A stretch of DNA of 64,000 bases. It comes from an uncultured Gammaproteobacteria bacterium (GTDB lineage Bacteria; Patescibacteriota; Microgenomatia; Levybacterales; UBA12049). A program made the position numbers and the translations under genes. Below the pieces are notes generated by a model. The model made no database searches. It was given only the letters and a program-made list of their open reading frames with translations, and was not told the origin of the DNA. This document shows positions 1 through 64,000 of the stretch, piece after piece; positions within the stretch are counted from its first letter, which is position 1, and every line of letters begins with the position of its first letter. The DNA lies in NCBI GenBank assembly GCA_964537895.1, contig CAZIDK010000001.1, positions 134,198-198,197 on the forward strand. The letters run 5' to 3'.

Positions 1-100
1 AAGCACCTTTGCCTGTATTTTTGCTTATGACAAGAAAGATAACAACAAATATTGCTATGGCAAGAAGAATTGGAACTATTATGAAAAGAATTTTTTTCAT
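1..100 (-). CDS. partial small hydrophobic protein (ORF runs off the window start)
   Basis: The reverse complement of 1..100 reads MKKILFIIVPILLAIAIFVVIFLVISKNTGKGA... with no stop before the window edge. It is a single TM-like hydrophobic stretch and the true extent is unknown. Confidence 0.2.
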   Translation of the reverse strand, partial: MKKILFIIVPILLAIAIFVVIFLVISKNTGKGA

Positions 101-162
101 TTGCTAAAAAGCGCCTAACAAATATAGCAAGAAATTGCTATTTTTACAATAAAAAGGAGAAT

Positions 163-1836
<1,674 letters not shown>

Positions 1837-1922
1837 CTAAATCCGAATATCGAAATCCGAAACTTTTTTGAATTTTTGTAATTTGAATTTGTTTCGATAT
1901 TCGTGCTTCGAGTTTTGAGTTT

Positions 1923-2222
1923 TCAATCTACGATTGCCAATATATCTTTTTGCTCAACTATTGTCCACTCTTGACTACCGACTTTTACTTCGTTTCCGCC
2001 CCATTTTTTATACATTACTTTTTGCCCTATTTTAATAATCATTGGAATTTTTTCGCCTTTTGGCGTAACGTCACCGGGGCCAACAGCCATAACTTCACCT
2101 ATTTGCGGTTTTTCTTTTACCGAATCGGGAATAATTATTCCGCTTGCGGTTTTTGCTTCCGCCTCGAGCGGTTTTATTAGAACGTTATTAAAAAGAGGTT
2201 TAAGGTTATTTTTTACTGCCAT
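1923..2222 (-). CDS. groS: co-chaperonin GroES
   Basis: The ORF track starts at 2240 (MIFFDY...), but the conserved GroES start MAVKNNLKPLFNNVLIKPLE begins at the internal Met (2222). About 99 aa, with a mobile-loop-like segment. Confidence 0.9.
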   Translation of the reverse strand: MAVKNNLKPLFNNVLIKPLEAEAKTASGIIIPDSVKEKPQIGEVMAVGPGDVTPKGEKIPMIIKIGQKVMYKKWGGNEVKVGSQEWTIVEQKDILAIVD

Positions 2223-2345
2223 ATAGTCAAAAAATATCACTCGCTTAAAGTGACTGCTTATTTATACAACAAAAATACACTGCTGTCAATACTTAACTAC
2301 TTGACACTTTACCTTTTGTTATATACCATAAATTTAGATTATATT

Positions 2346-3476
2346 ATGTCCTTACCATCGGGCAAAAAATTGCTGTTACTTGGTTTTATAGCGGTTCTAC
2401 TCGTAGTTATCCCTTTAACTGTGTATCTTGTGCAGCAACAGCAAAAAACAAAAAGCGGAGCCGCTCCCGCAACCACTCTCGGTTTTAATCCCGCAAGTAA
2501 AACAATCGGTGTTAATGACACCGTAAATTTAGACGTGATGATGAATCCGGCAACCAATCAGGTTTCTTTTGTAAAATTAATTATTAACTATGACGCAACA
2601 AAACTTGCGACTGCCGCAGCCGGCGCTACTGTTTGTCCCACAAGACCCAATGACGCTCTTTGTCCAAACATTGCTGCGTTTCCATCTGTTTTACAGGGGC
2701 CAATCTATGGTCCGGGAACAATTTCGGTTACTCTTTCTATTGGCGGGAGCCCTCAAAACATAGTACAGACAGCGACAAGAATTGCCAGTCTTTCTTTCCA
2801 GGCTATCGCTTCCACGGATCCCGGAACAACACAAATAACTATCGACCAGCCCCAATCCCAAGTTCTTTCCATAGCCTCTACCGACCAGTTTAATGAAAAT
2901 GTTTTGTCTACTGTTAGTCCTGCAACAATCACCATAACGGCTGCCGTATCTTCCCCGACTCCCACGCCAACTCCCACGCCAGAGCCAACTGCCTCTCCCA
3001 CGCCAGAGCCAACTGCCTCTCCCACGCCAAACGCTCAAGCGCCGGTTTGCGAAAGCCTAACTTTAAGCGGAGCGGCAACCGGAACAGCGCCGTATTCGCT
3101 TACTTTCACTGCAACAGGCACTTCTTCGGCAAGCACAATCAGCAAGGTTACGTTTAACTTTGGTGACAGCGCGGTTTTGGATGAACCCCAGTCGGGAGGT
3201 CCAAGTTCCGTTAGTGTCCAGTCCTCGCATACTTATAATAGTGCCGGAACATTTGTTGCGTCTGCTTCCTTAACCGATGTTCTTGGAAACGTAAGCGATA
3301 CTGCAAACTGTACACAAACAATAACGGTAACTGCGGCACCAACTTCAACAGCTATAGCCCAGGCAACGCCAGCACCTCCTCTTCCGGTAGTCGGTCCTGA
3401 TGCCAAAATATTGGCAATAGGAGCAATAGGAACAATACTTTCTGTACTTGGAATACTACTTTTCTTTGCCCTTTAA
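2346..3476 (+). CDS. secreted or anchored surface protein: signal/TM, cohesin-like domain, PKD-like domain, Pro/Thr linker, C-terminal GPDxKI + hydrophobic tail
   Basis: The likely start is the internal Met (MSLPSGKKLLLLGFIAVLLVVIPLTVYL, hydrophobic). VNDTVNLDVMMNP...VSFVKLIINYDATKL resembles a cohesin fold. VTFNFGDS...HTYNSAGTFVASASLTD resembles a PKD domain. The linker is PTPTPTPEPTASPTPEPTASPTP. The C-terminus is VGPDAKILAIGAIGTILSVLGILLFFAL followed by a stop. Confidence 0.6.
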   Translation: MSLPSGKKLLLLGFIAVLLVVIPLTVYLVQQQQKTKSGAAPATTLGFNPASKTIGVNDTVNLDVMMNPATNQVSFVKLIINYDATKLATAAAGATVCPTRPNDALCPNIAAFPSVLQGPIYGPGTISVTLSIGGSPQNIVQTATRIASLSFQAIASTDPGTTQITIDQPQSQVLSIASTDQFNENVLSTVSPATITITAAVSSPTPTPTPTPEPTASPTPEPTASPTPNAQAPVCESLTLSGAATGTAPYSLTFTATGTSSASTISKVTFNFGDSAVLDEPQSGGPSSVSVQSSHTYNSAGTFVASASLTDVLGNVSDTANCTQTITVTAAPTSTAIAQATPAPPLPVVGPDAKILAIGAIGTILSVLGILLFFAL

Positions 3477-5227
3477 TTTTCTTTTGTAATTAGAGGAAGC
3501 AATGCTTCTTGAGGAATATCTATTTTTGAAGTTCCAAATAATTTATTTTTTCCTTTTTTCTGAGCTTCCAAAAGTTTATTTTTTCTTGTTACATCGCCCC
3601 CGGACATTTTTGCCAAAACATCCTTTCTGAATGGGGGGATTTCCGATCTGGCAAGAATTTTTCCGCCTACTTTTGCCTGAATAATCTGTTTTATTTGTTT
3701 CCTCGGAATTAAATCTTTAAGTTTTTCTGTTTTTTGTCTTGCCAGAAATTGAGCTTCATTACTGTAAACCAATTCCGAGAGCACGTCTATTTCCGTATCG
3801 TTTATTACAATTTCTAGATTGACCAAATCCGCTTCTTTATAATCAGTAAGTTCATAATCTATACTGGCAAAACCAGAAGAAACAGTTTTTATCTCGGGGG
3901 AAAGGTTCCTGATAAAGCAGCTGAATGGTATTTCATACTTTAATATCGCATTGTCTTTGTGATACGAAATATCAATAAGACTGCCTTTTTTACTTTGAGC
4001 AACAGACATTACTCCGCCGACAAATTTGGTTGGAGTAAAAATAATTAAATTCATATATGGTTCCAGCATTGCTCCATCTTCTCTTTTTTCATATAAAACG
4101 TGGGGCATAGTTAAAATCGGATCAATCTTTTCTTCTTGTTTTAATCTTTCTTTAAAAATCTCCGCGTGTAAAAGTCCTAAAAAACCTACTCTAAAACCAC
4201 TTCCCAAAAATACCGAATACTCTGAAGATATACTTAGCGATGCGTCATTTAACGAAAGTTTGCTTATTGCTTCTTTAAGGCGGACTAATTCGTTTGTACT
4301 TTTTGGATAAACGCCAAAAAATACCATTGGTTTTGGAGTCTCGTATCCGGGCAAGGGCTGAATGTCTGATTTTTGATTTTTGCTTTTTGCTTTTTGATTT
4401 GTCAACGTATCTCCAACCCTTGATTGTCTTATATCTTTTATTCCCGTAACTATATATCCGATTTCGCCGGTTGTTAAATCTTCTTTTGGAGACAGAAACG
4501 GAGAAAAAAATCCGACTTCGGACGCATCTACTCTCACTTTATTTTGCAAGAATTCTATTCTGTCTCTTTTTCTAATTTTTCCGTCAACAACTTTTATAAA
4601 AACCACGACTCCCCTATGCTCATCATATTCGGCATCAAAAACTAACGCTCTTAGGGGTGAATCCATCGAGCCTTTTGGTGAAGGAAGTTTTTCCACTAAC
4701 CCCTTAAGCAAACTTTCTACATTTTCTCCTGTTTTTGCGGAAATATAATATATTTCTTCTTTCTTAAACCCAAACATTTCTTCCAATTCCTTAGTAGTCT
4801 GTTCAGCCATTGCCGTGTCCAAGTCTATTTTGTTAATAACCGGAATTATTGTTAAATTTTCTTTTTGGGCAGCCCTAAAATGAGCCACTGTTTGCGCCTG
4901 AATTCCTTGAGTTGCGTCAACTAAAAGTATTGCCCCTTCACAGGCGGCTAAAGTTCTTGAAACTTCGTAGGAAAAATCAATATGGCCCGGGGTATCAATG
5001 AGATTTAGCGTATAGTTAATAGCGTTTAACGTATAGTGCATTCCAACAGGCGCAAGTTTTATAGTAATTCCGCGCTCTCTGCTGATAGGGCTTTGGTCCA
5101 AAAATTGTTCTTGAATTTTGTCTTTAGAAATAGTTTTTGTTAACTCTAAAAACCTATCGGCAAGAGTTGATTTACCGTGATCTATATGCGCGATAATTGC
5201 AAAATTACGAATAGTTGTTTGTTTCAT
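3473..5227 (-). CDS. lepA: translation elongation factor 4 (LepA)
   Basis: 584 aa. The G-domain NFAIIAHIDHGKSTLADR, DTPGHIDF and NKID motifs are present, as is the LepA-specific C-terminal domain. There is a short Lys/Gln-rich insertion (KAKSKNQKSDIQ). Confidence 0.93.
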   Translation of the reverse strand: MKQTTIRNFAIIAHIDHGKSTLADRFLELTKTISKDKIQEQFLDQSPISRERGITIKLAPVGMHYTLNAINYTLNLIDTPGHIDFSYEVSRTLAACEGAILLVDATQGIQAQTVAHFRAAQKENLTIIPVINKIDLDTAMAEQTTKELEEMFGFKKEEIYYISAKTGENVESLLKGLVEKLPSPKGSMDSPLRALVFDAEYDEHRGVVVFIKVVDGKIRKRDRIEFLQNKVRVDASEVGFFSPFLSPKEDLTTGEIGYIVTGIKDIRQSRVGDTLTNQKAKSKNQKSDIQPLPGYETPKPMVFFGVYPKSTNELVRLKEAISKLSLNDASLSISSEYSVFLGSGFRVGFLGLLHAEIFKERLKQEEKIDPILTMPHVLYEKREDGAMLEPYMNLIIFTPTKFVGGVMSVAQSKKGSLIDISYHKDNAILKYEIPFSCFIRNLSPEIKTVSSGFASIDYELTDYKEADLVNLEIVINDTEIDVLSELVYSNEAQFLARQKTEKLKDLIPRKQIKQIIQAKVGGKILARSEIPPFRKDVLAKMSGGDVTRKNKLLEAQKKGKNKLFGTSKIDIPQEALLPLITKEN

Positions 5228-5254
5228 TAAAGTTCTTTGGGGAATTATATCAAA

Positions 5255-6913
5255 TTATGGGTTAAACCTTGTTCCGTCAATTACTTCTTCGCTGCCTTTA
5301 AGAATTTGTCTCCAGTCTCCGAGTCGTTTGAAAAGGAGAATAAACATAGTTGCCTCTTTAACATTAAAAAGCCAAGTGAGAAAAAGGTAAAGAGAAAGTC
5401 CTGCAAAACTTGAAATACCCGTAAGAGCTATTAAATTTATTGTTTTGGTTGTATCAAAAACCAACTGGTCTAAAAGTTTTATGGGAATGTAAAGAGCAAA
5501 ACCTGTAAAAATAGTCGCCAATGTAATTTTTGTTAAAGAAATAAACAAAGGAATTTTCTTAAAACCGCCTGTTTTCCTGTCTAAAAAAATAAATAATACA
5601 AGTATGTTAATAATGCTACCTATTGAATAGGCTATGGCTATGCTTTCGATTCCATAATGATAAATAAAAATAAATGATGCGCCTAGGGTAATCATAAGAC
5701 CGGTAGTTAAAGCGCCTATTATTAAAGGGGTTTTTGTATCATGCAATGCGTAAAAACCTCTGGAAACAAGATAAACCAAGCTTTGGGCAAAAATCGAAAT
5801 GCTGAAAAAAGCCAGAGTTCTACCGGTAAGAACTGTCGCCTCCCAGTCAAATTGCGCCGCTCCGTAAATAAGTCTGACAATAGGAATTCTCAGAACTAAA
5901 AAAAGCACTGAAATGGGCAAAACCAGATAGAGCATCTGATTCAAGCTTGTAATAAAAGTGGTTTTAAAATCTTCAAGTCTTTCTCTTTCTTTGGAAAGAA
6001 CGGGAAAAGCCGCCTGAGCAATTGCCTGACCAAAAAGAACAACAGGAGCAAAAGCCAGGGTTTGCGCATAATCAAAAATTACATAATTTCTACCAGGATC
6101 GGGAAGAAAAGAAACTAAGGTTATCGTAACAAGGGTTCCGAGCTGAAAAATTCCGATTGACAAAGTTCTTGGCCACATCAGCTTTAATACCTCCAGCACT
6201 CCGCTTGATTTTAAGGAAAAAGAGGCTTTAAAAGAAAAACCTAATTTTCTAACAAAAGGAAGCTGTACGGCCACAAAAATTAAAGAACCCAACACTACGC
6301 CGTAAGCCGCCGAGAAAATACCTACAAACGGCGACAGAGTTATGATGCCAATGATAATTCCCAAATTAAAAGTTGCGGAAGCAATGCCCGGAATAAAAAA
6401 ATGATTATAAGATTGCAGTACTGCCGACAAAAAGCTTCCGAAAATAAAAAATAACTCTCCAAATATAACAATCCTGGTTAAATCGGCCATAAGATTTATT
6501 TGGGACGCGGAAAACCCGGGGGCAACGAGTTCTGAAATATCTTTGGCGAAAATAAAAAGAAAAATAGAGATAATGGAAAAAATTACTAAACCTACCATCA
6601 GAAGAGTAGAACCAAGCCTATGAGCATCCTTTTCTTTACCTTTACCTAAATATTCTGAAAATACCGGAATAAAAGCCGAGGATAATGCTCCTGCAATTAT
6701 TAACTGAAAGAGAAAATCAGGAATTTTGGTTGAAGCAAGATATACACCTAACGTATTTGATGCGCCAAAAATTCCAACCAAAAGCCTTTGTCTAACCAAA
6801 CCTAAAACTTGAGATAAAATAATCGTGGTCATTATTACAAAAGCCGCGGAAATAATATTGTTTTGACGTTTAAATAGGAGACCAATTCCTCTTTTTAAAA
6901 AATCCTTAGGCAT
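5255..6913 (-). CDS. murJ: lipid II flippase MurJ (MviN family)
   Basis: 552 aa polytopic membrane protein. The N-terminus ...SQVLGLVRQRLLVGIFGAS...YLASTKIPDFLFQLIIAGALSSAFIPVFSEY matches the MurJ/MviN signature region. Confidence 0.8.
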   Translation of the reverse strand: MPKDFLKRGIGLLFKRQNNIISAAFVIMTTIILSQVLGLVRQRLLVGIFGASNTLGVYLASTKIPDFLFQLIIAGALSSAFIPVFSEYLGKGKEKDAHRLGSTLLMVGLVIFSIISIFLFIFAKDISELVAPGFSASQINLMADLTRIVIFGELFFIFGSFLSAVLQSYNHFFIPGIASATFNLGIIIGIITLSPFVGIFSAAYGVVLGSLIFVAVQLPFVRKLGFSFKASFSLKSSGVLEVLKLMWPRTLSIGIFQLGTLVTITLVSFLPDPGRNYVIFDYAQTLAFAPVVLFGQAIAQAAFPVLSKERERLEDFKTTFITSLNQMLYLVLPISVLFLVLRIPIVRLIYGAAQFDWEATVLTGRTLAFFSISIFAQSLVYLVSRGFYALHDTKTPLIIGALTTGLMITLGASFIFIYHYGIESIAIAYSIGSIINILVLFIFLDRKTGGFKKIPLFISLTKITLATIFTGFALYIPIKLLDQLVFDTTKTINLIALTGISSFAGLSLYLFLTWLFNVKEATMFILLFKRLGDWRQILKGSEEVIDGTRFNP

Positions 6914-6949
6914 ATTGTTTTTATAAGTATAACATGGTAAAATGCCGCT

Positions 6950-7285
6950 ATGCCAGTAATAAAATCTGCAAAGAAAAAATTAAGAAAAGACAGAAAAAGA
7001 GAATTGGTAAACAAAACTCTTAAAAACCTCTTCAAAAAAGCAGTAAAAATTGCGGAAAAAACTCCGACGCAAGCAAATATCAGAAAAGCCGTAAAGATTA
7101 TAGACAAAACGGCCAAGAAAAATATTATTCATAAAAATAAAGCAGCCAGAATAAAGTCAAAGCTCGCAAAACTTATAGCAGGCAAAAAGTCAATCCCGAT
7201 TAAATCGGGATCAATCAAAAAAATACCCCAAAAAGTTAAAAAACCTACTCAGGCAAAGGCCTCCAAGACAAAAGCTAAAAAATAA
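6950..7285 (+). CDS. rpsT: 30S ribosomal protein S20 with Lys-rich C-terminal extension
   Basis: MPVIKSAKKKLRKDRKRELVNK... is basic and helical like S20. It is extended by a K-rich tail. Confidence 0.8.
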   Translation: MPVIKSAKKKLRKDRKRELVNKTLKNLFKKAVKIAEKTPTQANIRKAVKIIDKTAKKNIIHKNKAARIKSKLAKLIAGKKSIPIKSGSIKKIPQKVKKPTQAKASKTKAKK

Positions 7286-7344
7286 CAGAATTCTGCAAAT
7301 TTATCTTTGACAAAAACGTAAAAAACCCCTAGACTAAACTTGCT

Positions 7345-7902
7345 ATGCAAAAAAACTCTCCCTCAATAAATCTGTTAAAAAAACAGACGAGCTTAATTGA
7401 CAGACTTGTTAACTGGGCATTAACAGTAGGAAGACTGCTGGTTATATTAACGGAGATTGTTGCTTTATCGGCTTTTATATACCGTTTTTCTCTGGACAGA
7501 CAGTTGATAGATTTGCACTCTAAAATTACTCAGGAACAAGCAATTGTTAATTATTTAAAAGATAACGAACAAACATATCGTAATTTACAGGATAGATTAG
7601 CTGCTGCAGCAAATTACAGCACTTTGGGGGTAGACAGGTTTAAAATTTTTAGTGATATCGTGGGTTTTACTCCAAAAGGAATGGCTTTTAATAATCTTTC
7701 ATTATATGAAAATCGAATCAGAATAGACGCAAACGTTGATTCGGTTTCATCCCTTAGTATTTTTGTAAATTCTCTTAAAAATTATTCTGCCATCGATACG
7801 GTGAGCATAGACAAAATAGAAAATAAACCGTCAAGCGCAGTTATTACGATAAGCATCACCGCTATACTTAAACCTAATTTCACTTATGCAACTACAAACT
7901 AA
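7345..7902 (+). CDS. PilN-like type IV pilus assembly membrane protein (tentative)
   Basis: It has the N-terminal INLL motif (SINLLKKQ) followed by a single TM helix and a coiled-coil/periplasmic-type domain. This architecture resembles PilN. No pilM was seen adjacent. Confidence 0.35.
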   Translation: MQKNSPSINLLKKQTSLIDRLVNWALTVGRLLVILTEIVALSAFIYRFSLDRQLIDLHSKITQEQAIVNYLKDNEQTYRNLQDRLAAAANYSTLGVDRFKIFSDIVGFTPKGMAFNNLSLYENRIRIDANVDSVSSLSIFVNSLKNYSAIDTVSIDKIENKPSSAVITISITAILKPNFTYATTN

Positions 7903-8503
7903 TAGTTTATTTAAAAACTTACAGAAAAAGAAATACTTTGAGATGTTACCGGATTTCAAAGAAGAAAGAATGCAAAAGTTTACTACTTTAGTTTTTACCA
8001 TTATCGCATTATCGTTTTTTGGGCTTTTTGCAATTAACCCAACGCTTTCAACCATTGCCAACTTAAACAAACAATTATCGGATAGTAAATTTGTTGACCA
8101 AGAGCTTCAAAGCAAAATAAACAATTTGTATCTCCTTCAGGAAAAATATGGCCAACTTACACCGGACATACCTTACGTTTTAGATTCATTTCCTAAAAAT
8201 CCGCAGGTTCCTCTTTTAATTGCGCAGCTGCAATCGCTGGCGCAAAGTTCAAACGTTGCAATTACGGGTCTTCAGACTTTTGAAATCGAAATTCCTAACT
8301 CCTCCGTTAACACAAAAAAATATTACGCTTTTTCTTTTAGTATTTCGGCAAACGGTTCTTATGAAAGCATTTCAAAATTTATCGATTCAATGATTAAAAT
8401 GCAAAGAATTGTTTCTATAAATATTCTCTCTTTAAGCCGAAATAGCGGAGAAGGTCCGTCAACGCAATTAAATTTTAAAGGTACGGCATATTTTAAACAA
8501 TAA
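7886..8503 (+). CDS. PilO-like membrane protein (tentative); start uncertain (7886, 7943 or 7970)
   Basis: It has an N-terminal TM (TLVFTIIALSFFGLFAI), then a coiled-coil, then an alpha/beta domain. It is co-oriented with and overlaps the PilN-like gene. Confidence 0.3.
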   Translation: MQLQTNSLFKNLQKKKYFEMLPDFKEERMQKFTTLVFTIIALSFFGLFAINPTLSTIANLNKQLSDSKFVDQELQSKINNLYLLQEKYGQLTPDIPYVLDSFPKNPQVPLLIAQLQSLAQSSNVAITGLQTFEIEIPNSSVNTKKYYAFSFSISANGSYESISKFIDSMIKMQRIVSINILSLSRNSGEGPSTQLNFKGTAYFKQ

Positions 8504-8505
8504 GC

Positions 8506-8841
8506 ATGAAACAAAGAGACATTATTACATTACTGATACCATCATTCATCTTAATAGTAGCGTGGATTATTTTCAGTATTTATCATAGCTCTGTAACCTC
8601 GACTATACCGCCCGCTACAAACATCCAGATATCCCCGATAACGCCTGCCTTTGATATGGATGTGATATCTAAATTAAAACAAAGACAAAAAGTTACACCT
8701 CTTTATGAAGGGCAAGCTATTGCTTCCCCAACGCCAACGCCGGGGTTTCCAAATATTTTCTCGTCTTCTTTATCCGCTTCTCAAATAACCGGCTCTAGTA
8801 ATGCTCCTCAAGGCTCGCCGGGAGGAAGTCTGTTGCCATGA
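8506..8841 (+). CDS. small membrane protein with Pro-rich tail
   Basis: 111 aa with an N-terminal TM (IITLLIPSFILIVAWIIFSIY). It is translationally coupled to the next gene (ATGA overlap). Confidence 0.4.
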   Translation: MKQRDIITLLIPSFILIVAWIIFSIYHSSVTSTIPPATNIQISPITPAFDMDVISKLKQRQKVTPLYEGQAIASPTPTPGFPNIFSSSLSASQITGSSNAPQGSPGGSLLP

Positions 8842-10256
8842 AAAAAACAATTTGGGATAAACGTATACCAACACTTTTAGGAATGTTGCTTATAGTTGTT
8901 GGTATCGGTCTGACTTCTTTCTTAGTTGATAAGGGAGTAATTTTCATTGGACGCGCCAGTCCGGCAACAAATCCGCAAAACGTAAGAATAACCAACATTA
9001 CAGACAATTCATTTACTGTTTCTTATAATACGGATGCGCAAGTTATAGGCAGTTTAACTTATGGAAAAGATCAAAATTTAGGACAGACTGCCCTGGACGA
9101 CAGAGACCAGCAAACAGGCTCTTTGGCTAACCATAAGATTCACAGTATTACCGTAAGAAGCTTATCGCCTGTGACAAAATATTTTTTTTCGATTACCAGC
9201 GGGCAAGATAAATTTTCAAATAACGACACTCCATTCGAAGTGGTTACCGGAGCAAACGCAACTAGTCCTCCCTCGGAACAAAAACCGGTCGTTGGAAAAG
9301 TGGTTATGCCAAACGGCCAAGCCCCTGATGAGGCAATAATTTATATTACAACCGCCAACTCTCAAGTTATCTCTTCGCTTGTAAAATCCGGCGGAACCTA
9401 TTTGATTCCCCTGAATTCCGTGAGAAGTCAGGATTTGGCATCTTATTTGGATTTTTCAACCGTGAACACTCTTAAAATGCTTGTTTTTGGAGACGGATTG
9501 TCTTCAAACGTATCCTTATCTATAAACCAAATAAATCCTGTTCCAACCGTAACTCTTTCTCAAAATTATGATTTTGCAACAGGTACGGAACCTGTAGCAT
9601 CTTCATCGGCACAGCAAAATTCAGCCGAAAGTTTCCCGTCGCCAAAACCTAATGAAAATGTTTCAAGTAAGACCCCCCAGATACTAACTCCGCAGGCAAA
9701 TCAAAGTTTTTCCGATCAACAGCCTCTTTTTAAAGGCACTGGGAAGCCTAATGAAACTGTAAAAATAGAGATACACTCGGATGCGCAAATACAAACCGAG
9801 GTAAAAACCGATGCAAATGGAAATTGGAGCTACAGACCTAACGTCCCGCTTTCACCGGGACAGCATACGATTTCTATAACTACAAAAGATATAAACGGGA
9901 TATTAAGAACAATAACAGAAAATTTTACGGTTTATGCCGCAGGGAGTCAAGTTAACCCTGTTGCCAACCCTCCCACGGCCACCCCGACTCCCAGCCCGGC
10001 CCCATCCGCGACCCCTACACCAACTCCATCACCTACTCCTGCCGCAACGCCAACGTCTACTCCGGCGGCAACCGTTACGCCTACTCCAACTCCATCACCC
10101 ACTCCTACTCCAACCGTAGCGCCGACGGTAGCGCCCTCTAATCCCGGGCTTGCACCGGGAGGAAACTTACCGGGACCTGATGGGAAAATAATTACCTTAG
10201 GACTCCTCGGAGGAATACTTACCATTATCGGAGCCGTACTGCTATTTGCTTTATAA
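8838..10256 (+). CDS. surface protein: N-terminal TM/signal, fibronectin-III-like domain, beta-rich region, long Pro/Thr/Ala linker, C-terminal GPDxKI + hydrophobic tail
   Basis: The N-terminal TM is followed by NVRITNITDNSFTVSYNTD...HSITVRSLSPVTKYFFSI (FN3 / purple-acid-phosphatase-N-like). The 3' region encodes PTATPTPSPAPSATPTPTPSPTPAATPTSTPAATVTPTPTPSPTPTPTVAPTVAP. It ends PGPDGKIITLGLLGGILTIIGAVLLFAL followed by a stop. This tail is paralogous to the tail of the 2346..3476 protein. Confidence 0.6.
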   Translation: MKKTIWDKRIPTLLGMLLIVVGIGLTSFLVDKGVIFIGRASPATNPQNVRITNITDNSFTVSYNTDAQVIGSLTYGKDQNLGQTALDDRDQQTGSLANHKIHSITVRSLSPVTKYFFSITSGQDKFSNNDTPFEVVTGANATSPPSEQKPVVGKVVMPNGQAPDEAIIYITTANSQVISSLVKSGGTYLIPLNSVRSQDLASYLDFSTVNTLKMLVFGDGLSSNVSLSINQINPVPTVTLSQNYDFATGTEPVASSSAQQNSAESFPSPKPNENVSSKTPQILTPQANQSFSDQQPLFKGTGKPNETVKIEIHSDAQIQTEVKTDANGNWSYRPNVPLSPGQHTISITTKDINGILRTITENFTVYAAGSQVNPVANPPTATPTPSPAPSATPTPTPSPTPAATPTSTPAATVTPTPTPSPTPTPTVAPTVAPSNPGLAPGGNLPGPDGKIITLGLLGGILTIIGAVLLFAL

Positions 10257-10269
10257 TAAATACCGCTTT

Positions 10270-11448
10270 ATGAAAATAAATAAACTTCAGCCCTACCTTG
10301 TGTATTTTTTAATATTCGGAATTACTTTTATAATCTATTTTCTTACTTCCTCTGAAAATACTCCATATAACTATTTTGTTAGACTTGCCGATGCTTTTAT
10401 CAATCACAGGCTTTATCTTACAGAACACCCATCATGGCTAAGTGAATTAATTCCCATCGCGGGTAAGTATTACGTCGCTTATCCTCCAATGCCGGCAATA
10501 TTATTAATTCCGTTTGTTGCGATTTTTGGAACTGGGTTTTCACAAACTATTTTTTCAATATTCTTAGGTAGCCTTAACCCGATTATTTTATATAGTATTT
10601 TTAAAAAAATAAAAATATCTGAAAAAACAGCTTTGCTTACAACTATTTTTTTTGTATTCGGAACCAACTATTGGTTTTTATCAAGCGTAGGCTCTTCTTG
10701 GTATTTAGCCCACATTGTTGCTATTTTTTTTCTACTCTTAGCAATAAGAGAAACTTTTACAAAACAAAGGTTAATTATCATAGGTTTATTGTTGGGAGCA
10801 AGTTATTGGTCGCGGTCTGCAACAATTTTCGCTTTCCCCTTTTTTCTTTTATACTTGAACGACAAATTTCTACCAATAAACAAAAAATCTATTTATAATT
10901 TAATATCTTTTGGAATTTCTGTTGGTTTTTTTATTTTTTTGAACAGTCTTTATGGTTATCTTAGGTTTTCAAGTATTGATCCCGTTTCCCCTTATTGGAG
11001 CGCGCTTCAATCACAAAAATCATTAAATTTAAAAGACGGTGTTTTAAACATTATTCATATTCCTTCGCAACTTAGCGCAATGTTTTTAAGTCTCCCCCGT
11101 TTTCAAAAAGAATGGCCCTATATAATTCCTTCTCTTTATAGTCTTGCCATATGGTTTACTTCTCCCGCAATAATTTTTATTCTTAAAGCAAAAAAATCTC
11201 TGTTGACGATTTCACTGTGGGCTGCAATTATTCCAATCTTTTTTGTAATATCCTTATGGAAGTTTTCCGGATACAGCCAATTTGGATTTCGTTATGCCCA
11301 AGATTTTATGCCTTTTGCACTAATTTTGGTTGCTTTAGGTATCGGACAAAAACCAAAATTAATTACATATTTTTTGGTTTTCTTAAGTATAATTATTAAT
11401 TTTTGGGGAATAATTATGATTAACTTTTTGAATATTTGGATAATGTAA
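10270..11448 (+). CDS. GT-C fold membrane glycosyltransferase (ArnT/PMT_2-like)
   Basis: About 390 aa polytopic membrane protein. The first extracytoplasmic loop carries acidic and aromatic residues after TM1, as in ArnT/PMT_2. The ORF track starts at 10246, but the Met at 10270 avoids overlap with the upstream stop. Confidence 0.45.
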   Translation: MKINKLQPYLVYFLIFGITFIIYFLTSSENTPYNYFVRLADAFINHRLYLTEHPSWLSELIPIAGKYYVAYPPMPAILLIPFVAIFGTGFSQTIFSIFLGSLNPIILYSIFKKIKISEKTALLTTIFFVFGTNYWFLSSVGSSWYLAHIVAIFFLLLAIRETFTKQRLIIIGLLLGASYWSRSATIFAFPFFLLYLNDKFLPINKKSIYNLISFGISVGFFIFLNSLYGYLRFSSIDPVSPYWSALQSQKSLNLKDGVLNIIHIPSQLSAMFLSLPRFQKEWPYIIPSLYSLAIWFTSPAIIFILKAKKSLLTISLWAAIIPIFFVISLWKFSGYSQFGFRYAQDFMPFALILVALGIGQKPKLITYFLVFLSIIINFWGIIMINFLNIWIM

Positions 11449-11453
11449 CGAAG

Positions 11454-12797
11454 TTATTTCCAGCTGGAAAACCAAAAGTAAGAATCATACCAACTAACGC
11501 ATCCTTGAGGAATTACGCACTTAGGCATATGTATCGCCGTCCATAATGGGAAAAAATAAACAAATAAAATTAGCGACAGAGAAAGAAAAGTTATCACGAA
11601 TGCTTTACCGATTTTTTGAGACAAAAGCTTGTTGAGAACATATCCTGTTGCAATTGCCAAAAATGGAACTGCCGGCAGGTAATGGTAGTAGAACATAATT
11701 CTCGGAGAACCAACCCATGGCAAGAAAAAACCAAAGTAACCAATGAGAACTATGGCAATTGCCATTGTTCTTTTTCTGATGAATTCAAAAAGAAGAAAAA
11801 TAACCGATACTAATCCAAACCACATAAAAAGCGGGTTGCCCAAGTTATAAATACCGGCAATCGTATTGTCTTTATAATCTACATAAATCCAAACCGGCCT
11901 AAGATCAAAAGCCCATTGCGAAGGAGTCGACTGGTATGGATGAGTTGCTTTTAGACGCGTATGGTACCAATACATTTGCTGTTGCAGTCCAATAAAAGTT
12001 TCGACATTGAAAACTGAAGATTTGTTACCTGGCGGAGTATGTTTTCCTGTAAAAAATGGAAGATAAACAGCCAGATAAACAAGCAAAGGAATAATTAAAA
12101 AGAATAAAGGCGCTGCTATTAAATTTTTTAGAGCTTTTCTTTTGGAAATATCTTTTTTTCTAAGTTTTAAAACAAGCTGAATAATATATATTATGCCGAT
12201 TATTCCTATTCCAAAAAGTCCTGTCCATTTTGATGCGATAGAAAGTCCCAATGCTAAGCCCAGCAAAAGTTTTCTGTTATGCAAAAATAAGAAGAAAGCA
12301 AGCAAAATAAAAAAGAGAAAATACATATCGTTCATGGCAATACGCGACATGGTAAGAAGAAGTCCGTCTAAAGAAGCGGCAAAAGCCGCAAATAATGCAA
12401 TTAAACGGTTTTTAAAAAGCTTGTAGCTAATTAAATAAATTAAGACTATTACACCAAAACCGAAAAGGGCTGAAAAAAATCTCCAGGCAAACGGATTATC
12501 ACCAAAAACAGACATTGCAATTACCATGAATTCTTTGGCTAAAGGCGGATGCGTCCATTCATAAGCAAACCCTTTAGGAGGAGTGTTCCACCATTCCCAG
12601 GCGGCCGGATTACCTCTGAACATTTGTTGTGCGGTAAAAGCATGATAAACCTCATCGAATATGTGATTTTTTGGAATTCCCAAGCGGACAAACCTTGTTA
12701 AAAAGGCTAAAGTAAAAATTATAATTTCGGGAAGAAAAAATAATATTTTATTAATAATTTTTTCACTCTTTATTTTTGGTTTTTTATTTTTTTTCAT
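11454..12797 (-). CDS. dolichyl-phosphate-mannose protein O-mannosyltransferase family (GT39/PMT)
   Basis: 447 aa polytopic. The loop-1 DE motif is in the PMT context HIFDEVYHAFTAQQM, followed by a long hydrophobic core with RIAMND and YHY segments. Confidence 0.65.
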   Translation of the reverse strand: MKKNKKPKIKSEKIINKILFFLPEIIIFTLAFLTRFVRLGIPKNHIFDEVYHAFTAQQMFRGNPAAWEWWNTPPKGFAYEWTHPPLAKEFMVIAMSVFGDNPFAWRFFSALFGFGVIVLIYLISYKLFKNRLIALFAAFAASLDGLLLTMSRIAMNDMYFLFFILLAFFLFLHNRKLLLGLALGLSIASKWTGLFGIGIIGIIYIIQLVLKLRKKDISKRKALKNLIAAPLFFLIIPLLVYLAVYLPFFTGKHTPPGNKSSVFNVETFIGLQQQMYWYHTRLKATHPYQSTPSQWAFDLRPVWIYVDYKDNTIAGIYNLGNPLFMWFGLVSVIFLLFEFIRKRTMAIAIVLIGYFGFFLPWVGSPRIMFYYHYLPAVPFLAIATGYVLNKLLSQKIGKAFVITFLSLSLILFVYFFPLWTAIHMPKCVIPQGCVSWYDSYFWFSSWK

Positions 12798-14046
12798 AAA
12801 TTAATTTTTGATTTTTATAATAAACATGCAACATGATACCAAATATAATTAGCGAAAACACAGAAAAAAATACCTGATAATTTGAGGATATATCAAAAAT
12901 AATATTCTTCGGAGCCATTGGATTATTATAAATAACGTTATAGTAATAATAAGAATAAAACAGATTAATAAAATTAATAATAGCGAGGACAATATAGCTT
13001 ACAATAAGTGTTCTTGACCTAAAAACACACGCTGAAATAATAAGGAGCGAAAAGACCGGAAATAAGTGCCTTTCATGAATGCGGGTTAAAAATAAAAAAA
13101 AAGCAAATGATAAAATTGTATACAAAAGATAATCTAGTCTTATAAATGATTTTGATTTTTTTATTAATAAAGGAATAAAAATAATACAGAGTACAAATCC
13201 ATATAAAACATAACCCCACATATGATATGACAAATTAAGCCATAACGTCGCATCCGGCTTCCACCATCCAAAAAGTCCCCAAAAATTATAAGCGTTAATA
13301 GAGGTATAAGGATAAACATTCAAAGAGGTTGATAGGTGTTTAAATGGTCCAAAGAATGGGTCGCTTGGAAAAAATGGCATTGTGACAATAAAAAAAATTA
13401 ATAAAGATACTCCTGATGCTTTTAATATTTTTTGAGCGGAAAAATTTTTAATTATTCTATATAACATTAACGGAAAAAGAGCGACGTTCAAAGGTTTAAT
13501 TAAAAATGATAAAACGCTTGCAGAAAGCGATTTAACAATATTCTTTTTTTCTTCAAGCTGATATAAAGATAAAGTAAGAAGAAAAGTTGGTATTGCATCT
13601 ATTTGCCCCCATACTGAACTGTTAAAAATTACGCTTGGATTTAGCAAATATAAAATGCTCCCCAAATACGCCCATTTTTTAGAATGTTTATTTATAATTT
13701 TTAAAATTATAAATGCGGTTAAAATATCAAAAATATTACTTATAACTTTTATGTAAATTTCAAAACCAATTGAAAAAATAGCAGCGTTTCCAAAAATTAA
13801 TGCAAATATTTTTGCTAAAATAAAAAGGGAGAGATAGAAAAACGGAAAATAATCTGCAAAAATATTTGCTGAATAAAAATTAAACGGTCCAACTTCTACA
13901 AGTCTTGCCGCCCATGCTTGCCAGTCATTCATATCTATTTTAAAACTTGGTTGAGTAAATAAGAAAATACGTATAAATAAAATAGCCATTATGGAAAGAG
14001 TTGCCGGTAGGGGTATTTTTCTATATTCTCTTAAAAAATTTTCCAT
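12784..14046 (-). CDS. GT-C superfamily polytopic membrane glycosyltransferase, family uncertain
   Basis: 420 aa with at least 10 TM segments. It is adjacent to and co-oriented with the PMT-family gene. It has no soluble catalytic domain. Confidence 0.4.
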   Translation of the reverse strand: MENFLREYRKIPLPATLSIMAILFIRIFLFTQPSFKIDMNDWQAWAARLVEVGPFNFYSANIFADYFPFFYLSLFILAKIFALIFGNAAIFSIGFEIYIKVISNIFDILTAFIILKIINKHSKKWAYLGSILYLLNPSVIFNSSVWGQIDAIPTFLLTLSLYQLEEKKNIVKSLSASVLSFLIKPLNVALFPLMLYRIIKNFSAQKILKASGVSLLIFFIVTMPFFPSDPFFGPFKHLSTSLNVYPYTSINAYNFWGLFGWWKPDATLWLNLSYHMWGYVLYGFVLCIIFIPLLIKKSKSFIRLDYLLYTILSFAFFLFLTRIHERHLFPVFSLLIISACVFRSRTLIVSYIVLAIINFINLFYSYYYYNVIYNNPMAPKNIIFDISSNYQVFFSVFSLIIFGIMLHVYYKNQKLIYEKK

Positions 14047-14052
14047 TGTTAT

Positions 14053-15219
14053 TTAGCTTTGGGGTTTTATGGAAACAGAGCAATTGCCCGTTTTTACTTC
14101 ACAATATATGTATTTTTGTATTTCTGTAAAATTTCCATTTCCTAATCTTGGAATAAGTACCCATTCCAAATTATAATCACTTGTTATTGGAGGATTTATA
14201 AGAAGTCCCGGCCTTTGAGCTTTTTCATCTCCCGTATCTATTACTGCGCTGTTTATTCTTACCTGATTCATTTTCTGGGCAAGTCTTACAAAATCGTCAA
14301 ACTCATCTTGTTTTATATCTGTATCTATACTGCCTTTTAAAACGCTATATAGACTCAGAATTTTTGCGGGGTTTATAAGCGTTTGTGCGGATAAAACTTT
14401 GTCTTTAAAAGCTTTTATTACTTTTTCCTGTCTTTTGCTTCTTGCAAAATCACTTCCCTCATTACCCTCCGAACTCCTTGATCTTACAAATTCAAGAGCT
14501 GTTTCTCCGTCCATGCGCTGTAATCCTTTATCAAAACGTAAATATTTATACCGGCAGGGCAATTCTTGGGGCAACAATTCAGCAGATACAGTAGCTAAGC
14601 TTTGAAGTTCTTCCGGGGTTTTATTGCAGGAATCGTTTTCCTTACCGCTAATTGGATATTGATAATCAACAAAAGAGTTATCAACCATAACGTCCAAACC
14701 TCCGACAATATTAACTGCCTTAACAAAACCCGAAAAATCAATCCTTAATCCGTAATCAACATCCCAACCTGTAACTTTTTCTACTATTTTTTTTGATAAA
14801 AGCAATCCTCCGCCTTTTCTTTTTAACTCTCCGACTGCGTATGCACTGTTAATTCTTTTATCATCTCCTTCTAAGTCAGGCATCCATAAATCTCTTGGAA
14901 TTGATATAAGAGTCATTTTATTATTTTTAAGATCAAGGCTTGCAAGGATAATTGTATCTGTTAAATTCGGGCCGTCATGACTTCCGCCTCCGATACCCAA
15001 AAGAAGAATGTTAATCCTATTGTTGGTTTCTTTTAATGCAACTCCTTTATCAAAAAACAAATGGAATAAAAATGGATACAAATTGGCTGTTTTTACAATA
15101 ATAAATACTGCTAAAATAACCACAAAAATTCCTACGATAATTAAGGGTTTTTTATTATGCATTTTGAATAATTTTGATAAACTCTTCCGCCTCAAGACTT
15201 GCTCCTCCAACCAAAACAC
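14053..15219 (-). CDS. LytR-CpsA-Psr (LCP) family cell-envelope phosphotransferase
   Basis: An N-terminal TM is followed by INILLLGIGGGSHDGPNLTDTIILASLD...LISIPRDLW...GGGLLL...GLRIDFSGFVKAVNIVGGLDV, which is the LCP core. The start may be the internal Met at 15162. Confidence 0.8.
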   Translation of the reverse strand: MFWLEEQVLRRKSLSKLFKMHNKKPLIIVGIFVVILAVFIIVKTANLYPFLFHLFFDKGVALKETNNRINILLLGIGGGSHDGPNLTDTIILASLDLKNNKMTLISIPRDLWMPDLEGDDKRINSAYAVGELKRKGGGLLLSKKIVEKVTGWDVDYGLRIDFSGFVKAVNIVGGLDVMVDNSFVDYQYPISGKENDSCNKTPEELQSLATVSAELLPQELPCRYKYLRFDKGLQRMDGETALEFVRSRSSEGNEGSDFARSKRQEKVIKAFKDKVLSAQTLINPAKILSLYSVLKGSIDTDIKQDEFDDFVRLAQKMNQVRINSAVIDTGDEKAQRPGLLINPPITSDYNLEWVLIPRLGNGNFTEIQKYIYCEVKTGNCSVSIKPQS

Positions 15220-15820
15220 CGGTTAAATCTGTTTTCCCCGTAAAGCTCTTAACATTATCGAAAGTTACACTTCCTCCATAAAGAACTTGATAATTATTTT
15301 TTTCTTTTATTAGAAAGGCCGTCTTATCGGCGTTTTCCGGGGTATCGGGAACGCTACTGCCGATTGCAAATACTGGTTCGTATGCGACTATTTCAACTCC
15401 TTGAGGAATTAAATTATCATTACTTGAAACCAGAAAAATCGGCTTAAGTCCGTATCTAAGAGAAAGCTCAACTTTTTTTGAAAGTATGTCATCTGTTTCG
15501 TTAAAATTATTTCTTCTTTCTGAATGTCCAATCAAAACATACTCCGCAAAATCTTTTATTTGTTTTGCATTTACCTCTCCCGTATAAGCTCCTTCGTCAA
15601 AAGCCGAAACATTTTGTGCTCCAATTTTTACAGACAAACTGTTATCGAAAACATATGAGCTAAATATAGAAAGCAGGGTAAGGGAAGGACAAATAACTAT
15701 TTCCTTATTATCAAAATTTTGTCCCAATTCTCTTATTTTTTTGAAGTTTTCTAACCATTCCTTAGCTTCGATTTGAGTCTTATAGGACTTTAAGTTGGCA
15801 ACTATCAAAAGCTTATTCAT
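15155..15820 (-). CDS. tpiA: triosephosphate isomerase
   Basis: ANLK (the N-terminal catalytic Lys region), IGHSERR, EPVFAIGS and YGGSV motifs are present. Confidence 0.9.
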   Translation of the reverse strand: MNKLLIVANLKSYKTQIEAKEWLENFKKIRELGQNFDNKEIVICPSLTLLSIFSSYVFDNSLSVKIGAQNVSAFDEGAYTGEVNAKQIKDFAEYVLIGHSERRNNFNETDDILSKKVELSLRYGLKPIFLVSSNDNLIPQGVEIVAYEPVFAIGSSVPDTPENADKTAFLIKEKNNYQVLYGGSVTFDNVKSFTGKTDLTGVLVGGASLEAEEFIKIIQNA

Positions 15821-15841
15821 GCTTGAGCCGCGTTTGACGCG

Positions 15842-17716
15842 GTGGTATCATTATACGGTATGAGGCAAGATTTTCTCAAGGACTTGAATAAGGAACAGCT
15901 CCAGGCAGTGCTTCAAAAAAATGGTCCGATGATAATATTAGCCGGAGCAGGTAGCGGCAAAACAAGGGTTTTAACCTATAAAGTTATCTATTTAATTTCA
16001 GAAGGGATAAGTCCTTTCAACATTCTCATGGTAACTTTTACTAATAAAGCCAGTAAAGAAATGAAAGAAAGAATGCAAAAGTTTTTTAAAAAAGGTGACA
16101 AACAGGTTTCCGAACTTCCGTCAATATCTACTTTTCATGCGCTTTGTGCAAAAATATTAAGAATTGAAGGTAAATACATTGGGATCCCAAATAATTTCTT
16201 AATATACGATAGTCAAGATCAAAAAGACACAATAAAAGAAGCCTTTAATCTTTTAGGGCTATCTCTAAAAGAGTACAAACCTTCATCTATTCTTGCAACC
16301 ATATCTCAAGCAAAAAACGAATTAATTGATGAAACACAATATCCGTCTTTTGCCAGAGGGCATTTTCAAGAAGTAGTTTCCAGAGTTTATGTAATTTATC
16401 AAAAAATCTTAAAGGAAAATGCTGCTTTGGATTTTGATGATTTAATTTTAAAAACAGTTGAGTTATTTAGAAAAAACCCGGATGTTTTGGAAAAATATCA
16501 AAATAAATTTAAGTATATTTTTGTAGATGAATATCAGGACACAAATCACGCACAATACCTGCTTACGAAACTGCTTAGCCGGAAATGGAACAATATTTGC
16601 GTCGTCGGCGATTTTTCTCAAAGCATATATAGTTTTAGAGGCGCAGATTTTTTAAACCTTGCAAAGTTTAAAGAGGATTTTAAAGATACAAAAACTTTTT
16701 CTCTTTCACAAAATTATAGATCAACTCAAAGAATTCTTGACGGGGCTTCTTCTGTTATATCTAAAAATAACGGTCATCCTGTTTTACAACTTTGGACCGA
16801 AAACAAAGCCGGAGAAGATATTTCAATTTTTGAAGCGTTAAATGAACAGCGTGAAGCGGAATTTACCTTAGAAGAAATGGAAAAAATTAAATATCAGAAT
16901 CCGAGTTTAAGATATTATGATTTCGCAATTCTTTACAGGACAAACGCGCAATCGAGGGCAATTGAGGAAGTTTTTATTCATAGCGGAATTCCATACATCC
17001 TAATCGGCGGAACAAGATTTTACGAAAGAAAAGAAGTCAAAGATGTGCTTTCTTATTTAAGAGTTATTGCAAATCCCAAAGACAAAATTTCTTTAAAAAG
17101 ATTAGAAAAATTAGGCAAAGGAAAATTTGTTAAATTCCTGGATTTTCAAAAAACTTTAGATGAAAAAAATATAAGTAGTGATACGACAATTTCTATTATG
17201 GATAGTGCTTTAAAAGCAACAGATTATCTTTCTTTATACAACGCAAAAGACGGGGAAGATTTGGGAAGACTTGAAAATATCAAGGAGCTTCGTTCTGTTG
17301 CAATCTCCTATCCTAATCTTGGAGAGTTTTTAGAAAATGTATCTTTGGTTGAACAAGAATATATACCCGATCACATAAAAGACGAAAACGGCAAGAAAGA
17401 TGCAATAAATTTAATGACTTTGCATGCGGCTAAAGGTTTGGAGTTTCCTGTTGTTTTTATGGTAGGAATGGAAGAGGGACTTTTTCCGCATAGCAGGAGC
17501 ATGATGGATAAAAATGAACTTGAAGAAGAAAGAAGACTCTGTTATGTTGGGATGACAAGAGCTAAAGAAAAACTCTTTTTAACCTATTCAAGAAAAAGGC
17601 TTTTCTTCGGACAAAAAACGACAAATATTGTGTCTAGATTTATACTGGAACTTCCGGAAGGAGTGTTGGAGAAAAGCTTAAATCGGATACGGATTGACGT
17701 TCCTGAATATTTATGA
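15842..17716 (+). CDS. UvrD/PcrA-family ATP-dependent DNA helicase
   Basis: GAGSGKTRVLT Walker A, FVDEYQDTN Walker B, helicase motifs through the Q-rich and VGMTRAK motif VI regions. The likely start is Met-7 (15860). Confidence 0.9.
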   Translation: MVSLYGMRQDFLKDLNKEQLQAVLQKNGPMIILAGAGSGKTRVLTYKVIYLISEGISPFNILMVTFTNKASKEMKERMQKFFKKGDKQVSELPSISTFHALCAKILRIEGKYIGIPNNFLIYDSQDQKDTIKEAFNLLGLSLKEYKPSSILATISQAKNELIDETQYPSFARGHFQEVVSRVYVIYQKILKENAALDFDDLILKTVELFRKNPDVLEKYQNKFKYIFVDEYQDTNHAQYLLTKLLSRKWNNICVVGDFSQSIYSFRGADFLNLAKFKEDFKDTKTFSLSQNYRSTQRILDGASSVISKNNGHPVLQLWTENKAGEDISIFEALNEQREAEFTLEEMEKIKYQNPSLRYYDFAILYRTNAQSRAIEEVFIHSGIPYILIGGTRFYERKEVKDVLSYLRVIANPKDKISLKRLEKLGKGKFVKFLDFQKTLDEKNISSDTTISIMDSALKATDYLSLYNAKDGEDLGRLENIKELRSVAISYPNLGEFLENVSLVEQEYIPDHIKDENGKKDAINLMTLHAAKGLEFPVVFMVGMEEGLFPHSRSMMDKNELEEERRLCYVGMTRAKEKLFLTYSRKRLFFGQKTTNIVSRFILELPEGVLEKSLNRIRIDVPEYL

Positions 17717-18720
17717 TAAATAAAAAATTACATCCCTTGCAATCCCCAGAGTGGGGGGAATTCAGAAAAAAAACAGGCGTTAAAGTTGTTAGGATTAATA
17801 ATTTACAACTCACAATTCATTCTCTTCCCCATACAAAATATACAATCGGATATTTTCCTAAAGGACCGGATATTGATAAAAAAATGCTTGATAAGCTTTT
17901 GGAGATCGGCAAAAAAGAGAACTGCATTTTTATTCAGCTAGAACCAAACGTTGAAAAGATAGATAATAAAAAATATAAGTTAAAAAATCTTTTTCCCTCC
18001 TTACGCCCTCTTTTTACCAAATATACCTTTATTTTAGATTTAACAAAATCGGAAGATAAACTTTTAAAGAACATGAATTCTAAAACAAGATATAACACCA
18101 AATTAGCAGAAAAAAAAGGCGTAAAAGTAATTGAAGATAATTCAGATAAAGCTTTCGAAGAGTATTTACGCCTTACCAAAGAAACAACACAAAGACAAAG
18201 ATTCTATGCCCACAGCGAAAGATATCACAGGCTAATGTGGGAAACGTTAAGTAATCAAAAATCATCCATTCGGGACATTCGGCTGAGCTCAGTCGAAGCC
18301 CAAGCTCAGGACAAAAATCAAAAATCGGATGATACCGAGCTATCTGCGCATTTATTGAAAGCTGAATATGAAGGAGAAATTTTAGCAGCGTGGATTTTAT
18401 TTGTTTTGGGGGATACGCTTTATTATCCTTATGGAGCTTCAAGTACTAAATACAAAGAAGTAATGGCTTCAAATCTTATGATGTGGGAAACAATAAAATT
18501 TGGTAAGAAATTGGGACTTAAAAATTTTGATATGTGGGGCGCGCTTGGGGTAAATCCTAACAGCAAAGACCCTTGGTACGGATTTCATAAGTTTAAAGAG
18601 GGGTATGGAGCAAAACACGTAGAATTTGTAGGCAGTTACGATTATGTTTTGAAGAAGAAATTATATGTTATTTATAATATCTTAAATAATATCCGCTGGC
18701 TTATTCTAAAACTTAAATAA
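17713..18720 (+). CDS. FemAB-family peptidoglycan interpeptide aminoacyl-transferase, carrying a 25-aa in-frame repeat-encoded insertion
   Basis: About 335 aa. It has the FemAB-like N-terminus (SPEWGEFRKKTG) and the conserved C-terminal ...DTLYYPYGASS...GFHKFKEGYG. It overlaps uvrD by ATGA. Residues NQKSSIRDIRLSSVEAQAQDKNQKS are encoded by the 74-nt repeat. Confidence 0.55.
   Translation: MINKKLHPLQSPEWGEFRKKTGVKVVRINNLQLTIHSLPHTKYTIGYFPKGPDIDKKMLDKLLEIGKKENCIFIQLEPNVEKIDNKKYKLKNLFPSLRPLFTKYTFILDLTKSEDKLLKNMNSKTRYNTKLAEKKGVKVIEDNSDKAFEEYLRLTKETTQRQRFYAHSERYHRLMWETLSNQKSSIRDIRLSSVEAQAQDKNQKSDDTELSAHLLKAEYEGEILAAWILFVLGDTLYYPYGASSTKYKEVMASNLMMWETIKFGKKLGLKNFDMWGALGVNPNSKDPWYGFHKFKEGYGAKHVEFVGSYDYVLKKKLYVIYNILNNIRWLILKLK
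18253..18326 (+). repeat. 74-nt insertion-like repeat, copy A (in-frame within the FemAB-family gene)
   Basis: AATCAAAAATCATCCATTCGGGACATTCGGCTGAGCTCAGTCGAAGCCCAAGCTCAGGACAAAAATCAAAAATC. It is identical to the reverse complement of 43946..44019. It has the internal 10-bp palindrome CTGAGCTCAG and 11-nt direct terminal repeats AATCAAAAATC. Confidence 0.85.
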
Positions 18721-19228
18721 TATAAAGGTGTATTTGGTTTTCTTTATCGTAGTCCTTTAAAGGCAACTCCATCTCGTATCTGTAACTAATAATCTTTGTT
18801 CCTTTTTTTAATTCTTTTTTGAATTTGGGCAAAAGTCTATCCAAAGTTTTTGGCACCAAATAAACAAAAATAACGTCGGCTTTGGAAATATCGTGACTGA
18901 AAAGATTTCCGCTTATAATTTTTACTTTATTCGATAATCCGTTTATTTTTAAAATTAATTTTGAAAAAATGACCCTTGAAAAATCTATCTCTACCCCAAC
19001 CCCTGTTGCTCCAAACTCTTTGGCGGCAACCAAAAGTGCCGTTCCTTCTCCCGAACCTAAATCGTAAACATTATCTTCTTTTGTAACTTTTGCCAACCGG
19101 CACATTGCTCTTGCCGTTTTTTTAGAGGTTCTCCACCAGGGAGCCCAAGGACTGTCGGGCGGCCAAACCATTGACAATAAAAAAAGGAGAAATAAAATTA
19201 CTAAAATAATAAAAATATAAAAAAACAT
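18713..19228 (-). CDS. class I SAM-dependent methyltransferase with N-terminal TM
   Basis: VYDLGSGEGTALLVAAKEFGATGVGVEID is SAM-binding motif I. There is an N-terminal hydrophobic helix. Confidence 0.7.
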   Translation of the reverse strand: MFFYIFIILVILFLLFLLSMVWPPDSPWAPWWRTSKKTARAMCRLAKVTKEDNVYDLGSGEGTALLVAAKEFGATGVGVEIDFSRVIFSKLILKINGLSNKVKIISGNLFSHDISKADVIFVYLVPKTLDRLLPKFKKELKKGTKIISYRYEMELPLKDYDKENQIHLYII

Positions 19229-19229
19229 A

Positions 19230-19517
19230 CTAAAAAATATAAATTACTTTTCCAAGAATATCATTTTTTGATACAAAACCAAAATTCTTACTGTCTAAGC
19301 TGTCGTTTAAATTATCTCCTGCTAAAAAATACTTATTTCCGGTTTTTCTTATAATTCTTTTTATCAAAATTTTCTTATTTTTTTTAAATGCAGCTATTTC
19401 TTTAACACTAGGTTCTGAAAACAAATAAGGAATTTTACTAACTAAAACGTGTTGTTCATTTTTAATTGCGGGTTCCATGCTGTGACCAGAAATTTTAAAC
19501 CAGGATAAAAGAAGCAT
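19230..19517 (-). CDS. sodX: nickel-SOD maturation protease SodX (S26 signal-peptidase-like)
   Basis: 95 aa. GHSMEP (Ser nucleophile box) and KRIIRK (catalytic Lys box) are present. It lies immediately downstream of sodN and overlaps it by 1 nt. Confidence 0.7.
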   Translation of the reverse strand: MLLLSWFKISGHSMEPAIKNEQHVLVSKIPYLFSEPSVKEIAAFKKNKKILIKRIIRKTGNKYFLAGDNLNDSLDSKNFGFVSKNDILGKVIYIF

Positions 19518-20053
19518 TATTTATGAAGTACAATTTCTCCGCCTGTTGGATAAACCGTTTTAACTCTTACCGGCTCTACCCCTTTTGTTTTGTAGAAAAT
19601 CTCTGCTATTTGCAGTACTTCTTCCAATAATTCTTTTGCCGCAGCCATATCAATATTTTGTCTGGCTTTTGCCCCAAGTTTGTTTGCATTTGAGAAATGT
19701 TCTCCTAACTTAGGATGCTCTTTATAGTGTTCTTCTCTGAAATAGTCATTCTCAAGAGTAGTTAGTTCTTCTTCCAAAAGACTTGAATGATCTTCTTTAA
19801 CATATGTAATTCTTGCAATATCATGCTCCGGTTTTGTTTCAGCTTGTCCTGAGTTTGCTTGTGGTGAGCTTGCCGAATCCGTCGAAGGATTATCCCTTTT
19901 AACCTCTGTTAAGAGTTGGGTCATGCGAATAATTGTATGCGCTGCAACTTGTGCGTTATGGGGATCATATATTCCGCAGGGAATATCACAATGAGCATAG
20001 GCTATTTTTCCTATTAACAACTTTTCCAAAAGAAAACGGAGAACTGTTTTCAT
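19517..20053 (-). CDS. sodN: nickel-containing superoxide dismutase precursor
   Basis: A pro-peptide is followed by the Ni-hook HCDIPCGIYDP (HCDxPCGxYDP). Cleavage before His would expose His1. It carries an internal acidic/Ser-rich insertion compared with about 130-aa NiSODs. Confidence 0.8.
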   Translation of the reverse strand: MKTVLRFLLEKLLIGKIAYAHCDIPCGIYDPHNAQVAAHTIIRMTQLLTEVKRDNPSTDSASSPQANSGQAETKPEHDIARITYVKEDHSSLLEEELTTLENDYFREEHYKEHPKLGEHFSNANKLGAKARQNIDMAAAKELLEEVLQIAEIFYKTKGVEPVRVKTVYPTGGEIVLHK

Positions 20054-20158
20054 AATTAAATGATAATACGTAAGAGAGGAAATGTCAAAAAGTTAATTTC
20101 CTTAATCTCAAAAAGCCGCTTGGCTTGATAAATAAAATAAATGTGATAATCTAAAGTT

Positions 20159-20611
20159 ATGCCACAAACTTCTATTGAAAAAATTAAACAAGAGTTTCCT
20201 GTTAAGAACGTAAATGTAACCCACCGTTCCAAACTTTCCAGACTTGATAAAGTAGCTATTTTGGTGACAGAAAAAATCGGCACAATGGGATTTTTTCTTG
20301 TAATTCTTGCTTGGACAATTACTTGGCTTTCATGGAATATTCTTGCACCTAAAGAATTAAGATTTGACCCCTACCCCGCTTTTGTATTATGGCTTTTCAT
20401 TTCTAATCTTATTCAGCTCCATATTCTTCCTCTTCTTTTGATTGGTCAAAACATTCAAGGAAAACATGCGCAGCTTCGGGCAGAACATGATTTCGCAACT
20501 GATATAAAAGCGGAAAAAGAAATAGAAACAATTTTGGTTCATTTGGAAAATCAACAAAAATTAATGCTTGAGATTTTAAAAAGATTGGAAAAACTTGAAG
20601 AGAGAAAATAA
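20159..20611 (+). CDS. DUF1003-family membrane protein
   Basis: 150 aa with two TM helices and a C-terminal coiled coil. The pattern HRSKLSRLDKVAILVTEKIGTMGFFLVI...LLLIGQNIQ is typical of DUF1003. Confidence 0.5.
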   Translation: MPQTSIEKIKQEFPVKNVNVTHRSKLSRLDKVAILVTEKIGTMGFFLVILAWTITWLSWNILAPKELRFDPYPAFVLWLFISNLIQLHILPLLLIGQNIQGKHAQLRAEHDFATDIKAEKEIETILVHLENQQKLMLEILKRLEKLEERK

Positions 20612-20612
20612 C

Positions 20613-21080
20613 CTAATCCGGCCTCTTATTATTAGCTTGCAAATCCCACTTTCTGATTTCTCCTTCTGTTAAAAAAGTTGGGGGAACGCCTACTCCATTA
20701 TTACGTAGAGTAAAGCCGTGCTGCCATGGAACACCGTTTTTCATACTGCTTTCACCTTTTATCGCAAAGAATATTTGACTTGATCCATTTTGTAACCTTA
20801 TATGAGAATCTCTGGTTTCTGCAGGAGATGATCTAACCTCCCTACCTTTCTTAAGACCATAAACTCTTCCTATAAAAGTCATCTCTACTCCATCTACGGT
20901 AAGAATGAGTCTTTCGCCCTTTTTTCCAGGCGCAACAGTTTCAATTCTCGCCGTTACCCTAGGAAGAGGCTGAACGGTTTCTGGTTTAAACTCTGGACGT
21001 TCAGGAGGAGTCAGAACAGGAATTGCGGATTGCGTGGGTTCATCAAGTAATCCTGTTCCGGACATTCCCGGACCTTTCAC
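20613..21080 (-). CDS. hypothetical protein (GTG start; locally GC-rich; possible frameshift with the upstream 39-codon ORF)
   Basis: 155 aa with no recognisable motif. It is preceded by an A7 run (21084..21095 region) that separates it from a 39-codon ORF (MAWYNPCMSEGKEGVHP...) in another frame. Confidence 0.3.
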   Translation of the reverse strand: MKGPGMSGTGLLDEPTQSAIPVLTPPERPEFKPETVQPLPRVTARIETVAPGKKGERLILTVDGVEMTFIGRVYGLKKGREVRSSPAETRDSHIRLQNGSSQIFFAIKGESSMKNGVPWQHGFTLRNNGVGVPPTFLTEGEIRKWDLQANNKRPD

Positions 21081-21268
21081 TTTTCCTTTTTTTCTTAGCG
21101 CCGGTAAAGAACCTTCCTCGCCGGAATAACGGATGCCCCTAAATTAGACGATTGCGGTCGTGGATGTACGCCTTCTTTGCCTTCACTCATACAAGGATTA
21201 TACCATGCCATAGTGTCTAATCAAGTTATTCTGTTGAAAAAAACATTCAATTTCTATACGATGTAAAC

Positions 21269-22273
21269 ATGCTGCCTATTGATGTAATATGCGTTGGAGA
21301 CGCGAAATTAGATATCTTCCTCACAATTGATGAAAAAAACACACACGTTAAGCTTGATAGCAACACCCGTGAGTTGCGTTTTGGACATGGAGAAAAAATA
21401 GAAGTAAAAAAAATGAATTTATCTATTGGAGGAAATGCCGCAAATGTAGCGGTTGGCATTTCGAGGCTTGGGCTTAAAAGCTCCTTAGTTGCGGAACTAG
21501 GCAAAGATGAATTCTCGCAAAAAATTATAAATAACTTAACCGGAGAAAATGTCAGCTTGGAACTTGTTAAACAAATATCAAACGAGGATTCGTCCATAAC
21601 GGTTGCAATAAGTTATAAAGGCGATAGAACTCTTTTTACAGAACATGCCACCAGAAAACATGACTTTAATTTTGATAATTTAGAAACTAAATTTGTTTAC
21701 TTAACAAGCCTGGGGAAAGAATGGGAAAAAGCTTATGAGAAAACCCTTAATTTTGCAGAAAAAAATAATATCAAATTAATTTTTAATCCTGGGACTCTTC
21801 AGATTGAAAAAAGAAATCCAATTATTTGGTCTGCTATTTCCAAATCGGACATACTCTTTGTAAATAAAGAGGAGGCAGAAGAACTTCTTTACGGAAAAGA
21901 AATAAATTTACCCTCAAGTTCCGAAAACTATGTACAAAAACTCCTTTATGGATTAAAAAGCTTGGGAGCAAAAATTGTTGTGATAACCGACGGCAATACA
22001 GGCTCCTATGTAATGGATAAGGCTCACAACACTTACCGGCTGGGTATTATTCCCTGCGAAGTAGTTGAAAAAACAGGAGCAGGAGATGCATATACCTCGG
22101 GATTTATCTCTGCAATTCTTAACAGTGAAACTATGCAGGAAGCAATGCGCTGGGGAGCTTTTAATTCCACGGCCGTAATTGGAGAAATCGGAGCAGAAAA
22201 AGGATTATTAACCAAAGATGAAATGCTCGAAAAATTAAAATCTAACGAAGATTTTAAAGCAAAAGAAATATAG
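21269..22273 (+). CDS. PfkB-family carbohydrate kinase (ribokinase-like)
   Basis: GGNAANVAVGISRLG is the N-terminal GG motif. TGAGDAYTSGFISA is the C-terminal anion-hole/DTxGAGD motif. Confidence 0.85.
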   Translation: MLPIDVICVGDAKLDIFLTIDEKNTHVKLDSNTRELRFGHGEKIEVKKMNLSIGGNAANVAVGISRLGLKSSLVAELGKDEFSQKIINNLTGENVSLELVKQISNEDSSITVAISYKGDRTLFTEHATRKHDFNFDNLETKFVYLTSLGKEWEKAYEKTLNFAEKNNIKLIFNPGTLQIEKRNPIIWSAISKSDILFVNKEEAEELLYGKEINLPSSSENYVQKLLYGLKSLGAKIVVITDGNTGSYVMDKAHNTYRLGIIPCEVVEKTGAGDAYTSGFISAILNSETMQEAMRWGAFNSTAVIGEIGAEKGLLTKDEMLEKLKSNEDFKAKEI

Positions 22274-22295
22274 AATTATCGCAAAAAATTCGTTT

Positions 22296-22631
22296 TTACC
22301 TGCGTAAGCTATGCACAAAAGTATTGGAAATAGATAAAATTATTCCAAAAATAAATGCCCACAAAAAGCCATCCACAATAAATCCGGGAACAAACTTGCT
22401 TACAAGAAGTATTAGTGTTGCGTTTATAACAAAAGTAAAAAGTCCCAAGGTAAGAATATTTATTGGAAGAGTAAGAATAAGAAGAACGGGTTTTAAAAAA
22501 GCGTTTATTATTCCTAAAACCAAAGCAACTGCTAAAGCCGAGGTAAAACTTGCAACATGAACTCCAGGCAATATATATGCAATACTAAAAACAACCATCG
22601 CGCTGATTATCCAACTTATGAGTATTCCCAT
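22296..22631 (-). CDS. DUF360 / phage-holin-4_2 family membrane protein
   Basis: 111 aa with 3 to 4 TM helices. LPGVHVASFTSALAVALVLGIINAFLKPVLLILTLPINILTLGLFTFVINATLILLVSKFVPGFIVDGF matches the family consensus closely. Confidence 0.7.
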   Translation of the reverse strand: MGILISWIISAMVVFSIAYILPGVHVASFTSALAVALVLGIINAFLKPVLLILTLPINILTLGLFTFVINATLILLVSKFVPGFIVDGFLWAFIFGIILSISNTFVHSLRR

Positions 22632-22647
22632 AACTCTATTATATAGC

Positions 22648-23214
22648 TTAGGATAGTTTACGCAAGGTATCTTTTACGCTTTTTAATATTGGGTGTTTTA
22701 CCGCAAGCAGTACTTCGTCTATGAGCTGAATTCTGGAAAGAGCGCCAAATGTTTCAACTGCTGTCGGATTAATCCTTGCGCTATAAAGTCTGTTTAAAAT
22801 ATCATCCGAAAGCGCGGCCGGCCTTCTACCCGGAGCAAAAGCATATGCCAGCGAATCCAATTCCGGATCATAAAAAATAGCCGATGCTCCGGCAGGACTT
22901 ACGGAAGAATGACCCAAATCAAACCTTCTTCCTGTTAATTTAAAATAATCCCTAACAATAGGCAAAACTCTCTCTGTTGTAAAACGTAAATTTTCTTTCG
23001 CGCCCTCCAAAGGGCTTTCATTGTGCTCTTGTAAAGGATTATGCTCTTCGGTTGTGCCGTTGACATGATCATTAATCAGGCCTCTTCTGAATTGACTTAG
23101 TTCAAAAATTGCCTTTTTTGCCTGCATTTTAGCATGTGCTTCAAATGTTAACGCCTGAACAGCTTCTCTTTCCATATAGTACAGAATAATATCATAATAA
23201 CGCTTATTTATCAA
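22648..23214 (-). CDS. hypothetical protein (GC-richer than its surroundings)
   Basis: 188 aa soluble protein with no motif recognised. Confidence 0.3.
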   Translation of the reverse strand: MINKRYYDIILYYMEREAVQALTFEAHAKMQAKKAIFELSQFRRGLINDHVNGTTEEHNPLQEHNESPLEGAKENLRFTTERVLPIVRDYFKLTGRRFDLGHSSVSPAGASAIFYDPELDSLAYAFAPGRRPAALSDDILNRLYSARINPTAVETFGALSRIQLIDEVLLAVKHPILKSVKDTLRKLS

Positions 23215-23437
23215 CTATAGGTTGCGTCGATGTCCTCCTCTATTTCAGATTAAACCGTGACACTAGAAGCAGTTAGCTGAGATTGTTCCTATATGATTAA
23301 TCTGCGATAAATGATAAAATATATTCAAGAAAGGTTAATTTATGGCAAAATCTAAAAGAAAAACATTAGGCAAAGGTCAGTTTGCAAAAAGGAAAAGAGG
23401 ACTAAGACACGGAACTCCAAGGTAATTTACCAAGCTA

Positions 23438-23821
23438 ATGCTTGGGGGTTCAAGCTTATGTTATAATTCCGTCATGAGTTTTCCGGAAAGACCTTCAGGG
23501 AATCCTGATGGGCATCCGATAATGCCGGTTGTAAGTGAACGTATTCCAATGGGCGGAATAAAGCCCGATATGGTTGGTCCGGACAATACTGTTAGGGAGG
23601 GTAACTTCAATGATAAAAGAACTTTAATATTAGAAGAGCTTAGTAAACGTCCGTGGTTCCGAGCCTTAGCTGAAGATGTTCAAGCAAATAGAAAAAGCGC
23701 AATCTTGGTCACTTTTGTCGGAGGGGTAATGATAATTGCTGTTGCGGCGGCAGGATATGAGTTTGGCATACGTCATGGACGCGATATTCGACAACTTTTT
23801 CCACAAAGAAAGAAAAAGTAG
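23438..23821 (+). CDS. hypothetical protein with C-terminal TM helix
   Basis: 127 aa. The C-terminus AILVTFVGGVMIIAVAAAGYEFGI is hydrophobic. Confidence 0.3.
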   Translation: MLGGSSLCYNSVMSFPERPSGNPDGHPIMPVVSERIPMGGIKPDMVGPDNTVREGNFNDKRTLILEELSKRPWFRALAEDVQANRKSAILVTFVGGVMIIAVAAAGYEFGIRHGRDIRQLFPQRKKK

Positions 23822-23836
23822 TATAATGCAACTAAC

Positions 23837-24298
23837 ATGAAGGTTAAGGATGTATTCCAAAAAAAAGTTGGCTACATTACTCCCGATGCTACCCTTTCCG
23901 AAGCTGCGCGATTTATCTTTGGGCATGATTATAAAGGACTGCCTGTTGTAAAAGGCAAAAGAAAAAAGCTTGTTGGTTTTATTACGGACCAGGATATTAC
24001 TTCTCAATTATTTCCTAGCATTCAGGAGTTAATGGAAGATTATGTGCATGAAAAGGATTTTGAAGCAATGGAAAAAAGAGTAAAAAGCGTTTTAGTTAAA
24101 AAAGTAAAAGACGTAATGAGCAAAAAAGTTATATCAATTCATATAGATGAACCTCTTTTGAAAGCCGAATCAATAATGAAGCTAAAAGATATTAGACGTC
24201 TCCCAGTTGTAGATGACAAAGGCAACCTAATCGGGATTATTTCTAAAGGAGACATTTTTAGAGCGTTAGTAAGCCCCAAAATTAGAGGTTTTAAGTAA
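23837..24298 (+). CDS. CBS-domain pair protein
   Basis: It has two CBS repeats: GLPVV...VGFITDQDI and RRLPVVDDKGNLIGIISKGDIFRA. Confidence 0.8.
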   Translation: MKVKDVFQKKVGYITPDATLSEAARFIFGHDYKGLPVVKGKRKKLVGFITDQDITSQLFPSIQELMEDYVHEKDFEAMEKRVKSVLVKKVKDVMSKKVISIHIDEPLLKAESIMKLKDIRRLPVVDDKGNLIGIISKGDIFRALVSPKIRGFK

Positions 24299-24402
24299 AT
24301 TTTTGATCATTTGGGAAATTCAATGGTGCCCCGAAGCATCTTCTGCTTTAACTTTTAGAAGGAACTGATGAATTAAGCTAATCTTCGGAAGATTTGACTA
24401 CG

Positions 24403-25374
24403 CTAATTTAGATATTTTTCAATATTTTCCAGATGCTCTTCGTATGTAACCGAACAATGAATCTGGCCATGAGAATCATGTAAATAATATATACAGTCCG
24501 TTTCCTCGGGATTTAAGGCTGCTTTTATAGCATCTATTCCGGGGTTGGAAATAGGATGAGGAGGAAGTCCGGCATTTTTATAACTGTTGTAAGGAGAATC
24601 TATTTCTTTTATGTCGGATGGCGTAACAATCGGCCACCATACGCCGTTTGTTTTACCTTTTGCATACTGGATAGTAGCATCGGCTTGCAGTTTTTGACCA
24701 ATAAGAAGCCTGTTCCATAGGATACCAGCGATAATAGGCATGTCTGAAGGCCCCCCTGCCTCTCTTTGGACAATGGAAGCTAATTTGAGCCCCGTCGTCC
24801 ATTTAATATTTTTCCTTGCAAACCCATCAAGATAAGGTGCTAATTTTTCGTTGAAATGATTAATCATCCTGTTTGCAATTTCTAAGCCGTTTTCTTTAAC
24901 CGGAATAAGATAGGTATCCGGAAAATAAACTCCTTCCATATAATCGTATTTCATTGCTGTATAGGTATTGTTCCATTTCTCCAATTCTTCATCGCTCCAG
25001 CCAAAAGTTAATTTAAGATTTTCCCCTATTTGTTCTTTCCGCATTCCCTCAAGCACGGTTATCCATTTTAAATCGGGGCCCTTGGTTATTTTGTCGATAA
25101 CTGTCCAGGTGTCCATATTTTTTGAAAGATAATATCCGCCCGGCTGTACTTTACCATGCTTTCCTTTTAAGTTTAAGGCAATTTCAAACGCAATCATGGA
25201 TTTAACGAAACCCTTTTCGGAAAGTGTTAAGCCTGCAACATCGTCTCTGTCGGTATCCAAAGTTACGATTTCTATTTTGCTTTCGGATTTGGGCGCGCTG
25301 AAGGGATTAAGGAAAAAATAGGCGGAAGCGATAGAAAGCAAGAGAACAAAAAATAGTACTGTAATTTTTTTCAT
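24403..25374 (-). CDS. mltG: endolytic murein transglycosylase MltG (YceG-like)
   Basis: An N-terminal TM is followed by the YceG core: ...GGYYLSKNM..., LASIVQREAG, QADATIQYA, YNSYKNAGLPPHPISNPG. Confidence 0.85.
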   Translation of the reverse strand: MKKITVLFFVLLLSIASAYFFLNPFSAPKSESKIEIVTLDTDRDDVAGLTLSEKGFVKSMIAFEIALNLKGKHGKVQPGGYYLSKNMDTWTVIDKITKGPDLKWITVLEGMRKEQIGENLKLTFGWSDEELEKWNNTYTAMKYDYMEGVYFPDTYLIPVKENGLEIANRMINHFNEKLAPYLDGFARKNIKWTTGLKLASIVQREAGGPSDMPIIAGILWNRLLIGQKLQADATIQYAKGKTNGVWWPIVTPSDIKEIDSPYNSYKNAGLPPHPISNPGIDAIKAALNPEETDCIYYLHDSHGQIHCSVTYEEHLENIEKYLN

Positions 25375-25470
25375 GAGGCAATTATACCAGAAGAAAAGCT
25401 GATGCTCCGCGCAATGCCTGCCCGTCTTTGGAGGGGACGATGTTAGAACCTATTATACTAACTAATTTTT

Positions 25471-26124
25471 TTATACTTCTTGTTTAGAAACTTGGTTAAT
25501 ATATTTTGTAATTGTCTTATCTGTTATTTCTTCCAGAGGAATTGCTGTTTGATTTTGTAATTGTTTTTCTAAATCTAACGCCCTTTTTCTTCTTAACTCT
25601 ACTTCCTCGATATCTGAGAGCTGATGATCTCTTCCTCTGTATCTTTTGATAATCTCATCAAAGCGTTCATTTATTTTAACTACTGCAAAGGGAGCACATC
25701 TAAGATCTGCATATGTAACAATTTTTAGATTAAAGTTAGCTGATACAAGGACTTCTTGTAATCTTGAACTTCCCGTATGGGTAAGGACTTCATAAACATC
25801 TTCTGTGTTTTTTAATTCTTTTACCATTTTGTATGTTGCAAGATGTTCATCGTTATTATATTTACTTTTATAAATTTGCTGTTGTGTTTCCCAAAATTTA
25901 ATCTTTTTCTTTTCTTCAATAGTTAGGAAATTATTTGCTAAATCAAATTTAATAATATTTCCTATATCGTGAAGTAATAATGATTTAATAATTAGAGCCT
26001 TATCTACTTTATTAGGATTTTTAAAGTTATCCGAAAGATAGACTCCTAAAGCAGCCGCTCTTATTTGGTGTTGCTGCAGAAGTTGAGGAACTGGATATTT
26101 TTTATATATTGATGTTATTATCAC
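25471..26124 (-). CDS. HD-domain phosphohydrolase
   Basis: LLLHDIGN is the HD motif. A downstream D and the helical core are present. Confidence 0.65.
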   Translation of the reverse strand: MIITSIYKKYPVPQLLQQHQIRAAALGVYLSDNFKNPNKVDKALIIKSLLLHDIGNIIKFDLANNFLTIEEKKKIKFWETQQQIYKSKYNNDEHLATYKMVKELKNTEDVYEVLTHTGSSRLQEVLVSANFNLKIVTYADLRCAPFAVVKINERFDEIIKRYRGRDHQLSDIEEVELRRKRALDLEKQLQNQTAIPLEEITDKTITKYINQVSKQEV

Positions 26125-26254
26125 ATCATAATTATATCAGAAGAATAATTGAGGCTAAAACCGAACCCGCCTAAAGACTCTAGCTTTACTTGATATTTAA
26201 TGGTAAAATCAACTACATTCCGCCGCAGTCAAACGCGGCTGGGAAGTTAGACAT

Positions 26255-26510
26255 TCCGCGGTAGCTCAACGGTAGAGCAGGAAACTGTAAAATAATGCAG
26301 CCCTCAATGGAAATGTTGAGGAGAAAAACTGGGCTAATTCGGGGAAACCCCTAGGGGCAATCCCGAGCTAAATCTCGCAAGAGTAAATGTGTAGAGACTA
26401 TATACCCAGGACCTAACTCGCAAGATATGGTCAAGAGATAGTCCACGCTTCGATGAAAGTCGGGGATAAGTGTAATTTCAAGGTTCTAGGTTCGAATCCT
26501 AGCCGCGGAG
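26255..26510 (+). tRNA. tRNA gene interrupted in the anticodon loop by a probable group I intron of about 184 nt; anticodon UGU (Thr) or GUA (Tyr) depending on intron boundary
   Basis: A 7-bp acceptor stem pairs tccgcgg (26255-61) with ccgcgga (26503-09). There is a D arm gctc/gagc. The T arm is ctagg-TTCGAAT-cctag (26486-26502). Between the 5' anticodon-stem half (ggaaa|ct, ends in U at 26286) and the 3' exon lies about 184 nt ending in G (26470). The insert carries group-I-like elements (...gactata..., aagatatggtc...gatagtcc). There is no encoded CCA. Confidence 0.6.
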
Positions 26511-26514
26511 CAGA

Positions 26515-27597
26515 TTAGCCGAGGTAGTCTTTAAGTTTATTGCCGCGGGATGGATGCCTTAATTTCCTCAAGGATTTTGCTTCGATTTGTCTTATTCTTT
26601 CTCTTGTTACCGCAAACATTTTTCCAACCTCTTCCAGCGTTTTTGGCCGTCCGTCTTTTAAGCCAAATCTTTCTTCCAAAACTCTTTTTTCTCTGTCAGA
26701 AAGAGTTGATAAGACCTGTTCTACCTGCTCTTTTAAAAGTTCCCTACTTGCCGTGTCAAAAAGAGTCGGAGCCGCAGTATCGTGAATAAAATCACCTAAG
26801 CGCGAATCTTCTTCGTCTCCAACAGGCGATTCTAAACTTGCCGGCTCCTGGGAAATTTTAATTATCTCCAACGCTTTTTCAGGGTCAATATCCAAAGCTT
26901 TGGCAACTTCTTCAGGCGTTGGCTCTCTTCCTAACTCCTGCATCAATTTTCTTGATGCTCTTAGAAATCTATTGATATTTTCAACCATATGAACAGGAAT
27001 CCTGATGGTCCTTGCCTGGTCAGCAATGGCGCGTGTTATGGATTGCCTAATCCACCAAGTCGCATAAGTTGAAAACTTATAACCCCTTCTCCAATCGTAT
27101 TTTTCAACTGCTCTTATTAAACCCTGATTTCCCTCCTGGATTAAATCTAAAAGCGTTAACCCACGACCGACATATTTTTTAGCAATAGACACAACTAATC
27201 TTAAATTTGAATTTACAAGAATTTTCTTTGCTTCGTGGTCTGCTTTTTCAACTCTTTTTGCCAAAGAGATTTCTTGGTCAAAGGTTAAAAGAGGAATTCT
27301 GCCGATTTCTTTAAGATACATTCTTACCGGGTCGGAGACTGTGCCTTCAGTTAAAACAGTTAATGCTTCCAGTTCTTTTTCCAAATCTTCTATCGGCTTC
27401 TCATTGCTCTGATCGGCTGCAACGGACTCAAAAACATCAATATCCGAATGCATTAATTTATCGTAAAGCTGATCAAGCTCAACAATGTGCTCTTCCGGAT
27501 GGGGAAAAATAGATAAAATTTCGTCTTGGGTGATATACCCGCGTTTTTTAGCAGACATAACGATATCTAATAAAATATTTGGCTGTTTTTGTTTCAT
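26515..27597 (-). CDS. rpoD: RNA polymerase primary sigma factor (sigma-70, RpoD)
   Basis: Region 2.x is [29 protein letters not shown]. The region 4 HTH is ...[30 protein letters not shown]. It lies downstream of dnaG. Confidence 0.93.
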
Positions 27598-27650
27598 AGC
27601 AGTCGGCTCTTCTATTTTAACACGAAATGCGGATAAAATAAACCTAGAGT

Positions 27651-29330
27651 TTAATCTTTGGAGACAGATTTCTTTTTCTCTCTTGCGTTAACCTCGGAAA
27701 GCTCGTCTGCCACCTTTACCAGGTCTTCAAAATATTTTTCCTCATTGTTAAACGCCGGCAAAGGTAAAAGATAGCAGCTGTCAAAAGATTTAAGCAGTTC
27801 TGCTGGAAGTCCTTTTGATATTTTTTTGCTGTCAATTTTGGTTTCATTTTTTATGGCTGCGGTCATAAAATCCATAATTTTCTGATATGAGGGTATTTCA
27901 AACTTATAATCCTCGAGAATTTTATTGGCTTTTTCCAAAGCCAGATTTAGGTCCTCACTTTGAACAATAAGCGCTATCAAGTATTCCTCTAAAATCTCGC
28001 GCCTTTTTCGCTTATCAGAAGTTCCAACCGCAACTTTTTCCGATTTTTTCCCGCTTTGATATTTATCTATTTCCTTAGTGATGCTTTCTATAGAAGTATC
28101 TATCTCCTTACTTAATTTTTTAACATAATGTTCTCTTACTACTTCGTTTTCAACTGCGGAAAGAAGAGGTTTCATTTCTTCTACTATCCTCCCTTTCCCC
28201 TGAGATGATGTTTTATCGTAAAGTGACAAAAATTTATCAATTAAAAAATCATAGACTCCAATATCCTCTTTTAACGCTTTTTTAAACGCGCCGGCGTTTT
28301 TTTTAATCGCTTCGTCCGGGTCTTTTCCGTTTGGCACAACAACGATTGTCGTTGTTAAACTTTTTTTTTCAATTATCGGCATGCTTCTTTTTATGGCCTC
28401 AAAACCGGCTTCGTCCATATCAAGACAAAGAGTAATTTTAGGAGTAAAACGAGACAAAAGCGCAACTTGATTTTCGGTTAATGCCGTTCCTTTTATGGCA
28501 ATCGTATTCCTTATTCCCTCTTTAAAACAAGCAATAACGTCAAATTCCCCTTCAACCAAAATTGCCTGCTGTTGTTTTTTTATTTCGTCCTTTGCATTAT
28601 CCAGCCCAAAAAAAAGACTCCCCTTATGATAAACGCTTGTCTCCTTTGTGTTGATATATTTCGGACTATCGGAATTTTCATCTAATATCCTGGCTGAAAA
28701 CCCAACTATATTTCCTCTATGATCCGACAAGGAGAACATTAGTCTTCCTCTAAAAAAATCGACTGTTCTCCCGCCGTTTTCAAAAGCAAGTCCCGCAAGA
28801 TACAAATCCTGTTTTTTGTATCCCTTTTTGTTCATTAAGTAGTTTGACAATGCGGTTCCGGAAGGAGGGGAAGAACCAAGAGAAAAAGTCTCGATTAGTT
28901 TTTCCGACAATCCCCTTTTTTCCTTTAAATAAAAAAGGGCTTTTTTACCAAGATTATGTTTTAGTAAAACGTATTGATAAAATTTTAAGGCTTGCTTGTT
29001 AAGCGAATAAATTTTTTCTTTTTCCGATTGGGCCTGGTTGTCGTAACTAAAACTTTTAAGCTCGACACCTGCCTTTTTTGCCAAAACCCTTAAGGCTTCG
29101 GGAAACTCCATGTTTTCGTATTGCATTAAAAATGAGAATGCGTCTCCGCCTTTTTGGCAGCCGAAACAATGCCAAATTTGCCGTTCCGGAGAAACCATAA
29201 ACGAAGGGGATTTTTCATTGTGGAATGGACAGTTTGCCTTAAAATTCCTGCCTGCTTTTTTTAATGGCAAATATTCGGAAATAAACGAAACTATATCTAT
29301 TTTTTCTCTGACGTCTGAAGCTTGATCCAT
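27651..29330 (-). CDS. dnaG: DNA primase
   Basis: The zinc ribbon is [13 protein letters not shown]...[16 protein letters not shown] ([12 protein letters not shown]-x-D) is present. The dnaG-rpoD pair is syntenic. Confidence 0.92.
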
Positions 29331-29397
29331 TTCGTGTATTGTACCACGAGTCCCACATTTTTGAAATGTGAGGGGTTGCTTTTACTAATGATATTAG

Positions 29398-30687
<1,290 letters not shown>

Positions 30688-30699
30688 ATCATTATCTCT

Positions 30700-32043
30700 A
30701 TGAAAAATAATTTATTAGCCATTAATCCTTTGGACGGAAGATATATCGATAAAATTTCGGAGCTTTCCGAATTTGTTTCAGAATATGCCTTAATAAAATA
30801 TCGAGTCGAAGTCGAAATAAGATACCTCATTGCACTGTCCGAATTAGGAATTGTAAGGAGTTTAAACAAAGGAGAAAAAGATTTTCTCCTTTCAATTTAT
30901 TTCAAATTTAATATCAATGACGCAGAAAAAATAAAAAAGATCGAACAAGAAACTAGACACGATGTAAAAGCCGTTGAAAAATATTTAAGGCATGCGTTTG
31001 CAAAAAATTCTTTAAAAGATATTTCGGAAATGATTCATTTCGGGCTTACTTCCGAAGATATTAATAATATTGCCTACCGTTTAATGCTAAAAAACGCGAT
31101 TGAGAAAATTATTCTGCCGACAGTCTCCGAAATTCTAAAAGATTTGAACAAAAAAGCAAAAGAATATAAAAAAGTTGTAATTTTAGGCAGAACTCACGGA
31201 CAGAAAGCCGTTCCCACAACTTTTGGTAAAGAATTTGCTGTTTTTGCAACCAGGCTCGAGAAAGAAATAAAACTTTTAGAAAAACAAAAACTAACCGGAA
31301 AATTAAATGGAGCCGTTGGCAACTACAATGCCTTAGATTTCGCTTACCCGGAATTTGACTGGATTAAATTGTCCAAAAACTTTATTTCGTCTTTTAACTT
31401 AGAACCGAACCTAATTACAACCCAGATTAATGCTTTTGAAGATATAATTTCACTTTTTCAAAACTTGCAAAGAATAAACGGAATTTTATTGGATTTTGAC
31501 CAGGATCTGTGGCGCTATATTAGCGACGGATGGATAAAATTGGCTGTAAAAGGAAAAGAGGTCGGCTCTTCCACAATGCCGCAAAAAGTCAACCCGATTG
31601 ATTTTGAAAATTCCGAAGGCAATTTAACTCTGGCAAACGGCTTGATGCAGACAATTAATGATAAATTATATATATCGCGTTTGCAGCGGGATTTATCAAA
31701 CAGCACGATTATTAGAAATTTAGGAACAGTTTTGGGCTATTGTCTTTTGGGATATAAAAGCGCCTTAGCCGGACTTTCAAGGATTGATGTAAATTTAGAA
31801 CAAATTGAAAAAGACCTTGAAGAGGATTGGTCTGTTCTTTCCGAAGGTTTACAGACATATCTTCGTAAAGAGGGCTTTAATGATTCTTATGTTTTCGTAG
31901 CTAAAGCCACAAAAGGAAAAAAATTAGACAAAGAATCCTGGCAAAAACTTATAAACGATCTCCCGATAGGACAAAAAAATAAAGAGGACTTGCTGAAACT
32001 TACTCCCAAAACCTACATAGGCCTTGCGGAAAAATTAGTTTAA
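30700..32043 (+). CDS. purB: adenylosuccinate lyase
   Basis: NPLDGRY, GRTHGQKAVPTTFGKEF and the fumarate-lyase signature SSTMPQKVNP are present. Confidence 0.93.
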   Translation: MKNNLLAINPLDGRYIDKISELSEFVSEYALIKYRVEVEIRYLIALSELGIVRSLNKGEKDFLLSIYFKFNINDAEKIKKIEQETRHDVKAVEKYLRHAFAKNSLKDISEMIHFGLTSEDINNIAYRLMLKNAIEKIILPTVSEILKDLNKKAKEYKKVVILGRTHGQKAVPTTFGKEFAVFATRLEKEIKLLEKQKLTGKLNGAVGNYNALDFAYPEFDWIKLSKNFISSFNLEPNLITTQINAFEDIISLFQNLQRINGILLDFDQDLWRYISDGWIKLAVKGKEVGSSTMPQKVNPIDFENSEGNLTLANGLMQTINDKLYISRLQRDLSNSTIIRNLGTVLGYCLLGYKSALAGLSRIDVNLEQIEKDLEEDWSVLSEGLQTYLRKEGFNDSYVFVAKATKGKKLDKESWQKLINDLPIGQKNKEDLLKLTPKTYIGLAEKLV

Positions 32044-32086
32044 GGCAGTTATTGAACAACTTTTACCTTTCTGTTAGTCTAGTTTT

Positions 32087-33646
32087 ATGCTCGTTAAAGT
32101 TTTGTCCGGAGCGGTCATTGGACTCGACGGAGTCGCAATAGAAGTTGAAGTAGATATTGCCTCCCAGGGCTTACCGTCTTTTACAATTGTAGGACTTCCC
32201 GATAAGGCGGTTGAGGAATCGAAAGAAAGAGTCAGAAGCGCAATTAAAAACTCCAACTTCGACTTTCCCGCCAAAAGAATAACGGTTAATCTTGCCCCGG
32301 CAGATTTACCCAAGGAAGGGCCATCGTATGATTTACCGATTGCATTAGGAATAATACTCGCTTCGGAACAAATCAAAGCGGATATTTCGGATATTCTTTT
32401 TACAGGTGAACTTTCTTTAGACGGAAAATTAAGACACACCAACGGGATTTTGCCCCAAGTTCTTATGGCAAAAGAAAATAAAATAAAAGCAGTTGTTATT
32501 CCGCAGGAAAATGCCTTTGAGGCGGCAATTATAAAAGGCGTTGAAATCTACACGCCTAAGGATTTACTGGTTCTGGCAAAACATTTAACCGAAGAGGTAT
32601 TAATTGAGCCTTTAAAACATACGAATTTAAACCAGTATTTAAAAAACGAGGTTTTTGATTCCGATATGAGCGATATTCAGGGACAGGAACAGGCAAAAAG
32701 AGCTATGGAAATAGCCGCCGCCGGAGGACATAATATCTTATTAAAAGGCCCTCCCGGGGCTGGCAAAACTTTAATTGCGAGGACCCTTCCCTCGATTTTG
32801 CCAAAATTAAGCCTTGACGAAGCTTTGGGAGTTACAAAAATTTACAGCATTTCGGGACTTTTAAACAAAGACACTATTATTACCAAACGGCCCTTCAGAA
32901 CTCCGCACCATACGTCCTCCTATATCGGCTTAATCGGCGGAAGCGCCATACCAAAACCCGGAGAAATTTCTCTTGCCCACCGCGGCGTTTTGTTTTTGGA
33001 TGAATTTCCCGAATTTCCAAGACAGGTTTTGGAAGCTTTAAGGCAACCCATGGAAGACGGTTTTGTCACTATTTCCAGAGCCCAAGGCAGAATAACCTTT
33101 CCTTCCAAATTTATGCTGGTTGCCGCACAAAATCCCTGCCCATGCGGATTTTTGGGAGACAAAACTCACGCCTGCCACTGCACCGCCTCACAAATTTTGC
33201 GCTATCAAAAAAGGGTTTCCGGTCCAATGCTGGATAGAATTGACATTCATTTGGAAGTTCCTGCTGTTAAGGTAGAAAAATTAACCGCAAAAGACGATTC
33301 CAAAAGAGAAACCTCCGTTCAAATTAGAAAACGAGTGCAAAAAGCCAGAGATATTCAATTAAAACGATTTTCCGCCAAAGGCGGATCGTCCTATGGACGA
33401 AAAAATAATATTTCCTCCAATGCCGAAATGACCAATAGAGATATTAAAAAATTCTGCGAATTATCCGAAGAATGTTTATCGCTTTTACGCATGGCTGTAA
33501 GCCGCATGAATTTATCCGCCAGGAGCTATCACCGAATTATTAAACTGGCCAGAACAATTGCGGATTTGGAACAAGAAAAAAATATTAAACCTACGCATAT
33601 CGCCGAGGCGCTGCAATACCGCCCAAAACTCGAACCTATATTTTAA
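32087..33646 (+). CDS. YifB/ComM-family Mg-chelatase-like AAA+ ATPase
   Basis: The N-terminal Lon-like domain is LSGAVIGLDGVAIEVEVDIASQGLPSFTIVGLPDKAVEESKERV. GPPGAGKT Walker A and FLDEFPEF Walker B are present. There is a C-terminal ChlI-like domain. Confidence 0.9.
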   Translation: MLVKVLSGAVIGLDGVAIEVEVDIASQGLPSFTIVGLPDKAVEESKERVRSAIKNSNFDFPAKRITVNLAPADLPKEGPSYDLPIALGIILASEQIKADISDILFTGELSLDGKLRHTNGILPQVLMAKENKIKAVVIPQENAFEAAIIKGVEIYTPKDLLVLAKHLTEEVLIEPLKHTNLNQYLKNEVFDSDMSDIQGQEQAKRAMEIAAAGGHNILLKGPPGAGKTLIARTLPSILPKLSLDEALGVTKIYSISGLLNKDTIITKRPFRTPHHTSSYIGLIGGSAIPKPGEISLAHRGVLFLDEFPEFPRQVLEALRQPMEDGFVTISRAQGRITFPSKFMLVAAQNPCPCGFLGDKTHACHCTASQILRYQKRVSGPMLDRIDIHLEVPAVKVEKLTAKDDSKRETSVQIRKRVQKARDIQLKRFSAKGGSSYGRKNNISSNAEMTNRDIKKFCELSEECLSLLRMAVSRMNLSARSYHRIIKLARTIADLEQEKNIKPTHIAEALQYRPKLEPIF

Positions 33647-33669
33647 CCGCAAAAAATCTTAAAGAGGAG

Positions 33670-34158
33670 TTATTGGAGGATGGGATTATCTTTTACAAAT
33701 TTTATTTGTTTCCATTTTTTCCCAAAACCAAAAACAGAACCCGCATCGGATTTATAAACTGCCCATAGAGCAAGAGCGTAGACTATGTGTTCATCCAAAA
33801 GAGGGTTATGTTCGGAAGGAACCAAAGCAAGCCACATTAGGAAAAAAAGCAAACTTCCGGAATATGTCGCAATTCTAATACCAATCCCTAAAAGAAGCGT
33901 AAGCCCTATCAGCAGTAAGCCTGCCATAAAAAGCAAATCTACGAATTGGTTGCCGGCTATACCTTGAAAATATTGTCCAAACATACCCGTTGCGCCGAAT
34001 TTTAAAAACCCGTAGGTAGGAGATGCTCCAACAAGCCAGGATTTATCAGGAGTCGTAGCAAATCCAAGACCAAAAAGTTTATCAAAAAACGCCCAAAGCA
34101 AAATAAATCCGAGCGCTATGCGAAGAAGAGCCATAACTTGCTGGAAACTTACTTTCAT
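33670..34158 (-). CDS. DoxX-family membrane protein
   Basis: 162 aa with 4 TM helices. LRIALGFILLWAFFDKLFG is DoxX-like. Confidence 0.6.
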   Translation of the reverse strand: MKVSFQQVMALLRIALGFILLWAFFDKLFGLGFATTPDKSWLVGASPTYGFLKFGATGMFGQYFQGIAGNQFVDLLFMAGLLLIGLTLLLGIGIRIATYSGSLLFFLMWLALVPSEHNPLLDEHIVYALALWAVYKSDAGSVFGFGKKWKQIKFVKDNPILQ

Positions 34159-34267
34159 AATTTAACGATATACCCTTAAAAACCTGTTGTCAAACCCAAG
34201 CCTCATGACCGCAGAAGAAGATAGGAAAAGATAGAAAACTTCTCTTAATATAATGTAGAATGAAATA

Positions 34268-36637
34268 ATGAACCGCGGACTAACTTCCCAGGAAGCCGGC
34301 GAAAAATTATTGCAGTTTGGAAAAAACGAAATAGAAGTTAAAAAAAGCTATAATGCTCTTTCAATTTTTTTGTCTCAATTTCCAACACTTATTAACGGAA
34401 TCTTGTTTTTGGCTACAATTTTCTCGTTTTTTATCGGTGAGGTTTTAGACGCGGTACTTATTCTTGCTATTCTCCTTCTTAATGGTGTCGTGGGTTTTAT
34501 CCAAGAGTATAATGCCGAAAAATCTCTTGAAAAACTCAAAAACTATGTCAAACCCATATCTTTAGTAATTAGAAACGGCAAAGAAGAACAAATTCCCACT
34601 TCAGATTTAGTGCCGGGAGACATCGTAGTTTTATCTGAAGGAGACAGGATTCCGGCGGATGGAATACTCCTTCATCATGAAGACTTGGAGATTGACGAAT
34701 CTATCTTAACCGGAGAATCTCTTCCGGTTGCCAAGGAGCAAAATGCAGAGATATTCGGGGGAACCCTTGTTGTAAAAGGAAGAGGTCATTTAACTGTACA
34801 GAAAACAGGCATGAATACAAGCTTTGGTCAAATTGCAAAGACACTGTCCACTGTTTCTGCTGATCGGACTCCTCTTCAAAAGAGACTTGATGTCTTGGGA
34901 AAAGTCTTGTCACTTATTGTAGTTATAGGCGCGATATCGATAATCCCTATCGGTATTCTTCGGGGAAAAGAATTAATTCCTCTTTTGCTTCTTGCTGTCA
35001 GCATTGCTGTTGCCGCAATTCCTCAAAGCCTTCCGACAGTAATTACAATTGCTTTGGCCATTGGGACAAACCGAATGGCAAAGAAAAACGCGATTGTCAG
35101 GAAAATGCAGGCAGTTGAAACACTTGGGTCTATACAAATTCTTCTTGTTGATAAAACCGGAACATTGACCAAGAACTCAATGAGGGTCAGGAAATACTGG
35201 GTAAAAGATAAAAAATTAATTACCCCCCTTCTTCGCGCATGTGTTTTTGGCAACACTGCCTCACTTATACAAAAGGGTTCTCCTGCCTCTTTTGACATAG
35301 TCGGAGATAAGACAGACGGAGCCCTTCTTTTGTGGGCAAAAAGTCAAGTCAAAAACCTAGAGGAGTTAAAGGACGGAGGAACTATCACAGATGAGTTTGT
35401 ATTTGATCCCGATGAGAAAACTATTACAACTGTCTGGGAAGAAAAAGGGGGAAAGTATGTCTTTGTACGGGGAGCGCCCGAAGCTCTACTTGAAGAAAGT
35501 AAATTAAGCGGAGAAGAAAAAATAAAAATAACAAAACTTTATGAAACTCTTGCCTCAGAAGGACTAAGGGTCATAGGATTTGGAATGAAACATGAAAAAC
35601 ATGAAGGACATATAATGCGTGATCATCTTGAAAAAAATCTTGAATTTCTAGGACTTGTGGGTATTTACGATCCGCCTCGTGATGAAGCAAGGCAAGCAGT
35701 CGTTAAGGCACGCAGCGCAGGAATAACTACAATTATGGTTACCGGGGATAATGAAATTACAGCACTCGCAATTGCAAAAGAGGTGGGACTTATTGAAAAA
35801 GATGAAAATGTGGTAACAGGAGAAGATCTTGCGAAATTAAACGATGACGAATTATCAAAGATTATAGAAAATACCCGGGTTTTTGCCCGAATAAGACCAG
35901 AGGACAAACTGCGTCTTGTCTCAATTTTTAAGAAAAAAGGGCTTGTGGTTGGAGTTACAGGAGATGGAGTTAATGATTCTCTTGCTCTTAAAAGAGCCGA
36001 TGTCGGGATTTCGATGGGGCAAACAGGAACTGATGTGGCAAAAGAAGCAAGCGATATCGTACTTACAGATGATAACTTCTCAACCCTTGTTGCTGCAATT
36101 GAAGAAGGACGAATTATTTATCACAATATCTTAAAGGCCATAACATATCTTCTGTCTGGAAATCTTTCGGAGCTTTCCCTTATTATTTTTGCAACCCTTT
36201 TGGGTCTTCCTTCACCTCTTTTACCTACTCAAATTTTATGGATTAACCTTATTACAGATGGTCTTCCGGCACTTGCCTTGGCATCTGACAACAAAGACCC
36301 CGATCTTATTAGAGACAAGCCACGAGATCCCAAAACTCCTATTCTTACCAGGGAGAGATTAATATTTATCGGAGTCGTAGGCTTTTCCCTATCCGCTGGT
36401 CTTCTTTTCCTATTTTTCTTTCTTCTTTCTCTTGGAAAATCTGAAGTTTTTGCAAGAACTGTAATTTTTAATGCATTAATTTTTTCTCATATGATGCTTG
36501 CGTTCTTAGTAAGGGGAGGTTCTATTTTTAAATTCAATAAGGTTCTTTTTGCTACGGTTTTTATAACTATTATTTTGCAGATAATAATTACAACCGTTCC
36601 TTTTTTCCAAAACATTTTTAAATTAGGCTTTGAGTAA
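34268..36637 (+). CDS. P-type cation-transporting ATPase (type II, Ca2+/Mg2+-like)
   Basis: TGES, DKTGTLT (phosphorylation site), TGDN, GDGVNDSLALKRADVGISMG and 10 TM segments are present. Confidence 0.92.
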   Translation: MNRGLTSQEAGEKLLQFGKNEIEVKKSYNALSIFLSQFPTLINGILFLATIFSFFIGEVLDAVLILAILLLNGVVGFIQEYNAEKSLEKLKNYVKPISLVIRNGKEEQIPTSDLVPGDIVVLSEGDRIPADGILLHHEDLEIDESILTGESLPVAKEQNAEIFGGTLVVKGRGHLTVQKTGMNTSFGQIAKTLSTVSADRTPLQKRLDVLGKVLSLIVVIGAISIIPIGILRGKELIPLLLLAVSIAVAAIPQSLPTVITIALAIGTNRMAKKNAIVRKMQAVETLGSIQILLVDKTGTLTKNSMRVRKYWVKDKKLITPLLRACVFGNTASLIQKGSPASFDIVGDKTDGALLLWAKSQVKNLEELKDGGTITDEFVFDPDEKTITTVWEEKGGKYVFVRGAPEALLEESKLSGEEKIKITKLYETLASEGLRVIGFGMKHEKHEGHIMRDHLEKNLEFLGLVGIYDPPRDEARQAVVKARSAGITTIMVTGDNEITALAIAKEVGLIEKDENVVTGEDLAKLNDDELSKIIENTRVFARIRPEDKLRLVSIFKKKGLVVGVTGDGVNDSLALKRADVGISMGQTGTDVAKEASDIVLTDDNFSTLVAAIEEGRIIYHNILKAITYLLSGNLSELSLIIFATLLGLPSPLLPTQILWINLITDGLPALALASDNKDPDLIRDKPRDPKTPILTRERLIFIGVVGFSLSAGLLFLFFFLLSLGKSEVFARTVIFNALIFSHMMLAFLVRGGSIFKFNKVLFATVFITIILQIIITTVPFFQNIFKLGFE

Positions 36638-36639
36638 AA

Positions 36640-37347
36640 GTGTATAATCTTCATATGGAAAACGTAAATGATGTTAAATGGCTGAAGCCAAGTTTGACTT
36701 GGCTGGGACACGCAAGTTTTTCTTTTGTTGATGAAAAAGGCAACAGGGTTTATTACGTTGACCCCTTCAGTTTGCCTACCTCGAATGGCTTGCCGAAGGG
36801 CGATTTAATCTTTATCACCCACGCTCACTCCGATCACTTTTCCCAAACAGATATTCAAAAAATAATAAAAGACGATACGGTAATCATTGCTCCGCCTGAT
36901 ATTTTGGAAAAAGTGGATATTTCCCAAAACAGAAAATTAGGGGTTGAACCCCTAAAAGACTACGAAATTAAAGGTTTTAAATTCAGCACAATTCCCGCTT
37001 ATAATAATCATCCGCAGAAGCTTAACTTTCATCCAAAAAGCAATAATTGGGTGGGATATATTTTTAATTTGAATGATAAAAAAATCTATCATGCGGGCGA
37101 TACGGATTTTATAGAAGACATGAGGCGCTTGAAAAGCTTGAATTTGGATGTTGCCATGCTTCCGATGGGCGGAACCTACACAATGGATGTGACAGAAGCA
37201 GCGGCAGCAGCCAATGCAATTTGTGCCAAAATAACAATTCCCATGCATTATAAAAGTTTATTAAGAGAAAAGTCCGGAGACGCGGAGGAAAAATTTAAAG
37301 CCTTAGTCACAAATTCCAAAGTGGTCATCCTCAAAGAGCTGACATAA
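36640..37347 (+). CDS. MBL-fold metallo-hydrolase
   Basis: ITHAHSDHF (the HxHxDH motif) and downstream His/Asp ligands are present. Confidence 0.8.
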   Translation: MYNLHMENVNDVKWLKPSLTWLGHASFSFVDEKGNRVYYVDPFSLPTSNGLPKGDLIFITHAHSDHFSQTDIQKIIKDDTVIIAPPDILEKVDISQNRKLGVEPLKDYEIKGFKFSTIPAYNNHPQKLNFHPKSNNWVGYIFNLNDKKIYHAGDTDFIEDMRRLKSLNLDVAMLPMGGTYTMDVTEAAAAANAICAKITIPMHYKSLLREKSGDAEEKFKALVTNSKVVILKELT

Positions 37348-37351
37348 GGAT

Positions 37352-37521
37352 TTAAGATTTAGTGCTTCTTTTTGTTTTTCTAATTGATATCATATGCCTA
37401 ATAGTGCTCGAATTTATCTTTAGAATGTTGGCAATCTCTTCGGAGTTAGCGCCGTTTATGACAAGCTGAAGTATTAATAGTTTTTTAATGTCTTCCAAGA
37501 GTTGCTGTGTTTTCTTGTCCA
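37352..37521 (-). CDS. small helix-turn-helix DNA-binding protein (56 aa; not in the supplied ORF track)
   Basis: Hand translation of the minus strand gives MDKKTQQLLEDIKKLLILQLVINGANSEEIANILKINSSTIRHMISIRKTKRSTKS. SEEIANILKINSSTIRHMI is a classic HTH. A 20-bp palindrome lies about 90 bp upstream. Confidence 0.35.
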
Positions 37522-37613
37522 TAGCGCTGCTCTCTTTCTTAATTTTCGTTATACGCTTTTACGCCTTGGAAGTCAAATTAAATTCGTAAATTACTATGCG
37601 TGTTAATTACCAG

Positions 37614-37633
37614 TATACTTGTATACAAGTATA
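37614..37633. promoter_or_regulatory. perfect 20-bp palindrome TATACTTGTATACAAGTATA (candidate operator)
   Basis: The sequence is exactly self-complementary. It lies in the AT-rich spacer between the HNH gene 3' end and the small HTH gene 5' end. Confidence 0.5.
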
Positions 37634-37757
37634 TTAGTAATATCCCGACAGGGAAAATATCTAAACATGAGATGAAAATTATCACTTTCGGAAATTTCTC
37701 AGCGGGTTGAGCGAAGTGAAATCGTGAGCGTAATCGAACCGCTAAGAAGTCAAATTA

Positions 37758-38456
37758 TTATTCAATCTTATCTGATTTTTGAAGGTTGTGTTTCATGCAT
37801 AAAAGCCTGACATTTTTTGCCGTAAGACTTGTTCCACCTTTTGAAAAAGGCAATTCATGGTCAAAATGCAAATTTTTCGTTTCGCTACAAATAACACACT
37901 TCCCCTTATCTCTTTTCCAAACTTCTTTTTTTACTTCTGTTGGAACTAATCTTGTATGTAAAATTTCTTTTTGTAAGCTACCGTCAACTTGTTGATTTTC
38001 TGACAAACGAAGAATAAATCTAAATACACCTCTACCGTCTTCAAAAACTATCTTGTAGTCTACAAGATCAAAAAAACCTTTTAAAGACCAGACGCCAGGC
38101 ATTATTTTTTCGTATACTTTTACAACTTCCGGATTATTTCCATTTTCCTTAAACTCTTTGACAGCTTCGATGAATAAGCCATTTTGGGTTAATTTTCCAG
38201 AAGGAAGTTTATCGGGTTGGTCTTCATATTTTGGATTATGAGTATAAGATCTTTTGGAAACATCGTGCCCTTCGTATTCTATTGTAATTCCGTCTTCGTA
38301 AACTCTATCCTTGTACGGCGCGTTTGATCTTTGCGACATTAAAATAACAGAGTAAGAACTCCCTAGATGAAAATTCATCCCGCGCTGAAGAGCTTGGGCG
38401 TTTTCTGTGTCGCACATTTCTCTATAGCTGAGGATATCATCTCGAATTTTGTTCAT
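37758..38456 (-). CDS. HNH endonuclease with N-terminal SRA-like (modified-cytosine-binding-like) domain; candidate type IV restriction enzyme
   Basis: The C-terminus CVICSETKNLHFDHELPFSKGG...NVRLLCMKHNLQKSD is the HNH (C..C...H-x-DH...N...H) motif. The N-terminal segment YSVILMSQRSNAPYKDRVYEDGITIEYEGHD resembles the SRA signature S-I-V-L-S-G-G-Y-x-D-D-x-D-x-G-x-x-x-x-Y-T-G. Confidence 0.5.
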   Translation of the reverse strand: MNKIRDDILSYREMCDTENAQALQRGMNFHLGSSYSVILMSQRSNAPYKDRVYEDGITIEYEGHDVSKRSYTHNPKYEDQPDKLPSGKLTQNGLFIEAVKEFKENGNNPEVVKVYEKIMPGVWSLKGFFDLVDYKIVFEDGRGVFRFILRLSENQQVDGSLQKEILHTRLVPTEVKKEVWKRDKGKCVICSETKNLHFDHELPFSKGGTSLTAKNVRLLCMKHNLQKSDKIE

Positions 38457-38583
38457 ATTGAATCGGATCCTAGCACTTTGTAGATGTTTTGGGAAGGATA
38501 GGGTTATGTAAGCTTACTGCTTTATATTTCTTTTCTTGCATAATATTGTATAATGGACTACTATAATTAATAAGGAGAAAAAT

Positions 38584-39078
38584 ATGGCTAACATTAGCTT
38601 CAATAAAGAAAAATATAAAGCCGCTTTACTCTATATATCTAACTCCTTAAAGGGAATAGAAGGAAAGAAAAAAGCATATAAGTTGTTCTATTTTTTAGAT
38701 TTCGATTTTTTCGAGGCATACGGCAAATCTTTTACAGGCGATACATATAAAGCACTAGAAATGGGGCCTGCTCCAATATATTTTGATAGTATAGTTCAGG
38801 AACTTATTGACGAGGGTAAAATAGAAATCAAGAAAGTACGAAAATCTCCAACCCATGAGAATGATACTGTTATCTTCAAGCCTCTGACAAATACTGATTA
38901 CAGCTTCACAAAGGAAGAAAAAAGTATGCTTGATAGAATAATTGAATTATATGGTAATCAAACAGGCACGAATCTTGAAAAACTATCTCATGCTGAAGCG
39001 CCATATAACGCCGTTGATCTCTATCAAATAATACCCTACGAATATAGTATTTATAGAGACACTCCGAATTTAGCTTAA
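38584..39078 (+). CDS. Panacea/DUF4065 (SocA-like) antitoxin-domain protein
   Basis: KAYKLFYFLDFDFFEAYGKSFTGDTYKALEMGPAPIYFDSIVQEL matches the DUF4065 core (KLqKLlY.aDf....g.s.TGd.y.a...GPV...vyd.l). A sigma70-like -10 TATAAT and an AAGGAG RBS lie upstream. Confidence 0.6.
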   Translation: MANISFNKEKYKAALLYISNSLKGIEGKKKAYKLFYFLDFDFFEAYGKSFTGDTYKALEMGPAPIYFDSIVQELIDEGKIEIKKVRKSPTHENDTVIFKPLTNTDYSFTKEEKSMLDRIIELYGNQTGTNLEKLSHAEAPYNAVDLYQIIPYEYSIYRDTPNLA

Positions 39079-39085
39079 TCACATT

Positions 39086-39505
39086 ATGCATGATTCTTCT
39101 TCTCCCTGTTGCTTTGTTCATCACCCTAGCTTCATAAAAGAATTAGAAGAATTTGTAGGAAAACATGGATCTCAAGATACGTCAGCCGATGAAACAATTA
39201 ACAATATCCAAAGACTACTCTTTACGCATTTTTATAATAAAAATCCAATGTTTACACCAAAACATCTAGGACAAGCTCAGGGATTCAGTGCTTTTACGAT
39301 TTTCTGGCTCCATATGGTTATACCGAATTGCGTTCTATCCAGAACCCAACTCCCAAAAGCATATTTTTATAAAACTGATGGACATATTAGCTTTTTATGT
39401 CTTGATTCTCATATACAAGATTATAAAGACTCAAAGCTAAGGTCAGTTGCAGCAGAACGACTCCAGGAAATGATTGAGCTTCTTAAAACACATGAAAATC
39501 CTTAG
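39086..39505 (+). CDS. hypothetical protein, candidate toxin/effector partner of the Panacea-domain gene
   Basis: 139 aa, starting 8 nt after the upstream gene, with no recognisable family motif. The pairing is inferred from the tandem arrangement typical of PanA-PanT modules. Confidence 0.3.
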   Translation: MHDSSSPCCFVHHPSFIKELEEFVGKHGSQDTSADETINNIQRLLFTHFYNKNPMFTPKHLGQAQGFSAFTIFWLHMVIPNCVLSRTQLPKAYFYKTDGHISFLCLDSHIQDYKDSKLRSVAAERLQEMIELLKTHENP

Positions 39506-39536
39506 ATAAAAAGCACGGACCCCACATAGGTAAATT

Positions 39537-40568
39537 TTATATCAGTTTTTCTTGCTTGGACTGCTTTGGAAGAGCTATTTTGAGATGTTGATAAGCTGCA
39601 GGGGTGGCGACGCGACCCCTGGTTGTTTTTTTAAGAAAGCCAATTTGCAATAAATACGGCTCTACCACCTCTTCTATTGTGCCGATATCTTCACTTATTG
39701 TTGAGGCAATTGTTTCTACTCCCACCGGCCCGCCGCTATGTTTTTCAATAATAGCTTTTAAGTACCTAACGTCTGACGAATCAAGCCCAACTTCATCAAC
39801 CTCTAGCATATCCAATGCCTCTTTGATAAGATTTTTTGTCAGTTTTCCATCGCTTTTTACCTGCACAAAATCCCTGGCTCTTTTTAAAAGTTTAAGCGCG
39901 ATTCTAGGCGTTCCCCTGGCTCTTTTGGCAATTTCTAAAACCGAATCTCTATCTATCGGAACTTTTAATTTTGCCGCCGCTTTTTCAATAATTTCTTCCA
40001 AATCTTTGGGATCGTAAAAAGAAAGCCTATGCACAACTCCAAATCTATCCCTAAGAGGCGCCGATAAAAGACCTATCCTTGTTGTTGCGCCGATTATTGT
40101 AAATTGAGGCAAATCCAAACGCAAAGTCCGGGCAGAAGGCCCTTTGCCAATGATTATATCCAAAGCATAATCTTCCATTGCCGGATACAAAGTTTCCTCA
40201 ACCACTTTATTTAATCTGTGAATCTCATCGATAAACAAAATATCCCCTTTTTCCAGATTGGTTAAGATTGAAGCCAAATCCCCTGCTCTTTCAATGGCCG
40301 GACCGGAAGTAACCCGAATATTGCTACCCATTTCTTTGGCTATAAGATGCGAAAGGGTGGTTTTACCTAAACCAGGAGGCCCGTACAAAAGAATATGTTC
40401 GATTGCTTCGTGCCGGTTTTTTGCAGCGGTTATACCGATTCTTATAGATTCTTTAACTTTTTTTTGTCCGTAAAACTCTTTCCAGTCTTTTGCCCGTAAA
40501 GAAGTGAAAAGTACCTCCTCCTCGGGAGTCTCCTCTTCGATTTTTTCTTTATCTATTTTTTTTATCAT
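39537..40568 (-). CDS. ruvB: Holliday junction branch migration ATPase RuvB
   Basis: [13 protein letters not shown] Walker [11 protein letters not shown] Walker B, sensor motifs and the C-terminal winged helix are present. Confidence 0.95.
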
Positions 40569-40574
40569 ATTTAT

Positions 40575-40640
40575 TTAGCTACTAGCCATTAGCCTCTAGC
40601 ATCTAGCCATTAGTTAACTAGTTGCTAGTTGCTCGTTGCT
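40575..40640. repeat. CTAG-rich intergenic repeat with ttgctag/ttgctcg heptad tandem (ruvB-ruvA spacer)
   Basis: gctaCTAGccattagcctCTAGcatCTAGccattagttaaCTAGttgCTAGttgctcgttgCTAGttgctcg. It shares the 25-nt core tagccattagttaactagttgctag with 41232..41290. Confidence 0.7.
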
Positions 40641-41226
40641 AGTTGCTCGTTGCTCGTCCTAACGCTTTCAGTGCCAGTTTTATTTTTTCATCCAATGTTA
40701 GTCCTTGGGTTTTTATTTCCCTAACAGTTTTTTGCGCTTCCCCTACCGAAAATCCGAAATTTTTAAGCGCCTGGACAACTTCGGCATTTTCCAGCAAGTC
40801 CTTGCCTGATAAATCCAAATCTGTGCCCGCTCCCATTTTATTTTTAAGCTCAATTATAATTTTCTGGGCATTTTTTGTGCCTAAGCGCGGAACAGAAGTA
40901 AAAAACGATACGTCTCCTTTAATTATTGCCTCGATTATGTCTTTTCTCTCTCCAAACGAGAAAATATTTAAAGCGGTTTTAGGCCCAATCCCCGAAACCG
41001 TGATTAGTCCTTCAAAAAGTTTTAAGTCTTCAATTTCCAAAAAACCAAAAAGAGCAAGTTCGTCCTCGCGAACATAGGTATAGGTAAAAAGTTTAATTTT
41101 GTCTGCTTTTGAGAGTTTTGAATAAACACTGTCGGAAACTAAAACTTTGTAGCCGACTCCGTTAACATCAACATAAATAAAGGGTCTGTCCAGAAGTTCA
41201 ATGCTGCCTTTGAGGAATCCTATCAT
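40639..41226 (-). CDS. ruvA: Holliday junction DNA helicase RuvA
   Basis: MIGFLKGSIELLDRPFIYVDVNGVGYKV is the OB fold. Tandem HhH motifs (GIGPKTA) and the C-terminal domain III are present. Confidence 0.92.
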   Translation of the reverse strand: MIGFLKGSIELLDRPFIYVDVNGVGYKVLVSDSVYSKLSKADKIKLFTYTYVREDELALFGFLEIEDLKLFEGLITVSGIGPKTALNIFSFGERKDIIEAIIKGDVSFFTSVPRLGTKNAQKIIIELKNKMGAGTDLDLSGKDLLENAEVVQALKNFGFSVGEAQKTVREIKTQGLTLDEKIKLALKALGRATSN

Positions 41227-41231
41227 AGTTT

Positions 41232-41290
41232 TAGTAATTAGCCCTTAGCCTCTAGCCATTAGTTAACTAGTTGCTAGCGGCTAGTTGCTA
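41232..41290. repeat. CTAG-rich intergenic repeat, second copy upstream of ruvA
   Basis: taattagcccttagcctCTAGccattagttaaCTAGttgCTAGcggCTAGttgCTAGttaCTAGc. It is followed at 41330..41370 by a tandem heptamer (atttaag)x5. Confidence 0.7.
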
Positions 41291-41585
41291 GTTACTAGCA
41301 TTAAAAGGATTATAACACAAGCTATAGTAGGACTTTAGATTTAAGATTTAAGATTTAAGATTTAAGAATAAAGAGCGGTCTCTTTTAGTTTGCAATCCAA
41401 CAAAGAACGTTAAGTTTTTGCGATTGAGCGAATCAGGGGAATTCCTCAGATCGCGAAGCGAGATTGAGGAAGGGGTGAAATTACCCGATGAGCGAAAGAG
41501 TAAAAATAGTTCGGCTTGGCTTGCAAAAAGTTTTTGGGCGTCTTTTCCGAAAAAGACGCAAAGAGCGATTGCTTTCACAAAAAAT

Positions 41586-42071
41586 CTATTTAATAGCAGA
41601 GATTTTTCTTGAAAATGCGTGGGTTAAGGCAATTGCCAAAGCGTCGGTTGTGTCGTCGAGTTTTGGAATTTCTTTTAAATTAAGAAGGGTCTTTACCATC
41701 TTCCCAATTTGGTTTTTCTCCGCTCTGCCGTAACCTGTAACCGCAATTTTAACCTGCAAAGGGGTATAAATATAGTTTTTTAGCTTATTTTCTGCCCCTG
41801 CCAAAAGCACCACACCGCGCGCCTGACCGACAACAAAAGCGGTTTTGGCGTTGGTATTAAAAAAGAGCTCTTCAATTGCCATTTCTTCGGGCGAATATTG
41901 CTTAATTAATTTTGAGATCTCTCTATAAATTGCGGAAAGTCGTAATGAAACTTCCGCGGTGCTTGGCGTTTGAATACACCCAAAACCCCTAACTTCCAGC
42001 TTCGAGCCCCTAGCTTCCAAAACGCCCCACCCGCATCTTGCAATTCCCGGATCAATTCCTAATATGACCAT
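41586..42071 (-). CDS. ruvC: crossover junction endodeoxyribonuclease RuvC
   Basis: The start ILGIDPGIARCGWGVLE places the catalytic Asp in IDPG. An RNase-H-like fold with conserved E/D/D residues is present. Confidence 0.9.
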   Translation of the reverse strand: MVILGIDPGIARCGWGVLEARGSKLEVRGFGCIQTPSTAEVSLRLSAIYREISKLIKQYSPEEMAIEELFFNTNAKTAFVVGQARGVVLLAGAENKLKNYIYTPLQVKIAVTGYGRAEKNQIGKMVKTLLNLKEIPKLDDTTDALAIALTHAFSRKISAIK

Positions 42072-42087
42072 TTATCCTGCACCTTTC

Positions 42088-42345
42088 TCAAATATTTAAC
42101 GAGTTTGAAAGTCTCTTATAAATATTTGTAATTCCCTGACCGTAATTTTTTAAGGCCTGCTCTCTTTTCCTTGCGTCTTTTTCAGAAAGATAAGCTTCAT
42201 AATAAACCAGCACTAAAGGCAGTCTGTGTTTGGTTGAAAAGACTTTCACTCCATTATGCAATTTTATTCTGTTCTTCAAATCATTTGTTGAACCGATATA
42301 GCATTTATTATCTTTTTTACTTTTCAAAATGTAGACATATGACAT
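42088..42345 (-). CDS. GIY-YIG nuclease family small protein
   Basis: The internal start MSYVYILKSKKDNKCYIGSTNDLKNRIKLHN gives the GIY-YIG motif (YVYIL...YIGST...R...H). The 64 codons upstream in the ORF track look like spurious read-through. Confidence 0.65.
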   Translation of the reverse strand: MSYVYILKSKKDNKCYIGSTNDLKNRIKLHNGVKVFSTKHRLPLVLVYYEAYLSEKDARKREQALKNYGQGITNIYKRLSNSLNI

Positions 42346-42421
42346 AAAGGTGCAGGATGAACCTATCTTATCACATTCGCATATTGTAATAGAGAGGCTT
42401 TTCCTGTAGAATGGTATCTTA

Positions 42422-43144
42422 ATGAAAAGGTATAAATTGCTTGTCGAAAAAAGAAAAATTCTCGGCAAACAAATTAAAAAATTAAGGAAAGAGGGTATTT
42501 TGCCCGGAAACATCTTTGGCAAAAATATAAAATCCACATCGGTTCAGGTTCCGTTAAAGGAATTTAACGCCGTTTATAAAGAAACTGGAGAAACAGGACT
42601 CGTTGACTTGGAGCTGGATGGAAAAATAATCCCTGTTCTTATTCAAAATCTTCAATCAGACTACAAAAACAATATTTTACACGCCAACTTCTATCAGGTA
42701 AACCTTAAAGAAAAAGTTAAGGCCGCGATACCTTTGGAAATTATAGGAGAACCAACAGCCGTAACCGAAAAACTCGGGCTTTTGATAAATATTTTATCCG
42801 AAGTCGAAGTCGAAGCCTTACCCGAGGATTTGCCTGAAAATATTCAGGTTAACGTTGAGCATTTGGCCGCAGTTGACGATCAAATAACAGTCGCCGACCT
42901 TAAGATACCTACCGGAGTTGAAATTTTAACCGATGCAACGCAGGTTGTGGCAAAGATTGACGAATTAGTCAGTAAAGAAGCTCAAGAATTGGCTGCCGAA
43001 GAAGCCGCAGCTGCCGAAGCGGCCAAAGCGGAAGCCGGAGCGGCTGAAGGTGCCGAAGGCGCACCTGCAGAAGGAGAAACTTCCGCCGAAGGCGAAGGAA
43101 AACCAAGTGAAGAAAAGCCGGCAGATGAAGCTCCTAAAGAATAA
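42422..43144 (+). CDS. rplY: 50S ribosomal protein L25 / general stress protein Ctc form, with Ala/Glu-rich C-terminal extension
   Basis: The N-terminal L25 beta-barrel is RKILGKQIKKLRKEGILPGNIFGKN...LIQNLQ. A C-terminal Ctc domain and an acidic AEEAAAAEAAKAEAGAAEGAEG tail follow. Confidence 0.8.
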   Translation: MKRYKLLVEKRKILGKQIKKLRKEGILPGNIFGKNIKSTSVQVPLKEFNAVYKETGETGLVDLELDGKIIPVLIQNLQSDYKNNILHANFYQVNLKEKVKAAIPLEIIGEPTAVTEKLGLLINILSEVEVEALPEDLPENIQVNVEHLAAVDDQITVADLKIPTGVEILTDATQVVAKIDELVSKEAQELAAEEAAAAEAAKAEAGAAEGAEGAPAEGETSAEGEGKPSEEKPADEAPKE

Positions 43145-43603
43145 CTACTTATTGCCTAATTCTTTCTGCAGTTTTAACGCTTCCTCGTAGTTTGGGTCAA
43201 TAAATAAAGTTTTTTGCAAATATTGGTTTGCAGATTTAAAATTCCCCAACTGAAACTCTCTAGCCGCTATTTGAAAATAAACTTCTTTGTAGTTTTTGTA
43301 TTTATCGGAAAATGATTTCCAAATGTTTATTTCGTGGATTAATTTCTGCCGTTGAACTTGAATTTGTTGATTTTTGCTGTAATTTCTATATAGATCAACT
43401 GCGGTAAATAATATTAATGCCACAACTGCCGTAAAAATAAAAACAATTGTCATTTTTTTCAGAATTTGTAAAATACGGACGAATTCAGGACTTTCGGTAA
43501 TTCTTCGGTAAATCCTCGGGGATTGTAGCTTCCTAACCGCTGATTTAAACCTTGCCTGTTTCCTAATTTGTTTTGAGGATTTTTTTATATTCTTGAACTT
43601 CAT
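43145..43603 (-). CDS. membrane-anchored TPR-like protein
   Basis: 152 aa. A basic N-terminus is followed by a TM helix (IVFIFTAVVALILFTAV) and then a TPR-like helical repeat (AAREFQLGNFKSANQYLQKTLFIDPNYEEA). Confidence 0.45.
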   Translation of the reverse strand: MKFKNIKKSSKQIRKQARFKSAVRKLQSPRIYRRITESPEFVRILQILKKMTIVFIFTAVVALILFTAVDLYRNYSKNQQIQVQRQKLIHEINIWKSFSDKYKNYKEVYFQIAAREFQLGNFKSANQYLQKTLFIDPNYEEALKLQKELGNK

Positions 43604-45762
43604 GCGCTTTTAGCCGGCCATTTTGAAACTATAAGGCTCTCCCCTTTCCCAAACAGAACTTGGTTTATCTCCTCCGTAACAAAAGGCATGAAGGGATGCA
43701 GTAGCCTTAGGAGAATTAAGAATAAAGAATTAAGAATTAAGAATGAATTCTCGTCGATCCTATTCTTAACATCCTCAATATACACGTCTGCGAATTCATG
43801 CCAGGCAAAATTATAAAGGTTTTGCGCCGCATGATTAAAATCATATTTCTCCAAAAGCCTGGTAACTTCCGCTGTTAATTTTTCGACTTTTTGAAGCATT
43901 TCCGCATCCTTCTCATTTTTAACAATTTTTTCCAGTTCTTTCAAGGATTTTTGATTTTTGTCCTGAGCTTGGGCTTCGACTGAGCTCAGCCGAATGTCCC
44001 GAATGGATGATTTTTGATTTCGATTCATATCAATGAATCGTGCCATATTCCAAAGCTTATTGGTAAAATTGCGCATTGCTTGTAATTTTGAAAAGGACAA
44101 TGCTTGATCATTTCCCAAGGCTGTTCCGTAAACCAAAGCAAAACGCACCGCGTCTGCGCCATATGTATCAAGAAGTTCCAAGGGATTTATTGCATTACCC
44201 TTGCTTTTACTCATTTTCTTGCCCAAAGGGTCGTTTACCAGGCCGTGCAGGACAATAGTCTCAAAAGGCACTTTTTTTGTCTCGTAAATCCCGAGCATTA
44301 CCATCCTGGCTGCCCAAAACCTTAAAATGTCATAACCGGTTTCCATAACAGTGGTTGGATAAAATGTATCATAATCCCCTTCTTTTGCTGTTTGCAAAGT
44401 TGCGAAGGGCCATTGACCAGAGGAAAACCAAGTATCAAAAGCGTCCTCATCTTGCTTCATTTTTCCCGAACATTTCCCGCATTTTTCCCGAACATCCCCA
44501 TCTGTTACTTCCCACTCTCCGCACTTTTCGCACTTAAAAGCGGGTATTCTAATTCCCCACACGATTTGCCTTGAGATATTCCAATCTCTTATATTTTCTA
44601 AAAATTGAAAATAAAGTTTTTCCATATTTTTAGGATAAACTTTAATCTTGCCTGATTTTACAATTTCTATTGCCGGCTTTGCCAAAGGCTCCATTTTTAT
44701 AAACCACTGCTCCAGTGGCAAAGGCTCAATTGGATTTTTACATTTATAGCAAAGTCCGATTCTATGGGTATACTTATCATCTATTTTTTCTATTAACCCT
44801 TTTTTTTGCATCTCCTCAACAACCGCTTTTCTTGCCTGCTTTACGTAAAGTCCGGAAAATTTACCTGCTTTTTCATTCATTTTCCCATCCAGTCCAATTA
44901 CCTGAACCATTGGCAAATTATGTCTTTTTGCTACTTCAAAATCGTCAAAATCATGGGCCGGAGTTATTTTTACAACGCCTGTGCCGAATTCCTGATCAAC
45001 CATTTTATCTGCCACGACTTTAATTTTTGCTTTACCCAAAACCGTTTCTATGTCCAATTCTTTTCCAATGTATTTTTGGTAACGTTTGTCATCGGGGTGA
45101 ACAGCAACCGCAGTGTCTCCGAATTTTGTTTCCGGCCTTGTTGTTGCCAAAACCAAAGATCCATATTTTATGTAATAAAGGGGGTTTTGACGTTCTTCGT
45201 AAATTACTTCCAAGTCCGAAAAACTGGTCCCGTCAAAAGTACAGTAATTAACAAGTCTTTCCGCCCTGTAAATTAATCCGTCATCATGTAATTTTTTAAA
45301 AGTTTTATAAACTATTTTTACTATGTCTTTATCAAGCGTGAATTTTCTCCTGCTCCAATCAAGTGAAAAACCAAGACGTCTTAGCTGGTTTTCCATAACA
45401 GGCCTATTGCTTTGCACAAAATCCCAAATCATTTTATACAAAGTTTCCCGGGAATAATCAAAGCGTGACTTCCCTTCGGCTTGTAATTTTTTCTCAAACA
45501 CAAATTGCGTTTCAAAGCCCGCATGATCTGCTCCGGGAAGCCAGAGGGCTTTAAATCCCTGCATTCTTTTAAAACGAATGAGAATGTCTTCCAAAACATA
45601 CATTGCGTGGCCAAAGTGAAGCGGCGCGTTTGCGTTCGGAGGAGGTAAAATTATCGAGTAAGATTTGCCTTTAGGATTTACTTCGGGACTAAAATATCCT
45701 TTTTCTTCCCATTCTTTGTATATTTTTTCTTCAACATTTTTGTGACTATATACCTTATCCAT
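43600..45762 (-). CDS. valS: valine--tRNA ligase (compact form lacking the long C-terminal coiled coil), carrying a 25-aa in-frame repeat-encoded insertion
   Basis: The HIGH motif is PPPNANAPLHFGHA. KMSKSKGN is present. DTWFSSGQWPFATL and the anticodon-binding LLRLLHPFMPFVTEEI are present. Residues NQKSSIRDIRLSSVEAQAQDKNQKS are encoded by the repeat at 43946..44019. Confidence 0.85.
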   Translation of the reverse strand: MDKVYSHKNVEEKIYKEWEEKGYFSPEVNPKGKSYSIILPPPNANAPLHFGHAMYVLEDILIRFKRMQGFKALWLPGADHAGFETQFVFEKKLQAEGKSRFDYSRETLYKMIWDFVQSNRPVMENQLRRLGFSLDWSRRKFTLDKDIVKIVYKTFKKLHDDGLIYRAERLVNYCTFDGTSFSDLEVIYEERQNPLYYIKYGSLVLATTRPETKFGDTAVAVHPDDKRYQKYIGKELDIETVLGKAKIKVVADKMVDQEFGTGVVKITPAHDFDDFEVAKRHNLPMVQVIGLDGKMNEKAGKFSGLYVKQARKAVVEEMQKKGLIEKIDDKYTHRIGLCYKCKNPIEPLPLEQWFIKMEPLAKPAIEIVKSGKIKVYPKNMEKLYFQFLENIRDWNISRQIVWGIRIPAFKCEKCGEWEVTDGDVREKCGKCSGKMKQDEDAFDTWFSSGQWPFATLQTAKEGDYDTFYPTTVMETGYDILRFWAARMVMLGIYETKKVPFETIVLHGLVNDPLGKKMSKSKGNAINPLELLDTYGADAVRFALVYGTALGNDQALSFSKLQAMRNFTNKLWNMARFIDMNRNQKSSIRDIRLSSVEAQAQDKNQKSLKELEKIVKNEKDAEMLQKVEKLTAEVTRLLEKYDFNHAAQNLYNFAWHEFADVYIEDVKNRIDENSFLILNSLFLILLRLLHPFMPFVTEEINQVLFGKGESLIVSKWPAKSA
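43946..44019 (-). repeat. 74-nt insertion-like repeat, copy B (in-frame within valS)
   Basis: Its reverse complement is identical over 74 nt to 18253..18326. It has the same orientation and reading frame relative to its host gene as copy A. Confidence 0.85.
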
Positions 45763-45859
45763 ACACCCTGCACTTTCTTTTTAAAAAAACTTACCTTGCA
45801 ATACTTCTTATTTTATAGCTTTTTCAAGCTAATGGCTAGTGATGAAAGTGCAGGGTAAA

Positions 45860-47161
45860 TTAAACCTCTATTAGTTTATAGCCTCTTGTTTTTATTGTTT
45901 GTATTTCGTAGTTATTGTCCTGGTTTTTTAATTTATTCCGCACCCTTGCAATAAGCTTATCTATCGCCCAATCCGATACACCCAACTCTTCTTCCTCCGG
46001 CCAAATTATTTCGATAATCTGTTCCCTTTCGCAAATCTTATCTTTATTTTCCAAAAGAAAGTTAAACAATAAATTTTCTTTTTTACTGAATTCATTATTT
46101 GCATCTTTCGAGCTTATATTTGTTTCTTTTTGTCTGACAAAATCCGCAAAAAGTTTACTGAAAACATAATTATTTGCGCCTATTGTTTTTATAAACCCGG
46201 TATTCCAAAGATATATTGATTTTCTTTTTTCTTCCGTCAAAATTTTCTCACTATTTGCTATTTTTAACAGTATTTTTTGGGCATTTTTGTCCAAACTTTC
46301 CCAGAGCTCTTCCGACTGAAGGTTAATTCTTTCATCTTTACTAAGGCCTAGGTAAAGTTTTTCTTTTGTTCTTATCGCTTCTTTTTTTTCGTGAAGAAAA
46401 ATAAGCGCCAGCTGAAGATATTGCGTATAACCATCAACCAATTCAAATAAATAATCTTCGAGATATTCAGAAAGAGGAACTCCAAAACGTTTTTTATAAC
46501 TTGTGAATATTGTTTTTACATCTTCTGTTTTTGCAGGGCTAATATAAATGTTTTTAAAAAATACCGTCCAAGAAGTCTTTGGAAAAGCCGAAGGCATAAG
46601 TTTTTTTAAAGGCTGGTAGCTGGTAAAAACAAAAGCAACTTGCTGGTTAGTTGACTTAATCCCTTCTAAATTTGCGAAAAACTCCGGAGTTACCGCGTCT
46701 TTCATTCGGTCAAACCTGACAAAAAAAATGGTTGGTAAATATCCTTGTTCCGTAATCTTTAGAAGCGAAAGACGAACGCTGTCTATTGTAAAAAATAAAT
46801 CCTGAAGCTGAATGCTTTCTAAAAATAAATTTCCGATTTGCTCTTTAATTTTTTCGTCAATTGGGTACTCCTCTACCGAATCTACAATTCTTTTTAAAGT
46901 TAGTGTCCAGAATGGTGCGATTTCGCACTCAACTAAATCATTAAGCTCTATGGGAATGAATAAATGTCTCCTGTAATCCTTTATGTAGGTTCCCGGGATG
47001 TCTTTATTGTTTAAAAAAAAGCGGAGGAAATTACTTATTCCCACCTTTTTCATTCCTATCAAAACAACTGCGTGTCTGTTTTTCAAGTGCTTGCCGAGTT
47101 CTTCCGACTCGTCTTGCCTAAAAGTTAAAGGATAATTTTCTTCTATTATGTTATGCGTCAT
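45860..47161 (-). CDS. regulator-like protein: N-terminal ATPase-like domain (degenerate P-loop) fused to C-terminal OmpR/PhoB-type winged-helix DNA-binding domain
   Basis: The C-terminus ...EREQIIEIIWPEEEELGVSDWAIDKLIARVRNKLKNQDNNYEIQTIKTRGYKLIEV matches trans_reg_C (W...D......R...D..I..LR.KL.......I.TVRG.GY.L). The N-terminus HAVVLIGMKKVGISNF is P-loop-like but lacks the Lys. Confidence 0.5.
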   Translation of the reverse strand: MTHNIIEENYPLTFRQDESEELGKHLKNRHAVVLIGMKKVGISNFLRFFLNNKDIPGTYIKDYRRHLFIPIELNDLVECEIAPFWTLTLKRIVDSVEEYPIDEKIKEQIGNLFLESIQLQDLFFTIDSVRLSLLKITEQGYLPTIFFVRFDRMKDAVTPEFFANLEGIKSTNQQVAFVFTSYQPLKKLMPSAFPKTSWTVFFKNIYISPAKTEDVKTIFTSYKKRFGVPLSEYLEDYLFELVDGYTQYLQLALIFLHEKKEAIRTKEKLYLGLSKDERINLQSEELWESLDKNAQKILLKIANSEKILTEEKRKSIYLWNTGFIKTIGANNYVFSKLFADFVRQKETNISSKDANNEFSKKENLLFNFLLENKDKICEREQIIEIIWPEEEELGVSDWAIDKLIARVRNKLKNQDNNYEIQTIKTRGYKLIEV

Positions 47162-47549
47162 ATTCGTGCCTCTATTGTAATTGCCGAAGGATTATTTAGC
47201 AATAAGGCTGGATGTCAGGTTAATGTCAGACAAAAATCCCCTAACCGTCAAGCCGGGTAAAGATTAGTCATTTATTATGTTGTTATGGCATTAGCTGAAA
47301 GTCCAAGCAACACAGGATACTATCGTGAAATAAGAACCATGGAGGCACGTCAAAGACTTCGAAGTTCGCTACGAAGACCAGAAGGAACTTCAAGTTCTCC
47401 GTTGAGAGTAATCCGACTAGGCAGAGTATCTGTTGATGTCAGTGGACCAACAGATACGCTTTTACCCGAAGGGCAAGATGTGGTCATATCCCGGAGAACC
47501 GTAAGATAAGTTTCCGCCGCATAATCCCTCTTGAAGCAAATAGGAAAAG
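47162..47549. ncRNA. GC-rich non-coding segment, probable structured RNA of unknown identity; strand undetermined
   Basis: It is markedly more GC-rich than the flanking sequence. The only ORF (47285..47509) encodes an implausible Ser/Arg-rich peptide. It contains GCUGAAAGUCCAAGCAACACAGG, which resembles the RNase P P4/CR-I block GAGGAAAGUCC...AGG. Terminal complementarity ggattat (47189-95) with ataatcc (47521-27) encloses about 330 nt. Confidence 0.35.
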
Positions 47550-50228
47550 CTATTTTTTAGCTAAATTTATTAAAATATTCCTGTCGCTGTTTAGGCTTCC
47601 CGAATAAACTACTCTTCCGTTATCATCTGCTCCGTCACTTGCAGAAACAACTCTAAACCCGCTCGGATATGTAAGCGAAAAATCATAAGGATACTCCTCT
47701 GTTCCGGGCTGTTTGAAAATACGCAAATCATAATTTAAAACAGGTGAGGAAACTAAAACCCGGTCGTTAAGCGAGTAATCAAAAGTTATTGTTTGCAGAG
47801 CGTTAACGGGAACGTTTGTTAAGAAACCGTAGATTGTTTTTCCATTCTGATCACGTTTTTCAATTTCCAGCTTTTTGGGCGGAGAAAAATTTTTATTTTC
47901 GTAAATCTGGGGATTAGTAATCGCATCAACTGTACTTTGAGCTTGTCCGTTTATTTTTACACCTGTTAGCTGTGCTCCTTGCGGCAATATAAACCTCAAA
48001 TAATTTTTATAAATTCCTCCGGGCCAAATACCATTTACGTTTGTATTTTTATAAGCAACGGTAATGCTTGCGGAAACACTACCGTTATCATCAATATTAA
48101 CAACTTGGGAAACGCTTCTTTTGATAAAATAATTCGCTTTATTAATGCCTAGATTTGCTTCGCTAATACCAAAAAAATCATTAATAAGGTTTTTCTCTTG
48201 TTTTCTATCATCCCACAGGGATGAAGACCAGCCGTTAACGGTGAAAAGGTTTTGGATACTTGAATTATCAAATGCAAAAAGAACGTGTTTTTGCGAAATA
48301 GAGTCCCCAACTGCCTGAGCCAGAGAAAGATAAGAAATATTCTTATTGGTTGCTATGTTATTTTCCATTGCCTGCAACAAAAGTCGTAAAAAATCTTTCT
48401 TTTGCGTAGACCCCGGGAAAAAGTTTTTTTCCGCGTGAGACTGTGTAAGCGCAAAAAGGTTGCCGGAGTTTACGTATTCATTGTACTCCGGAACATAAAC
48501 CTGGCCCATTGCGGAAAGAATATTTTTAACAAAAGAAACGTCAACCCCAATAACTCCGTTAACCGTCTGTTTTTTTGTTAAGCTAAGGAAACGCGCTGCC
48601 GCGGCCGCATCATTAATATAGTCAACGTCAAAATTACTGTCTCTCATATATAGGTTAACGGACGCAAGATGGCGCCTTATGGCAAATGGCGGCTCCACAT
48701 GCCCCCTTAACTGTCCGTCCGCATCATAAACGTCATATATCTTAAAAGCCGAAACCTTACCGTTTTTAACGGTAAGAATTCCGTATGAACCTATAAATCC
48801 CCCTCCGGGCCTTAACTCCATATTGTTTTGAAATAAAACTAAGTAAGTTTTCTCATTATTAAAACCAAGTAAATCCGGCCAAACATCTACGGTATTGGAA
48901 ATAAAATTAATTAAAGGGTCAATTTTTTGCGTAATGTCGGAAAAATTCTGTCCCTGCGCTTTTTCTTTTTCAAAAATCACAATGGCGTTTTTCAAATAAT
49001 TAGACGCATCAATAAAATTGCTCACAGATTTAACATCGCTGGAAAAAGCCAGGGTTAAGGATTTTGACGCATTCAAAAGATAAGTTCCGGCCGTTGAAAC
49101 ATTCTTTCCGGTTTCTATATCGCCGGCCAATTTGTTAAGGAGATCTTGTTTCCCAAAAACCTGGCTTTCGGCAGATAATATGACCCACGCATTTTGAGCG
49201 AGAGAAAAAGAATTTTTAGCAAAATACACGGATTTTTCGGCGGCTATAAAGTCTCCTTTATCAAGCGACGCTTTTGCGTTTTTAAGCGATTCAAGTCCCA
49301 AGAACGAAAACCCCAAGGTTGTGATGAGCGGTAAGGACAAAAAAAACACGATGCAAAAAATTAACCAGAAAAATGGCAGAGCTATGCTGTTTCGCTCTTT
49401 ATATGGATTACTAGTTATAACGATGGATTTTAAAGGCTGTTTTTCTTTAATGCCTACGTTTTTTATTTTATCTTCTAATGCATAGTTCTCGCCTAAAAGA
49501 TAAACGCCTTCCGTTGAAAAAACATAATTTTTTTGCTGGGGGTTTTTTTCTTTAACAAAATCGATATGAAGCGCCGGATTTGCTTTTTGCAGCATATGGG
49601 CAAGAGAGATTAACGTTACTCCGTGTTTTGGAAATAAATAGAAAAGGTTTTTGTTTTCTCCATCTCCAAAAACGGCTTCGAAAATCCCCGTAACGACATC
49701 TTCTAGAAATACGGGGTAAGTTACGCTTGTACCGTCTCCTGGTACATCGATTTTGTTGTAATTTTGCGCTTGATAAATAAATTTATTAACAGCAAATTTT
49801 GTATCGTAAATAATATCCTTACAAAAAATATCGCCGAAAACAGCTATTTTTGCTTTTTGGTAAACATTTGGAATTTCTGCTACAAACGGCTCGTTTATTC
49901 GCAAAATATGGGTAGCAAATAAGAATACCGCTCTATCGTATTGAGCTTTTTTTATAAAACTTGGTAAAGAATCTTTCGTGGCACTTGTTTGATCATCAAC
50001 AACAAAAATGTGTGAATATGTATTGTCCGGAACCGTTGGATTTTTTTTAAAAAACGGGATGTGAACAACATTTTCCGGCGAGGATGGTTTTTTTTGACTG
50101 ACAAAAATAATCAAGGACTCATCTTTAAGCTGTTCTAAAAGCGCGTCTCCTATTATCCCTATCCTGTCAACAATAAGTATGGGGTTTCCATCCTTTTTTT
50201 CGGATGTTACAAAGGCAGATCTTTTCAC
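47550..50228 (-). CDS. DUF4012-domain membrane protein with N-terminal Rossmann-like domain
   Basis: 892 aa. The N-terminus ILIVDRIGIIGDALLEQL is a GxxGxxG Rossmann-like motif. A central TM region (LPFFWLIFCIVFFLSLPLITTLGFSFLG) follows. The C-terminal segment contains ELRPGGGFIGSYG, characteristic of DUF4012. Confidence 0.55.
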   Translation of the reverse strand: MKRSAFVTSEKKDGNPILIVDRIGIIGDALLEQLKDESLIIFVSQKKPSSPENVVHIPFFKKNPTVPDNTYSHIFVVDDQTSATKDSLPSFIKKAQYDRAVFLFATHILRINEPFVAEIPNVYQKAKIAVFGDIFCKDIIYDTKFAVNKFIYQAQNYNKIDVPGDGTSVTYPVFLEDVVTGIFEAVFGDGENKNLFYLFPKHGVTLISLAHMLQKANPALHIDFVKEKNPQQKNYVFSTEGVYLLGENYALEDKIKNVGIKEKQPLKSIVITSNPYKERNSIALPFFWLIFCIVFFLSLPLITTLGFSFLGLESLKNAKASLDKGDFIAAEKSVYFAKNSFSLAQNAWVILSAESQVFGKQDLLNKLAGDIETGKNVSTAGTYLLNASKSLTLAFSSDVKSVSNFIDASNYLKNAIVIFEKEKAQGQNFSDITQKIDPLINFISNTVDVWPDLLGFNNEKTYLVLFQNNMELRPGGGFIGSYGILTVKNGKVSAFKIYDVYDADGQLRGHVEPPFAIRRHLASVNLYMRDSNFDVDYINDAAAAARFLSLTKKQTVNGVIGVDVSFVKNILSAMGQVYVPEYNEYVNSGNLFALTQSHAEKNFFPGSTQKKDFLRLLLQAMENNIATNKNISYLSLAQAVGDSISQKHVLFAFDNSSIQNLFTVNGWSSSLWDDRKQEKNLINDFFGISEANLGINKANYFIKRSVSQVVNIDDNGSVSASITVAYKNTNVNGIWPGGIYKNYLRFILPQGAQLTGVKINGQAQSTVDAITNPQIYENKNFSPPKKLEIEKRDQNGKTIYGFLTNVPVNALQTITFDYSLNDRVLVSSPVLNYDLRIFKQPGTEEYPYDFSLTYPSGFRVVSASDGADDNGRVVYSGSLNSDRNILINLAKK

Positions 50229-50247
50229 AAGAACTATTGTAGAAGCT

Positions 50248-50670
50248 CTAGAGCAGGTTGTCCAGCGCTAAATTAACCAGTTCGTCTGCCCTTTTGTTTT
50301 TTTCCCTTGCGATATGATTCCACTGAAGAGGCAGTCCTAATTGCGCTTGTTTTTCCCTAACCGTAAAGACTAATTCTCTTATGCTTTCCGCTTTAACTTT
50401 AAAAATTCCTTTTATTTGGGAATACACAAGCTGGGAGTCTACAAAAAAAGATATCTTTGCGTTTTTTTCTAAATTCTGCTTATTTTCCAAAAGCCAGGAA
50501 AGAGCTGCCAGAACAGCTTTATATTCGGCGGTATTATTCGTTGCCTCCCCAATTCTTTTGCCAATTGCCGCCAATTCGTTGCCTTTGTCATCAACTATGT
50601 AAACCCCGATTGCCGCAGGCCCCGGATTACCCCTTGCTCCCCCGTCCGTAAAGATAGAAATGTTATTCAT
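50248..50670 (-). CDS. rnhA: ribonuclease HI
   Basis: IFTDGGARGNPGPAAIG (DEDD Asp), TNNTAEYKA (Glu), D in VDSQL, and the H...D C-terminal motif (HIAREKNKRADEL) are present. Confidence 0.9.
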   Translation of the reverse strand: MNNISIFTDGGARGNPGPAAIGVYIVDDKGNELAAIGKRIGEATNNTAEYKAVLAALSWLLENKQNLEKNAKISFFVDSQLVYSQIKGIFKVKAESIRELVFTVREKQAQLGLPLQWNHIAREKNKRADELVNLALDNLL

Positions 50671-50755
50671 TTTCGTGTGTCTTTTCCAAAAATTTTAACA
50701 GAATACCGCTTAAAAGCCAATAAGGCAAAAACGAGTTCTTCCGAAATTCCGGTAA

Positions 50756-52204
50756 TTACCGCAAAGGTTTGATATGACCATTCTTTGTCCTTATTGTCTT
50801 TTCAGGGTTTGCCCAAAACAATCCAAGGATAACTGTAAACAGAATTTGTCCCTGCTGGAGTGTTAAAAAGTAATGGTCAAAAAGGCCTAGAAAAAAAATA
50901 GAAAAAAACAAAACCGGCAATTCAATGTTCGAACTTTTTTCAATTCTCTTATATGTTTTTATTAAGAAATAGCCAAATAAAACAAAACCGATAATCCCCG
51001 TTTGCGATAAAACCAAAAGATAAATGTTGTGCACCGGCTGAATATACAAAACTTCTCCGTGTTGTTTTTGCACAAAAGGAAGGTTAACTAAAAAATTATT
51101 TAAGCCGGCTCCGAGTATCGGGTCTTGCCAAAACATAACTATGGAGTTATTTATTAAAACCTCCCTTTGAACAACAGACTGGTCTGAAAAGTTAAATTGA
51201 AAAAGGCGAAGGCCTAGGGGAAAAGTAAAAATAAAAGTAATAATTATAAAAACCATCAGCGGCAAAATTCTGTTTCTAATTAACAGTAGGTCTATTTTCT
51301 TTGTAACATCCATTCTAGTTTTTTTCCAAAAACTATAGGTAAGTAAAAACATTAACGCGCCGCTCCAGGCGATTATTGAAATTCTGCTCATTGTAAAAAA
51401 AAGCGCTAAAGATCCAAAGAAAAGAGAAAAAAATACAACTGCGTTTTGCCGTTTAAAGAATTTCTGTTTTGCATAAAAAATAATTAACATCATAAAGACA
51501 AATAAATACCCGGCAAGAACATTTGGATGCGAAAAAGTTGCGTAAGGCCTTAGGAATAATTGCCCGCTTACCGAAGCGTTTGCAATGCCCGGGGTTTGTG
51601 AATTAAAACTTCGTTCACCTAAAAAATAAAAAATCCCGCCAAGCGAACCTTGATTAATATATTGCGCGATTGTTAAAAATGATTCAAATAAAACCCCTGC
51701 AATAAAAATCGAAAATAAAACAAAACTATTTAGCTTTCTAAAATTTTTCGCGGTATAGGTAAGCAAAAAAATATATTCCAAGAGTTTTATAATCCCGTAG
51801 ATTCCAACCGGCGGATTATTTGAGTGAAGTACTCCGGCCAATAGAAACAAAACAATAAGAAACACCATTCGCAATTTAATAATATTGTTGCTTGCTAATT
51901 TTACCGCGTAGGAAAGACCATTTGAACTTACCAGACTCTCTAAAATCCAAGAAAGAATAAGGCCTATTGTTAATATGTCCGTAAGATACAGCGTGGGGGA
52001 GAGGTAGTCTGTTCTTATTCCGTAAACGTAAGAAAAGTTCGGCCAAAAGTGTTTGCCAAACTGAGTCGGTAAAAACAATACCAGGAGATAAAAAAATATT
52101 GCAGAGGGATTAATTTTTTGGCTTAACGACCAAGACTCTGTCTTTCCCCTCCCCAATAGATTCGGAAACAACTTCTTGATCATTTTGCAAAAGCAGATGC
52201 ACAA
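50756..52204 (-). CDS. O-antigen ligase / Wzy_C-like polytopic membrane protein; start uncertain (overlaps jag by about 95 nt as drawn)
   Basis: At least 10 TM helices with a large periplasmic-type loop near the C-terminal third. FTMSRISIIAWSGALMFLL resembles the Wzy_C loop region. Confidence 0.4.
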   Translation of the reverse strand: MCICFCKMIKKLFPNLLGRGKTESWSLSQKINPSAIFFYLLVLFLPTQFGKHFWPNFSYVYGIRTDYLSPTLYLTDILTIGLILSWILESLVSSNGLSYAVKLASNNIIKLRMVFLIVLFLLAGVLHSNNPPVGIYGIIKLLEYIFLLTYTAKNFRKLNSFVLFSIFIAGVLFESFLTIAQYINQGSLGGIFYFLGERSFNSQTPGIANASVSGQLFLRPYATFSHPNVLAGYLFVFMMLIIFYAKQKFFKRQNAVVFFSLFFGSLALFFTMSRISIIAWSGALMFLLTYSFWKKTRMDVTKKIDLLLIRNRILPLMVFIIITFIFTFPLGLRLFQFNFSDQSVVQREVLINNSIVMFWQDPILGAGLNNFLVNLPFVQKQHGEVLYIQPVHNIYLLVLSQTGIIGFVLFGYFLIKTYKRIEKSSNIELPVLFFSIFFLGLFDHYFLTLQQGQILFTVILGLFWANPEKTIRTKNGHIKPLR

Positions 52205-52565
52205 TTCTTCTTTCCCAGGATTTTAAATCTGAAAGAAAAACTTCTTTGTTTTCAGATAAAACTTTTTCCTTTGTTTCAGCGGCAAGATTTTTTAACCACT
52301 CTTCTCTTTTTTTCTTATATTCTCCGACCTCAATTGAAACCCTTTTGAACTCGCCAAGCTTTCTGGCCAAACACAAAGACAAAATAAGCTGCAATGACTC
52401 AAGAGTATCACCATGATAGCCGATAACAATTCCGCTGTCTTCCGTGTTAAGATTTATTTCAATCGCCTCTTCTTTCTCCTTAACTTCAAAATCTCCCTGT
52501 ATTTCAAGCAGTTTTAAAAGCTCTTCCGTTGTGTCTTGCACGATTTTACTTTGTTTTTTGTCCAT
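52110..52565 (-). CDS. jag: Jag/KhpB-family RNA-binding protein (KH + R3H)
   Basis: VIGYHGDTLESLQLI is the KH-like GxxG region. The C-terminal R3H is LSDLKSWERRIVHLLLQ. It lies downstream of yidC as in the canonical operon. Confidence 0.8.
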   Translation of the reverse strand: MDKKQSKIVQDTTEELLKLLEIQGDFEVKEKEEAIEINLNTEDSGIVIGYHGDTLESLQLILSLCLARKLGEFKRVSIEVGEYKKKREEWLKNLAAETKEKVLSENKEVFLSDLKSWERRIVHLLLQNDQEVVSESIGEGKDRVLVVKPKN

Positions 52566-53373
52566 ATATTTTATTTTTCCACTCTTCCAGTCCGCCTAAC
52601 CCCGAAACTCTGTATTGCTGCATGATACCAAAAATCGTAAAAGTGTTCCAGTATAAAGATAGGCCAACGGGAAATGTGTATGAGAAAAAACCAATCATAA
52701 TGGGGAAGATATACATCGCCTGTGATTGAAAAACAGAAGCAAAATCATCATTTTTTTTCTTCTCGTCTTTTTTTACCAATCCTTCTTGAGCTTTGGGCTT
52801 ACTAAACATCATTTTTGACTGAATAAACTGAAACAGTGCTGTAAGTAAGGGAACTATTAAGATGATTGGCCCAACGCTTGTGATAATCTGGGAAGGGTTA
52901 CTCCCCAAGGAAACGCCAAAAAAATTCGGATCCCAAGCCTTGGTAAGTTTTAAAGCGTCAAAATAAACAATTTTATTAATTACGTTAGGCCCCAATTGAG
53001 CTATTTGCTGCAAAGCCGTATATAGCCCCCAAATGATTGGAAGCTGAATAATAACAGGCAGGCAGCCGGCAGCCGGATTAACGCCGTGCTCTTTGTATAA
53101 TTTCATTGTTTCCTGCTGGAGGGTTTTTGAATCTCCTTTGTGTCTATTCTTAAGATTTGTAATGTGCGGGTTTAAGTCCTGCATTTTCTTTGAAGCTTTA
53201 AGCTGAGATGCGGTTAGAGGGTACAAAACAAAACGGATGATTATTGTTAATATTATAATTGAAAAACCCAAAGCAAAAGGGAAGTTAACAAAAATTAAAC
53301 CTTTGTAAACGGCAACTAAAACGTTAATTATCGGCCAGACAAGAATAGTATTAAAAATTGAAGGATCTGTCAT
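52546..53373 (-). CDS. yidC: membrane protein insertase YidC/Oxa1 (short Gram-positive-type)
   Basis: RFVLYPLTASQLKASKKMQDLNP, the GCLPVIIQLPIIWGLY conserved TM2-3 region, and the C-terminal basic tail are present. Confidence 0.9.
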   Translation of the reverse strand: MTDPSIFNTILVWPIINVLVAVYKGLIFVNFPFALGFSIIILTIIIRFVLYPLTASQLKASKKMQDLNPHITNLKNRHKGDSKTLQQETMKLYKEHGVNPAAGCLPVIIQLPIIWGLYTALQQIAQLGPNVINKIVYFDALKLTKAWDPNFFGVSLGSNPSQIITSVGPIILIVPLLTALFQFIQSKMMFSKPKAQEGLVKKDEKKKNDDFASVFQSQAMYIFPIMIGFFSYTFPVGLSLYWNTFTIFGIMQQYRVSGLGGLEEWKNKIYGQKTK

Positions 53374-53376
53374 AGT

Positions 53377-53634
53377 TTATGCAATTTTATAGAACGGCTG
53401 ACATTTTAAAAGACGTGCCAATGAAAGCCGGGTACCTGTTAAAACACCTTTTTCTTTAATTGAAATTTTTGCGTATTCAGAGCAAGTTGGCGAAAATCTG
53501 CAGCAATTACTAACGCCAACAATACTTTTAATAATATAAGAAAAAACGTTTTTATAAAAGTCTATAAAAAATAAAATAGTTTTTTTCATTTTAATAATTT
53601 CCGTTTTCCCAATTCTCCCAAAGTTAATTCGCAA
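53377..53634 (-). CDS. yidD: membrane protein insertion efficiency factor YidD
   Basis: CRFSPTCSEYA...GTRLSLARLLKCQPF is the YidD signature. The likely start is the internal Met (MKKTILFF). Confidence 0.85.
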   Translation of the reverse strand: MRINFGRIGKTEIIKMKKTILFFIDFYKNVFSYIIKSIVGVSNCCRFSPTCSEYAKISIKEKGVLTGTRLSLARLLKCQPFYKIA

Positions 53635-53915
53635 ATCTCTTTTGTTGTTTTGCCCAGTATATTTTTTTTTAATATAAACAGCATATCATAGCCGGGTTTT
53701 ATTTTGTCAAAATTATCTTCGATACAAACCCTTATTTGTCTTTTAATTCTATTTCTTGCCGTTGCTCTTTTGTCAATTTTTTTTGAAACTACGAAACCAA
53801 ACCTGTTAAAAGATTTTTCATTTTTTGCAAGTCTTAAAACAAAAAATGGGGAAGTATAAAGATCTTCCTTATTAAACTTCGTTTCTTTTAGCAAACGGTA
53901 TTTTTTCTTAAGCAT
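53586..53915 (-). CDS. rnpA: ribonuclease P protein component
   Basis: The basic RNR-like motif ATARNRIKRQIR, and FGFVVSKK, are present. It lies downstream of rpmH. Confidence 0.88.
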   Translation of the reverse strand: MLKKKYRLLKETKFNKEDLYTSPFFVLRLAKNEKSFNRFGFVVSKKIDKRATARNRIKRQIRVCIEDNFDKIKPGYDMLFILKKNILGKTTKEICELTLGELGKRKLLK

Positions 53916-53931
53916 TAATATTAATAACCGC

Positions 53932-54066
53932 CTAAACAGTAAGGCTTTTCCTTTTTTTTGCCCTTCTGTTTTTTAAAACTTTTTGTCCGCCATGGGTTTT
54001 CGATCTTTCAAAAAATCCGTGTTTTCGTTTCCTTTTTATTTTTTTAAGCTTTATTGATTTTTCCAT
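53932..54066 (-). CDS. rpmH: 50S ribosomal protein L34 (not in the supplied ORF track, below 60 aa)
   Basis: Hand translation gives MEKSIKLKKIKRKRKHGFFERSKTHGGQKVLKNRRAKKRKSLTV, the L34 consensus (KRTxQP..K.KR.HGFR.RM.T..GR.VL..RR.KGR..L). Confidence 0.85.
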   Translation of the reverse strand: MEKSIKLKKIKRKRKHGFFERSKTHGGQKVLKNRRAKKRKSLTV

Positions 54067-54194
54067 TTATTAAGTATAGCAAATTGCGATTGTTTTGAAA
54101 AGCATTAAGCGTGCAAATTAAAAGAGACCCACTTATATACACTTCTGCATATTGACAAAAAGTTATCCACATTATTAAACTGCTCTTTACCACT
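54067..54194. promoter_or_regulatory. candidate replication origin / dnaA promoter region with DnaA box
   Basis: It is the AT-rich rpmH-dnaA divergent spacer. A perfect DnaA box TTATCCACA lies at 54163..54171, with box-like cACTTATAtACAC at 54130. A second spacer between dnaA and dnaN (55548..55673) has TTATACACA (55581..55589). Confidence 0.6.
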
Positions 54195-55547
54195 ATGGAA
54201 GAAAATAAAAAACTTTGGAGTAAAGTTTTGGGAGAAATTGAGATTGAGGTTTCAAAAGCAAATTTTCTAACGCTTTTTAAAAGAACCTCGCTTTTGTCTT
54301 TGGAAGGGAACTCTTTAACAATTGCCGCGCCTTCGGTTATGATTATTGATCTTTTACAAAGAAGGTTTTATGACGTTATTAAAAAATCTGTTGATAAACA
54401 TGTTGGAGTAAGTTCAAAAATAATTTTTGTCCCAAAAGTTTTAGCACCGGAAGAGCAAGCGGAAAAAAACGGCCCTCTTTTTGACGAAAGCGAAAAATCC
54501 CCGACAATTATTGGACACTTACCGCGGGTAAGGCCGGACTACACTTTTGAAAATCTAGCTGTTGCCTCAAGCAACCAATTAGCTTTTGTCAGCGCATCAA
54601 CCGTTGCCAAAAAACCAGGCATTGCATATAATCCTCTTTTTATTTATGGACCAACAGGAGTAGGAAAAACGCATCTAATGCAGGCTATTGCAAATGAAGT
54701 TTATCAAAAAAACCCAAACAAAAAAATAGTTTACACGACAAGCGAGGAATTCACAAATGAAGTGGTTGACGCAATAAGAACCAACAGCACGGCTCTTATG
54801 AAAAAAAGGTTTAGGAATATTGATCTTTTAATAATCGACGACATTCAGTTTATCGCGGGAAAAGAAAAGGTTCAGGAAGAACTTTTTCATACTTTCAATA
54901 TTTTGGTTGATAATCTGGCGCAAATCGTTCTTTCTTCCGACAGGCCCCCGTCGGAAATTAAAAAAGTAGAAAAAAGACTTTTATCGAGATTTTCCGGCGG
55001 GTTAACCGTTGACATAGACACGCCTGATTTTGAATTAAGAACGGCAATCTTATTAATTAAGGCAAAAAAATACGGGTTTGACCTGCCAATAGAAGTTGCC
55101 AAAACAATTGCCGAAAAATCTCAAGACGCCAGAAGTCTTGAGGGGGTCTTATTAAGAATGGCAACAGAGGCCGAAACAAGGGGGATTAATATAACCGGCG
55201 ATTTGGTGCAGTCGGTTTTAAAAAGCACTCGCCAAGAAGATAGAGGGGTTTTCCACCCGGACGATATTATAAACAACATTTGCGCTTATTATAAAATCAA
55301 ACCAACACAGATAAAAAGCGCTAAAAGAGATGCTTCTTTGGTTAGGGCTAGACAGGTGGCAATGTATATTCTTAAAAAAGACCTTGAGTTAACCTATGTT
55401 GAGATTGGTAATATTTTAGGCGGTAGAGATCACACAACTATTATGCATGGTGTGGGAAAAGTGGAAAAAATGGTTGATACGGGTGGGTTTTCCCAGGAAC
55501 TTTTGGGGATAAAAAATTATGACGGGGGAAAACTTGCGGGTTATTAA
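54195..55547 (+). CDS. dnaA: chromosomal replication initiator DnaA
   Basis: The AAA+ module has GPTGVGKTHL, DDIQF and a sensor region. The C-terminal DNA-binding domain is ...VARARQVAMYIL...IGNILGGRDHTTIMHG. Confidence 0.97.
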   Translation: MEENKKLWSKVLGEIEIEVSKANFLTLFKRTSLLSLEGNSLTIAAPSVMIIDLLQRRFYDVIKKSVDKHVGVSSKIIFVPKVLAPEEQAEKNGPLFDESEKSPTIIGHLPRVRPDYTFENLAVASSNQLAFVSASTVAKKPGIAYNPLFIYGPTGVGKTHLMQAIANEVYQKNPNKKIVYTTSEEFTNEVVDAIRTNSTALMKKRFRNIDLLIIDDIQFIAGKEKVQEELFHTFNILVDNLAQIVLSSDRPPSEIKKVEKRLLSRFSGGLTVDIDTPDFELRTAILLIKAKKYGFDLPIEVAKTIAEKSQDARSLEGVLLRMATEAETRGINITGDLVQSVLKSTRQEDRGVFHPDDIINNICAYYKIKPTQIKSAKRDASLVRARQVAMYILKKDLELTYVEIGNILGGRDHTTIMHGVGKVEKMVDTGGFSQELLGIKNYDGGKLAGY

Positions 55548-55673
55548 GTTTTTGAAATTTTACACTTTTTCTAAACACTGTTATACACATTTTATAAACA
55601 TGTTTCTTGGCCGTGCCGCCTTGCTTTTTTCCACTTTTCCAGATACACTACTACTACAACAAGTATCTATATT

Positions 55674-56783
55674 ATGAAAGCCACTTTTCTTACAGAGAAT
55701 CTACAACGGTGTTTATTTTTTTTAAACCATGCTGTTTCCGGAAACAGCCAGTTGGAAATCTTATCGACGTTTTTAATCATCGCCGAAAAGGGACGGCTCA
55801 TAATTAACGCAACCGATTTGGAAATAGGTATATCCTCATCTGTCCCCGCAAACATAGAGGAAGAAGGAATGGCTTGTGTCCCCGCAAAAACATTTTTTGA
55901 ACTCATAAACAACGTCTCAGAAGAAAAAATATCCATAGAAACCAGGGAACAAAACCTTGTTCTAAAAGGGAAAAAAATAAAAATGGCTTTTCGGACAATG
56001 CCTTACGAAGACTTCCCTAAGCTTTATGAGGACAAAGGCGAGGAGGTTGCAGTCTTTAAAAAAGAAACAGTGCTGGATGATTTTAACAAGGTTGTTTTTG
56101 CCGCAAGTCAAGATAGCGGCAGACCAGCGCTTTCAGGCATTTTAATAAAAAAAGAAAAAGACGGCTTTTTAATAGTGGCAACGGATGGATACAGGCTTTC
56201 TTTAAAAAACAACGTTGTGATAAAAACTAAAAAAGGAGAGGGCGTGGACGAGCTTCTTCTTTCGGCAAGGGTTATAAAAGAGCTTGTTTCAATAAAGCAA
56301 AACGAAGACATCTCTCTTTTTGTTTCAGGCAAAAATAACCAAGCGATTTTTGTACAAGGCGAAACAACACTGGTCGGAAGATTAATAGAGGCAGAGTACC
56401 CAAGTTACGAAAAAATTATCCCAACCGATTTTGGAACAAAAGCGGAATTTGATAAGGACGAAATGCAAAAAGCCATAAAACTTTGTTCGGTTTTTGCAAG
56501 GGAAACGGCGAACATAGTTAAATTTTCCGTTAAAAAGGATAAAATAATTGTTTCCGCAAACACGCCTTCGGTTGGGGAGAATACGGTCGAGGTTGACGCG
56601 AAAGTAATAGGCGAGGAAAACGAAATTGCCTTTAATGCCCGCTATTTACTGGATCTTTTTTCAAACATCAATGAGGAAAACATGTCTTTCGAAATGACCG
56701 GCCCGCTAAATCCCGGGGTTTTTAAAATTACAGGCGACAACTCCTTTTTTCACTTAATAATGCCCATTAGAGTGCAGGGCTAA
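55674..56783 (+). CDS. dnaN: DNA polymerase III beta sliding clamp
   Basis: 369 aa with a three-domain clamp fold. MKATFLTENL...LEILSTFLIIAEKGRLIINATDLEIGIS is the typical N-terminus. Confidence 0.93.
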   Translation: MKATFLTENLQRCLFFLNHAVSGNSQLEILSTFLIIAEKGRLIINATDLEIGISSSVPANIEEEGMACVPAKTFFELINNVSEEKISIETREQNLVLKGKKIKMAFRTMPYEDFPKLYEDKGEEVAVFKKETVLDDFNKVVFAASQDSGRPALSGILIKKEKDGFLIVATDGYRLSLKNNVVIKTKKGEGVDELLLSARVIKELVSIKQNEDISLFVSGKNNQAIFVQGETTLVGRLIEAEYPSYEKIIPTDFGTKAEFDKDEMQKAIKLCSVFARETANIVKFSVKKDKIIVSANTPSVGENTVEVDAKVIGEENEIAFNARYLLDLFSNINEENMSFEMTGPLNPGVFKITGDNSFFHLIMPIRVQG

Positions 56784-57524
56784 TTATTTCGGAATAACCC
56801 CCCATGAGAAATCATATCCAGAGGTGCTTACCCCAATTCTTTTTAATTCCGTTAGCACCTCGTTTTTTAGTACAACAACCTGTTCGGAAATAGAGGATGG
56901 AGAGTTTTTTAATGGATATAGATCAACAAAAAACAGTCCTTTTTCTGCATCAAAACCAACAAAATACCTATCGTTTTCCGGAGGAAGGCTATCATACCAC
57001 GGATATTTTTTATAAAAAGCGTCCATCTGGGCATTTGACTCGTTATCCAGTATGCCTTGTGCTTTCAACTGATCTTCCTCTGAAACATTTTCAATTTTTG
57101 CAGTCGTAAAGCCCCATGAATATTTCTTGTTAAAATAATCCAGTCGCAAAATATAGGCTGTGTCCACCTCAAGGCCCCCCTCCAGCTTTGCATTAAGCCT
57201 AGAATTATTATTTGACCAAAAATATGAAGTTTTGACAAACGGATTAATTAAAAGAGACACGTTATTTTTTTCAGTATTATCTACTGGTCTTGAAAAATCA
57301 ACATAAACATCTGTGAATATGCCTGCGTTATTATGGTTGGGCTCCGGAAAAACATTTTTTATTTCCAAACCTTCCTTTTTAAGGATTACAGTCTCTTTTG
57401 GAACAAGATAACCCGTTCTTTTATTTGAAAAAAGAAAAAAAACAATGATGAGCAAAAAAAATAGCGCAAAACTAAGGCCCAATATTAAAACCAACTTTTT
57501 GTTATAAATAAGAAAGTTTTTCAT
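56784..57524 (-). CDS. bitopic membrane protein of the T4SS-like cluster (function unknown; VirB8-like topology)
   Basis: An N-terminal TM (LVLILGLSFALFFLLIIVFFLF) is followed by an extracytoplasmic beta-rich domain of about 210 aa. It starts 1 nt after the CHAP gene stop. Confidence 0.3.
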   Translation of the reverse strand: MKNFLIYNKKLVLILGLSFALFFLLIIVFFLFSNKRTGYLVPKETVILKKEGLEIKNVFPEPNHNNAGIFTDVYVDFSRPVDNTEKNNVSLLINPFVKTSYFWSNNNSRLNAKLEGGLEVDTAYILRLDYFNKKYSWGFTTAKIENVSEEDQLKAQGILDNESNAQMDAFYKKYPWYDSLPPENDRYFVGFDAEKGLFFVDLYPLKNSPSSISEQVVVLKNEVLTELKRIGVSTSGYDFSWGVIPK

Positions 57525-58385
57525 TTATCTTGGTCCCAACCCAAAAGCTACATTTGTTGCAGCAGGCAACCACACGTTTCCTAAAAGCTTCCATCCGCTA
57601 ACATAATGCTTAATGAGTTTCTGATTGACATTGGCATCTATAGTATACAGCACTCCATTTCCGCTTGAATTAACGCTTATTGCATCTATTAAATCTGCGT
57701 GTCTATATCTATAGCAATTGCAACTTCCGCTAAGACCATACCAAAAAACAGCATCTCCTGGTTTTACCATCCTTACATTATTTGTTTTTAATAAGGTAAG
57801 GCCCCTGATGGATCCCCATTGGCTTACCATGCTGGGGGTCCATTCACTAAGATTGTTTTTTATGCCCGCCAGGTTATAGGCGTCCTTCACAAGCCTTGTG
57901 CAGAGATAGGCTCCTCCATATCCTTGACAATCACCCCCCCTAATAGCAGCACTATATCCTGCAGTATTTCTTATAATGCTTTGTTGTCTATTGTAAATTG
58001 TGTTGCTGCAACCTAAAGCCTTAGTAAGGACGCTGTTTATTTTTCTCCCCCACACGAGAATATCTGTTCCGTCGAGTCCGCCTGGTTGCGTAGTTGGTCC
58101 GGGAGTAGAAGATTCTGTCGGAGAAGGGGAGTTGCTTAGGTCGCCGCCGACAACAGTGCTCGGGGCGGCTCCGGAGAACATAATAATAACAACAACAAGT
58201 ATGACAACGCCAATCCCTACCCCTACGGCTGGTCCGGCCAATGCGCCCAATCCTTCTCCTGCAAGCCATGCCGCCCTCGCTTTTTTGTAAGCACCATAGG
58301 CTCTTTGCAGATTTCTTCCTTTGCCGGCAAGGCTGTTAATTCTGCCCACAGCAGATGAATCTTTTTTTTCGTTTTCTTCGGCCAT
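57525..58385 (-). CDS. membrane-anchored CHAP-domain peptidoglycan hydrolase (T4SS-associated lytic enzyme candidate)
   Basis: Cytoplasmic N-terminus, a TM (GIGVVILVVVIIMF), and a Ser/Pro/Thr linker. The CHAP catalytic Cys is in GGDCQGYGGAYLCTRLV, and the His in PGDAVFWYG...YRHADLI. Confidence 0.6.
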   Translation of the reverse strand: MAEENEKKDSSAVGRINSLAGKGRNLQRAYGAYKKARAAWLAGEGLGALAGPAVGVGIGVVILVVVIIMFSGAAPSTVVGGDLSNSPSPTESSTPGPTTQPGGLDGTDILVWGRKINSVLTKALGCSNTIYNRQQSIIRNTAGYSAAIRGGDCQGYGGAYLCTRLVKDAYNLAGIKNNLSEWTPSMVSQWGSIRGLTLLKTNNVRMVKPGDAVFWYGLSGSCNCYRYRHADLIDAISVNSSGNGVLYTIDANVNQKLIKHYVSGWKLLGNVWLPAATNVAFGLGPR

Positions 58386-58439
58386 GACTTAATAATAGCA
58401 GAAACTAATTGCTGGCAACTAAATACCAGCAACTAGTAA

Positions 58440-60383
58440 CTAGCTACTAGCGTCTAGTTTAGGAATGGGGTTTTCTGTTGGGAGGATGATAGTTGTCGCT
58501 GGCGGAGCAACCGGCTCATTGACCGGCGTCATAGGTGGTTCAACAGGGGCCTGTGTCATCAACCGCGCTCTTTCGGCTTCATCCTCCTGCATTTTAAGAA
58601 TTTCTTGCGGGTTAGATGTAATCATTGTGTGTTCAAAGGGTGCAGCTATAACTTTCATTGCAACATGGCTTTGTCCTGCAAAAAACAACCCTTCGCCGAT
58701 ATCCGCCGATAGCAAAAGTTCTTTCTCTCCCTGCGAGAGATAAAAGGTTTGCGAAACCAAGTCTACTTCGGACGGGCTTTGTTTTAAAAGCATTTGTATC
58801 GAAGAGTTTGATAAAATGGCTTTGCCATAGTCGGTGGACAGGAAATCCTGCACGTCTTGGGTTGCCGTTGTTAGCGCAAGATAATATTTGCGTGACCTTT
58901 TGGCAATGCTATAAACAAAAGAAGCAGAATCGGGATATTTCATAATATACCAGGCCTCATCAAGAATAAGAAGGCGCTTTTTAAGTGTTTTTCTAATCCT
59001 TGTCCAAACAAAATCTAAAACAATGTGCATGGCAACCGGCCTTAGCTCTTCCTCAAGCGCCTTGATATTAAAAACCGTTAGCAAATTCTTAAGATCAAAA
59101 TTGGATTGCTGGTTAAATATTCCGCTTAAGCTTCCTTTAATGAATTTCTCAAGTCTTAACGCCAGCTCTCTGGCGGCCGGGTCTTCCATGCCGAGCAATA
59201 CCTTGTATAAATCTTCCATTAAAGGAGGCTGTTTCTTTTGCGTTGTGGGATCGGCAGTTATGCCTTTTTGCCGGTATGTTTCGACCAGTGCCCTGTCTAA
59301 AATTGCATCGTGAGCGGCATCCAAATCGCCCATAATAATTCTTAAAAGTCCGTGTAAAGAAAGAATTTTAAGACCAAGCTCATTTTCGCCTTCTTCGTAA
59401 AGCCCGGACATGTCAAAAGGGTTTATCCTGACCGGATCAGACGCGGTAAAGGAAACATGCTCGCCTCCCAGAGTTTTTGCCAGGGTTTCATATTCTCCTT
59501 CCGGGTCGATAATGATAACTTCCGTTCCAAACATAAACTGCCTTATTGCTTCAAGTTTAATTAAATAAGATTTTCCCGCTCCGGATTTGCCCAAAACCAC
59601 TTCGTTGGCGTTTTCTAAGGAGAATCTGTCGAAAATAATTAAAGAACCGTTTTGCTCGTTAATTCCGTACATTACGCCTTTATCTTGCGCCAGCATTGCC
59701 GAAGTAAACGGAAAAGTTGAAGCAAGGGATGTTGTGTCCATGTTCCTAGTTATAAAAAGCCTGTCTTGTCCCAAGGGAATGCTGGATTTAAATCCGTCTT
59801 CCATTTGCAGGGTTGCGGTTTTTGAGAGCATAAGTATTGAGCCAAGCGTTGTGCTTAGTCTTTTCGAGGCTTCGTCTAAGTCTTTAACGTTTTCGGCAGA
59901 AAGCGTTATGTAGAGACTGTATTGAAAAAACCTTTCAACGCCTTTTGCCAGCTCTTCCTGAACGGATAAAGCGTCATCTAAAGATGCTTTTACCTTAGGG
60001 TCAATCAGCTGTCCTTCCTCAACTTGGGATGAAATCGTTGCTTCCATTTCGGCAATTTTTCTGCGCAAATCCGACAAAACATCGGGAGATGAGGTTGGAT
60101 AGATAAACATAGAAATATTCATAGAGTGGTCAAAGTCAATTATGGGCTGAAGCCAGTTTGCCGATACGTAGCGCGGATAGCCAACGACGAAAACTGTTTT
60201 ATAAAACTTTTCCCCTACTCTTATAAAATGAAAATCAACTTCAACAGAAGACGGCGCAATAATATCCGTTAAGGAAACCATTCCTTTTTCAAGTTTGGCA
60301 ATACTTGGCGAAACAGTCTGCTGCTGCTTTGCTGGCAGCTGTGTTTGGCTGACTTGGGTTTTGTTTTTTTTGAAAAGATTCAT
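58440..60383 (-). CDS. VirB4/TrbE/CagE-family type IV secretion ATPase (C-terminal ATPase part)
   Basis: Walker A GKSGAGKS, Walker B RLLILDEAWY, and a FYLSQGE/ATQ sensor region are present. 647 aa is short for VirB4. The N-domain appears to be encoded by the overlapping upstream ORF. Confidence 0.75.
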   Translation of the reverse strand: MNLFKKNKTQVSQTQLPAKQQQTVSPSIAKLEKGMVSLTDIIAPSSVEVDFHFIRVGEKFYKTVFVVGYPRYVSANWLQPIIDFDHSMNISMFIYPTSSPDVLSDLRRKIAEMEATISSQVEEGQLIDPKVKASLDDALSVQEELAKGVERFFQYSLYITLSAENVKDLDEASKRLSTTLGSILMLSKTATLQMEDGFKSSIPLGQDRLFITRNMDTTSLASTFPFTSAMLAQDKGVMYGINEQNGSLIIFDRFSLENANEVVLGKSGAGKSYLIKLEAIRQFMFGTEVIIIDPEGEYETLAKTLGGEHVSFTASDPVRINPFDMSGLYEEGENELGLKILSLHGLLRIIMGDLDAAHDAILDRALVETYRQKGITADPTTQKKQPPLMEDLYKVLLGMEDPAARELALRLEKFIKGSLSGIFNQQSNFDLKNLLTVFNIKALEEELRPVAMHIVLDFVWTRIRKTLKKRLLILDEAWYIMKYPDSASFVYSIAKRSRKYYLALTTATQDVQDFLSTDYGKAILSNSSIQMLLKQSPSEVDLVSQTFYLSQGEKELLLSADIGEGLFFAGQSHVAMKVIAAPFEHTMITSNPQEILKMQEDEAERARLMTQAPVEPPMTPVNEPVAPPATTIILPTENPIPKLDASS

Positions 60384-61051
60384 TTTGCCCCCTCGTTTTT
60401 AACTATCGGTGATTTTATGTTGTCTGTTGCCTGGCCTGTTTCAATTAAGGTATCGTTGTATATTTCATAAAATAATTTAATTAACTCTTCTTTTTCCAGA
60501 GTTCTGGCTCGCAAATTAAGTCTTCCGAGCTGGGAGTGCAGGGACTCTGCTTTTGAATGAAGAGCGGATTTAGCGTTTTGGACAAAAGCGAAATCATCCA
60601 CCGAGCTTTTCTTCTTAACACTGCCCGCCGCAGCGCCGATGCCCTTTTCAAGGTAGGAAAAAGGAACAGCAATATAGAATTTTTTATCCAAAACGGTATT
60701 TACCTTAATTAATTCCTGAATAAAATCTTTGTAAAGCTTTATCTGCTCCGCAAGCATCTGATTTTGTGTTTTTCCTGCTTCAGTATCAAGAAGCTTAAGA
60801 TAGGAGGTTATGTCCAGCTTTTTACTTCTGATAAGAATTTGAATCGGGAAGGAGAGGGAGTTAAGAAGGGCGGCGTAAGAGAAAATTTTTGAATCCTGTT
60901 CTTCTGCGGACAAAAGCGCAAAGTTTGTAGCGGTTACTTCAATAACCAAGCAGGCGTTACCATTGGTTAAAACAACAACGTCATCGATAACGTCCTGTAT
61001 TTCTGTGAATTTCTGCGTTGTTGCGTTGATTTTTCGGGCAGAACTTTTCAT
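60380..61051 (-). CDS. VirB4 N-terminal-domain-like protein (apparent split or frameshifted virB4 5' part)
   Basis: 223 aa, overlapping the ATPase ORF by ATGA. IQDVIDDVVVLTNGNACLVIEVTATNFALLSAEEQDSKIFSYAALLNSLSFPIQILIRSKKLD resembles the N-terminal region of Gram-positive-type VirB4 proteins (I.D.i.....g.....l.i.piNF.L.s.eEq...i..f...L.sl..piQi.....k.d). Confidence 0.45.
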   Translation of the reverse strand: MKSSARKINATTQKFTEIQDVIDDVVVLTNGNACLVIEVTATNFALLSAEEQDSKIFSYAALLNSLSFPIQILIRSKKLDITSYLKLLDTEAGKTQNQMLAEQIKLYKDFIQELIKVNTVLDKKFYIAVPFSYLEKGIGAAAGSVKKKSSVDDFAFVQNAKSALHSKAESLHSQLGRLNLRARTLEKEELIKLFYEIYNDTLIETGQATDNIKSPIVKNEGAK

Positions 61052-61168
61052 AAATAATTATTAATTTTCAATTTCTAATTTCTATTGGATTTTCAAGCTT
61101 CCAATCTTTGATTGCATCATTTTCATATCAAAAATAAAATTTTAAATATAAAATACACATAGCAAAAA

Positions 61169-61540
61169 TTAAATATTATTCCCTTTTCCTTTTAAAGTCG
61201 GGATACTTGAACCGAATATTTTGGAAATTTCATCAAGTTCTGCCAAAATTGAATTTGCTTCATCCTTTTCACCATTATCTGTATCCCGCAATATTGAAAC
61301 CCACACCTTGCTTTCATTTGCCGACTTTAAGCTATGGTGAAAATAGTTTGTGTAATCCTTCTTTGAACTTGCAGACTGCCCTTCTATATAGTTTCCCAAA
61401 ATACTCGTCCCGCTTCTTATTAATTGGTCTCCAATAATCTTTGTTGTTTGAGATTTTTTGCAATTCTCAACAAATTTAATAATCCTTAAGATAAGACCGT
61501 ATAAACGTTTTTTAAATTCTCTTTCCCTATCGTTTTTCAT
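61169..61540 (-). CDS. four-helix-bundle protein (PF05635 / 23S rRNA intervening-sequence protein family)
   Basis: GDQLIRSGTSILGNYIEGQSASSKKDYTNYFHHSLKSANESKVW matches the family core (QL.RSA.SI..NIAEG......D...F...A.GS..E...). Confidence 0.7.
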   Translation of the reverse strand: MKNDREREFKKRLYGLILRIIKFVENCKKSQTTKIIGDQLIRSGTSILGNYIEGQSASSKKDYTNYFHHSLKSANESKVWVSILRDTDNGEKDEANSILAELDEISKIFGSSIPTLKGKGNNI

Positions 61541-61584
61541 ATTTGATATGTATTTTTAATATTTTATATTTAATCTTTTAAATG

Positions 61585-62805
61585 CTAGCTAAACAGACTT
61601 CTCCTTAACTCTTCTCTTGTGTCAACGGAGAGCACTTCTATCGGCAGTATTATTTGTCCGGTTACGCTAAATTGAATAACATCAAACTTGTTTTCTCCCT
61701 TAGTGTCCTCAAATTCTATAGTGTAAGTACCGTTATTTAGCGGCGTTGCGGAGGCGAATTGTCCTAAAGGATTTGTTTTGAATGCTCGAACAGGGTTACT
61801 GTCGGCATCTTTTATTTCAACAAGAATATTTCCCAAGGGATTGCCTCGCGGGTCTTTTACAATGCCTGTAACCAGGTTTGGAAATTCGGGCGCAATTGGA
61901 AGGCCTATGCTTTTTCCTAAGCCTTGGGGAATGCTTCTTATATTTTGAGTTTCTTTTTTGGGCGCTTTGGCAATAGAGGCGGTATAAACGTTTTTGTTTT
62001 CGTTTGTAAGCTTTTTCTGAAGTTCTGCGATTTGTCCTTCAAGCACTTGTTTTTGCTTGGCAGTATCTGTTAGGAGATTTTCAAGTTCAAGTACCTTTAA
62101 GTGCGCCTGTTTATATTCTTCAGATCCCGACTGCGCTGATTCCTGCGTCTTTGCTTGCACCAACTGCTGCTGTAAAATTTGCGCCTCTTTTCGTAAAATT
62201 TCTTCCTCTTCGGAAGGCATTTCTGCTTCTTTTGCGACCGGAGCCGGTTGATTTGGCGGAGCTTGGTTAGCAAAAGCATGAGGCGTAGCGGGCTGGGGTA
62301 CTTGTAATTGCGGGGCAGGAGTGTTTGCCTGGAGACTAGCTAACGATTCGAAGAAAACCATTTCTTTTTGGTCAAGCTGGTTTTTTGATCTTTTGGGCAG
62401 TGAATTTAAATAGTCTTTTAATGCCTGTCCGGAAAGAGACGCAGTTTGGGCCGCCTGTTGGGCCCGCTGTTGTTTTTGAGATTGAGCAAGATGCGGTATA
62501 GGAAGCCAAAGGTGCCCCCCTGTCTTTTGATAAATAAACTGCGTCGGATAGAAGACGGCTTTAAAAAAATTAGAAATCATTAAATCCATAGGTCTCCCCT
62601 CAATGGGCAAAAAAGCAAAGCCGGCGCCTAAAAGAATTGATATTCCGGCAAGAGGAATCTTGACGATTGGAATTAAAGGAAGAACGAAAATAATCCAGCC
62701 TATTACCACCCCTGCCGCAAGATAGGCAAATTGTTTAATCGTCATGTCGCCAATCAGCTTAAACTGAAAACCGGTAATATCTTGAGGTATAGGGTGATTT
62801 TCCAT
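61585..62805 (-). CDS. PrgI/VirB3-like N-terminal membrane domain fused to coiled-coil and C-terminal beta-sandwich domain
   Basis: The N-terminus IPQDITGFQFKLIGDMTIKQFAYLAAGVVIGWIIFV matches the PrgI-family motif (f.G.T.RQ......a). Two TM helices are followed by a Gln/Glu-rich coiled coil (QILQQQLVQAKTQESAQ...ELQKKL). The C-terminus GIVKDPRGNPLGNILVEIKD...YTIEFED is a carboxypeptidase-regulatory-like / Ig-like beta sandwich. Confidence 0.5.
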   Translation of the reverse strand: MENHPIPQDITGFQFKLIGDMTIKQFAYLAAGVVIGWIIFVLPLIPIVKIPLAGISILLGAGFAFLPIEGRPMDLMISNFFKAVFYPTQFIYQKTGGHLWLPIPHLAQSQKQQRAQQAAQTASLSGQALKDYLNSLPKRSKNQLDQKEMVFFESLASLQANTPAPQLQVPQPATPHAFANQAPPNQPAPVAKEAEMPSEEEEILRKEAQILQQQLVQAKTQESAQSGSEEYKQAHLKVLELENLLTDTAKQKQVLEGQIAELQKKLTNENKNVYTASIAKAPKKETQNIRSIPQGLGKSIGLPIAPEFPNLVTGIVKDPRGNPLGNILVEIKDADSNPVRAFKTNPLGQFASATPLNNGTYTIEFEDTKGENKFDVIQFSVTGQIILPIEVLSVDTREELRRSLFS

Positions 62806-62838
62806 AGTTCAGTTACTAGACACTAGTTAGATTAGTTA

Positions 62839-63225
62839 CTAGTTGCTAGTGTCCTCCTTTGTTAATTTTTTCATTTTTCCTATCATAACATTTAACATTT
62901 TAGAAACTTCCAACAAGAGATTCTCGCTTGGTTTAAATAATGTCTCTTTTGCCATAATTAATTCTTTTGAAATAATAAGCTGCGTTTCAAGCTCTAGGGC
63001 AGAGCCATAGGCAAAGGAATAAAACTGAACAGATGATCTAAAAGATCTTCGGCCGAATGCCTCTGCAATGTTTGATGGAATTGATACCGCCGCTCTTCTC
63101 ATTTGAGAAGTAATGCCAAAAACTTCTGATTTAGGAAAATTTTCGGTTAAAAGAAAGATTTCTTTTACTAATTTCATTCCTTTCTGCCAAACGATGAGTT
63201 CTTTATAAGATTTAATAATTGCCAT
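62839..63225 (-). CDS. four-helix-bundle protein (PF05635 family), second copy
   Basis: YKELIVWQKGMKLVKEIFLLTENFPKSEVFGITSQMRRAAVSIPSNIAEAFGRRSFRSSVQFYSFAYGSALELETQLIISKEL is an almost canonical match to the family. Confidence 0.8.
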   Translation of the reverse strand: MAIIKSYKELIVWQKGMKLVKEIFLLTENFPKSEVFGITSQMRRAAVSIPSNIAEAFGRRSFRSSVQFYSFAYGSALELETQLIISKELIMAKETLFKPSENLLLEVSKMLNVMIGKMKKLTKEDTSN

Positions 63226-63388
63226 GGGATTTCGTAACTAGTATCTAATAACTAGTAACTGATTATACTAGCTTATAACGTGAAAAATTACGTTGCAAGA
63301 TTATCAAACTAGGTGCAAACCGCGTCAGACGCGGTCAAAGGAAAATATTAATTTCAGCCTGCCCCGTGAAAATTATCCTTCGGAGAAA

Positions 63389-63700
63389 TTATTTGCAGGT
63401 ATCAAATCCAAACGTAGTGATGCAGTCGGCCCCAGTTATTGTTCCTATTAACTTAATTATTGCAAAAGCCAAAAGAATAACGATTAGTCCCGCTACTGCA
63501 TAGGTTAAAGTTTTCCTTGCTCCCTCGACTTGTTTTGGGTCGCCGCCAGAGGTTAAGAATTTTATTCCTGCCAGTATGATGAAAAAAACAGCAACAATCC
63601 CGGCTAAACCGGCAGCCCAGTAAACAATATTACTAAAAACAGCAGGTAAGCAGCTAAGAGTTGCAACTCCATCTTGAACACAGCTTCCCCAGTCCTTCAT
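63389..63700 (-). CDS. VirB2/TrbC-like pilin candidate (small two-TM protein with paired cysteines)
   Basis: 103 aa. A TM hairpin IVAVFFIILAGIKFLTSGGDPKQVEGARKTLTYAVAGLIVILLAFAIIKLI is present. Cys pairs sit at both ends (C..C near the N-terminus, C...C at the C-terminus). It is paralogous to 63748..63999. Confidence 0.45.
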   Translation of the reverse strand: MKDWGSCVQDGVATLSCLPAVFSNIVYWAAGLAGIVAVFFIILAGIKFLTSGGDPKQVEGARKTLTYAVAGLIVILLAFAIIKLIGTITGADCITTFGFDTCK

Positions 63701-63747
63701 ATAAAGCTAGCGTAGCAAATAGGAAAAGAAAAAGTCAAGGATAAGGG

Positions 63748-63999
63748 TTATTCGCAGGTGGGGTTAGTTAAGCTAGGAATACAGAAATTACCGGATAAGG
63801 GGCTGCCGACTCCCAGAAAAGTAAAGACAACATTTATAATAAAGAAAGCTGCAACTACAATTACTAAGCCGACTATCGCAGCGACAATGTGTTTTCTGGC
63901 GGCATCAACGTTTGCTTTGTCCCCGCCGGAAATTACCCATTTAATTCCTCCGTAGATAAGGAAAATCAAGGAAATTAAAATACCGACAACTAAAAGCAA
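63748..63999 (-). CDS. VirB2/TrbC-like pilin candidate, paralogue; 5' end may lie beyond the window edge
   Basis: 83 aa as drawn. It has the same GIKWVISGGDKANVDAARKHIVAAIVGLVIVVAAFFII hairpin and a C-terminal CIPSLTNPTCE. Its first codon is at the last in-frame position of the window. Confidence 0.4.
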   Translation of the reverse strand: MLLVVGILISLIFLIYGGIKWVISGGDKANVDAARKHIVAAIVGLVIVVAAFFIINVVFTFLGVGSPLSGNFCIPSLTNPTCE

Positions 64000-64000
64000 C

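Follow-up and report, generated by a model that had tools for sequence, protein, structure and literature searches.

The gene block that follows dnaN in this chromosome of a Candidatus Levybacteria (Microgenomatia) is very probably a core-chromosomal, origin-proximal type IV secretion system (T4SS) or pilus of the Patescibacteria clade, derived from the MPF-FATA conjugation machinery of monoderms, which would serve as an organelle of host contact or translocation and whose PF05635 four-helix-bundle genes would be non-structural cassettes. The system is already known and is ordinary for this lineage, since the origin-linked T4SS of Patescibacteria was described in 2025 (PMC12102498). The original prediction of a monoderm-type T4SS-like pilus apparatus with no local VirD4, relaxase or VirB6 was right; the features that it called unusual are defining, published traits of the Patescibacteria T4SS (PMC12102498). 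The sole undescribed feature is the recurrence of stem-flanked four-helix-bundle cassettes between T4SS genes, and PMC12102498 and two of its supplementary files make no mention of PF05635 cassettes. This cassette hotspot in the T4SS row is a modest new lead.

Organisation and conservation of the cluster

All nine ORFs of the predicted block after dnaN were found where expected in the window, the 64,000-nt stretch of DNA analysed here, each on the minus strand, as is every feature given with coordinates below. They code for an Ig-like bitopic protein, a hydrolase, VirB4, a TrsD-family protein, a PrgI/VirB3 fusion, two PF05635 proteins and two PF18895 pilins. The cluster had been suspected to continue past position 64000, and an identical metagenome contig does carry more of its genes: two pilin-family genes, two PF05635 genes and a P-loop/OmpR-type regulator. 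The whole cluster has four pilin paralogues, one of them with an N-terminal surface domain of ~290 aa. As predicted, neither the 18 window ORFs of at least 400 aa nor the extension (~70 kb in all) included a VirD4/T4CP, a relaxase or a VirB6. The row's final gene, which adjoins dnaN, codes for a 246-aa bitopic membrane protein (56784..57524) made of an N-terminal TM helix, an Ig-like (Big_5) beta sandwich and a small conserved alpha/beta domain at the C-terminus. It was considered as a VirB8-like protein and rejected, having an Ig-like domain instead; TM segments are absent from the ~1000-aa neighbour, and no VirB6-like or VirB8-like protein was identified.

The cluster was compared with 80 related loci (species), nearly all labelled Levybacteria/Levyibacteriota/Patescibacteria, with VirB4 proteins 68-94% identical. 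Their common gene order is a ~1000-aa gene, the regulator, the big pilin, two to four pilins, PrgI, TrsD, VirB4, one or more hydrolases, and dnaN dnaA.

Components of the secretion apparatus

The VirB4-family ATPase (647 aa; 58440..60383) is missing its usual N-terminal domain. Its translation contains the predicted Walker A (GKSGAGKS) and Walker B (LLILDEAW) motifs, and its VirB4 identity was upheld by significant matches to NCBIfam NF045971 (VirB4-like conjugal transfer ATPase, CD1110 family; 392.6 bits, cutoff 325; model positions 162-734 of 752) and, also past their cutoffs, to Pfam P-loop_TraG (90 bits) and AAA_10 (39.3 bits). A profile search of this ORF with PF03135 gave no significant match (E 0.028). 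The adjacent 223-aa ORF (60380..61051) had been proposed to resemble a VirB4 N-terminal domain and not to belong to some unrelated family; this was borne out by matches to the Mbov_0397 VirB4 model NF045975 (positions 97-279, E 2.7e-10) and the TrsD/TraD family NF041427 (E 9e-6), together with a precomputed PF26593 TraC-like match. We therefore refer to this gene, which carries the VirB4 N-terminal domain on its own, as trsD.

Among those of the 80 loci that extend so far, almost every one has an orthologue of prgI immediately before trsD (or a fused trsD-virB4). The PrgI/VirB3-like membrane protein (406 aa; 61585..62805) has the predicted composite architecture: a PF12666 domain (33 bits, cutoff 27) leads through a linker rich in Gln and Pro to a coiled coil and then, at the C-terminus, to a beta sandwich of the CarboxypepD_reg-like type, the last scoring slightly below the PF13620 cutoff (31.6 bits against 32.3). 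The VirB3 fusion was regarded at first as unusual; a PrgI/VirB3 gene is already among the published traits of Patescibacteria T4SSs (PMC12102498). A candidate promoter, TTGCAA-17 nt-TAAGCT (63267..63309), was picked out by eye upstream of prgI in an alignment of the spacers that separate pilin and prgI in the window locus, in L003 and in the cassette-free L004; it is present in L004 too, and was not significant in a consensus scan.

Both predicted VirB2-like pilins exceed the PF18895 cutoff of 26.6 bits. The first (103 aa; 63389..63700; 50.2 bits) has two TM segments and a Cys pair at either terminus, and is similar to the Mbov_0395 pilin-like family (NF045849, E 1e-7). The second (63748..64000; 28.5 bits) has a C-terminal Cys pair and is cut N-terminally by the window end, the full gene coding for ~121 aa with a likely start at the window equivalent of 64113 (complete ORF on L001).

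The putative VirB1 analogue is a peptidoglycan hydrolase candidate of 286 aa (57525..58385), anchored in the membrane by a TM helix (residues 53-71) and continuing through a Pro/Ser/Thr linker into a C-terminal domain of CHAP/NlpC-P60 fold with Cys162 and His229. Both residues are invariant in the domain alignment, and the structure was predicted with a pLDDT of 91.7. The Pfam search gave no match for the protein itself, and 10 of its 49 homologues matched Pfam CHAP; in relatives, its slot is occupied by other wall hydrolases. The fold, the Cys/His dyad and the membrane anchor of the proposed CHAP hydrolase thus stood, whereas its Pfam CHAP membership did not, and the modelled assignment is supported only at the level of fold or superfamily.

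The spacers had also been described as CTAG-rich. A CTAG heptad element at 58425..58457 (four CTAG at 7-nt spacing, 12-bp hairpin) supplies virB4 with its final codons and its stop and is listed as a terminator-like hairpin. CTAG is under-represented overall (75 observed vs 143 expected), and its 7-nt-periodic clusters occur in several intergenic spots genome-wide, including both flanks of ruvA. The repeats are therefore present as described, but they are not special to the T4SS cluster.

Proposed function

By homology with characterised T4SSs, the TrsD N-domain and the VirB4 motor, made by coupled translation, would form a two-polypeptide ATPase that docks at the membrane via the PrgI/VirB3-like protein and powers the extraction and polymerisation of the VirB2-like pilins, while the membrane-anchored hydrolase would open the cell wall locally. 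Control of the cluster probably falls to the P-loop/OmpR-type regulator, whose gene heads the row. Since no coupling protein, relaxase or VirB6 is encoded nearby, the machine most likely serves an epibiotic cell as an organelle of host contact or translocation and not as a conjugation apparatus.

The local absence of T4CP and relaxase would also suit a competence-like device dedicated primarily to the uptake of DNA or nutrients, for which H. pylori ComB offers a precedent and which recalls the nucleotide import proposed for Saccharibacteria. We nevertheless hold this to be unlikely, as the row lacks the ComEC, ComF and DprA genes, unlike ABY1-class loci, and as the T4SS of Southlakia epibionticum is essential (reviewed in PMC12857230, PMC11665869) whereas its comEC is dispensable.

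PF05635 cassettes between the T4SS genes

The two four-helix-bundle genes predicted within the cluster are genuine PF05635 members (cutoff 33.8 bits). The type-B cassette (61127..61574) lies between prgI and trsD and holds an ORF of 123 aa (61169-61540; 65.5 bits) within AT-rich complementary arms (61127-61168 and 61533-61574; 42 nt, 74% complementary). The flank duplex was calculated at -18.1 kcal/mol, and both MFE and centroid folds enclose the ORF (z -2.46). L004 has nothing in this slot and L003 a hairpin without an ORF; the cassette itself is 88% identical in nucleotides to that of L024. The type-A cassette (62809..63271), whose boundaries were set by comparison with L004 and L003, sits between the promoter-like sequence and the start codon of prgI. 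Its ORF (62839-63225, 128 aa; 122.4 bits; dN/dS 0.06 vs L003) is flanked by CTAG-heptad arms with the termini CAGTTACTAG...CTAGTAACTG, with a flank duplex of -28.6 kcal/mol and a closing stem that encloses the ORF in the MFE and centroid folds (z -2.88). Flank complementarity has a median of -18.1 kcal/mol vs -10.7 and -12.9 for controls (p ~1e-10, with shared ancestry uncorrected). Pairing of the arms at the RNA level and processing by RNase III are predictions only.

Within this lineage, PF05635 cassettes are indeed restricted to the T4SS row. All four copies in the window and its extension are inside the cluster, as are 41 of the 43 across the 80 loci, a count uncorrected for shared ancestry and set against a non-T4SS background of mostly compact housekeeping operons, where insertions are perhaps lethal. 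This distribution, the shared orientation with the row (41/42) and the purifying selection on the cassette ORFs (dN/dS 0.06-0.07) could be taken to mean that the PF05635 proteins are dedicated T4SS accessory factors, such as pilin chaperones or regulators, selected for their operon position; moreover, in an independent sample, 10 of 40 type-A relatives, including some from higher-GC lineages, lie near T4SS genes, often directly 5' of prgI. We regard such a role as improbable. No copy is present in 55 of the 80 loci, among them the 86%-identical L004 (at least one is found in the other 25), and both slot and copy number vary, with about 12 subfamilies, every one of which turns up in several slots. 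Close relatives adjoin genes for glycosyltransferases, BrxL, PilC and the succinate dehydrogenase Fe-S subunit, and the family is known chiefly from intervening sequences in 23S rRNA (PMC4990558). The idea of four-helix-bundle partners of the T4SS was thus not sustained, the genes being sporadic, changing slots and occurring in unrelated operons as well. The PF05635 genes would instead be stem-bracketed cassettes like the 23S rRNA intervening sequences, turning over among the intergenic slots of the row and co-transcribed with it without being structural parts.

Origin and integrity of the cluster

The best family models of VirB4 are conjugative (CD1110 family, Mbov_0397 ICE ATPase, TraC), and the pilins are similar to the Mbov_0395 ICE pilin-like protein; on these grounds the block might be envisaged as a conjugative element, intact or as a remnant, integrated next to dnaN and serving DNA transfer. 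This reading is disfavoured and appears very improbable: the 80 species keep the row in one and the same chromosomal position beside dnaN/dnaA, no relaxase, T4CP or integrase was found within ~70 kb, the GC content is close to that of the surroundings, and relaxases were present in only 103 Patescibacteria genomes of the published survey (PMC12102498).

There is scarcely any likelihood that the four-helix-bundle proteins belong, as Avd subunits, to a diversity-generating retroelement that diversifies the pilins: the 128-aa protein shares the fold family and is weakly similar to bAvd/DivGenRetAVD (24.9 bits vs cutoff 40, E 0.0017), but unlike Avd systems the cluster has no reverse transcriptase, among either the large window ORFs or the called genes of the extension, and its only long direct repeat is the type-A gene pair, hence no template/variable repeat pair.

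It is hardly credible that a sequencing frameshift, or the decay of virB4 into a pseudogene, is the source of the TrsD/VirB4 split, even though the two ORFs share a 4-nt ATGA overlap, jointly span the full-length VirB4 model and are fused in-frame in three relatives (L068, L069 and L079), given that assemblies made independently from two sequencing runs match the window without a difference, that trsD and virB4 have dN/dS values of 0.16 and 0.06, and that no T4SS component is more abundant across Patescibacteria than a separate TrsD (PMC12102498). TrsD is separate in 77 of the 80 loci (median 219 aa), with junctions that differ in length (4-nt overlap in 33 loci, the commonest; 1-nt overlap in 12; gap of 0-6 nt in 17). 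Because the genes are separate in 77 related loci and fused in only three, we take the split to be native and not a frameshift. Nor is it the unusual feature it had seemed, a separate TrsD being a published trait of the Patescibacteria T4SS (PMC12102498).

Comparison with known systems

The closest known system is the Patescibacteria-clade T4SS (Quinonero-Coronel et al. 2025, PMC12102498; Southlakia epibionticum, Wang et al. 2023 cited in PMC12857230), the published traits of which comprise a separate TrsD, PrgI/VirB3, arrays of VirB2-like pilins, no relaxase and dnaA/dnaN proximity, the last reported in Microgenomatia (PMC12102498). The present cluster likewise has VirB4 with an adjacent separate TrsD, PrgI/VirB3, a divergent VirB2-like pilin array, a wall hydrolase directly downstream of virB4, no relaxase and a position beside dnaA/dnaN, and we infer the placement of its VirB4 in this clade from the taxon and the gene content. 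It differs in the extension of PrgI by a coiled coil and beta sandwich, in the pilin with the large surface domain, in having neither VirB6 nor T4CP nearby and in the PF05635 cassettes of its intergenic slots.

Among the MPF-FATA T4SSs of monoderms (the CD1110-type VirB4 of a C. difficile CTn, TrsD-TrsE of pGO1/pSK41 and Mbov_0395/0397 of a Mycoplasma ICE), counterparts are found for VirB4, which passes the CD1110-family cutoff, for the TrsD-like N-domain protein and for the Mbov_0395-like pilin, and the CHAP/NlpC-P60 hydrolase structurally resembles the Orf14-class hydrolases of Tn916 type. Unlike these systems, the Levybacteria row lacks a relaxase, a coupling protein, an oriT context and element boundaries, and occupies a fixed locus in 80 species.

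The cassettes compare best with 23S rRNA intervening sequences, which encode S23p/PF05635 proteins in Leptospira among others. That of Coxiella burnetii is 428 nt long, and its S23p/PF05635 ORF is decaying (PMC4990558). The Levybacteria cassettes share the unit of ~430-470 nt, the PF05635 ORF within complementary arms, the predicted closing stem, the sporadic occurrence and signs of lateral movement; unlike the intervening sequences, they stand between the protein-coding genes of an operon and not within 23S rRNA, their arms consist of TAG/CTAG heptads or AT-rich repeats, and their ORFs are under strong purifying selection.

Gene content and conservation of the T4SS row

The nine minus-strand ORFs that the original prediction had placed directly after dnaN (55674-56783, plus strand) were reproduced by ORF listing. 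The proposed PrgI/VirB3-like domain was recovered in the fusion protein encoded at 61585-62805 (minus), which scored 33 bits against PF12666 (cutoff 27); its sandwich domain resembled CarboxypepD_reg at 31.6 bits, below the cutoff of 32.3. Both pilin candidates (63389-63700 and 63748 to the end of the window, minus) matched the T4SS_pilin family PF18895. The suggestion that the cluster might continue past 64000 was borne out by two Logan metagenome contigs, L001 and L002, which were obtained by exact-protein look-up of VirB4, were identical base for base to the window across the 10,001 nt compared and ran 6.4 kb further. More specifically, the L001 extension placed the true start of the pilin cut by the window end at window-equivalent 64113 (minus). 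It then encoded a 111-aa PF18895 pilin, a 391-aa protein (L001 4680-5855, window-equivalent ~64529-65704) in which a signal peptide and a large N-terminal domain precede a T4SS-pilin domain at the C-terminus, a 118-aa PF05635 protein, a 444-aa regulator combining a P-loop with an OmpR-type domain (Trans_reg_C), a 123-aa PF05635 protein and a divergently transcribed protein of ~1011 aa, in which neither a family match nor a TM segment was found. Four PF18895 genes lie near virB4, two in the window and two beyond, and with the extension genes added the row amounts to 14 co-oriented genes, including four pilin-family and four PF05635 genes. A 433-aa paralogue of the regulator, with a C-terminal Trans_reg_C domain, was observed at 45860-47161 (minus), 10 kb off on the other side of dnaA.

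A scan in which a single genome stood for each species provided 80 related loci, across which VirB4 was 68-94% identical and whose ORFs were all labelled by comparison with the window proteins. The credibly named records among them belonged to Candidatus Levybacteria/Levyibacteriota, Microgenomates or Patescibacteria; the title 'uncultured Gammaproteobacteria bacterium' on many Levybacteria-like MAG records (L003, L006-L009 and others) is a labelling artefact of a TPA series. The recurring order began with an opposite-strand gene for ~900-1150 aa, followed by the regulator, the large pilin, two to four small pilins and the PrgI fusion, and continued with TrsD, VirB4, one to four variable genes, dnaN and dnaA on the opposite strand, and rnpA, yidC and jag. 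Among those of the 80 loci that reach far enough, nearly all had a prgI orthologue upstream of trsD. The 391-aa protein, whose Cys-rich N-terminal surface domain spans ~290 aa, headed the pilin array in most loci and is a candidate tip or adhesin pilin. Its gene order shows the row to be a fixed origin-proximal chromosomal locus and not an island.

VirB4 and its detached N-domain

The identification of the ATPase encoded at 58440-60383 (minus) as VirB4 was confirmed by a score of 392.6 bits against NF045971 ('CD1110 family'), above the curated cutoff of 325. P-loop_TraG (PF19044, 90 bits) and AAA_10 (PF12846, 39.3 bits) also passed their cutoffs, PF03135 reached an E of only 0.028, and the Walker A (GKSGAGKS) and Walker B (LLILDEAW) motifs were present. 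As the NF045971 match spans model positions 162-734 of 752, and so starts only at 162, the usual N-domain is absent from this protein. It is encoded as a gene of its own, trsD (60380-61051, minus): the 223-aa product, earlier proposed to be a VirB4 N-domain, matched positions 97-279 of the Mbov_0397 VirB4 model (NF045975, E 2.7e-10) and the TrsD/TraD family NF041427 (E 9e-6), with a precomputed assignment to PF26593 (TraC-like).

TrsD was a separate ORF in 77 loci (median 219 aa); trsD and virB4 overlapped by 4 nt in 33 loci and by 1 nt in 12, and in 17 they were 0-6 nt apart. The related loci L068 (1659-3977), L069 (9350-11719) and L079 (4414-6699) carried instead an in-frame fusion, a single ORF of 761-789 aa with an N-terminus 52-57% identical to TrsD. 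The separate proteins add up to ~90 aa more than the fused ORF, which thus has the look of a genuine fusion trimmed at the junction and not of a 1-nt assembly error, and such natural fusions confirm TrsD as the detached VirB4 N-domain. Against the 94% identical relative L003, dN/dS was 0.16 for trsD and 0.06 for virB4; these values and the 77 loci with separate ORFs led us to reject the frameshift and pseudogene readings. The split itself therefore stood, whereas the option of a frameshift and the supposed rarity did not. On sequence evidence, the division into TrsD and VirB4 is native and translationally coupled. We infer from the Levybacteria origin and the shared gene content that this VirB4 falls within the Patescibacteria clade.

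The post-virB4 slot

The 286-aa protein, originally labelled a CHAP hydrolase, had no significant family match of its own, with no Pfam match at E 0.1 or better. Searching PDB chains with the sequence and with its domain profile brought up no usable match, and fold comparison was therefore employed. A word-indexed search returned 13 relatives, many of them alike in the N-terminal anchor only and two bearing a Peptidase_C39_2 C-domain instead, and an exhaustive search with residues 100-286 returned 115 remote homologues. The homologue alignment revealed an invariant Cys and His (C162 and H229 of the full-length protein) in YWCT...PGD...H...N motifs, and Pfam CHAP was matched by 10 of 49 remote homologues. 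The confident AlphaFold model (pLDDT 91.7) gave Gsp amidase and the LysGH15/LysK CHAP domains as its top Foldseek matches, at a weak E of ~1e-3, and displayed a papain-like fold with a catalytic Cys...His. The CHAP label thus holds at superfamily level (fold and Cys/His) but not in the strict Pfam sense, PF05257 giving no match above its gathering score. The equivalent gene of other species encodes Amidase_3+Glucosaminidase, CHAP (34 bits), SLT_3 or Peptidase_C39_2, and the varied hydrolases of L005, L009, L019 and other related loci (1126 aa for Amidase_3+Glucosaminidase) have a similar N-terminal membrane anchor. A common anchor joined to differing enzymes argues for catalytic-domain swapping in this position, which we interpret as a VirB1-analogue slot.

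The 246-aa protein was present in only 5 of the 80 related loci, lacked a significant family match of its own and retrieved only itself in a word-indexed homologue search. An iterative profile search among post-virB4 ORFs was discarded, as shared TM segments caused it to drift and drew in hydrolases. Its database relatives, reached with a profile of locus-derived homologues, are annotated as Big_5 Ig-like, and its model (pLDDT 78.6) comprises a TM helix, an Ig sandwich, two helices and a small alpha/beta domain. No VirB8/PrgL-like bitopic NTF2-fold protein was found in the row; the 246-aa protein is not VirB8-like and is lineage-specific.

Distribution and turnover of four-helix-bundle cassettes

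The two interleaved four-helix-bundle (4HB) genes of the window (61169-61540 and 62839-63225, minus) passed, as predicted, the curated cutoffs of PF05635 (65.5 and 122.4 bits; cutoff 33.8) and TIGR02436 (80.5 and 112.4 bits; cutoff 24), and the two extension copies scored 120.7 and 77.2 bits. Over ~70 kb, the T4SS row contains all four copies and the remaining 57 kb contains no copy. At least one copy was found in 25 of the 80 related loci, where 42 lay upstream of virB4 and none downstream in equal amounts of DNA, 41 of the 42 being co-oriented. With a broader HMM, 41 copies fell inside the T4SS span (591 kb) and two just outside it, within 729 kb of non-T4SS DNA (binomial p 1.4e-12, uncorrected for phylogeny). 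The recurrent slots were before the regulator, between regulator and large pilin, between large pilin and pilin, before prgI and between prgI and trsD; the proteins formed about 12 clusters at 45% identity, and a cluster could occupy several slots.

Related loci differ in their content of cassettes, that is, 4HB ORFs with their bracketing complementary arms. The 86% relative L004 has no copy, and comparison with it places the type-A cassette (62809-63271), with termini CAGTTACTAG...CTAGTAACTG, between shared promoter-like sequence and the start codon of prgI. L003 has kept the copy before prgI, and its slot between prgI and trsD is occupied by a 94-nt hairpin without an ORF. This hairpin (1772-1865; -22.5 kcal/mol, z -2.6) has a right arm, CTAGTATCTAGTAACTGA, one base off that of the type-A cassette in the window, and could be either a cassette's footprint or a miniature derivative. 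The 4HB ORFs are under purifying selection (dN/dS 0.06-0.07). The type-B cassette (61127-61574) is 88% identical in nucleotides between L001 (8800-9330) and the related locus L024 (1690-2150), with a pS of 0.49 against a near-saturated ~0.8 for the flanking prgI and trsD; this suggests a cassette younger than the species split and may point to lateral exchange into one and the same slot.

As a broad alignment of 29 4HB sequences lacked any block of sufficient conservation for scanning metagenomes, a type-A subset was used for a T4SS-blind sample, which gave 40 loci of at least 5 kb. T4SS genes were found in the flank of 10 of these, the cassette lying within the row in about eight; in L128 (SDBT01003089.1) a type-A gene sits between trsD and virB4 and parts the usually overlapping pair. 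The remaining type-A relatives adjoin genes for glycosyltransferases, BrxL, PilC, the succinate dehydrogenase Fe-S subunit and others.

Cassette architecture and CTAG heptads

Complementary arms of 26-42 nt bracket each 4HB ORF of the window. Over 45 cassettes, the median upstream/downstream duplex was -18.1 kcal/mol, with pilin genes at -10.7 and other small ORFs at -12.9, and z was below -2 in 58% of cassettes versus 5-6% of controls (Mann-Whitney p ~1e-10). The arms differ in sequence between cassettes with complementarity kept, as in the TAGG/CCTA heptads of L062 and the GCGTCTAGC/GCTAGACGC pair of L055, and whole-cassette MFE and centroid folds close over the ORF (z -2.9 and -2.5). A promoter/terminator consensus scan did no better than shuffles (20 vs 14.5 and 10 vs 8.5), and 56700-64000 yielded no Rfam family even when matches up to E 1 were admitted. 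Elsewhere in the window, Rfam RF00028 (67 bits, 26279-26465) marked a group I intron splitting a tRNA gene at 26250-26520 (plus), on both sides of which the acceptor, D and T arms are readable; ARAGORN made no call, and trial splicing was ambiguous, allowing several anticodons. A 71-bit match to RF03531 (the C. difficile sRNA 'n00280') at 17497-17595 (plus) lies inside a UvrD/PcrA-type helicase ORF (15842-17716) and is in all likelihood due to conservation of the coding sequence, not to an sRNA.

The CTAG-rich spacer repeats of the row are real but not confined to it. CTAG is depleted overall (75 observed vs 143 expected). A spacing of exactly 7 nt accounts for 11 of the 19 short ones and occurs 58 times in the 80 loci, far above neighbouring values. 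CTAG clusters flank type-A cassettes, and another (58433-58457) provides the last codons and stop codon of virB4 and forms a 12-bp hairpin. Clusters also lie on both sides of ruvA (40639-41226, minus), at 40582-40642 and 41252-41298, as direct copies of ~60 nt built of CTAG/CTAA heptads (…GCAACTAGTTAACTAATGGCTAGAGGCTAA…), one giving the stop region and the other lying in the 5' leader downstream of a TGTTATAAT box. The heptads are therefore a genome-wide intergenic repeat and not a T4SS feature. They also occur in frame inside the regulator ORF (L001 3620-3665, window-equivalent ~66720-66765) and in 5 of the 80 related loci, translating as …ILAISHEQLATSSE…, so that the repeat can evidently be absorbed into ORFs. 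Three or more heptads necessarily place TAG in every frame of both strands, and these triplets might conceivably have a function.

Readings of the cassettes

The cassettes have in common with rRNA intervening sequences (IVS) an ORF within complementary arms that form a closing stem. The Coxiella IVS, of 428 nt, is excised by RNase III and carries an S23p ORF (PMC4990558), and the window cassettes resemble it in combining a PF05635 ORF with a predicted closing stem. They are not 23S rRNA helix insertions: the window contains no rRNA, and the cassettes lie between protein-coding genes. Based on this analysis, we read the 4HB genes as probable rRNA-IVS-like cassettes riding in operons, for which the T4SS row would be a hotspot in this lineage.

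More tentatively, and with considerable doubt, the PF05635 genes could be mobile, stem-bracketed 'operonic intervening sequences' homing into slots of strongly expressed operons, with the Levybacteria T4SS row as a near-exclusive niche and the stems as RNase III sites. RNase III would then cut the polycistronic mRNA between T4SS genes at the predicted stems and so tune subunit stoichiometry, the TAG/CTAG heptads of the arms would serve as stops in each of the six frames, and arm pairs without an ORF, such as the L003 hairpin, would be miniature derivatives.

The 4HB proteins had also been proposed as T4SS partners, in keeping with their interleaved genes, but a dedicated T4SS function is unlikely, given that slots vary and other operons are occupied; no paper connecting PF05635 with T4SSs emerged from our literature search, and PADLOC found no defence-system match for the 4HB genes, the regulator or the 246-aa protein. 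A DGR/Avd role was rejected because no reverse transcriptase domain was detected in the scanned ORFs (large window ORFs and extension genes) and no template/variable-type repeat in L001 1-14000. The IVS-like reading makes PF05635 'rRNA-IVS' genes, as selected, stem-flanked cassettes colonising one operon, a genuinely new but peripheral lead, and the cassettes offer a tractable handle on what this widespread family does and how they move.

Comparison with known systems

The row contains VirB4, a separate TrsD, PrgI/VirB3, a pilin array and a wall hydrolase, as expected of a Patescibacteria/MPF-FATA T4SS. The reported absence of VirD4, relaxase and VirB6 held for the 18 window ORFs of at least 400 aa, and no VirD4/T4CP (TcpA), relaxase or VirB6 was found in the extension either; the linked coupling protein and relaxase of a conjugative T4SS or ICE are thus lacking from the large window ORFs and the extension. 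Row proteins have at most three hydrophobic segments and no Pfam VirB6 match, and no polytopic VirB6/PrgH-like channel protein was recognised among them. The divergent ~1000-aa neighbour was rejected as VirB6 for want of TM segments and a family match. By homology, a two-piece VirB4 motor anchored by PrgI/VirB3 would assemble VirB2-like pili through a hydrolase-opened wall, and the apparatus would be used for host contact or translocation, not for conjugation.

The T4SS interpretation is correct, and the system has already been described. Quinonero-Coronel et al. (2025) described a Patescibacteria T4SS whose VirB4 forms a clade related to MPF-FATA and whose most abundant component is a separate TrsD (PMC12102498). 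In their account the system includes PrgI/VirB3 and, above all in Microgenomatia and Saccharimonadia, 2-11 divergent VirB2-like pilins in an array; relaxases are rare, Microgenomatia seldom have VirB6 or VirB8, and dnaA/dnaN rank with the most frequent neighbours of the locus in Microgenomatia and Paceibacteria. The present row is alike in its separate TrsD, PrgI/VirB3, pilin array, the lack of a detected relaxase and proximity to dnaA/dnaN; the features listed as unusual in the original prediction are therefore known hallmarks, the 4HB genes and CTAG repeats excepted. New here are the cassette hotspot and details that emerge from the comparison: the fusions, the swapping of hydrolases and the extended PrgI and pilin. 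A T4SS of this kind is essential for epibiotic growth of Southlakia epibionticum (PMC12857230, PMC11665869). The Patescibacteria system is the first T4SS found, in Saccharibacteria, to be indispensable for growth of the cell that carries it, and the row is a further instance of this system. With no recognisable VirB6, VirB8 or T4CP nearby, the Levybacteria version, stripped down to TrsD and VirB4, PrgI fusion, pilins and hydrolase, adds a comparative data point whose value lies in its natural TrsD-VirB4 fusions and in a hydrolase slot that swaps catalytic domains between species.

Follow-up and report, generated by a model that had tools for sequence, protein, structure and literature searches.

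A VirB4 probably encoded naturally by two coupled genes in a chromosomal type IV secretion cluster of a Levybacteria-type Patescibacterium

The pairing of a small TrsD protein with a VirB4 ATPase is already known from staphylococcal plasmids and, since 2025, from thousands of Patescibacteria genomes, according to Quinonero-Coronel et al. (2025, Microb Genom, PMC12102498). As described there, no type IV secretion system (T4SS) component is more common in Patescibacteria than TrsD, a remote homologue of the VirB4 N-terminus; it mostly adjoins virB4 in clusters located near dnaA/dnaN. The same paper reports TrsD homologues away from virB4 in Gracilibacteria, relaxases that are usually absent, a coupling-protein gene that usually lies elsewhere, and an essential TrsD in Southlakia epibionticum ML1 (Wang et al. 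2023, as cited in PMC12102498). TrsD is not named in the main text of Guglielmini et al. 2014. In the staphylococcal conjugative plasmids pSK41 and pGO1 (MPF-FATA, pGO1 subclass), TrsD (227 aa) and the VirB4-like TrsE (672 aa) are products of separate genes. Full-length VirB4 is represented by TrwK of R388 (PDB 7O41-7O43, 8RTB, and 8RTD) and by the profiles NF045971 and NF045975; in R388, the VirB4 N-terminal domain, which covers TrwK residues 15-400, mediates dimerisation and is wrapped by VirB3 (PMC9259494).

We compared these systems to a locus in a 64,000-nucleotide stretch of DNA, hereafter the window, in which the earlier note had described a 223-aa and a 647-aa ORF overlapping by 4 nt at an ATGA; the coordinates, minus strand, and quoted peptide were all verified. 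The relevant features are, by position in the window:

54195-55547: dnaA
55674-56783: dnaN (its counterpart at the related locus L082 is called DNA_pol3_beta)
56784..58385 (-): two co-oriented downstream genes, 286 aa and 246 aa, each with a predicted N-terminal membrane segment
58440..60383 (-): ORF-A, 647 aa, VirB4-family ATPase
58950..58973 (-): Walker B region LLILDEAW, ORF-A residues 471-478
59568..59591 (-): Walker A motif GKSGAGKS, ORF-A residues 265-272
60380..60383 (-): ATGA junction, formed by the ORF-N TGA (60382-60380) and the ORF-A ATG (60383-60381)
60388..60394 (-): Shine-Dalgarno (SD)-like GAGGGGG, within the ORF-N 3' end and 4 nt 5' of the ORF-A ATG
60380..61051 (-): ORF-N, 223 aa, TraC-like (PF26593) / TrsD-like
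61585..62805 (-): PrgI/VirB3-like membrane protein, 406 aa (PF12666 PrgI, 33 bits against a cut-off of 27, residues 5-91), with a C-terminal CarboxypepD_reg-like domain
63389..63700 (-): VirB2-like T4SS pilin, 103 aa (PF18895 T4SS_pilin, E 2.7e-13)
63748..63999 (-): second T4SS pilin-like ORF, running to the window end (PF18895, E 1.6e-6)

The locus fits the chromosomal T4SS cluster of Patescibacteria, with PrgI/VirB3-like and VirB2-like pilin genes near virB4, and dnaA and dnaN close by. In common with the Patescibacteria TrsD-VirB4 pair, it has a stand-alone relative of the VirB4 N-terminus directly 5' of virB4, the same PrgI/VirB3-like and pilin genes, no relaxase nearby, dnaA, dnaN, and rnpA beside the cluster (yidC is also near), and a Microgenomatia-type genomic background. 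We found no essential difference, and the window represents an instance of that system. Neither a VirB6-like protein, a coupling protein, nor a relaxase was seen among the ORFs scanned, from 42 kb to 64 kb of the window. The PrgI/VirB3-like protein presumably serves as the membrane anchor for VirB4. Gene order at L082 matches that of the window, including the PrgI-like gene, and the L082 counterpart of the second pilin-like ORF is 111 aa long. The 286-aa and 246-aa downstream proteins matched no Pfam family above threshold.

ORF-A belongs to the VirB4 family, as it exceeds a curated cut-off and has intact Walker motifs and a RecA-like C-terminal domain. It scored 392.6 bits against NF045971 (CD1110-family VirB4, cut-off 325) and 90 bits against PF19044 (cut-off 25.8), with additional matches to PF12846 and PF01935, and aligned to the VirB4 C-terminal domain structure PDB 4AG5 with an E-value of 3e-46. 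All full-length profile matches started well inside the model, covering positions 162-734 of 752 for NF045971 and 277-893 of 894 for NF045975 (Mycoplasma ICE VirB4), and beginning at position 239 of 792 for TIGR00929, so that in none of the three does ORF-A carry the complete N-terminal domain found in a single polypeptide of canonical length (~800 aa). ORF-A lacks the first ~160-200 residues of canonical VirB4 and retains the second half of the N-terminal domain along with the C-terminal ATPase domain. The breakpoint lies within the N-terminal domain, because residues 329-737 of TrwK align to ORF-A residues 158-558 and the TrwK domain extends to residue 400.

In full-length VirB4, the first ~200 residues are homologous to and colinear with ORF-N; they are exactly the part that ORF-A lacks. 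ORF-N matched positions 97-279 of the 894-position NF045975 profile (E 2.7e-10), immediately before the segment matched by ORF-A. Fold comparison of ORF-N returned matches to TrwK/VirB4 only, while a search of the ORF-N profile against PDB sequences yielded nothing meaningful (best E 9, coiled-coil noise). Within the PDB, VirB4 was reached by fold comparison only. Both models used in the analysis, here and for the fused orthologue below, reached only moderate confidence (pLDDT 68 and 67). From HMM colinearity and the fused orthologues described below, ORF-N appears to be the first half of the VirB4 N-terminal domain. The earlier identification of the 223-aa ORF as the VirB4 part absent from the ATPase ORF is thereby upheld by colinear HMMs, fused orthologues, folds, and an end-to-end TrwK match; its labeling of the two ORFs as "N-domain" and "ATPase" holds in that ORF-N derives from the N-domain, but ORF-N provides only the first half and ORF-A holds the second. 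Alignment of the ORF-N profile to ORF-A residues 1-235 with hhalign revealed no similarity (E 0.62), and ORF-N is therefore no sequence paralogue of the N-terminal part retained in ORF-A. The precomputed annotation places ORF-N in the TraC-like family PF26593, a domain assigned to a protein identical to ORF-N and to 119 of the 120 homologues listed; our local Pfam-A scan of ORF-N did not return PF26593 and gave only a sub-threshold match to PF11130 (TraC_F_IV). We found no mention of PF26593 in the literature.

ORF-N also fits the TrsD-like component of PMC12102498 in size (~200-230 aa), remote homology to the VirB4 N-terminus, and position next to virB4. Compared to pSK41 TrsD, the ORF-N profile aligned with an E-value of 1.4e-4 and a probability of 53% over 157 columns spanning both proteins (hhalign), for which the null result between ORF-N and ORF-A doubles as a negative control. 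Against NF041427 (TrsD/TraD family), ORF-N reached 25.6 bits (E 9.2e-6) over residues 8-93 only, compared to a cut-off of 200; it is a remote TrsD relative and not a member of NF041427 by the NCBI criterion. ORF-A and TrsE are 26% identical and align from their very N-termini (residue 16 of ORF-A, residue 6 of TrsE), such that the breakpoint is common to the window and pSK41. The gene order is likewise shared, with a pilin-like protein, a VirB3-like protein, TrsD, and TrsE followed by a membrane protein and a wall hydrolase, the positions of trsF and trsG corresponding to the two downstream genes of the window; BLASTP revealed no similarity between the 286-aa downstream protein and TrsG, a CHAP protein. 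Unlike the window, which is chromosomal and beside the replication origin, pSK41 is a conjugative plasmid with a relaxase and a coupling protein, and 14 nt lie between its trsD and trsE, which do not overlap.

Relative to full-length VirB4, ORF-N and ORF-A cover the architecture colinearly and conserve Walker A and B, but the polypeptide is broken after its first ~200 residues, and each piece carries a short disordered extension, namely a predicted disordered tail in ORF-N (residues 201-223) and a leader of ~35 residues at the ORF-A N-terminus. Unbroken counterparts do exist: we identified 27 fused proteins of 746-891 aa across NCBI, JGI, ENA, and Logan, in which PF26593 lies N-terminal to PF19044, PF12846, and PF01935. 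An AlphaFold model of one fused orthologue (P0270) matched TrwK/VirB4 along its entire length, over ~850 columns (E 3e-24, TMq 0.62, TMt 0.61). Fused forms occurred in at least seven separate groups of a neighbor-joining tree of Levybacteria-type ATPases, a crude tree built on a sample biased towards fused forms. In one fused locus (L064), NCBI annotates only 593 aa of a continuous 779-aa ORF. The accessible sections of PMC12102498 do not state the recurrent Levybacteria-type fused orthologues, the end-to-end TrwK match, or the breakpoint inside the N-terminal domain.

Across related genomes, the split state predominates, is conserved, and is subject to purifying selection. The comparison of fused and split states at orthologous loci, which the earlier note had called for, revealed an ATPase gene directly after the ORF-N homologue in 80 of 80 loci, 78 of which were split and two fused (L064, 779 aa; L070, 761 aa). 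The pairing is not a product of chance. This split was kept across sequences with identities ranging from 95% down to 51%, and 49 columns were invariant in an alignment of 31 ORF-N-family sequences. Together with the gene context, these observations make it quite probable that the pair is a natural two-gene VirB4, i.e., two separate, translationally coupled genes of a chromosomal monoderm-type (MPF-FATA-like) T4SS in a Levybacteria-type Patescibacterium, with ORF-N docking on ORF-A.

ORF-N could instead descend from the VirB4 N-terminus and now function as an independent accessory factor, such as an adaptor, an assembly chaperone, or a T4SS regulator, and no longer as a structural half. This seems rather unlikely given that the region supplied by ORF-N is absent from ORF-A, that linkage is tight and coupled in all 80 loci, that several groups of the same clade contain fused orthologues with directly joined parts, and that the fused model and TrwK match from end to end, even if long low-complexity tails with LPPLPEI- or PFVVEEL-type ends in about half of the representatives and the Gracilibacteria TrsD homologues unlinked to virB4 (PMC12102498) would speak for it.

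The junction itself bears on a second alternative, a programmed -1 ribosomal frameshift near the ATGA yielding a full-length ~870-aa VirB4, perhaps besides two separate products. The frames do differ, with ORF-A in the -1 frame relative to ORF-N and a run of five G immediately 5' of the junction, but upstream of the ORF-A ATG the reading frame stays open for no more than 15 nt, an interval that contains no X XXY YYZ heptamer. Nor is the G-run conserved: it is replaced by SD-like GGAG or AAGGAG in other loci, and 48 of 77 split loci carry an SD-like purine motif ahead of the ATPase start (the GAGGGGG of the window was identified by reading the sequence directly). The 78 split junctions were similarly variable, including 34 ATGA, 8 TAATG, 4 TAAATG (e.g., L024), 22 gaps of 1-6 nt, 6 gaps of 62-170 nt, and 4 others, and spanned all three relative frames, some of them in-frame with a stop codon between the two parts. 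Since the true fused genes carry a shortened and different linker as well, we consider a frameshift very improbable, and the ATGA overlap is of the translational-coupling type.

That the split is a sequencing or assembly indel, or a recent pseudogenising frameshift of a once-fused gene, is hardly credible despite the overlap in different frames and the existence of fused orthologues, because a protein identical to ORF-N is present on five contigs (at L082, the one shown, the calls are 223 + 647 aa, with the other four reported as similar places), each of the best 120 among 2028 ORF-N homologues (61-95% identity) is a stand-alone protein with a length of 211-232 aa, all but two of the 80 loci have the split form, conservation is strong in both parts and Walker A and B are intact, and ORF-A comes with a leader peptide, an ATG, and an SD-like site of its own. 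Among the four options that the earlier note had left side by side, the naturally split gene is thus the sole survivor, while the programmed frameshift, pseudogenising indel, and sequencing error are contradicted by the conserved split, the variable junctions, the separate start signals, and the five contigs.

If VirB4 is naturally encoded by two genes here, the ATGA overlap would couple translation of ORF-N and ORF-A and may keep their products in step. Judging from the fused orthologues, ORF-N would then dock non-covalently on the N-terminal part of ORF-A and rebuild the complete VirB4 N-terminal domain in trans. The rebuilt domain would in turn link the hexameric ATPase to the PrgI/VirB3-like membrane protein, whose gene lies two genes upstream.

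C-terminal ends differ across the broader family. In the family of the window, the conserved end motif is KTPIVR.E. Of 149 family representatives, about half have a long low-complexity tail that closes with a motif of the LPPLPEI or PFVVEEL type, and many distant members have disordered tails of 100-500 aa with conserved C-terminal motifs. Family members of 270-715 aa were considered as truncated fused VirB4 and rejected, as they contain no ATPase sequence. These motif-ended tails, as well as the Gracilibacteria TrsD reported apart from virB4 in PMC12102498, hint at roles beyond structural complementation. We tentatively raise the possibility that in this lineage the VirB4 N-terminal domain has a modular make-up, with its TrsD/TraC-like first half repeatedly detached and re-fused, that the detached half gained the long disordered tails in other CPR lineages, and that the tail motifs could be docking peptides to the ATPase or another T4SS partner; the accessible sections of PMC12102498 contain no such proposal. 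If true, assembly of an essential secretion machine would be regulated through the detached half, the Patescibacteria T4SS being essential for epibiotic growth.

In practical terms, gene pairs of the ORF-N/ORF-A type should not be flagged as pseudogenes or frameshifts, and the opposite annotation error exists as well, as illustrated by the fused ORF under-called by NCBI at L064. For the biology of the family, the fused orthologues and the end-to-end match to TrwK lead to a testable hypothesis, namely that TrsD may be the first half of the VirB4 N-terminal domain, provided in trans.

VirB4 is predicted to be encoded in the window by two overlapping ORFs, and re-reading of the window ORFs bore out the coordinates, lengths and quoted peptide of the earlier note.

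60380-61051, minus strand, ORF-N, 223 aa, TraC-like
58440-60383, minus strand, ORF-A, 647 aa, VirB4 ATPase
60388-60394, minus strand, Shine-Dalgarno-like GAGGGGG, 4 nt upstream of the ORF-A ATG

The ORF-A ATG is overlapped by the TGA of ORF-N (ATGA), the frames of the two ORFs differ, and the ORF-A frame is open over just 15 nt upstream of its ATG. An A8 homopolymer (60364-60371; T8 on the plus strand), which could be a slippage-prone site, lies within ORF-A codons 5-8, ATGAATCTTTTCAAAAAAAACAAAACC, in a poorly conserved leader.

ORF-A scored 392.6 bits against the CD1110-family VirB4 model, above the curated cut-off of 325, with a match beginning at profile position 162 of 752. Its Walker A and Walker B motifs are intact, and its C-terminal half matched the VirB4 C-terminal domain structure 4AG5 (E 3e-46). 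ORF-N and ORF-A covered successive parts of the Mycoplasma-ICE VirB4 model (positions 97-279, E 2.7e-10, and 277-893 of 894, respectively), which makes the pair colinear with a single full-length VirB4; the TrsD/TraD model matched ORF-N weakly (E 9e-6, far under cut-off). Since ORF-A residue 158 aligns with residue 329 of TrwK, the full-length VirB4 of R388, whose N-terminal domain comprises residues 15-400 (PMC9259494), the break falls inside this domain. ORF-N is accordingly not the whole VirB4 N-domain that the earlier note had taken it for: these alignments place the first half of the domain in ORF-N, and the second half, with the ATPase domain, in ORF-A. Sequence comparison makes ORF-N a homologue of the VirB4 N-terminus and the piece missing from ORF-A, not a duplicate; it has no sequence similarity to the first 235 residues of ORF-A. 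With an AlphaFold model of ORF-N (pLDDT 68; low confidence at residues 1-15, 137-151 and 201-223) as Foldseek query against the PDB, only TrwK/VirB4 chains were top matches, the 14 best having probabilities of 0.99-1.0 and E-values of 9e-4 to 1.6e-2, and the next an E-value of 0.2.

Homologues of ORF-N numbered 2028, and the best 120 of these were all stand-alone proteins (211-232 aa, 61-95% identity) from Patescibacteria, chiefly Levybacteria; 49 columns were invariant in an alignment of 31 sequences. Across 80 loci, obtained by scanning one genome per species, the ATPase gene was always directly 3' of the ORF-N homologue, with the two split in 78 loci and fused in 2. Split junctions comprised the ATGA overlap (34 loci), TAATG (8), TAAATG (4), longer overlaps (3), and gaps of 1-6 nt (22) or 62-170 nt (6), with 1 anomalous locus. 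All three relative frames were seen, and 48 of 77 split loci had an SD-like motif before the ATPase start. The identical 223-aa protein occurs on five contigs, with gene calls of 223 and 647 aa at the one place shown (locus L082, a Logan assembly of a public run). This conserved split with variable junctions, together with the identical copies, rules out a sequencing error, a recent pseudogenising indel and a conserved programmed frameshift, and supports the naturally split gene among the origins that the earlier note had offered. The split is real, with two genes carrying separate initiation signals. Some related loci deviate in the ATPase ORF: it is far longer in L068 (1336 aa) and in L039, L062 and L080 (about 790-815 aa), pointing to an extended C-terminus or to fusion with a gene downstream, and in L066 it is apparently interrupted.

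Both parts form a single ORF in the related loci L064 (779 aa) and L070 (761 aa), with a shortened linker and without the ORF-N tail or the ORF-A leader, and the ORF-N/ORF-A pair is equivalent to such fused orthologues. A model of P0270 (779 aa, the same sequence as the L064 protein; pLDDT 67) aligned end to end with TrwK (~850 columns, E 3e-24; TM 0.62 query-normalised, 0.61 target-normalised). The nearest ATPase relatives of the two fused proteins are split forms (74-78% identity), and neither is the nearest neighbour of the other. A fused-protein query recovered 27 fused proteins from NCBI, JGI, ENA and Logan (746-891 aa, ATPase domains plus PF26593, named 'TraC-like'); a crude NJ tree built on the ATPase part spread these over at least 7 separate groups, with split forms in between. 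With fused groups so scattered, the fused/split state appears evolutionarily labile, which argues for two products working as one unit. Overall, fused forms are a small minority (2 of 80 genomes; 1-2 of 150 family representatives). At L064 (contig JACPGP010000016.1, 4995-7331), the ORF is continuous over 779 aa, TraC-like N-domain included; the NCBI call there is a 593-aa ATP-binding protein only (P0274, 100% identity across 76% of the query). This annotation artefact is the reverse of the one that the earlier note was concerned about.

The staphylococcal plasmid pSK41 has the transfer gene order trsB (pilin-like), trsC, trsD (227 aa), trsE (672 aa, VirB4-like), trsF (membrane protein) and trsG (CHAP), and the window follows this order with its pilin genes, PrgI-like gene, ORF-N, ORF-A and the two genes downstream. 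ORF-A is 26% identical to TrsE in an alignment beginning at residues 16 and 6, respectively, which indicates the same breakpoint in TrsD/TrsE; TrsD aligned with the ORF-N profile over 157 columns (E 1.4e-4, probability 53%). The neighbouring genes are as follows.

62839-63225 and 61169-61540, minus strand, two PF05635 '23S rRNA-intervening sequence protein' genes
61585-62805, minus strand, PrgI/VirB3-like protein, unusually long (406 aa), PrgI domain at residues 5-91
57525-58385, minus strand, 286-aa protein directly downstream of virB4
within 52546-57524, minus strand, yidC and rnpA (gene scan)
55674-56783, plus strand, dnaN (same region)
54195-55547, plus strand, dnaA (same region)
50248-50670, minus strand, RNase H / RVT_3-type protein, 140 aa, adjoining the DUF4012 protein
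47550-50228, minus strand, DUF4012 protein, 892 aa
45860-47161, protein with C-terminal Trans_reg_C DNA-binding domain, 433 aa

The PrgI/VirB3-like protein is Q/A/P-rich and coiled-coil-like in its middle part and carries at its C-terminus a CarboxypepD_reg-like Ig domain that, at 31.6 bits, falls slightly short of the 32.3 cut-off. Its gene is flanked by the two PF05635 genes, interleaved with T4SS genes and encoding weakly bAvd-like four-helix bundles; L082 has a third (907-1263) upstream of the pilins, and there a Trans_reg_C-domain protein gene directly precedes the pilin genes. The 286-aa protein has a membrane segment at its N-terminus and, after a P/S/T-rich linker, a C-terminal domain rich in Cys and His; it had no Pfam match and no BLASTP similarity to the TrsG CHAP hydrolase; its position just downstream of virB4 is comparable to that of trsG, the second gene after trsE, and the protein is possibly a divergent wall hydrolase, analogous to VirB1. 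The yidC/rnpA/dnaA/dnaN layout places a putative replication origin at about 54 kb. The T4SS operon and dnaN converge: the last operon gene, on the minus strand, ends at 56784 and directly abuts the dnaN stop at 56783. Transcription of the operon would be head-on to replication if this runs rightward from the putative origin.

Termination-reinitiation at the ATGA would couple translation of ORF-N and ORF-A, and ORF-N would then dock on the N-terminal part of ORF-A, completing the VirB4 N-terminal domain. In R388, VirB4 dimerises through this domain, around which VirB3 wraps (PMC9259494); in the window, the PrgI-like protein would take the place of VirB3 as partner. The main rival, that TrsD-like proteins are now independent accessory factors, is hinted at by the long disordered tails with conserved C-terminal motifs of distant ORF-N family members, and by unlinked copies of TrsD-like genes in Gracilibacteria, described in PMC12102498. 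Among 149 family representatives (P0121-P0269), about half (270-715 aa) consist of the N-domain and a long Q/N/P/S/T-rich low-complexity tail, without an ATPase part. The C-terminal end is LPP[LI][PA]EI in 32 representatives and PF[VI]VEEL.DDYG in 14, and K[TS]P[IV]V[RK].E is conserved near the C-terminus of short proteins of the window type (ORF-N tail, 60380-60450, minus strand). The last 16 residues contain P-h-h-x-[EDQG] in 30% of close homologues vs. 0.3% of shuffled tails, and the C-terminal motif may be a docking peptide.

For Patescibacteria, the study of Quinonero-Coronel et al. 2025 (PMC12102498) reports TrsD as the most abundant T4SS component, with 1,664 of 2,272 homologues adjoining virB4, as essential in S. 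epibionticum ML1, and, in Microgenomatia, T4SS clusters near dnaA, dnaN and rnpA. The window shows the same TrsD-virB4 arrangement and a matching context (yidC, rnpA and dnaA, then dnaN, then the T4SS cluster), and the ORF-N/ORF-A pair is therefore an instance of an arrangement already known. The residual novelty is in the recurrent fusion and fission and in the possible C-terminal docking motifs of the ORF-N family.

Follow-up and report, generated by a model that had tools for sequence, protein, structure and literature searches.

The four-helix-bundle (4HB) proteins of the family PF05635 are best known as the cargo of the intervening sequences (IVSs) that interrupt helix 25 or 45 of the 23S rRNA in Leptospira, Coxiella burnetii, Xanthomonas and Brucella. 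To our knowledge, these proteins have remained without an assigned function since the rRNA IVSs were described around 1990, and they are returned by the thousand in database searches (2282 and >7800 matches). A homologous four-helix bundle is found in Avd, a small basic protein that binds nucleic acid and is tied to a genetic element, the diversity-generating retroelement (DGR), which is common in CPR bacteria. The Coxiella IVS is a 428-nt element in which an S23p ORF, directly preceded at its ATG by tandem GACAGAT heptamers, occupies the loop of an inverted-repeat stem cleaved by RNase III (PMC4990558). The rRNA IVSs are regarded as selfish or mobile, and the same source cites XCC0516 as a homopentameric toroid (PMC4990558). 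In addition, ORFs of the 23S_rRNA_IVP type are present in the rRNA insertions of CPR bacteria (PMC11270868). Tandem heptamers have also been described as intergenic repeats, such as the STRR-type repeats of cyanobacteria, the TAACTGA repeats of Beggiatoaceae, cyanobacteria and Bacteroidetes and the paired GGGAATC repeats of Xanthomonas; these 7-nt arrays often end just before a start codon, and some convergent pairs can form stem-loops (PMC4679880, PMC4692102).

The stretch of DNA analysed here, referred to as the window, covers 64 kb of a Candidatus Levybacteria (CPR) genome and includes a chromosomal T4SS-like operon that adjoins dnaA/dnaN. It had been predicted from the sequence that two PF05635-type genes, of 123 and 128 aa, flank a PrgI-like gene in this operon, and both genes indeed match the family above its cut-offs (33.8 bits for PF05635 and 24 bits for TIGR02436). 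A phmmer search of the window ORFs with a single 4HB sequence returned the query only, a profile built from related loci being required to connect the two. The elements of the locus, together with hairpins found further along the window, are the following:

63389-63700 and 63748-63999: two T4SS_pilin genes, upstream of the PrgI region
63270..63308 (-): promoter-like motif (TTTGATAATCTTGCA..ATTTTTCACGTTATA) upstream of PrgI, retained by almost every related locus
63232..63262 (-): 5' arm of cassette 1, a tandem array of TTACTAG-type heptamers that ends 6-7 nt before the H1 ATG
62839..63225 (-): 4HB gene H1, 128 aa, cargo of cassette 1 (PF05635 122.4 bits; TIGR02436 112.4 bits)
62806..62838 (-): 3' arm of cassette 1, occupying the entire spacer from the H1 stop to the PrgI ATG
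61585..62805 (-): PrgI-family membrane protein, 406 aa (PF12666 33 bits, cut-off 27)
61541..61584 (-): 5' arm of cassette 2, A/T-rich heptamers of the TAAAATA type, beginning directly after the PrgI stop codon
61169..61540 (-): 4HB gene H2, 123 aa, cargo of cassette 2 (PF05635 65.5 bits; TIGR02436 80.5 bits)
61124..61168 (-): 3' arm of cassette 2, delimited by inverted repeats, fold and the limit of homology in relatives
61052..61123 (-): extra 72-nt spacer from cassette 2 to the VirB4-N ATG, with TAATTTC heptamers, not in the copy of locus L022
60380..61051 (-): N-terminal part of VirB4, a separate ORF (NF045975 positions 97-279)
58440..60383 (-): C-terminal part, VirB4-like ATPase (NF045971 392.6 bits)
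58386..58452 (-): ORF-less heptamer hairpin of CTAGTTn units at the VirB4 ATPase/next-gene junction (-31.3 kcal/mol, z = -6.66; TRF period 7)
41227..41300 (-): ORF-less heptamer hairpin at the ruvC/ruvA junction (-27.4 kcal/mol, z = -3.96)
40569..40660 (-): ORF-less heptamer hairpin at the ruvA/ruvB junction (-34 kcal/mol, z = -6.48)

The two hairpins among the ruv genes represent the same kind of element as the one behind VirB4, elsewhere in the window. VirB4 itself is split in the window into an N-terminal ORF and an ATPase ORF, and the PrgI-family gene, kept in 76 of 80 related loci, carries a CarboxypepD_reg-like domain at its C-terminus. Cassette 1 is located between the promoter-like motif and the PrgI ATG, and in loci without a cassette at this position the motif, a putative promoter, is found 8-12 nt before that ATG. 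A consensus scan for sigma-70 promoters and terminators gave counts no higher than those of shuffled sequences and did not pick out the motif upstream of PrgI. The Rfam scan of the window detected no rRNA, and PADLOC returned no match to any defence system. A DGR was also considered as a candidate for this locus, but a scan of the window ORFs of at least 300 aa, extended to most of the shorter ORFs near the locus, found no reverse transcriptase (RT).

The feature common to H1 and H2 is an inverted repeat that encloses the ORF, in cassettes of 461 and 466 nt. In cassette 1, the inverted repeats I5, I9 and I10 connect 62809-62849 with 63235-63271, the duplex of the 5' arm with the 3' arm reaches -30.8 to -37.6 kcal/mol, and in the fold of the whole RNA the arm stem encloses the ORF, in the MFE as well as the centroid structure; TRF reports a period of 7 at 62811-62850, on the 3' side. 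H1 matches PDB 2GSC by sequence (E = 6e-19) and evolves under constraint, with dN/dS of 0.09-0.24 against its orthologues. Copies of the H1 type occupy the promoter/PrgI slot in six loci (the window locus W, L001, L022, L026, L032 and L054), and this subfamily resides mostly in the T4SS-like locus (3/4 long contigs).

In cassette 2, the pairing of the 5' arm extends over the ATG of H2, the inverted repeats I1 (61127-61168 / 61533-61574) and I2 join both sides, and the fold of the whole cassette closes on its arms. The 5' arm, with a TRF period of 7 at 61535-61580, is conserved across copies at unrelated sites. The exact boundaries of this cassette are uncertain by a few bases because its ends are A/T-rich. 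The extra spacer that follows also shows a period of 7 (TRF, 61062-61084), is unstructured by RNA fold (z = +0.8), and may be the remnant of an older array. The AlphaFold2 model of H2 consists of four helices (2-25, 31-55, 60-86 and 92-117; pLDDT 90.5), for which Foldseek finds 2RLD and 2GSC as the best PDB folds (TM 0.75-0.87), followed by the Avd structure 4DWL; the dN/dS of H2 against the L022 copy is 0.07. Regarding the spacers, the original prediction had described them as rich in CTAG repeats. This description applies to H1, where CTAG occurs twice in 62806-62838, the 33-nt spacer, and three times in 63226-63275 (about 60 per kb vs 1.17 per kb in the whole window), and does not extend to H2, whose spacers are arrays of A/T-rich heptamers with no CTAG at all. 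The copies are bounded by repeats as a mobile cassette would be, these being inverted tandem heptamers that are CTAG-rich in one subfamily only.

The same architecture is found across related loci. The median duplex energy between the two flanks is -34.3 kcal/mol for 43 related 4HB genes vs -22.9 kcal/mol for 1120 other genes of the same loci (p = 5e-13), a complementarity that the A/T-rich, low-complexity sequence of many arms partly inflates, and the difference is replicated in an independent metagenome sample (-23.1 vs -16.6 kcal/mol, p = 2e-14). Arms are weak (z > -2) in about one third of the cassettes, and arm stems measure 20-30 bp, in principle a sufficient length for RNase III. The flanks display a lag-7 periodicity of 0.43-0.46 vs 0.29 (p ~ 1e-11), and the 3' heptamer is the reverse complement of the 5' heptamer in 10/18 cases vs 7.5% by chance. 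The heptamer units vary from cassette to cassette, and so does their copy number. The stems are slightly more stable in the sense than in the antisense RNA (-28.1 vs -26.5 kcal/mol, p = 0.037), which weakly favours a stem formed in the sense RNA. Among copies at unrelated sites, homology extends about 45 nt beyond either end of the ORF, and for eight copies at different sites it is lost about 45 nt past the stop codon. In addition, the cassettes differ from their surroundings in GC content (33% vs 40-43% in the flanks).

The cassettes are polymorphic in presence and absence. At least one 4HB copy is present in 25 of 79 related loci, and the same operon is found without any 4HB gene in the other 54. 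Empty sites are precise, with stop and start codons that abut or overlap, e.g., as TAATG at PrgI/VirB4-N, where the PrgI stop lies less than 10 nt from the VirB4-N start in 63 of 73 loci. The remaining junctions of this kind are filled by 4HB cassettes, from three subfamilies in all, by ORF-less hairpins, or by a GxxExxY gene that has inverted heptamers of its own. Several protein subfamilies can thus share one junction while one subfamily may be found at several, and more than 20 types of slot in the operon are used. The copies in T4SS loci are in sense orientation in 43 of 44 cases, and among metagenome relatives the downstream neighbour is co-oriented in 93% vs a background of 76%.

The spread of these cassettes has been horizontal and recent. 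Between the window and L022, the ORF of cassette 2 is 86% identical at the nucleotide level, its 5' arm 93% and its 3' arm 91%, whereas the flanking PrgI and VirB4-N genes are only 62-63% identical; cassette 1 is 86-88% identical to that of L026, vs 58-63% for its flanks. Synonymous divergence agrees, with dS of 0.4-0.8 in the cassettes and saturation in the flanks. The closest relative, L001 (94% identical, and about 90% in the flanks), does not have cassette 2 and carries a different, ORF-less hairpin in its place. The proteins scanned in and near the cassettes include no transposase, integrase or reverse transcriptase, and no target-site duplication was seen where cassette 2 or related copies end. 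A search for RNase III, limited to its signature motif, gave no match in about 1.4 Mb of fragments.

On the other hand, the distribution of the 4HB genes is far from random with respect to the T4SS operon, contrary to what would be expected if the original association were fortuitous. Around VirB4, 42 copies lie upstream and none in an equal length downstream, which makes the pilin-PrgI-VirB4N stretch a strong local hot spot. Nevertheless, 72 of 85 metagenome relatives (85%) have no T4SS gene within 4 kb, the other 15% adjoining T4SS genes. Relatives that are 66-73% identical are found in unrelated operons, and those of 68-73% identity reside at pheS/pheT, at Pribosyltran/Pth, at MOFRL (glycerate kinase)/transketolase, at PMT/GT and in a Wzy cluster, and homologues on cyanobacterial plasmids lie at cas10/cmr3, cas6/cas4 and parA/parB. 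The cyanobacterial copies resemble those of the window in their arms: four of six examples have complementary heptamers, such as GGGAACA/TGTTCCC, one has direct arrays of AAAGCTA/AAAGCCA, and one has no complementary arm within 110 nt. Rfam detected no rRNA around 14 metagenome 4HB copies, and hence no direct link from operon to rRNA among them.

Compared with the rRNA IVSs, the window cassettes share the cargo family PF05635, the size (428 nt in Coxiella), the sense ORF in the loop of a long stem of terminal inverted repeats, the tandem heptamers of variable copy number directly before the ATG, and a sporadic distribution among relatives. They differ in lying between protein-coding genes of mRNA operons instead of within 23S rRNA, and in having intact ORFs under purifying selection, whereas the ORF of Coxiella is in decay and is probably not translated; cleavage by RNase III, demonstrated for the rRNA IVSs, would apply to the window cassettes by analogy. 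The intergenic heptamer repeats also have a counterpart here, as TAACTGA-like units occur in cassette arms. Unlike those repeats, the arrays of the cassettes are complementary pairs that enclose a gene, or ORF-less hairpins at operon junctions. As for integron cassettes and MITEs, the likeness consists of a small, promoterless unit in one orientation between genes, with a hairpin-forming repeat and presence/absence polymorphism. However, an integron cassette has a single 3' attC and is kept in an array at attI with intI, while the 4HB cassettes have inverted repeats on both sides of the ORF and are scattered over many operons, with no integrase among the proteins scanned; moreover, their arm sequences are not conserved across subfamilies, and no target-site duplication was seen.

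Taken together, the 4HB element is best read as a selfish cassette of the IVS type under purifying selection, and we are confident, if not certain, that the two genes of the window belong to such mobile cassettes and are not components of the T4SS. In the mechanism that we propose, a promoterless cassette of about 460 nt, ordered as 5' arm, ORF and 3' arm, with mutually complementary tandem-heptamer arrays abutting the start and stop codons, would integrate in the sense direction where co-transcribed genes are separated by only very short spacers, at promoter/PrgI and PrgI/VirB4-N in the window. The host operon would supply its transcription. In the transcript, the arms would pair into a stem of 20-30 bp that loops out the ORF and brings the neighbouring cistrons back into proximity, and this stem would be a substrate of RNase III, as it is in the rRNA IVSs. 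The 4HB protein is retained by purifying selection; its homology to Avd makes a binding of nucleic acid probable, perhaps of the stem or RNA of its own element. The anatomy of the cassettes, their polymorphism in presence and absence, their recent horizontal spread, the location of close relatives outside T4SS loci and the like design in cyanobacteria are observed, whereas pairing of the arms at the RNA level, cleavage by RNase III and the agent of mobility are inferred. The processing by RNase III, argued by analogy, is a step to which we grant slightly less than an even chance. The account as a whole, in which mobile IVS-type cassettes form an RNA stem for RNase III and use the T4SS operon as a hot spot without any partnership, seems to us the probable one, with appreciable room for doubt.

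The arms might instead act at the DNA level, as hairpin or cruciform recombination sites comparable to integron attC, IS200/IS605 ends and REP, for an enzyme working in trans; the cassette would still be mobile and selfish, and the RNA pairing and RNase III would be incidental. Precisely bounded cassettes in a single orientation, ORF-less hairpins at like junctions and the small gain of stability of the sense over the antisense RNA are all compatible with this possibility, and the variable copy number of the heptamers is what DNA slippage predicts. We regard it as rather unlikely, as the arm sequences differ so widely between subfamilies that one sequence-specific recombinase cannot serve all cassettes, and no recombinase was found nearby among the proteins scanned. 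Moreover, the strict sense orientation fits a reliance on host transcription, and the experimentally studied members of the group, the rRNA IVSs, are processed as RNA by RNase III (PMC4990558). A different role at the level of nucleic acids, that of Avd accessory proteins in a DGR diversifying pilins or PrgI, is suggested by the resemblance of the fold to Avd (4DWL, 8UB7) and by a weak bAvd match of H1. This match reaches 24.9 bits against a cut-off of 40, and NF033474 gives 18.6 bits against a cut-off of 80; the window 4HB genes have no RT among the ORFs scanned and no template or variable repeats, and their relatives reside in housekeeping operons, all of which leaves this role with scarcely any credibility.

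More directly suggested by the position of the genes is a role in the T4SS-like pilus, in which the 4HB proteins would be regulators or accessory parts and stay beside PrgI for joint action, as had been proposed when an adaptor or regulator was considered. The asymmetry around VirB4 and the share of independently found relatives that adjoin T4SS genes speak in its favour, the genes point the same way and evolve under purifying selection, and the concentration of H1-type relatives in the T4SS-like locus makes a locus-specific benefit possible. However, most related loci keep an intact operon without any 4HB gene, the position varies over many slots, and the same junction can hold GxxExxY cargo or no cargo. 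In addition, the cassettes are younger than the neighbouring genes, and close homologues populate pheST, sugar-metabolism and glycosyltransferase operons, as well as CRISPR and par operons in cyanobacteria. A partnership with the pilus is therefore quite improbable, and the link to the T4SS looks like a preference for, or tolerance of, insertion. It is even harder to see in the genes an old part of the operon that has passed down by vertical descent, with many losses and no insertion. The recurrence of an H1-type copy at one promoter/PrgI slot in six loci would be in line with such residence, but since the codons at empty sites overlap, this history would need an exact deletion every time. It is also at odds with an identity of the cassettes far above that of their flanks, with the three unrelated subfamilies at the PrgI/VirB4-N junction, and with the ORF-less hairpin that L001 carries instead of cassette 2. 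The alternative raised in the original prediction, a selfish cassette inserting between T4SS genes, is the one that the precise empty sites, the shared and varied junctions, the greater likeness of cassettes than of flanks and the sharp end of homology uphold.

The preferred reading, that of a mobile IVS-type cassette, can be extended to a broader proposal, which we put forward tentatively and consider less probable than not. Heptamer-hairpin cassettes would form a widespread, unrecognised class of mobile elements without transposase, in CPR bacteria and cyanobacteria at least, with a 4HB gene, a GxxExxY gene or nothing as cargo; the ORF-bearing 23S rRNA IVS would be the special case that landed in rRNA, and the Avd-like 4HB protein would serve as the element's own mobility or maintenance factor on stem RNA or DNA. 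Within the literature on PF05635, TIGR02436, GxxExxY and heptamer repeats that was covered, which includes few subscription journals or database family notes, no paper links heptamer-flanked 4HB genes outside rRNA to IVSs, and an earlier description is possible. A term search of PMC4679880 and PMC4692102 returned no mention of S23p/4HB or GxxExxY beside heptamer repeats.

If such a class exists, the 'associations' reported between PF05635 and CRISPR or other operons would be explained as hitch-hiking. Because the genes hitch-hike in those operons, a prediction of function based on neighbourhood would mislink them to T4SS, to CRISPR-Cas (cas10/cmr3, cas6/cas4), to partition systems and to tRNA synthetases. 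Part of the intergenic heptamer repeats of bacteria might also have their origin in these cassettes. A hypothetical protein thereby becomes a testable system, consisting of a gene with complementary heptamer arms that resides in ordinary operons, is younger than its surroundings and encodes a protein under purifying selection, and for which filled and empty sites, several types of cargo and ORF-less derivatives are at hand as comparable material.

The window comes from the chromosome of a Candidatus Levybacteria bacterium (Microgenomates, CPR). Its VirB4 gene has its best relatives in Levybacteria MAGs, and the remainder of the stretch carries housekeeping genes (GroEL, LepA, MurJ, UvrD, RpoD, DnaG, PurA/B and RuvABC). 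The pilus/T4SS locus is directly adjoined by dnaA, dnaN, rnpA and yidC and, because this adjacency is conserved in relatives, it is a core chromosomal cluster rather than an integrated conjugative element, lying next to the presumed origin of replication. The minus-strand order is pilin, pilin, H1, PrgI-family gene, H2, VirB4 N-terminal ORF (VirB4-N) and VirB4 ATPase ORF (VirB4-C), H1 and H2 being the two four-helix-bundle (4HB) genes. Both this order and the PF05635/TIGR02436 matches confirm the original observation that two PF05635-type genes flank the PrgI gene.

Features of the window (coordinates, strand, description)
63316-63336 (-), G+C-rich hairpin GACCGCGTCTGACGCGGTTTG, after the last pilin gene and ahead of the PrgI promoter-like motif
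63270-63308 (-), PrgI promoter-like motif TTTGACC..TTTGATAATCTTGCA..ATTTTTCACGTTATA, highly conserved
62839-63225 (-), H1 4HB gene, 128 aa
61585-62805 (-), PrgI-family gene
61169-61540 (-), H2 4HB gene, 123 aa
60380-61051 (-), VirB4 N-terminal ORF, 223 aa
58440-60383 (-), VirB4 ATPase ORF, 647 aa
58386-58452 (-), ORF-less heptamer hairpin between VirB4-C and the next gene, CTAG-rich, fold z = -6.7
54195-56783 (+) and 52546-53915 (-), dnaA/dnaN/rnpA/yidC region beside the T4SS-like operon, placement kept in relatives
41227-41300 (-), ORF-less heptamer hairpin between ruvC and ruvA, CTAG-rich, fold z = -4.0
40569-40660 (-), ORF-less heptamer hairpin between ruvA and ruvB, CTAG-rich, fold z = -6.5
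26255-26511 (+), tRNA gene with a ~184-nt group I intron in the anticodon loop
17497-17595 (+), match to RF03531 (C. difficile sRNA 'included into helicase gene'; Rfam, 71 bits)

VirB4 is encoded by two ORFs overlapping by 4 nt (58440-61051, minus strand), as in 76 of the 80 related loci, and the conservation of this split across Levybacteria shows that it is no frameshift error. The two halves are separated by a 4HB cassette in some metagenome loci (L118, L153, L156). The promoter-like motif, kept at the same position in most of the related loci, is found 8-12 nt ahead of the PrgI ATG where no cassette intervenes, with a second box, TTTTCAC, ~60 nt upstream; the motif probably serves the PrgI-VirB4 operon as promoter or operator. 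A candidate binder is a regulator with an OmpR-type winged-helix C-terminus, found at 45860-47161 and, in relatives, as the family '11' gene heading the pilin cluster. The hairpin GACCGCGTCTGACGCGGTTTG may act as a terminator or attenuator splitting pilin transcription from PrgI-VirB4 transcription, and similar hairpins are present in two relatives (L056, L058).

An inverted repeat encloses each 4HB gene of the window, touching its start and stop codons. Its arms consist of TTACTAG-like heptamers around H1 and of A/T-rich heptamers around H2, so that the proposed bounding of both copies by repeats, as in a mobile cassette, holds as inverted heptamer arms, while the CTAG-rich spacers described with it are confined to H1. 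When each whole insert is folded as RNA, minimum-energy and centroid structures alike place the ORF in the loop of the arm stem. The predicted 96-nt flank duplex has a median of -34.3 kcal/mol for 4HB genes versus -22.9 for 1120 other genes of the same loci (p = 5e-13), and in the 60 nt on each side of 4HB genes a sharp periodicity appears at lag 7 (and lag 14), absent from other genes. The heptamer unit varies from cassette to cassette (TTACTAG, CGAAACC, CAAAGTT, GATAGAA and others), yet a cassette's two units, upstream and downstream, are reverse complements of each other far above chance frequency. Arm complementarity is maintained while arm sequence changes, and such arms accompany 4HB genes generally and not by chance.

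The ORF-less hairpins at three operon junctions of the window are the same kind of element as the cassettes. The two flanking ruvA are direct copies of each other, and CTAG palindromes of similar kind occur at many 'empty' sites between promoter and PrgI in relatives. Two other features of the window concern RNA genes. The group I intron (Rfam RF00028, 67 bits, 26279-26465) interrupts a tRNA gene; default ARAGORN reports no tRNA in the entire 64-kb window, and switching on its intron option gives tRNA-Asn(GTT), an identity that is uncertain because crude manual excisions were called tRNA-His. The RF03531 match lies inside a UvrD-like helicase ORF (15842-17716) and is probably due to conservation of the coding sequence, not to an sRNA.

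In a comparison set of 80 species-level loci around VirB4 relatives, a locally built profile detected 44 4HB genes, 43 on the operon strand and all upstream of the VirB4 ATPase gene (countable genes: 42 upstream vs 0 downstream, in 570 kb vs 574 kb; p ~ 1e-13); no further 4HB gene was found with it elsewhere in the 64-kb window. Against a conserved backbone of regulator, 3-5 pilins, PrgI, VirB4-N, VirB4-C, a variable stretch, dnaN and dnaA, these genes are sporadic, and they appear in more than 20 different neighbour combinations. The distance from PrgI stop to VirB4-N start is below 10 nt in 63 of 73 loci, often overlapping as TAATG. Occupied junctions contain 4HB genes of three subfamilies (the window and L022; L032; L054), and in L001, L047 and L050 ORF-less heptamer hairpins. 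In L037 (8616-9032, plus strand) the same junction holds a GxxExxY-family gene (TIGR04256, 104.8 bits; PD-(D/E)XK-like) enclosed by its own inverted TCCGAAT-type heptamer arms; it represents a second type of cargo for such cassettes.

An independent sample was obtained by scanning metagenome contigs with H2 alone, yielding 85 4HB genes. Thirteen of them (15%, 9 loci) have a T4SS gene no more than 4 kb away, some lying between VirB4-N and VirB4-C, and the other 72 are elsewhere; relatives of the H1 type are more locus-faithful, three of four long contigs placing them in the T4SS locus. In 66/71 cases the downstream neighbour has the same orientation (93% vs 76% background), the gaps to neighbours approximate one arm (medians 40 and 54.5 nt), and the arm signal is reproduced (p = 2e-14). 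From this distribution of H2 and H1 relatives, the T4SS operon is a genuine hot spot, with a share of copies well above its roughly 1% of the genome, and a non-exclusive home; the suspected co-occurrence with T4SS genes is real (the 42 vs 0 placement) and looks like preferential insertion or tolerance. One guess is that the pilin-PrgI-VirB4-N stretch is favoured by high transcription, maybe in common with rRNA operons.

Two readings had been offered for this placement, a T4SS partner and a selfish cassette inserting between T4SS genes. The former was set aside, as only 25 of 79 loci possess any 4HB gene and most metagenome relatives reside elsewhere. The latter is upheld by precise empty sites and by cassettes more alike than their flanks. 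Among related loci, empty PrgI/VirB4-N junctions have abutting or overlapping stop and start codons. Between the window and L022, identity is 86% in the H2 ORF and 91-93% in its arms, versus 63% in PrgI and 62% in VirB4-N; between the window and L026 it is 86-88% in H1, versus 58% in pilin and 63% in PrgI. Cassette dS (0.4-0.8) is far under that of the flanks (saturated or 2.7-2.8), and G+C is 33% versus 40-43%. The difference in dS is no compositional saturation artefact. The closest relative, L001 (~90% identical in flanks), has H1 and lacks H2, with a different, ORF-less CTAG hairpin at the H2 junction. H2 relatives (68-73% identical proteins) occupy unrelated places, always in sense and with tight gaps: pheS/pheT, phosphoribosyltransferase/Pth, glycerate kinase/transketolase, PMT/glycosyltransferase, a Wzy cluster and unknown genes near SecA. 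4HB subfamilies occur in several slots, and one slot can be occupied by several of them. Judging from the alignment of H2 copies at unrelated sites, the moving unit is arm, ORF and arm (~460 nt), because homology continues ~45 nt past each ORF end and then stops. No recombinase, transposase or reverse transcriptase was found near the cassettes, and no target duplication was seen at their ends.

H1 and H2 are both clear PF05635/TIGR02436 members in family-model searches. H1 has a match in 2GSC, a Xanthomonas protein of solved structure, and AlphaFold2 models H2 confidently as a four-helix bundle whose nearest solved folds are 2RLD, 2GSC and then Avd, a protein of diversity-generating retroelements. 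By analogy with this homologue, the 4HB protein probably binds nucleic acid; it may promote spread, stabilise the element or serve the host. Once inserted, a promoterless cassette would be transcribed along with its host operon, and its arms would pair in the transcript, looping out the ORF and rejoining flanking cistrons that, before insertion, would have been coupled in translation or placed just after the conserved promoter-like motif. RNase III might then cut the arm stem, as in rRNA. The arm stem has a small stability advantage on the sense strand over the antisense strand, with control genes biased oppositely, which lends modest support to an RNA-level action.

Homologues on cyanobacterial plasmids (40-47% identical) are inserted in sense at cas10/cmr3, cas6/cas4, parA/parB and after a coupling-protein fragment. 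Mutually complementary tandem heptamers occur in 4 of 6 copies examined, e.g., GGGAACA x3 upstream and TGTTCCC x6 downstream. The cas6/cas4 copy of Pseudanabaena galeata plasmid pPg_01 (L099:1-1500, 1861-1965) departs from the inverted-arm pattern, with very long direct arrays (AAAGCTA ~15x upstream, AAAGCCA ~9x downstream), and the Nostoc PCC 7120 copy has no complementary arm within 110 nt.

The 4HB family, intervening sequences (IVS) of rRNA and intergenic heptamer repeats are already known separately. In the literature searched, we found no paper joining the three or documenting that 4HB cassettes bracketed by heptamers are mobile in operons; curators' family notes or subscription papers may already record parts of this. 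The 23S rRNA IVS of Coxiella burnetii is described as a 428-nt selfish element with an S23p ORF in an inverted-repeat stem loop cut by RNase III, and carries a variable number of tandem GACAGAT heptamers just ahead of the ATG (PMC4990558); 23S_rRNA_IVP ORFs are found in rRNA insertions of CPR bacteria as well (PMC11270868). The window cassettes share cargo, size, orientation rule, stem and heptamers with the Coxiella IVS, but differ in having mRNA operons as sites and ORFs under clear purifying selection (dN/dS 0.07-0.24). They are classed here as an IVS-type element outside rRNA.
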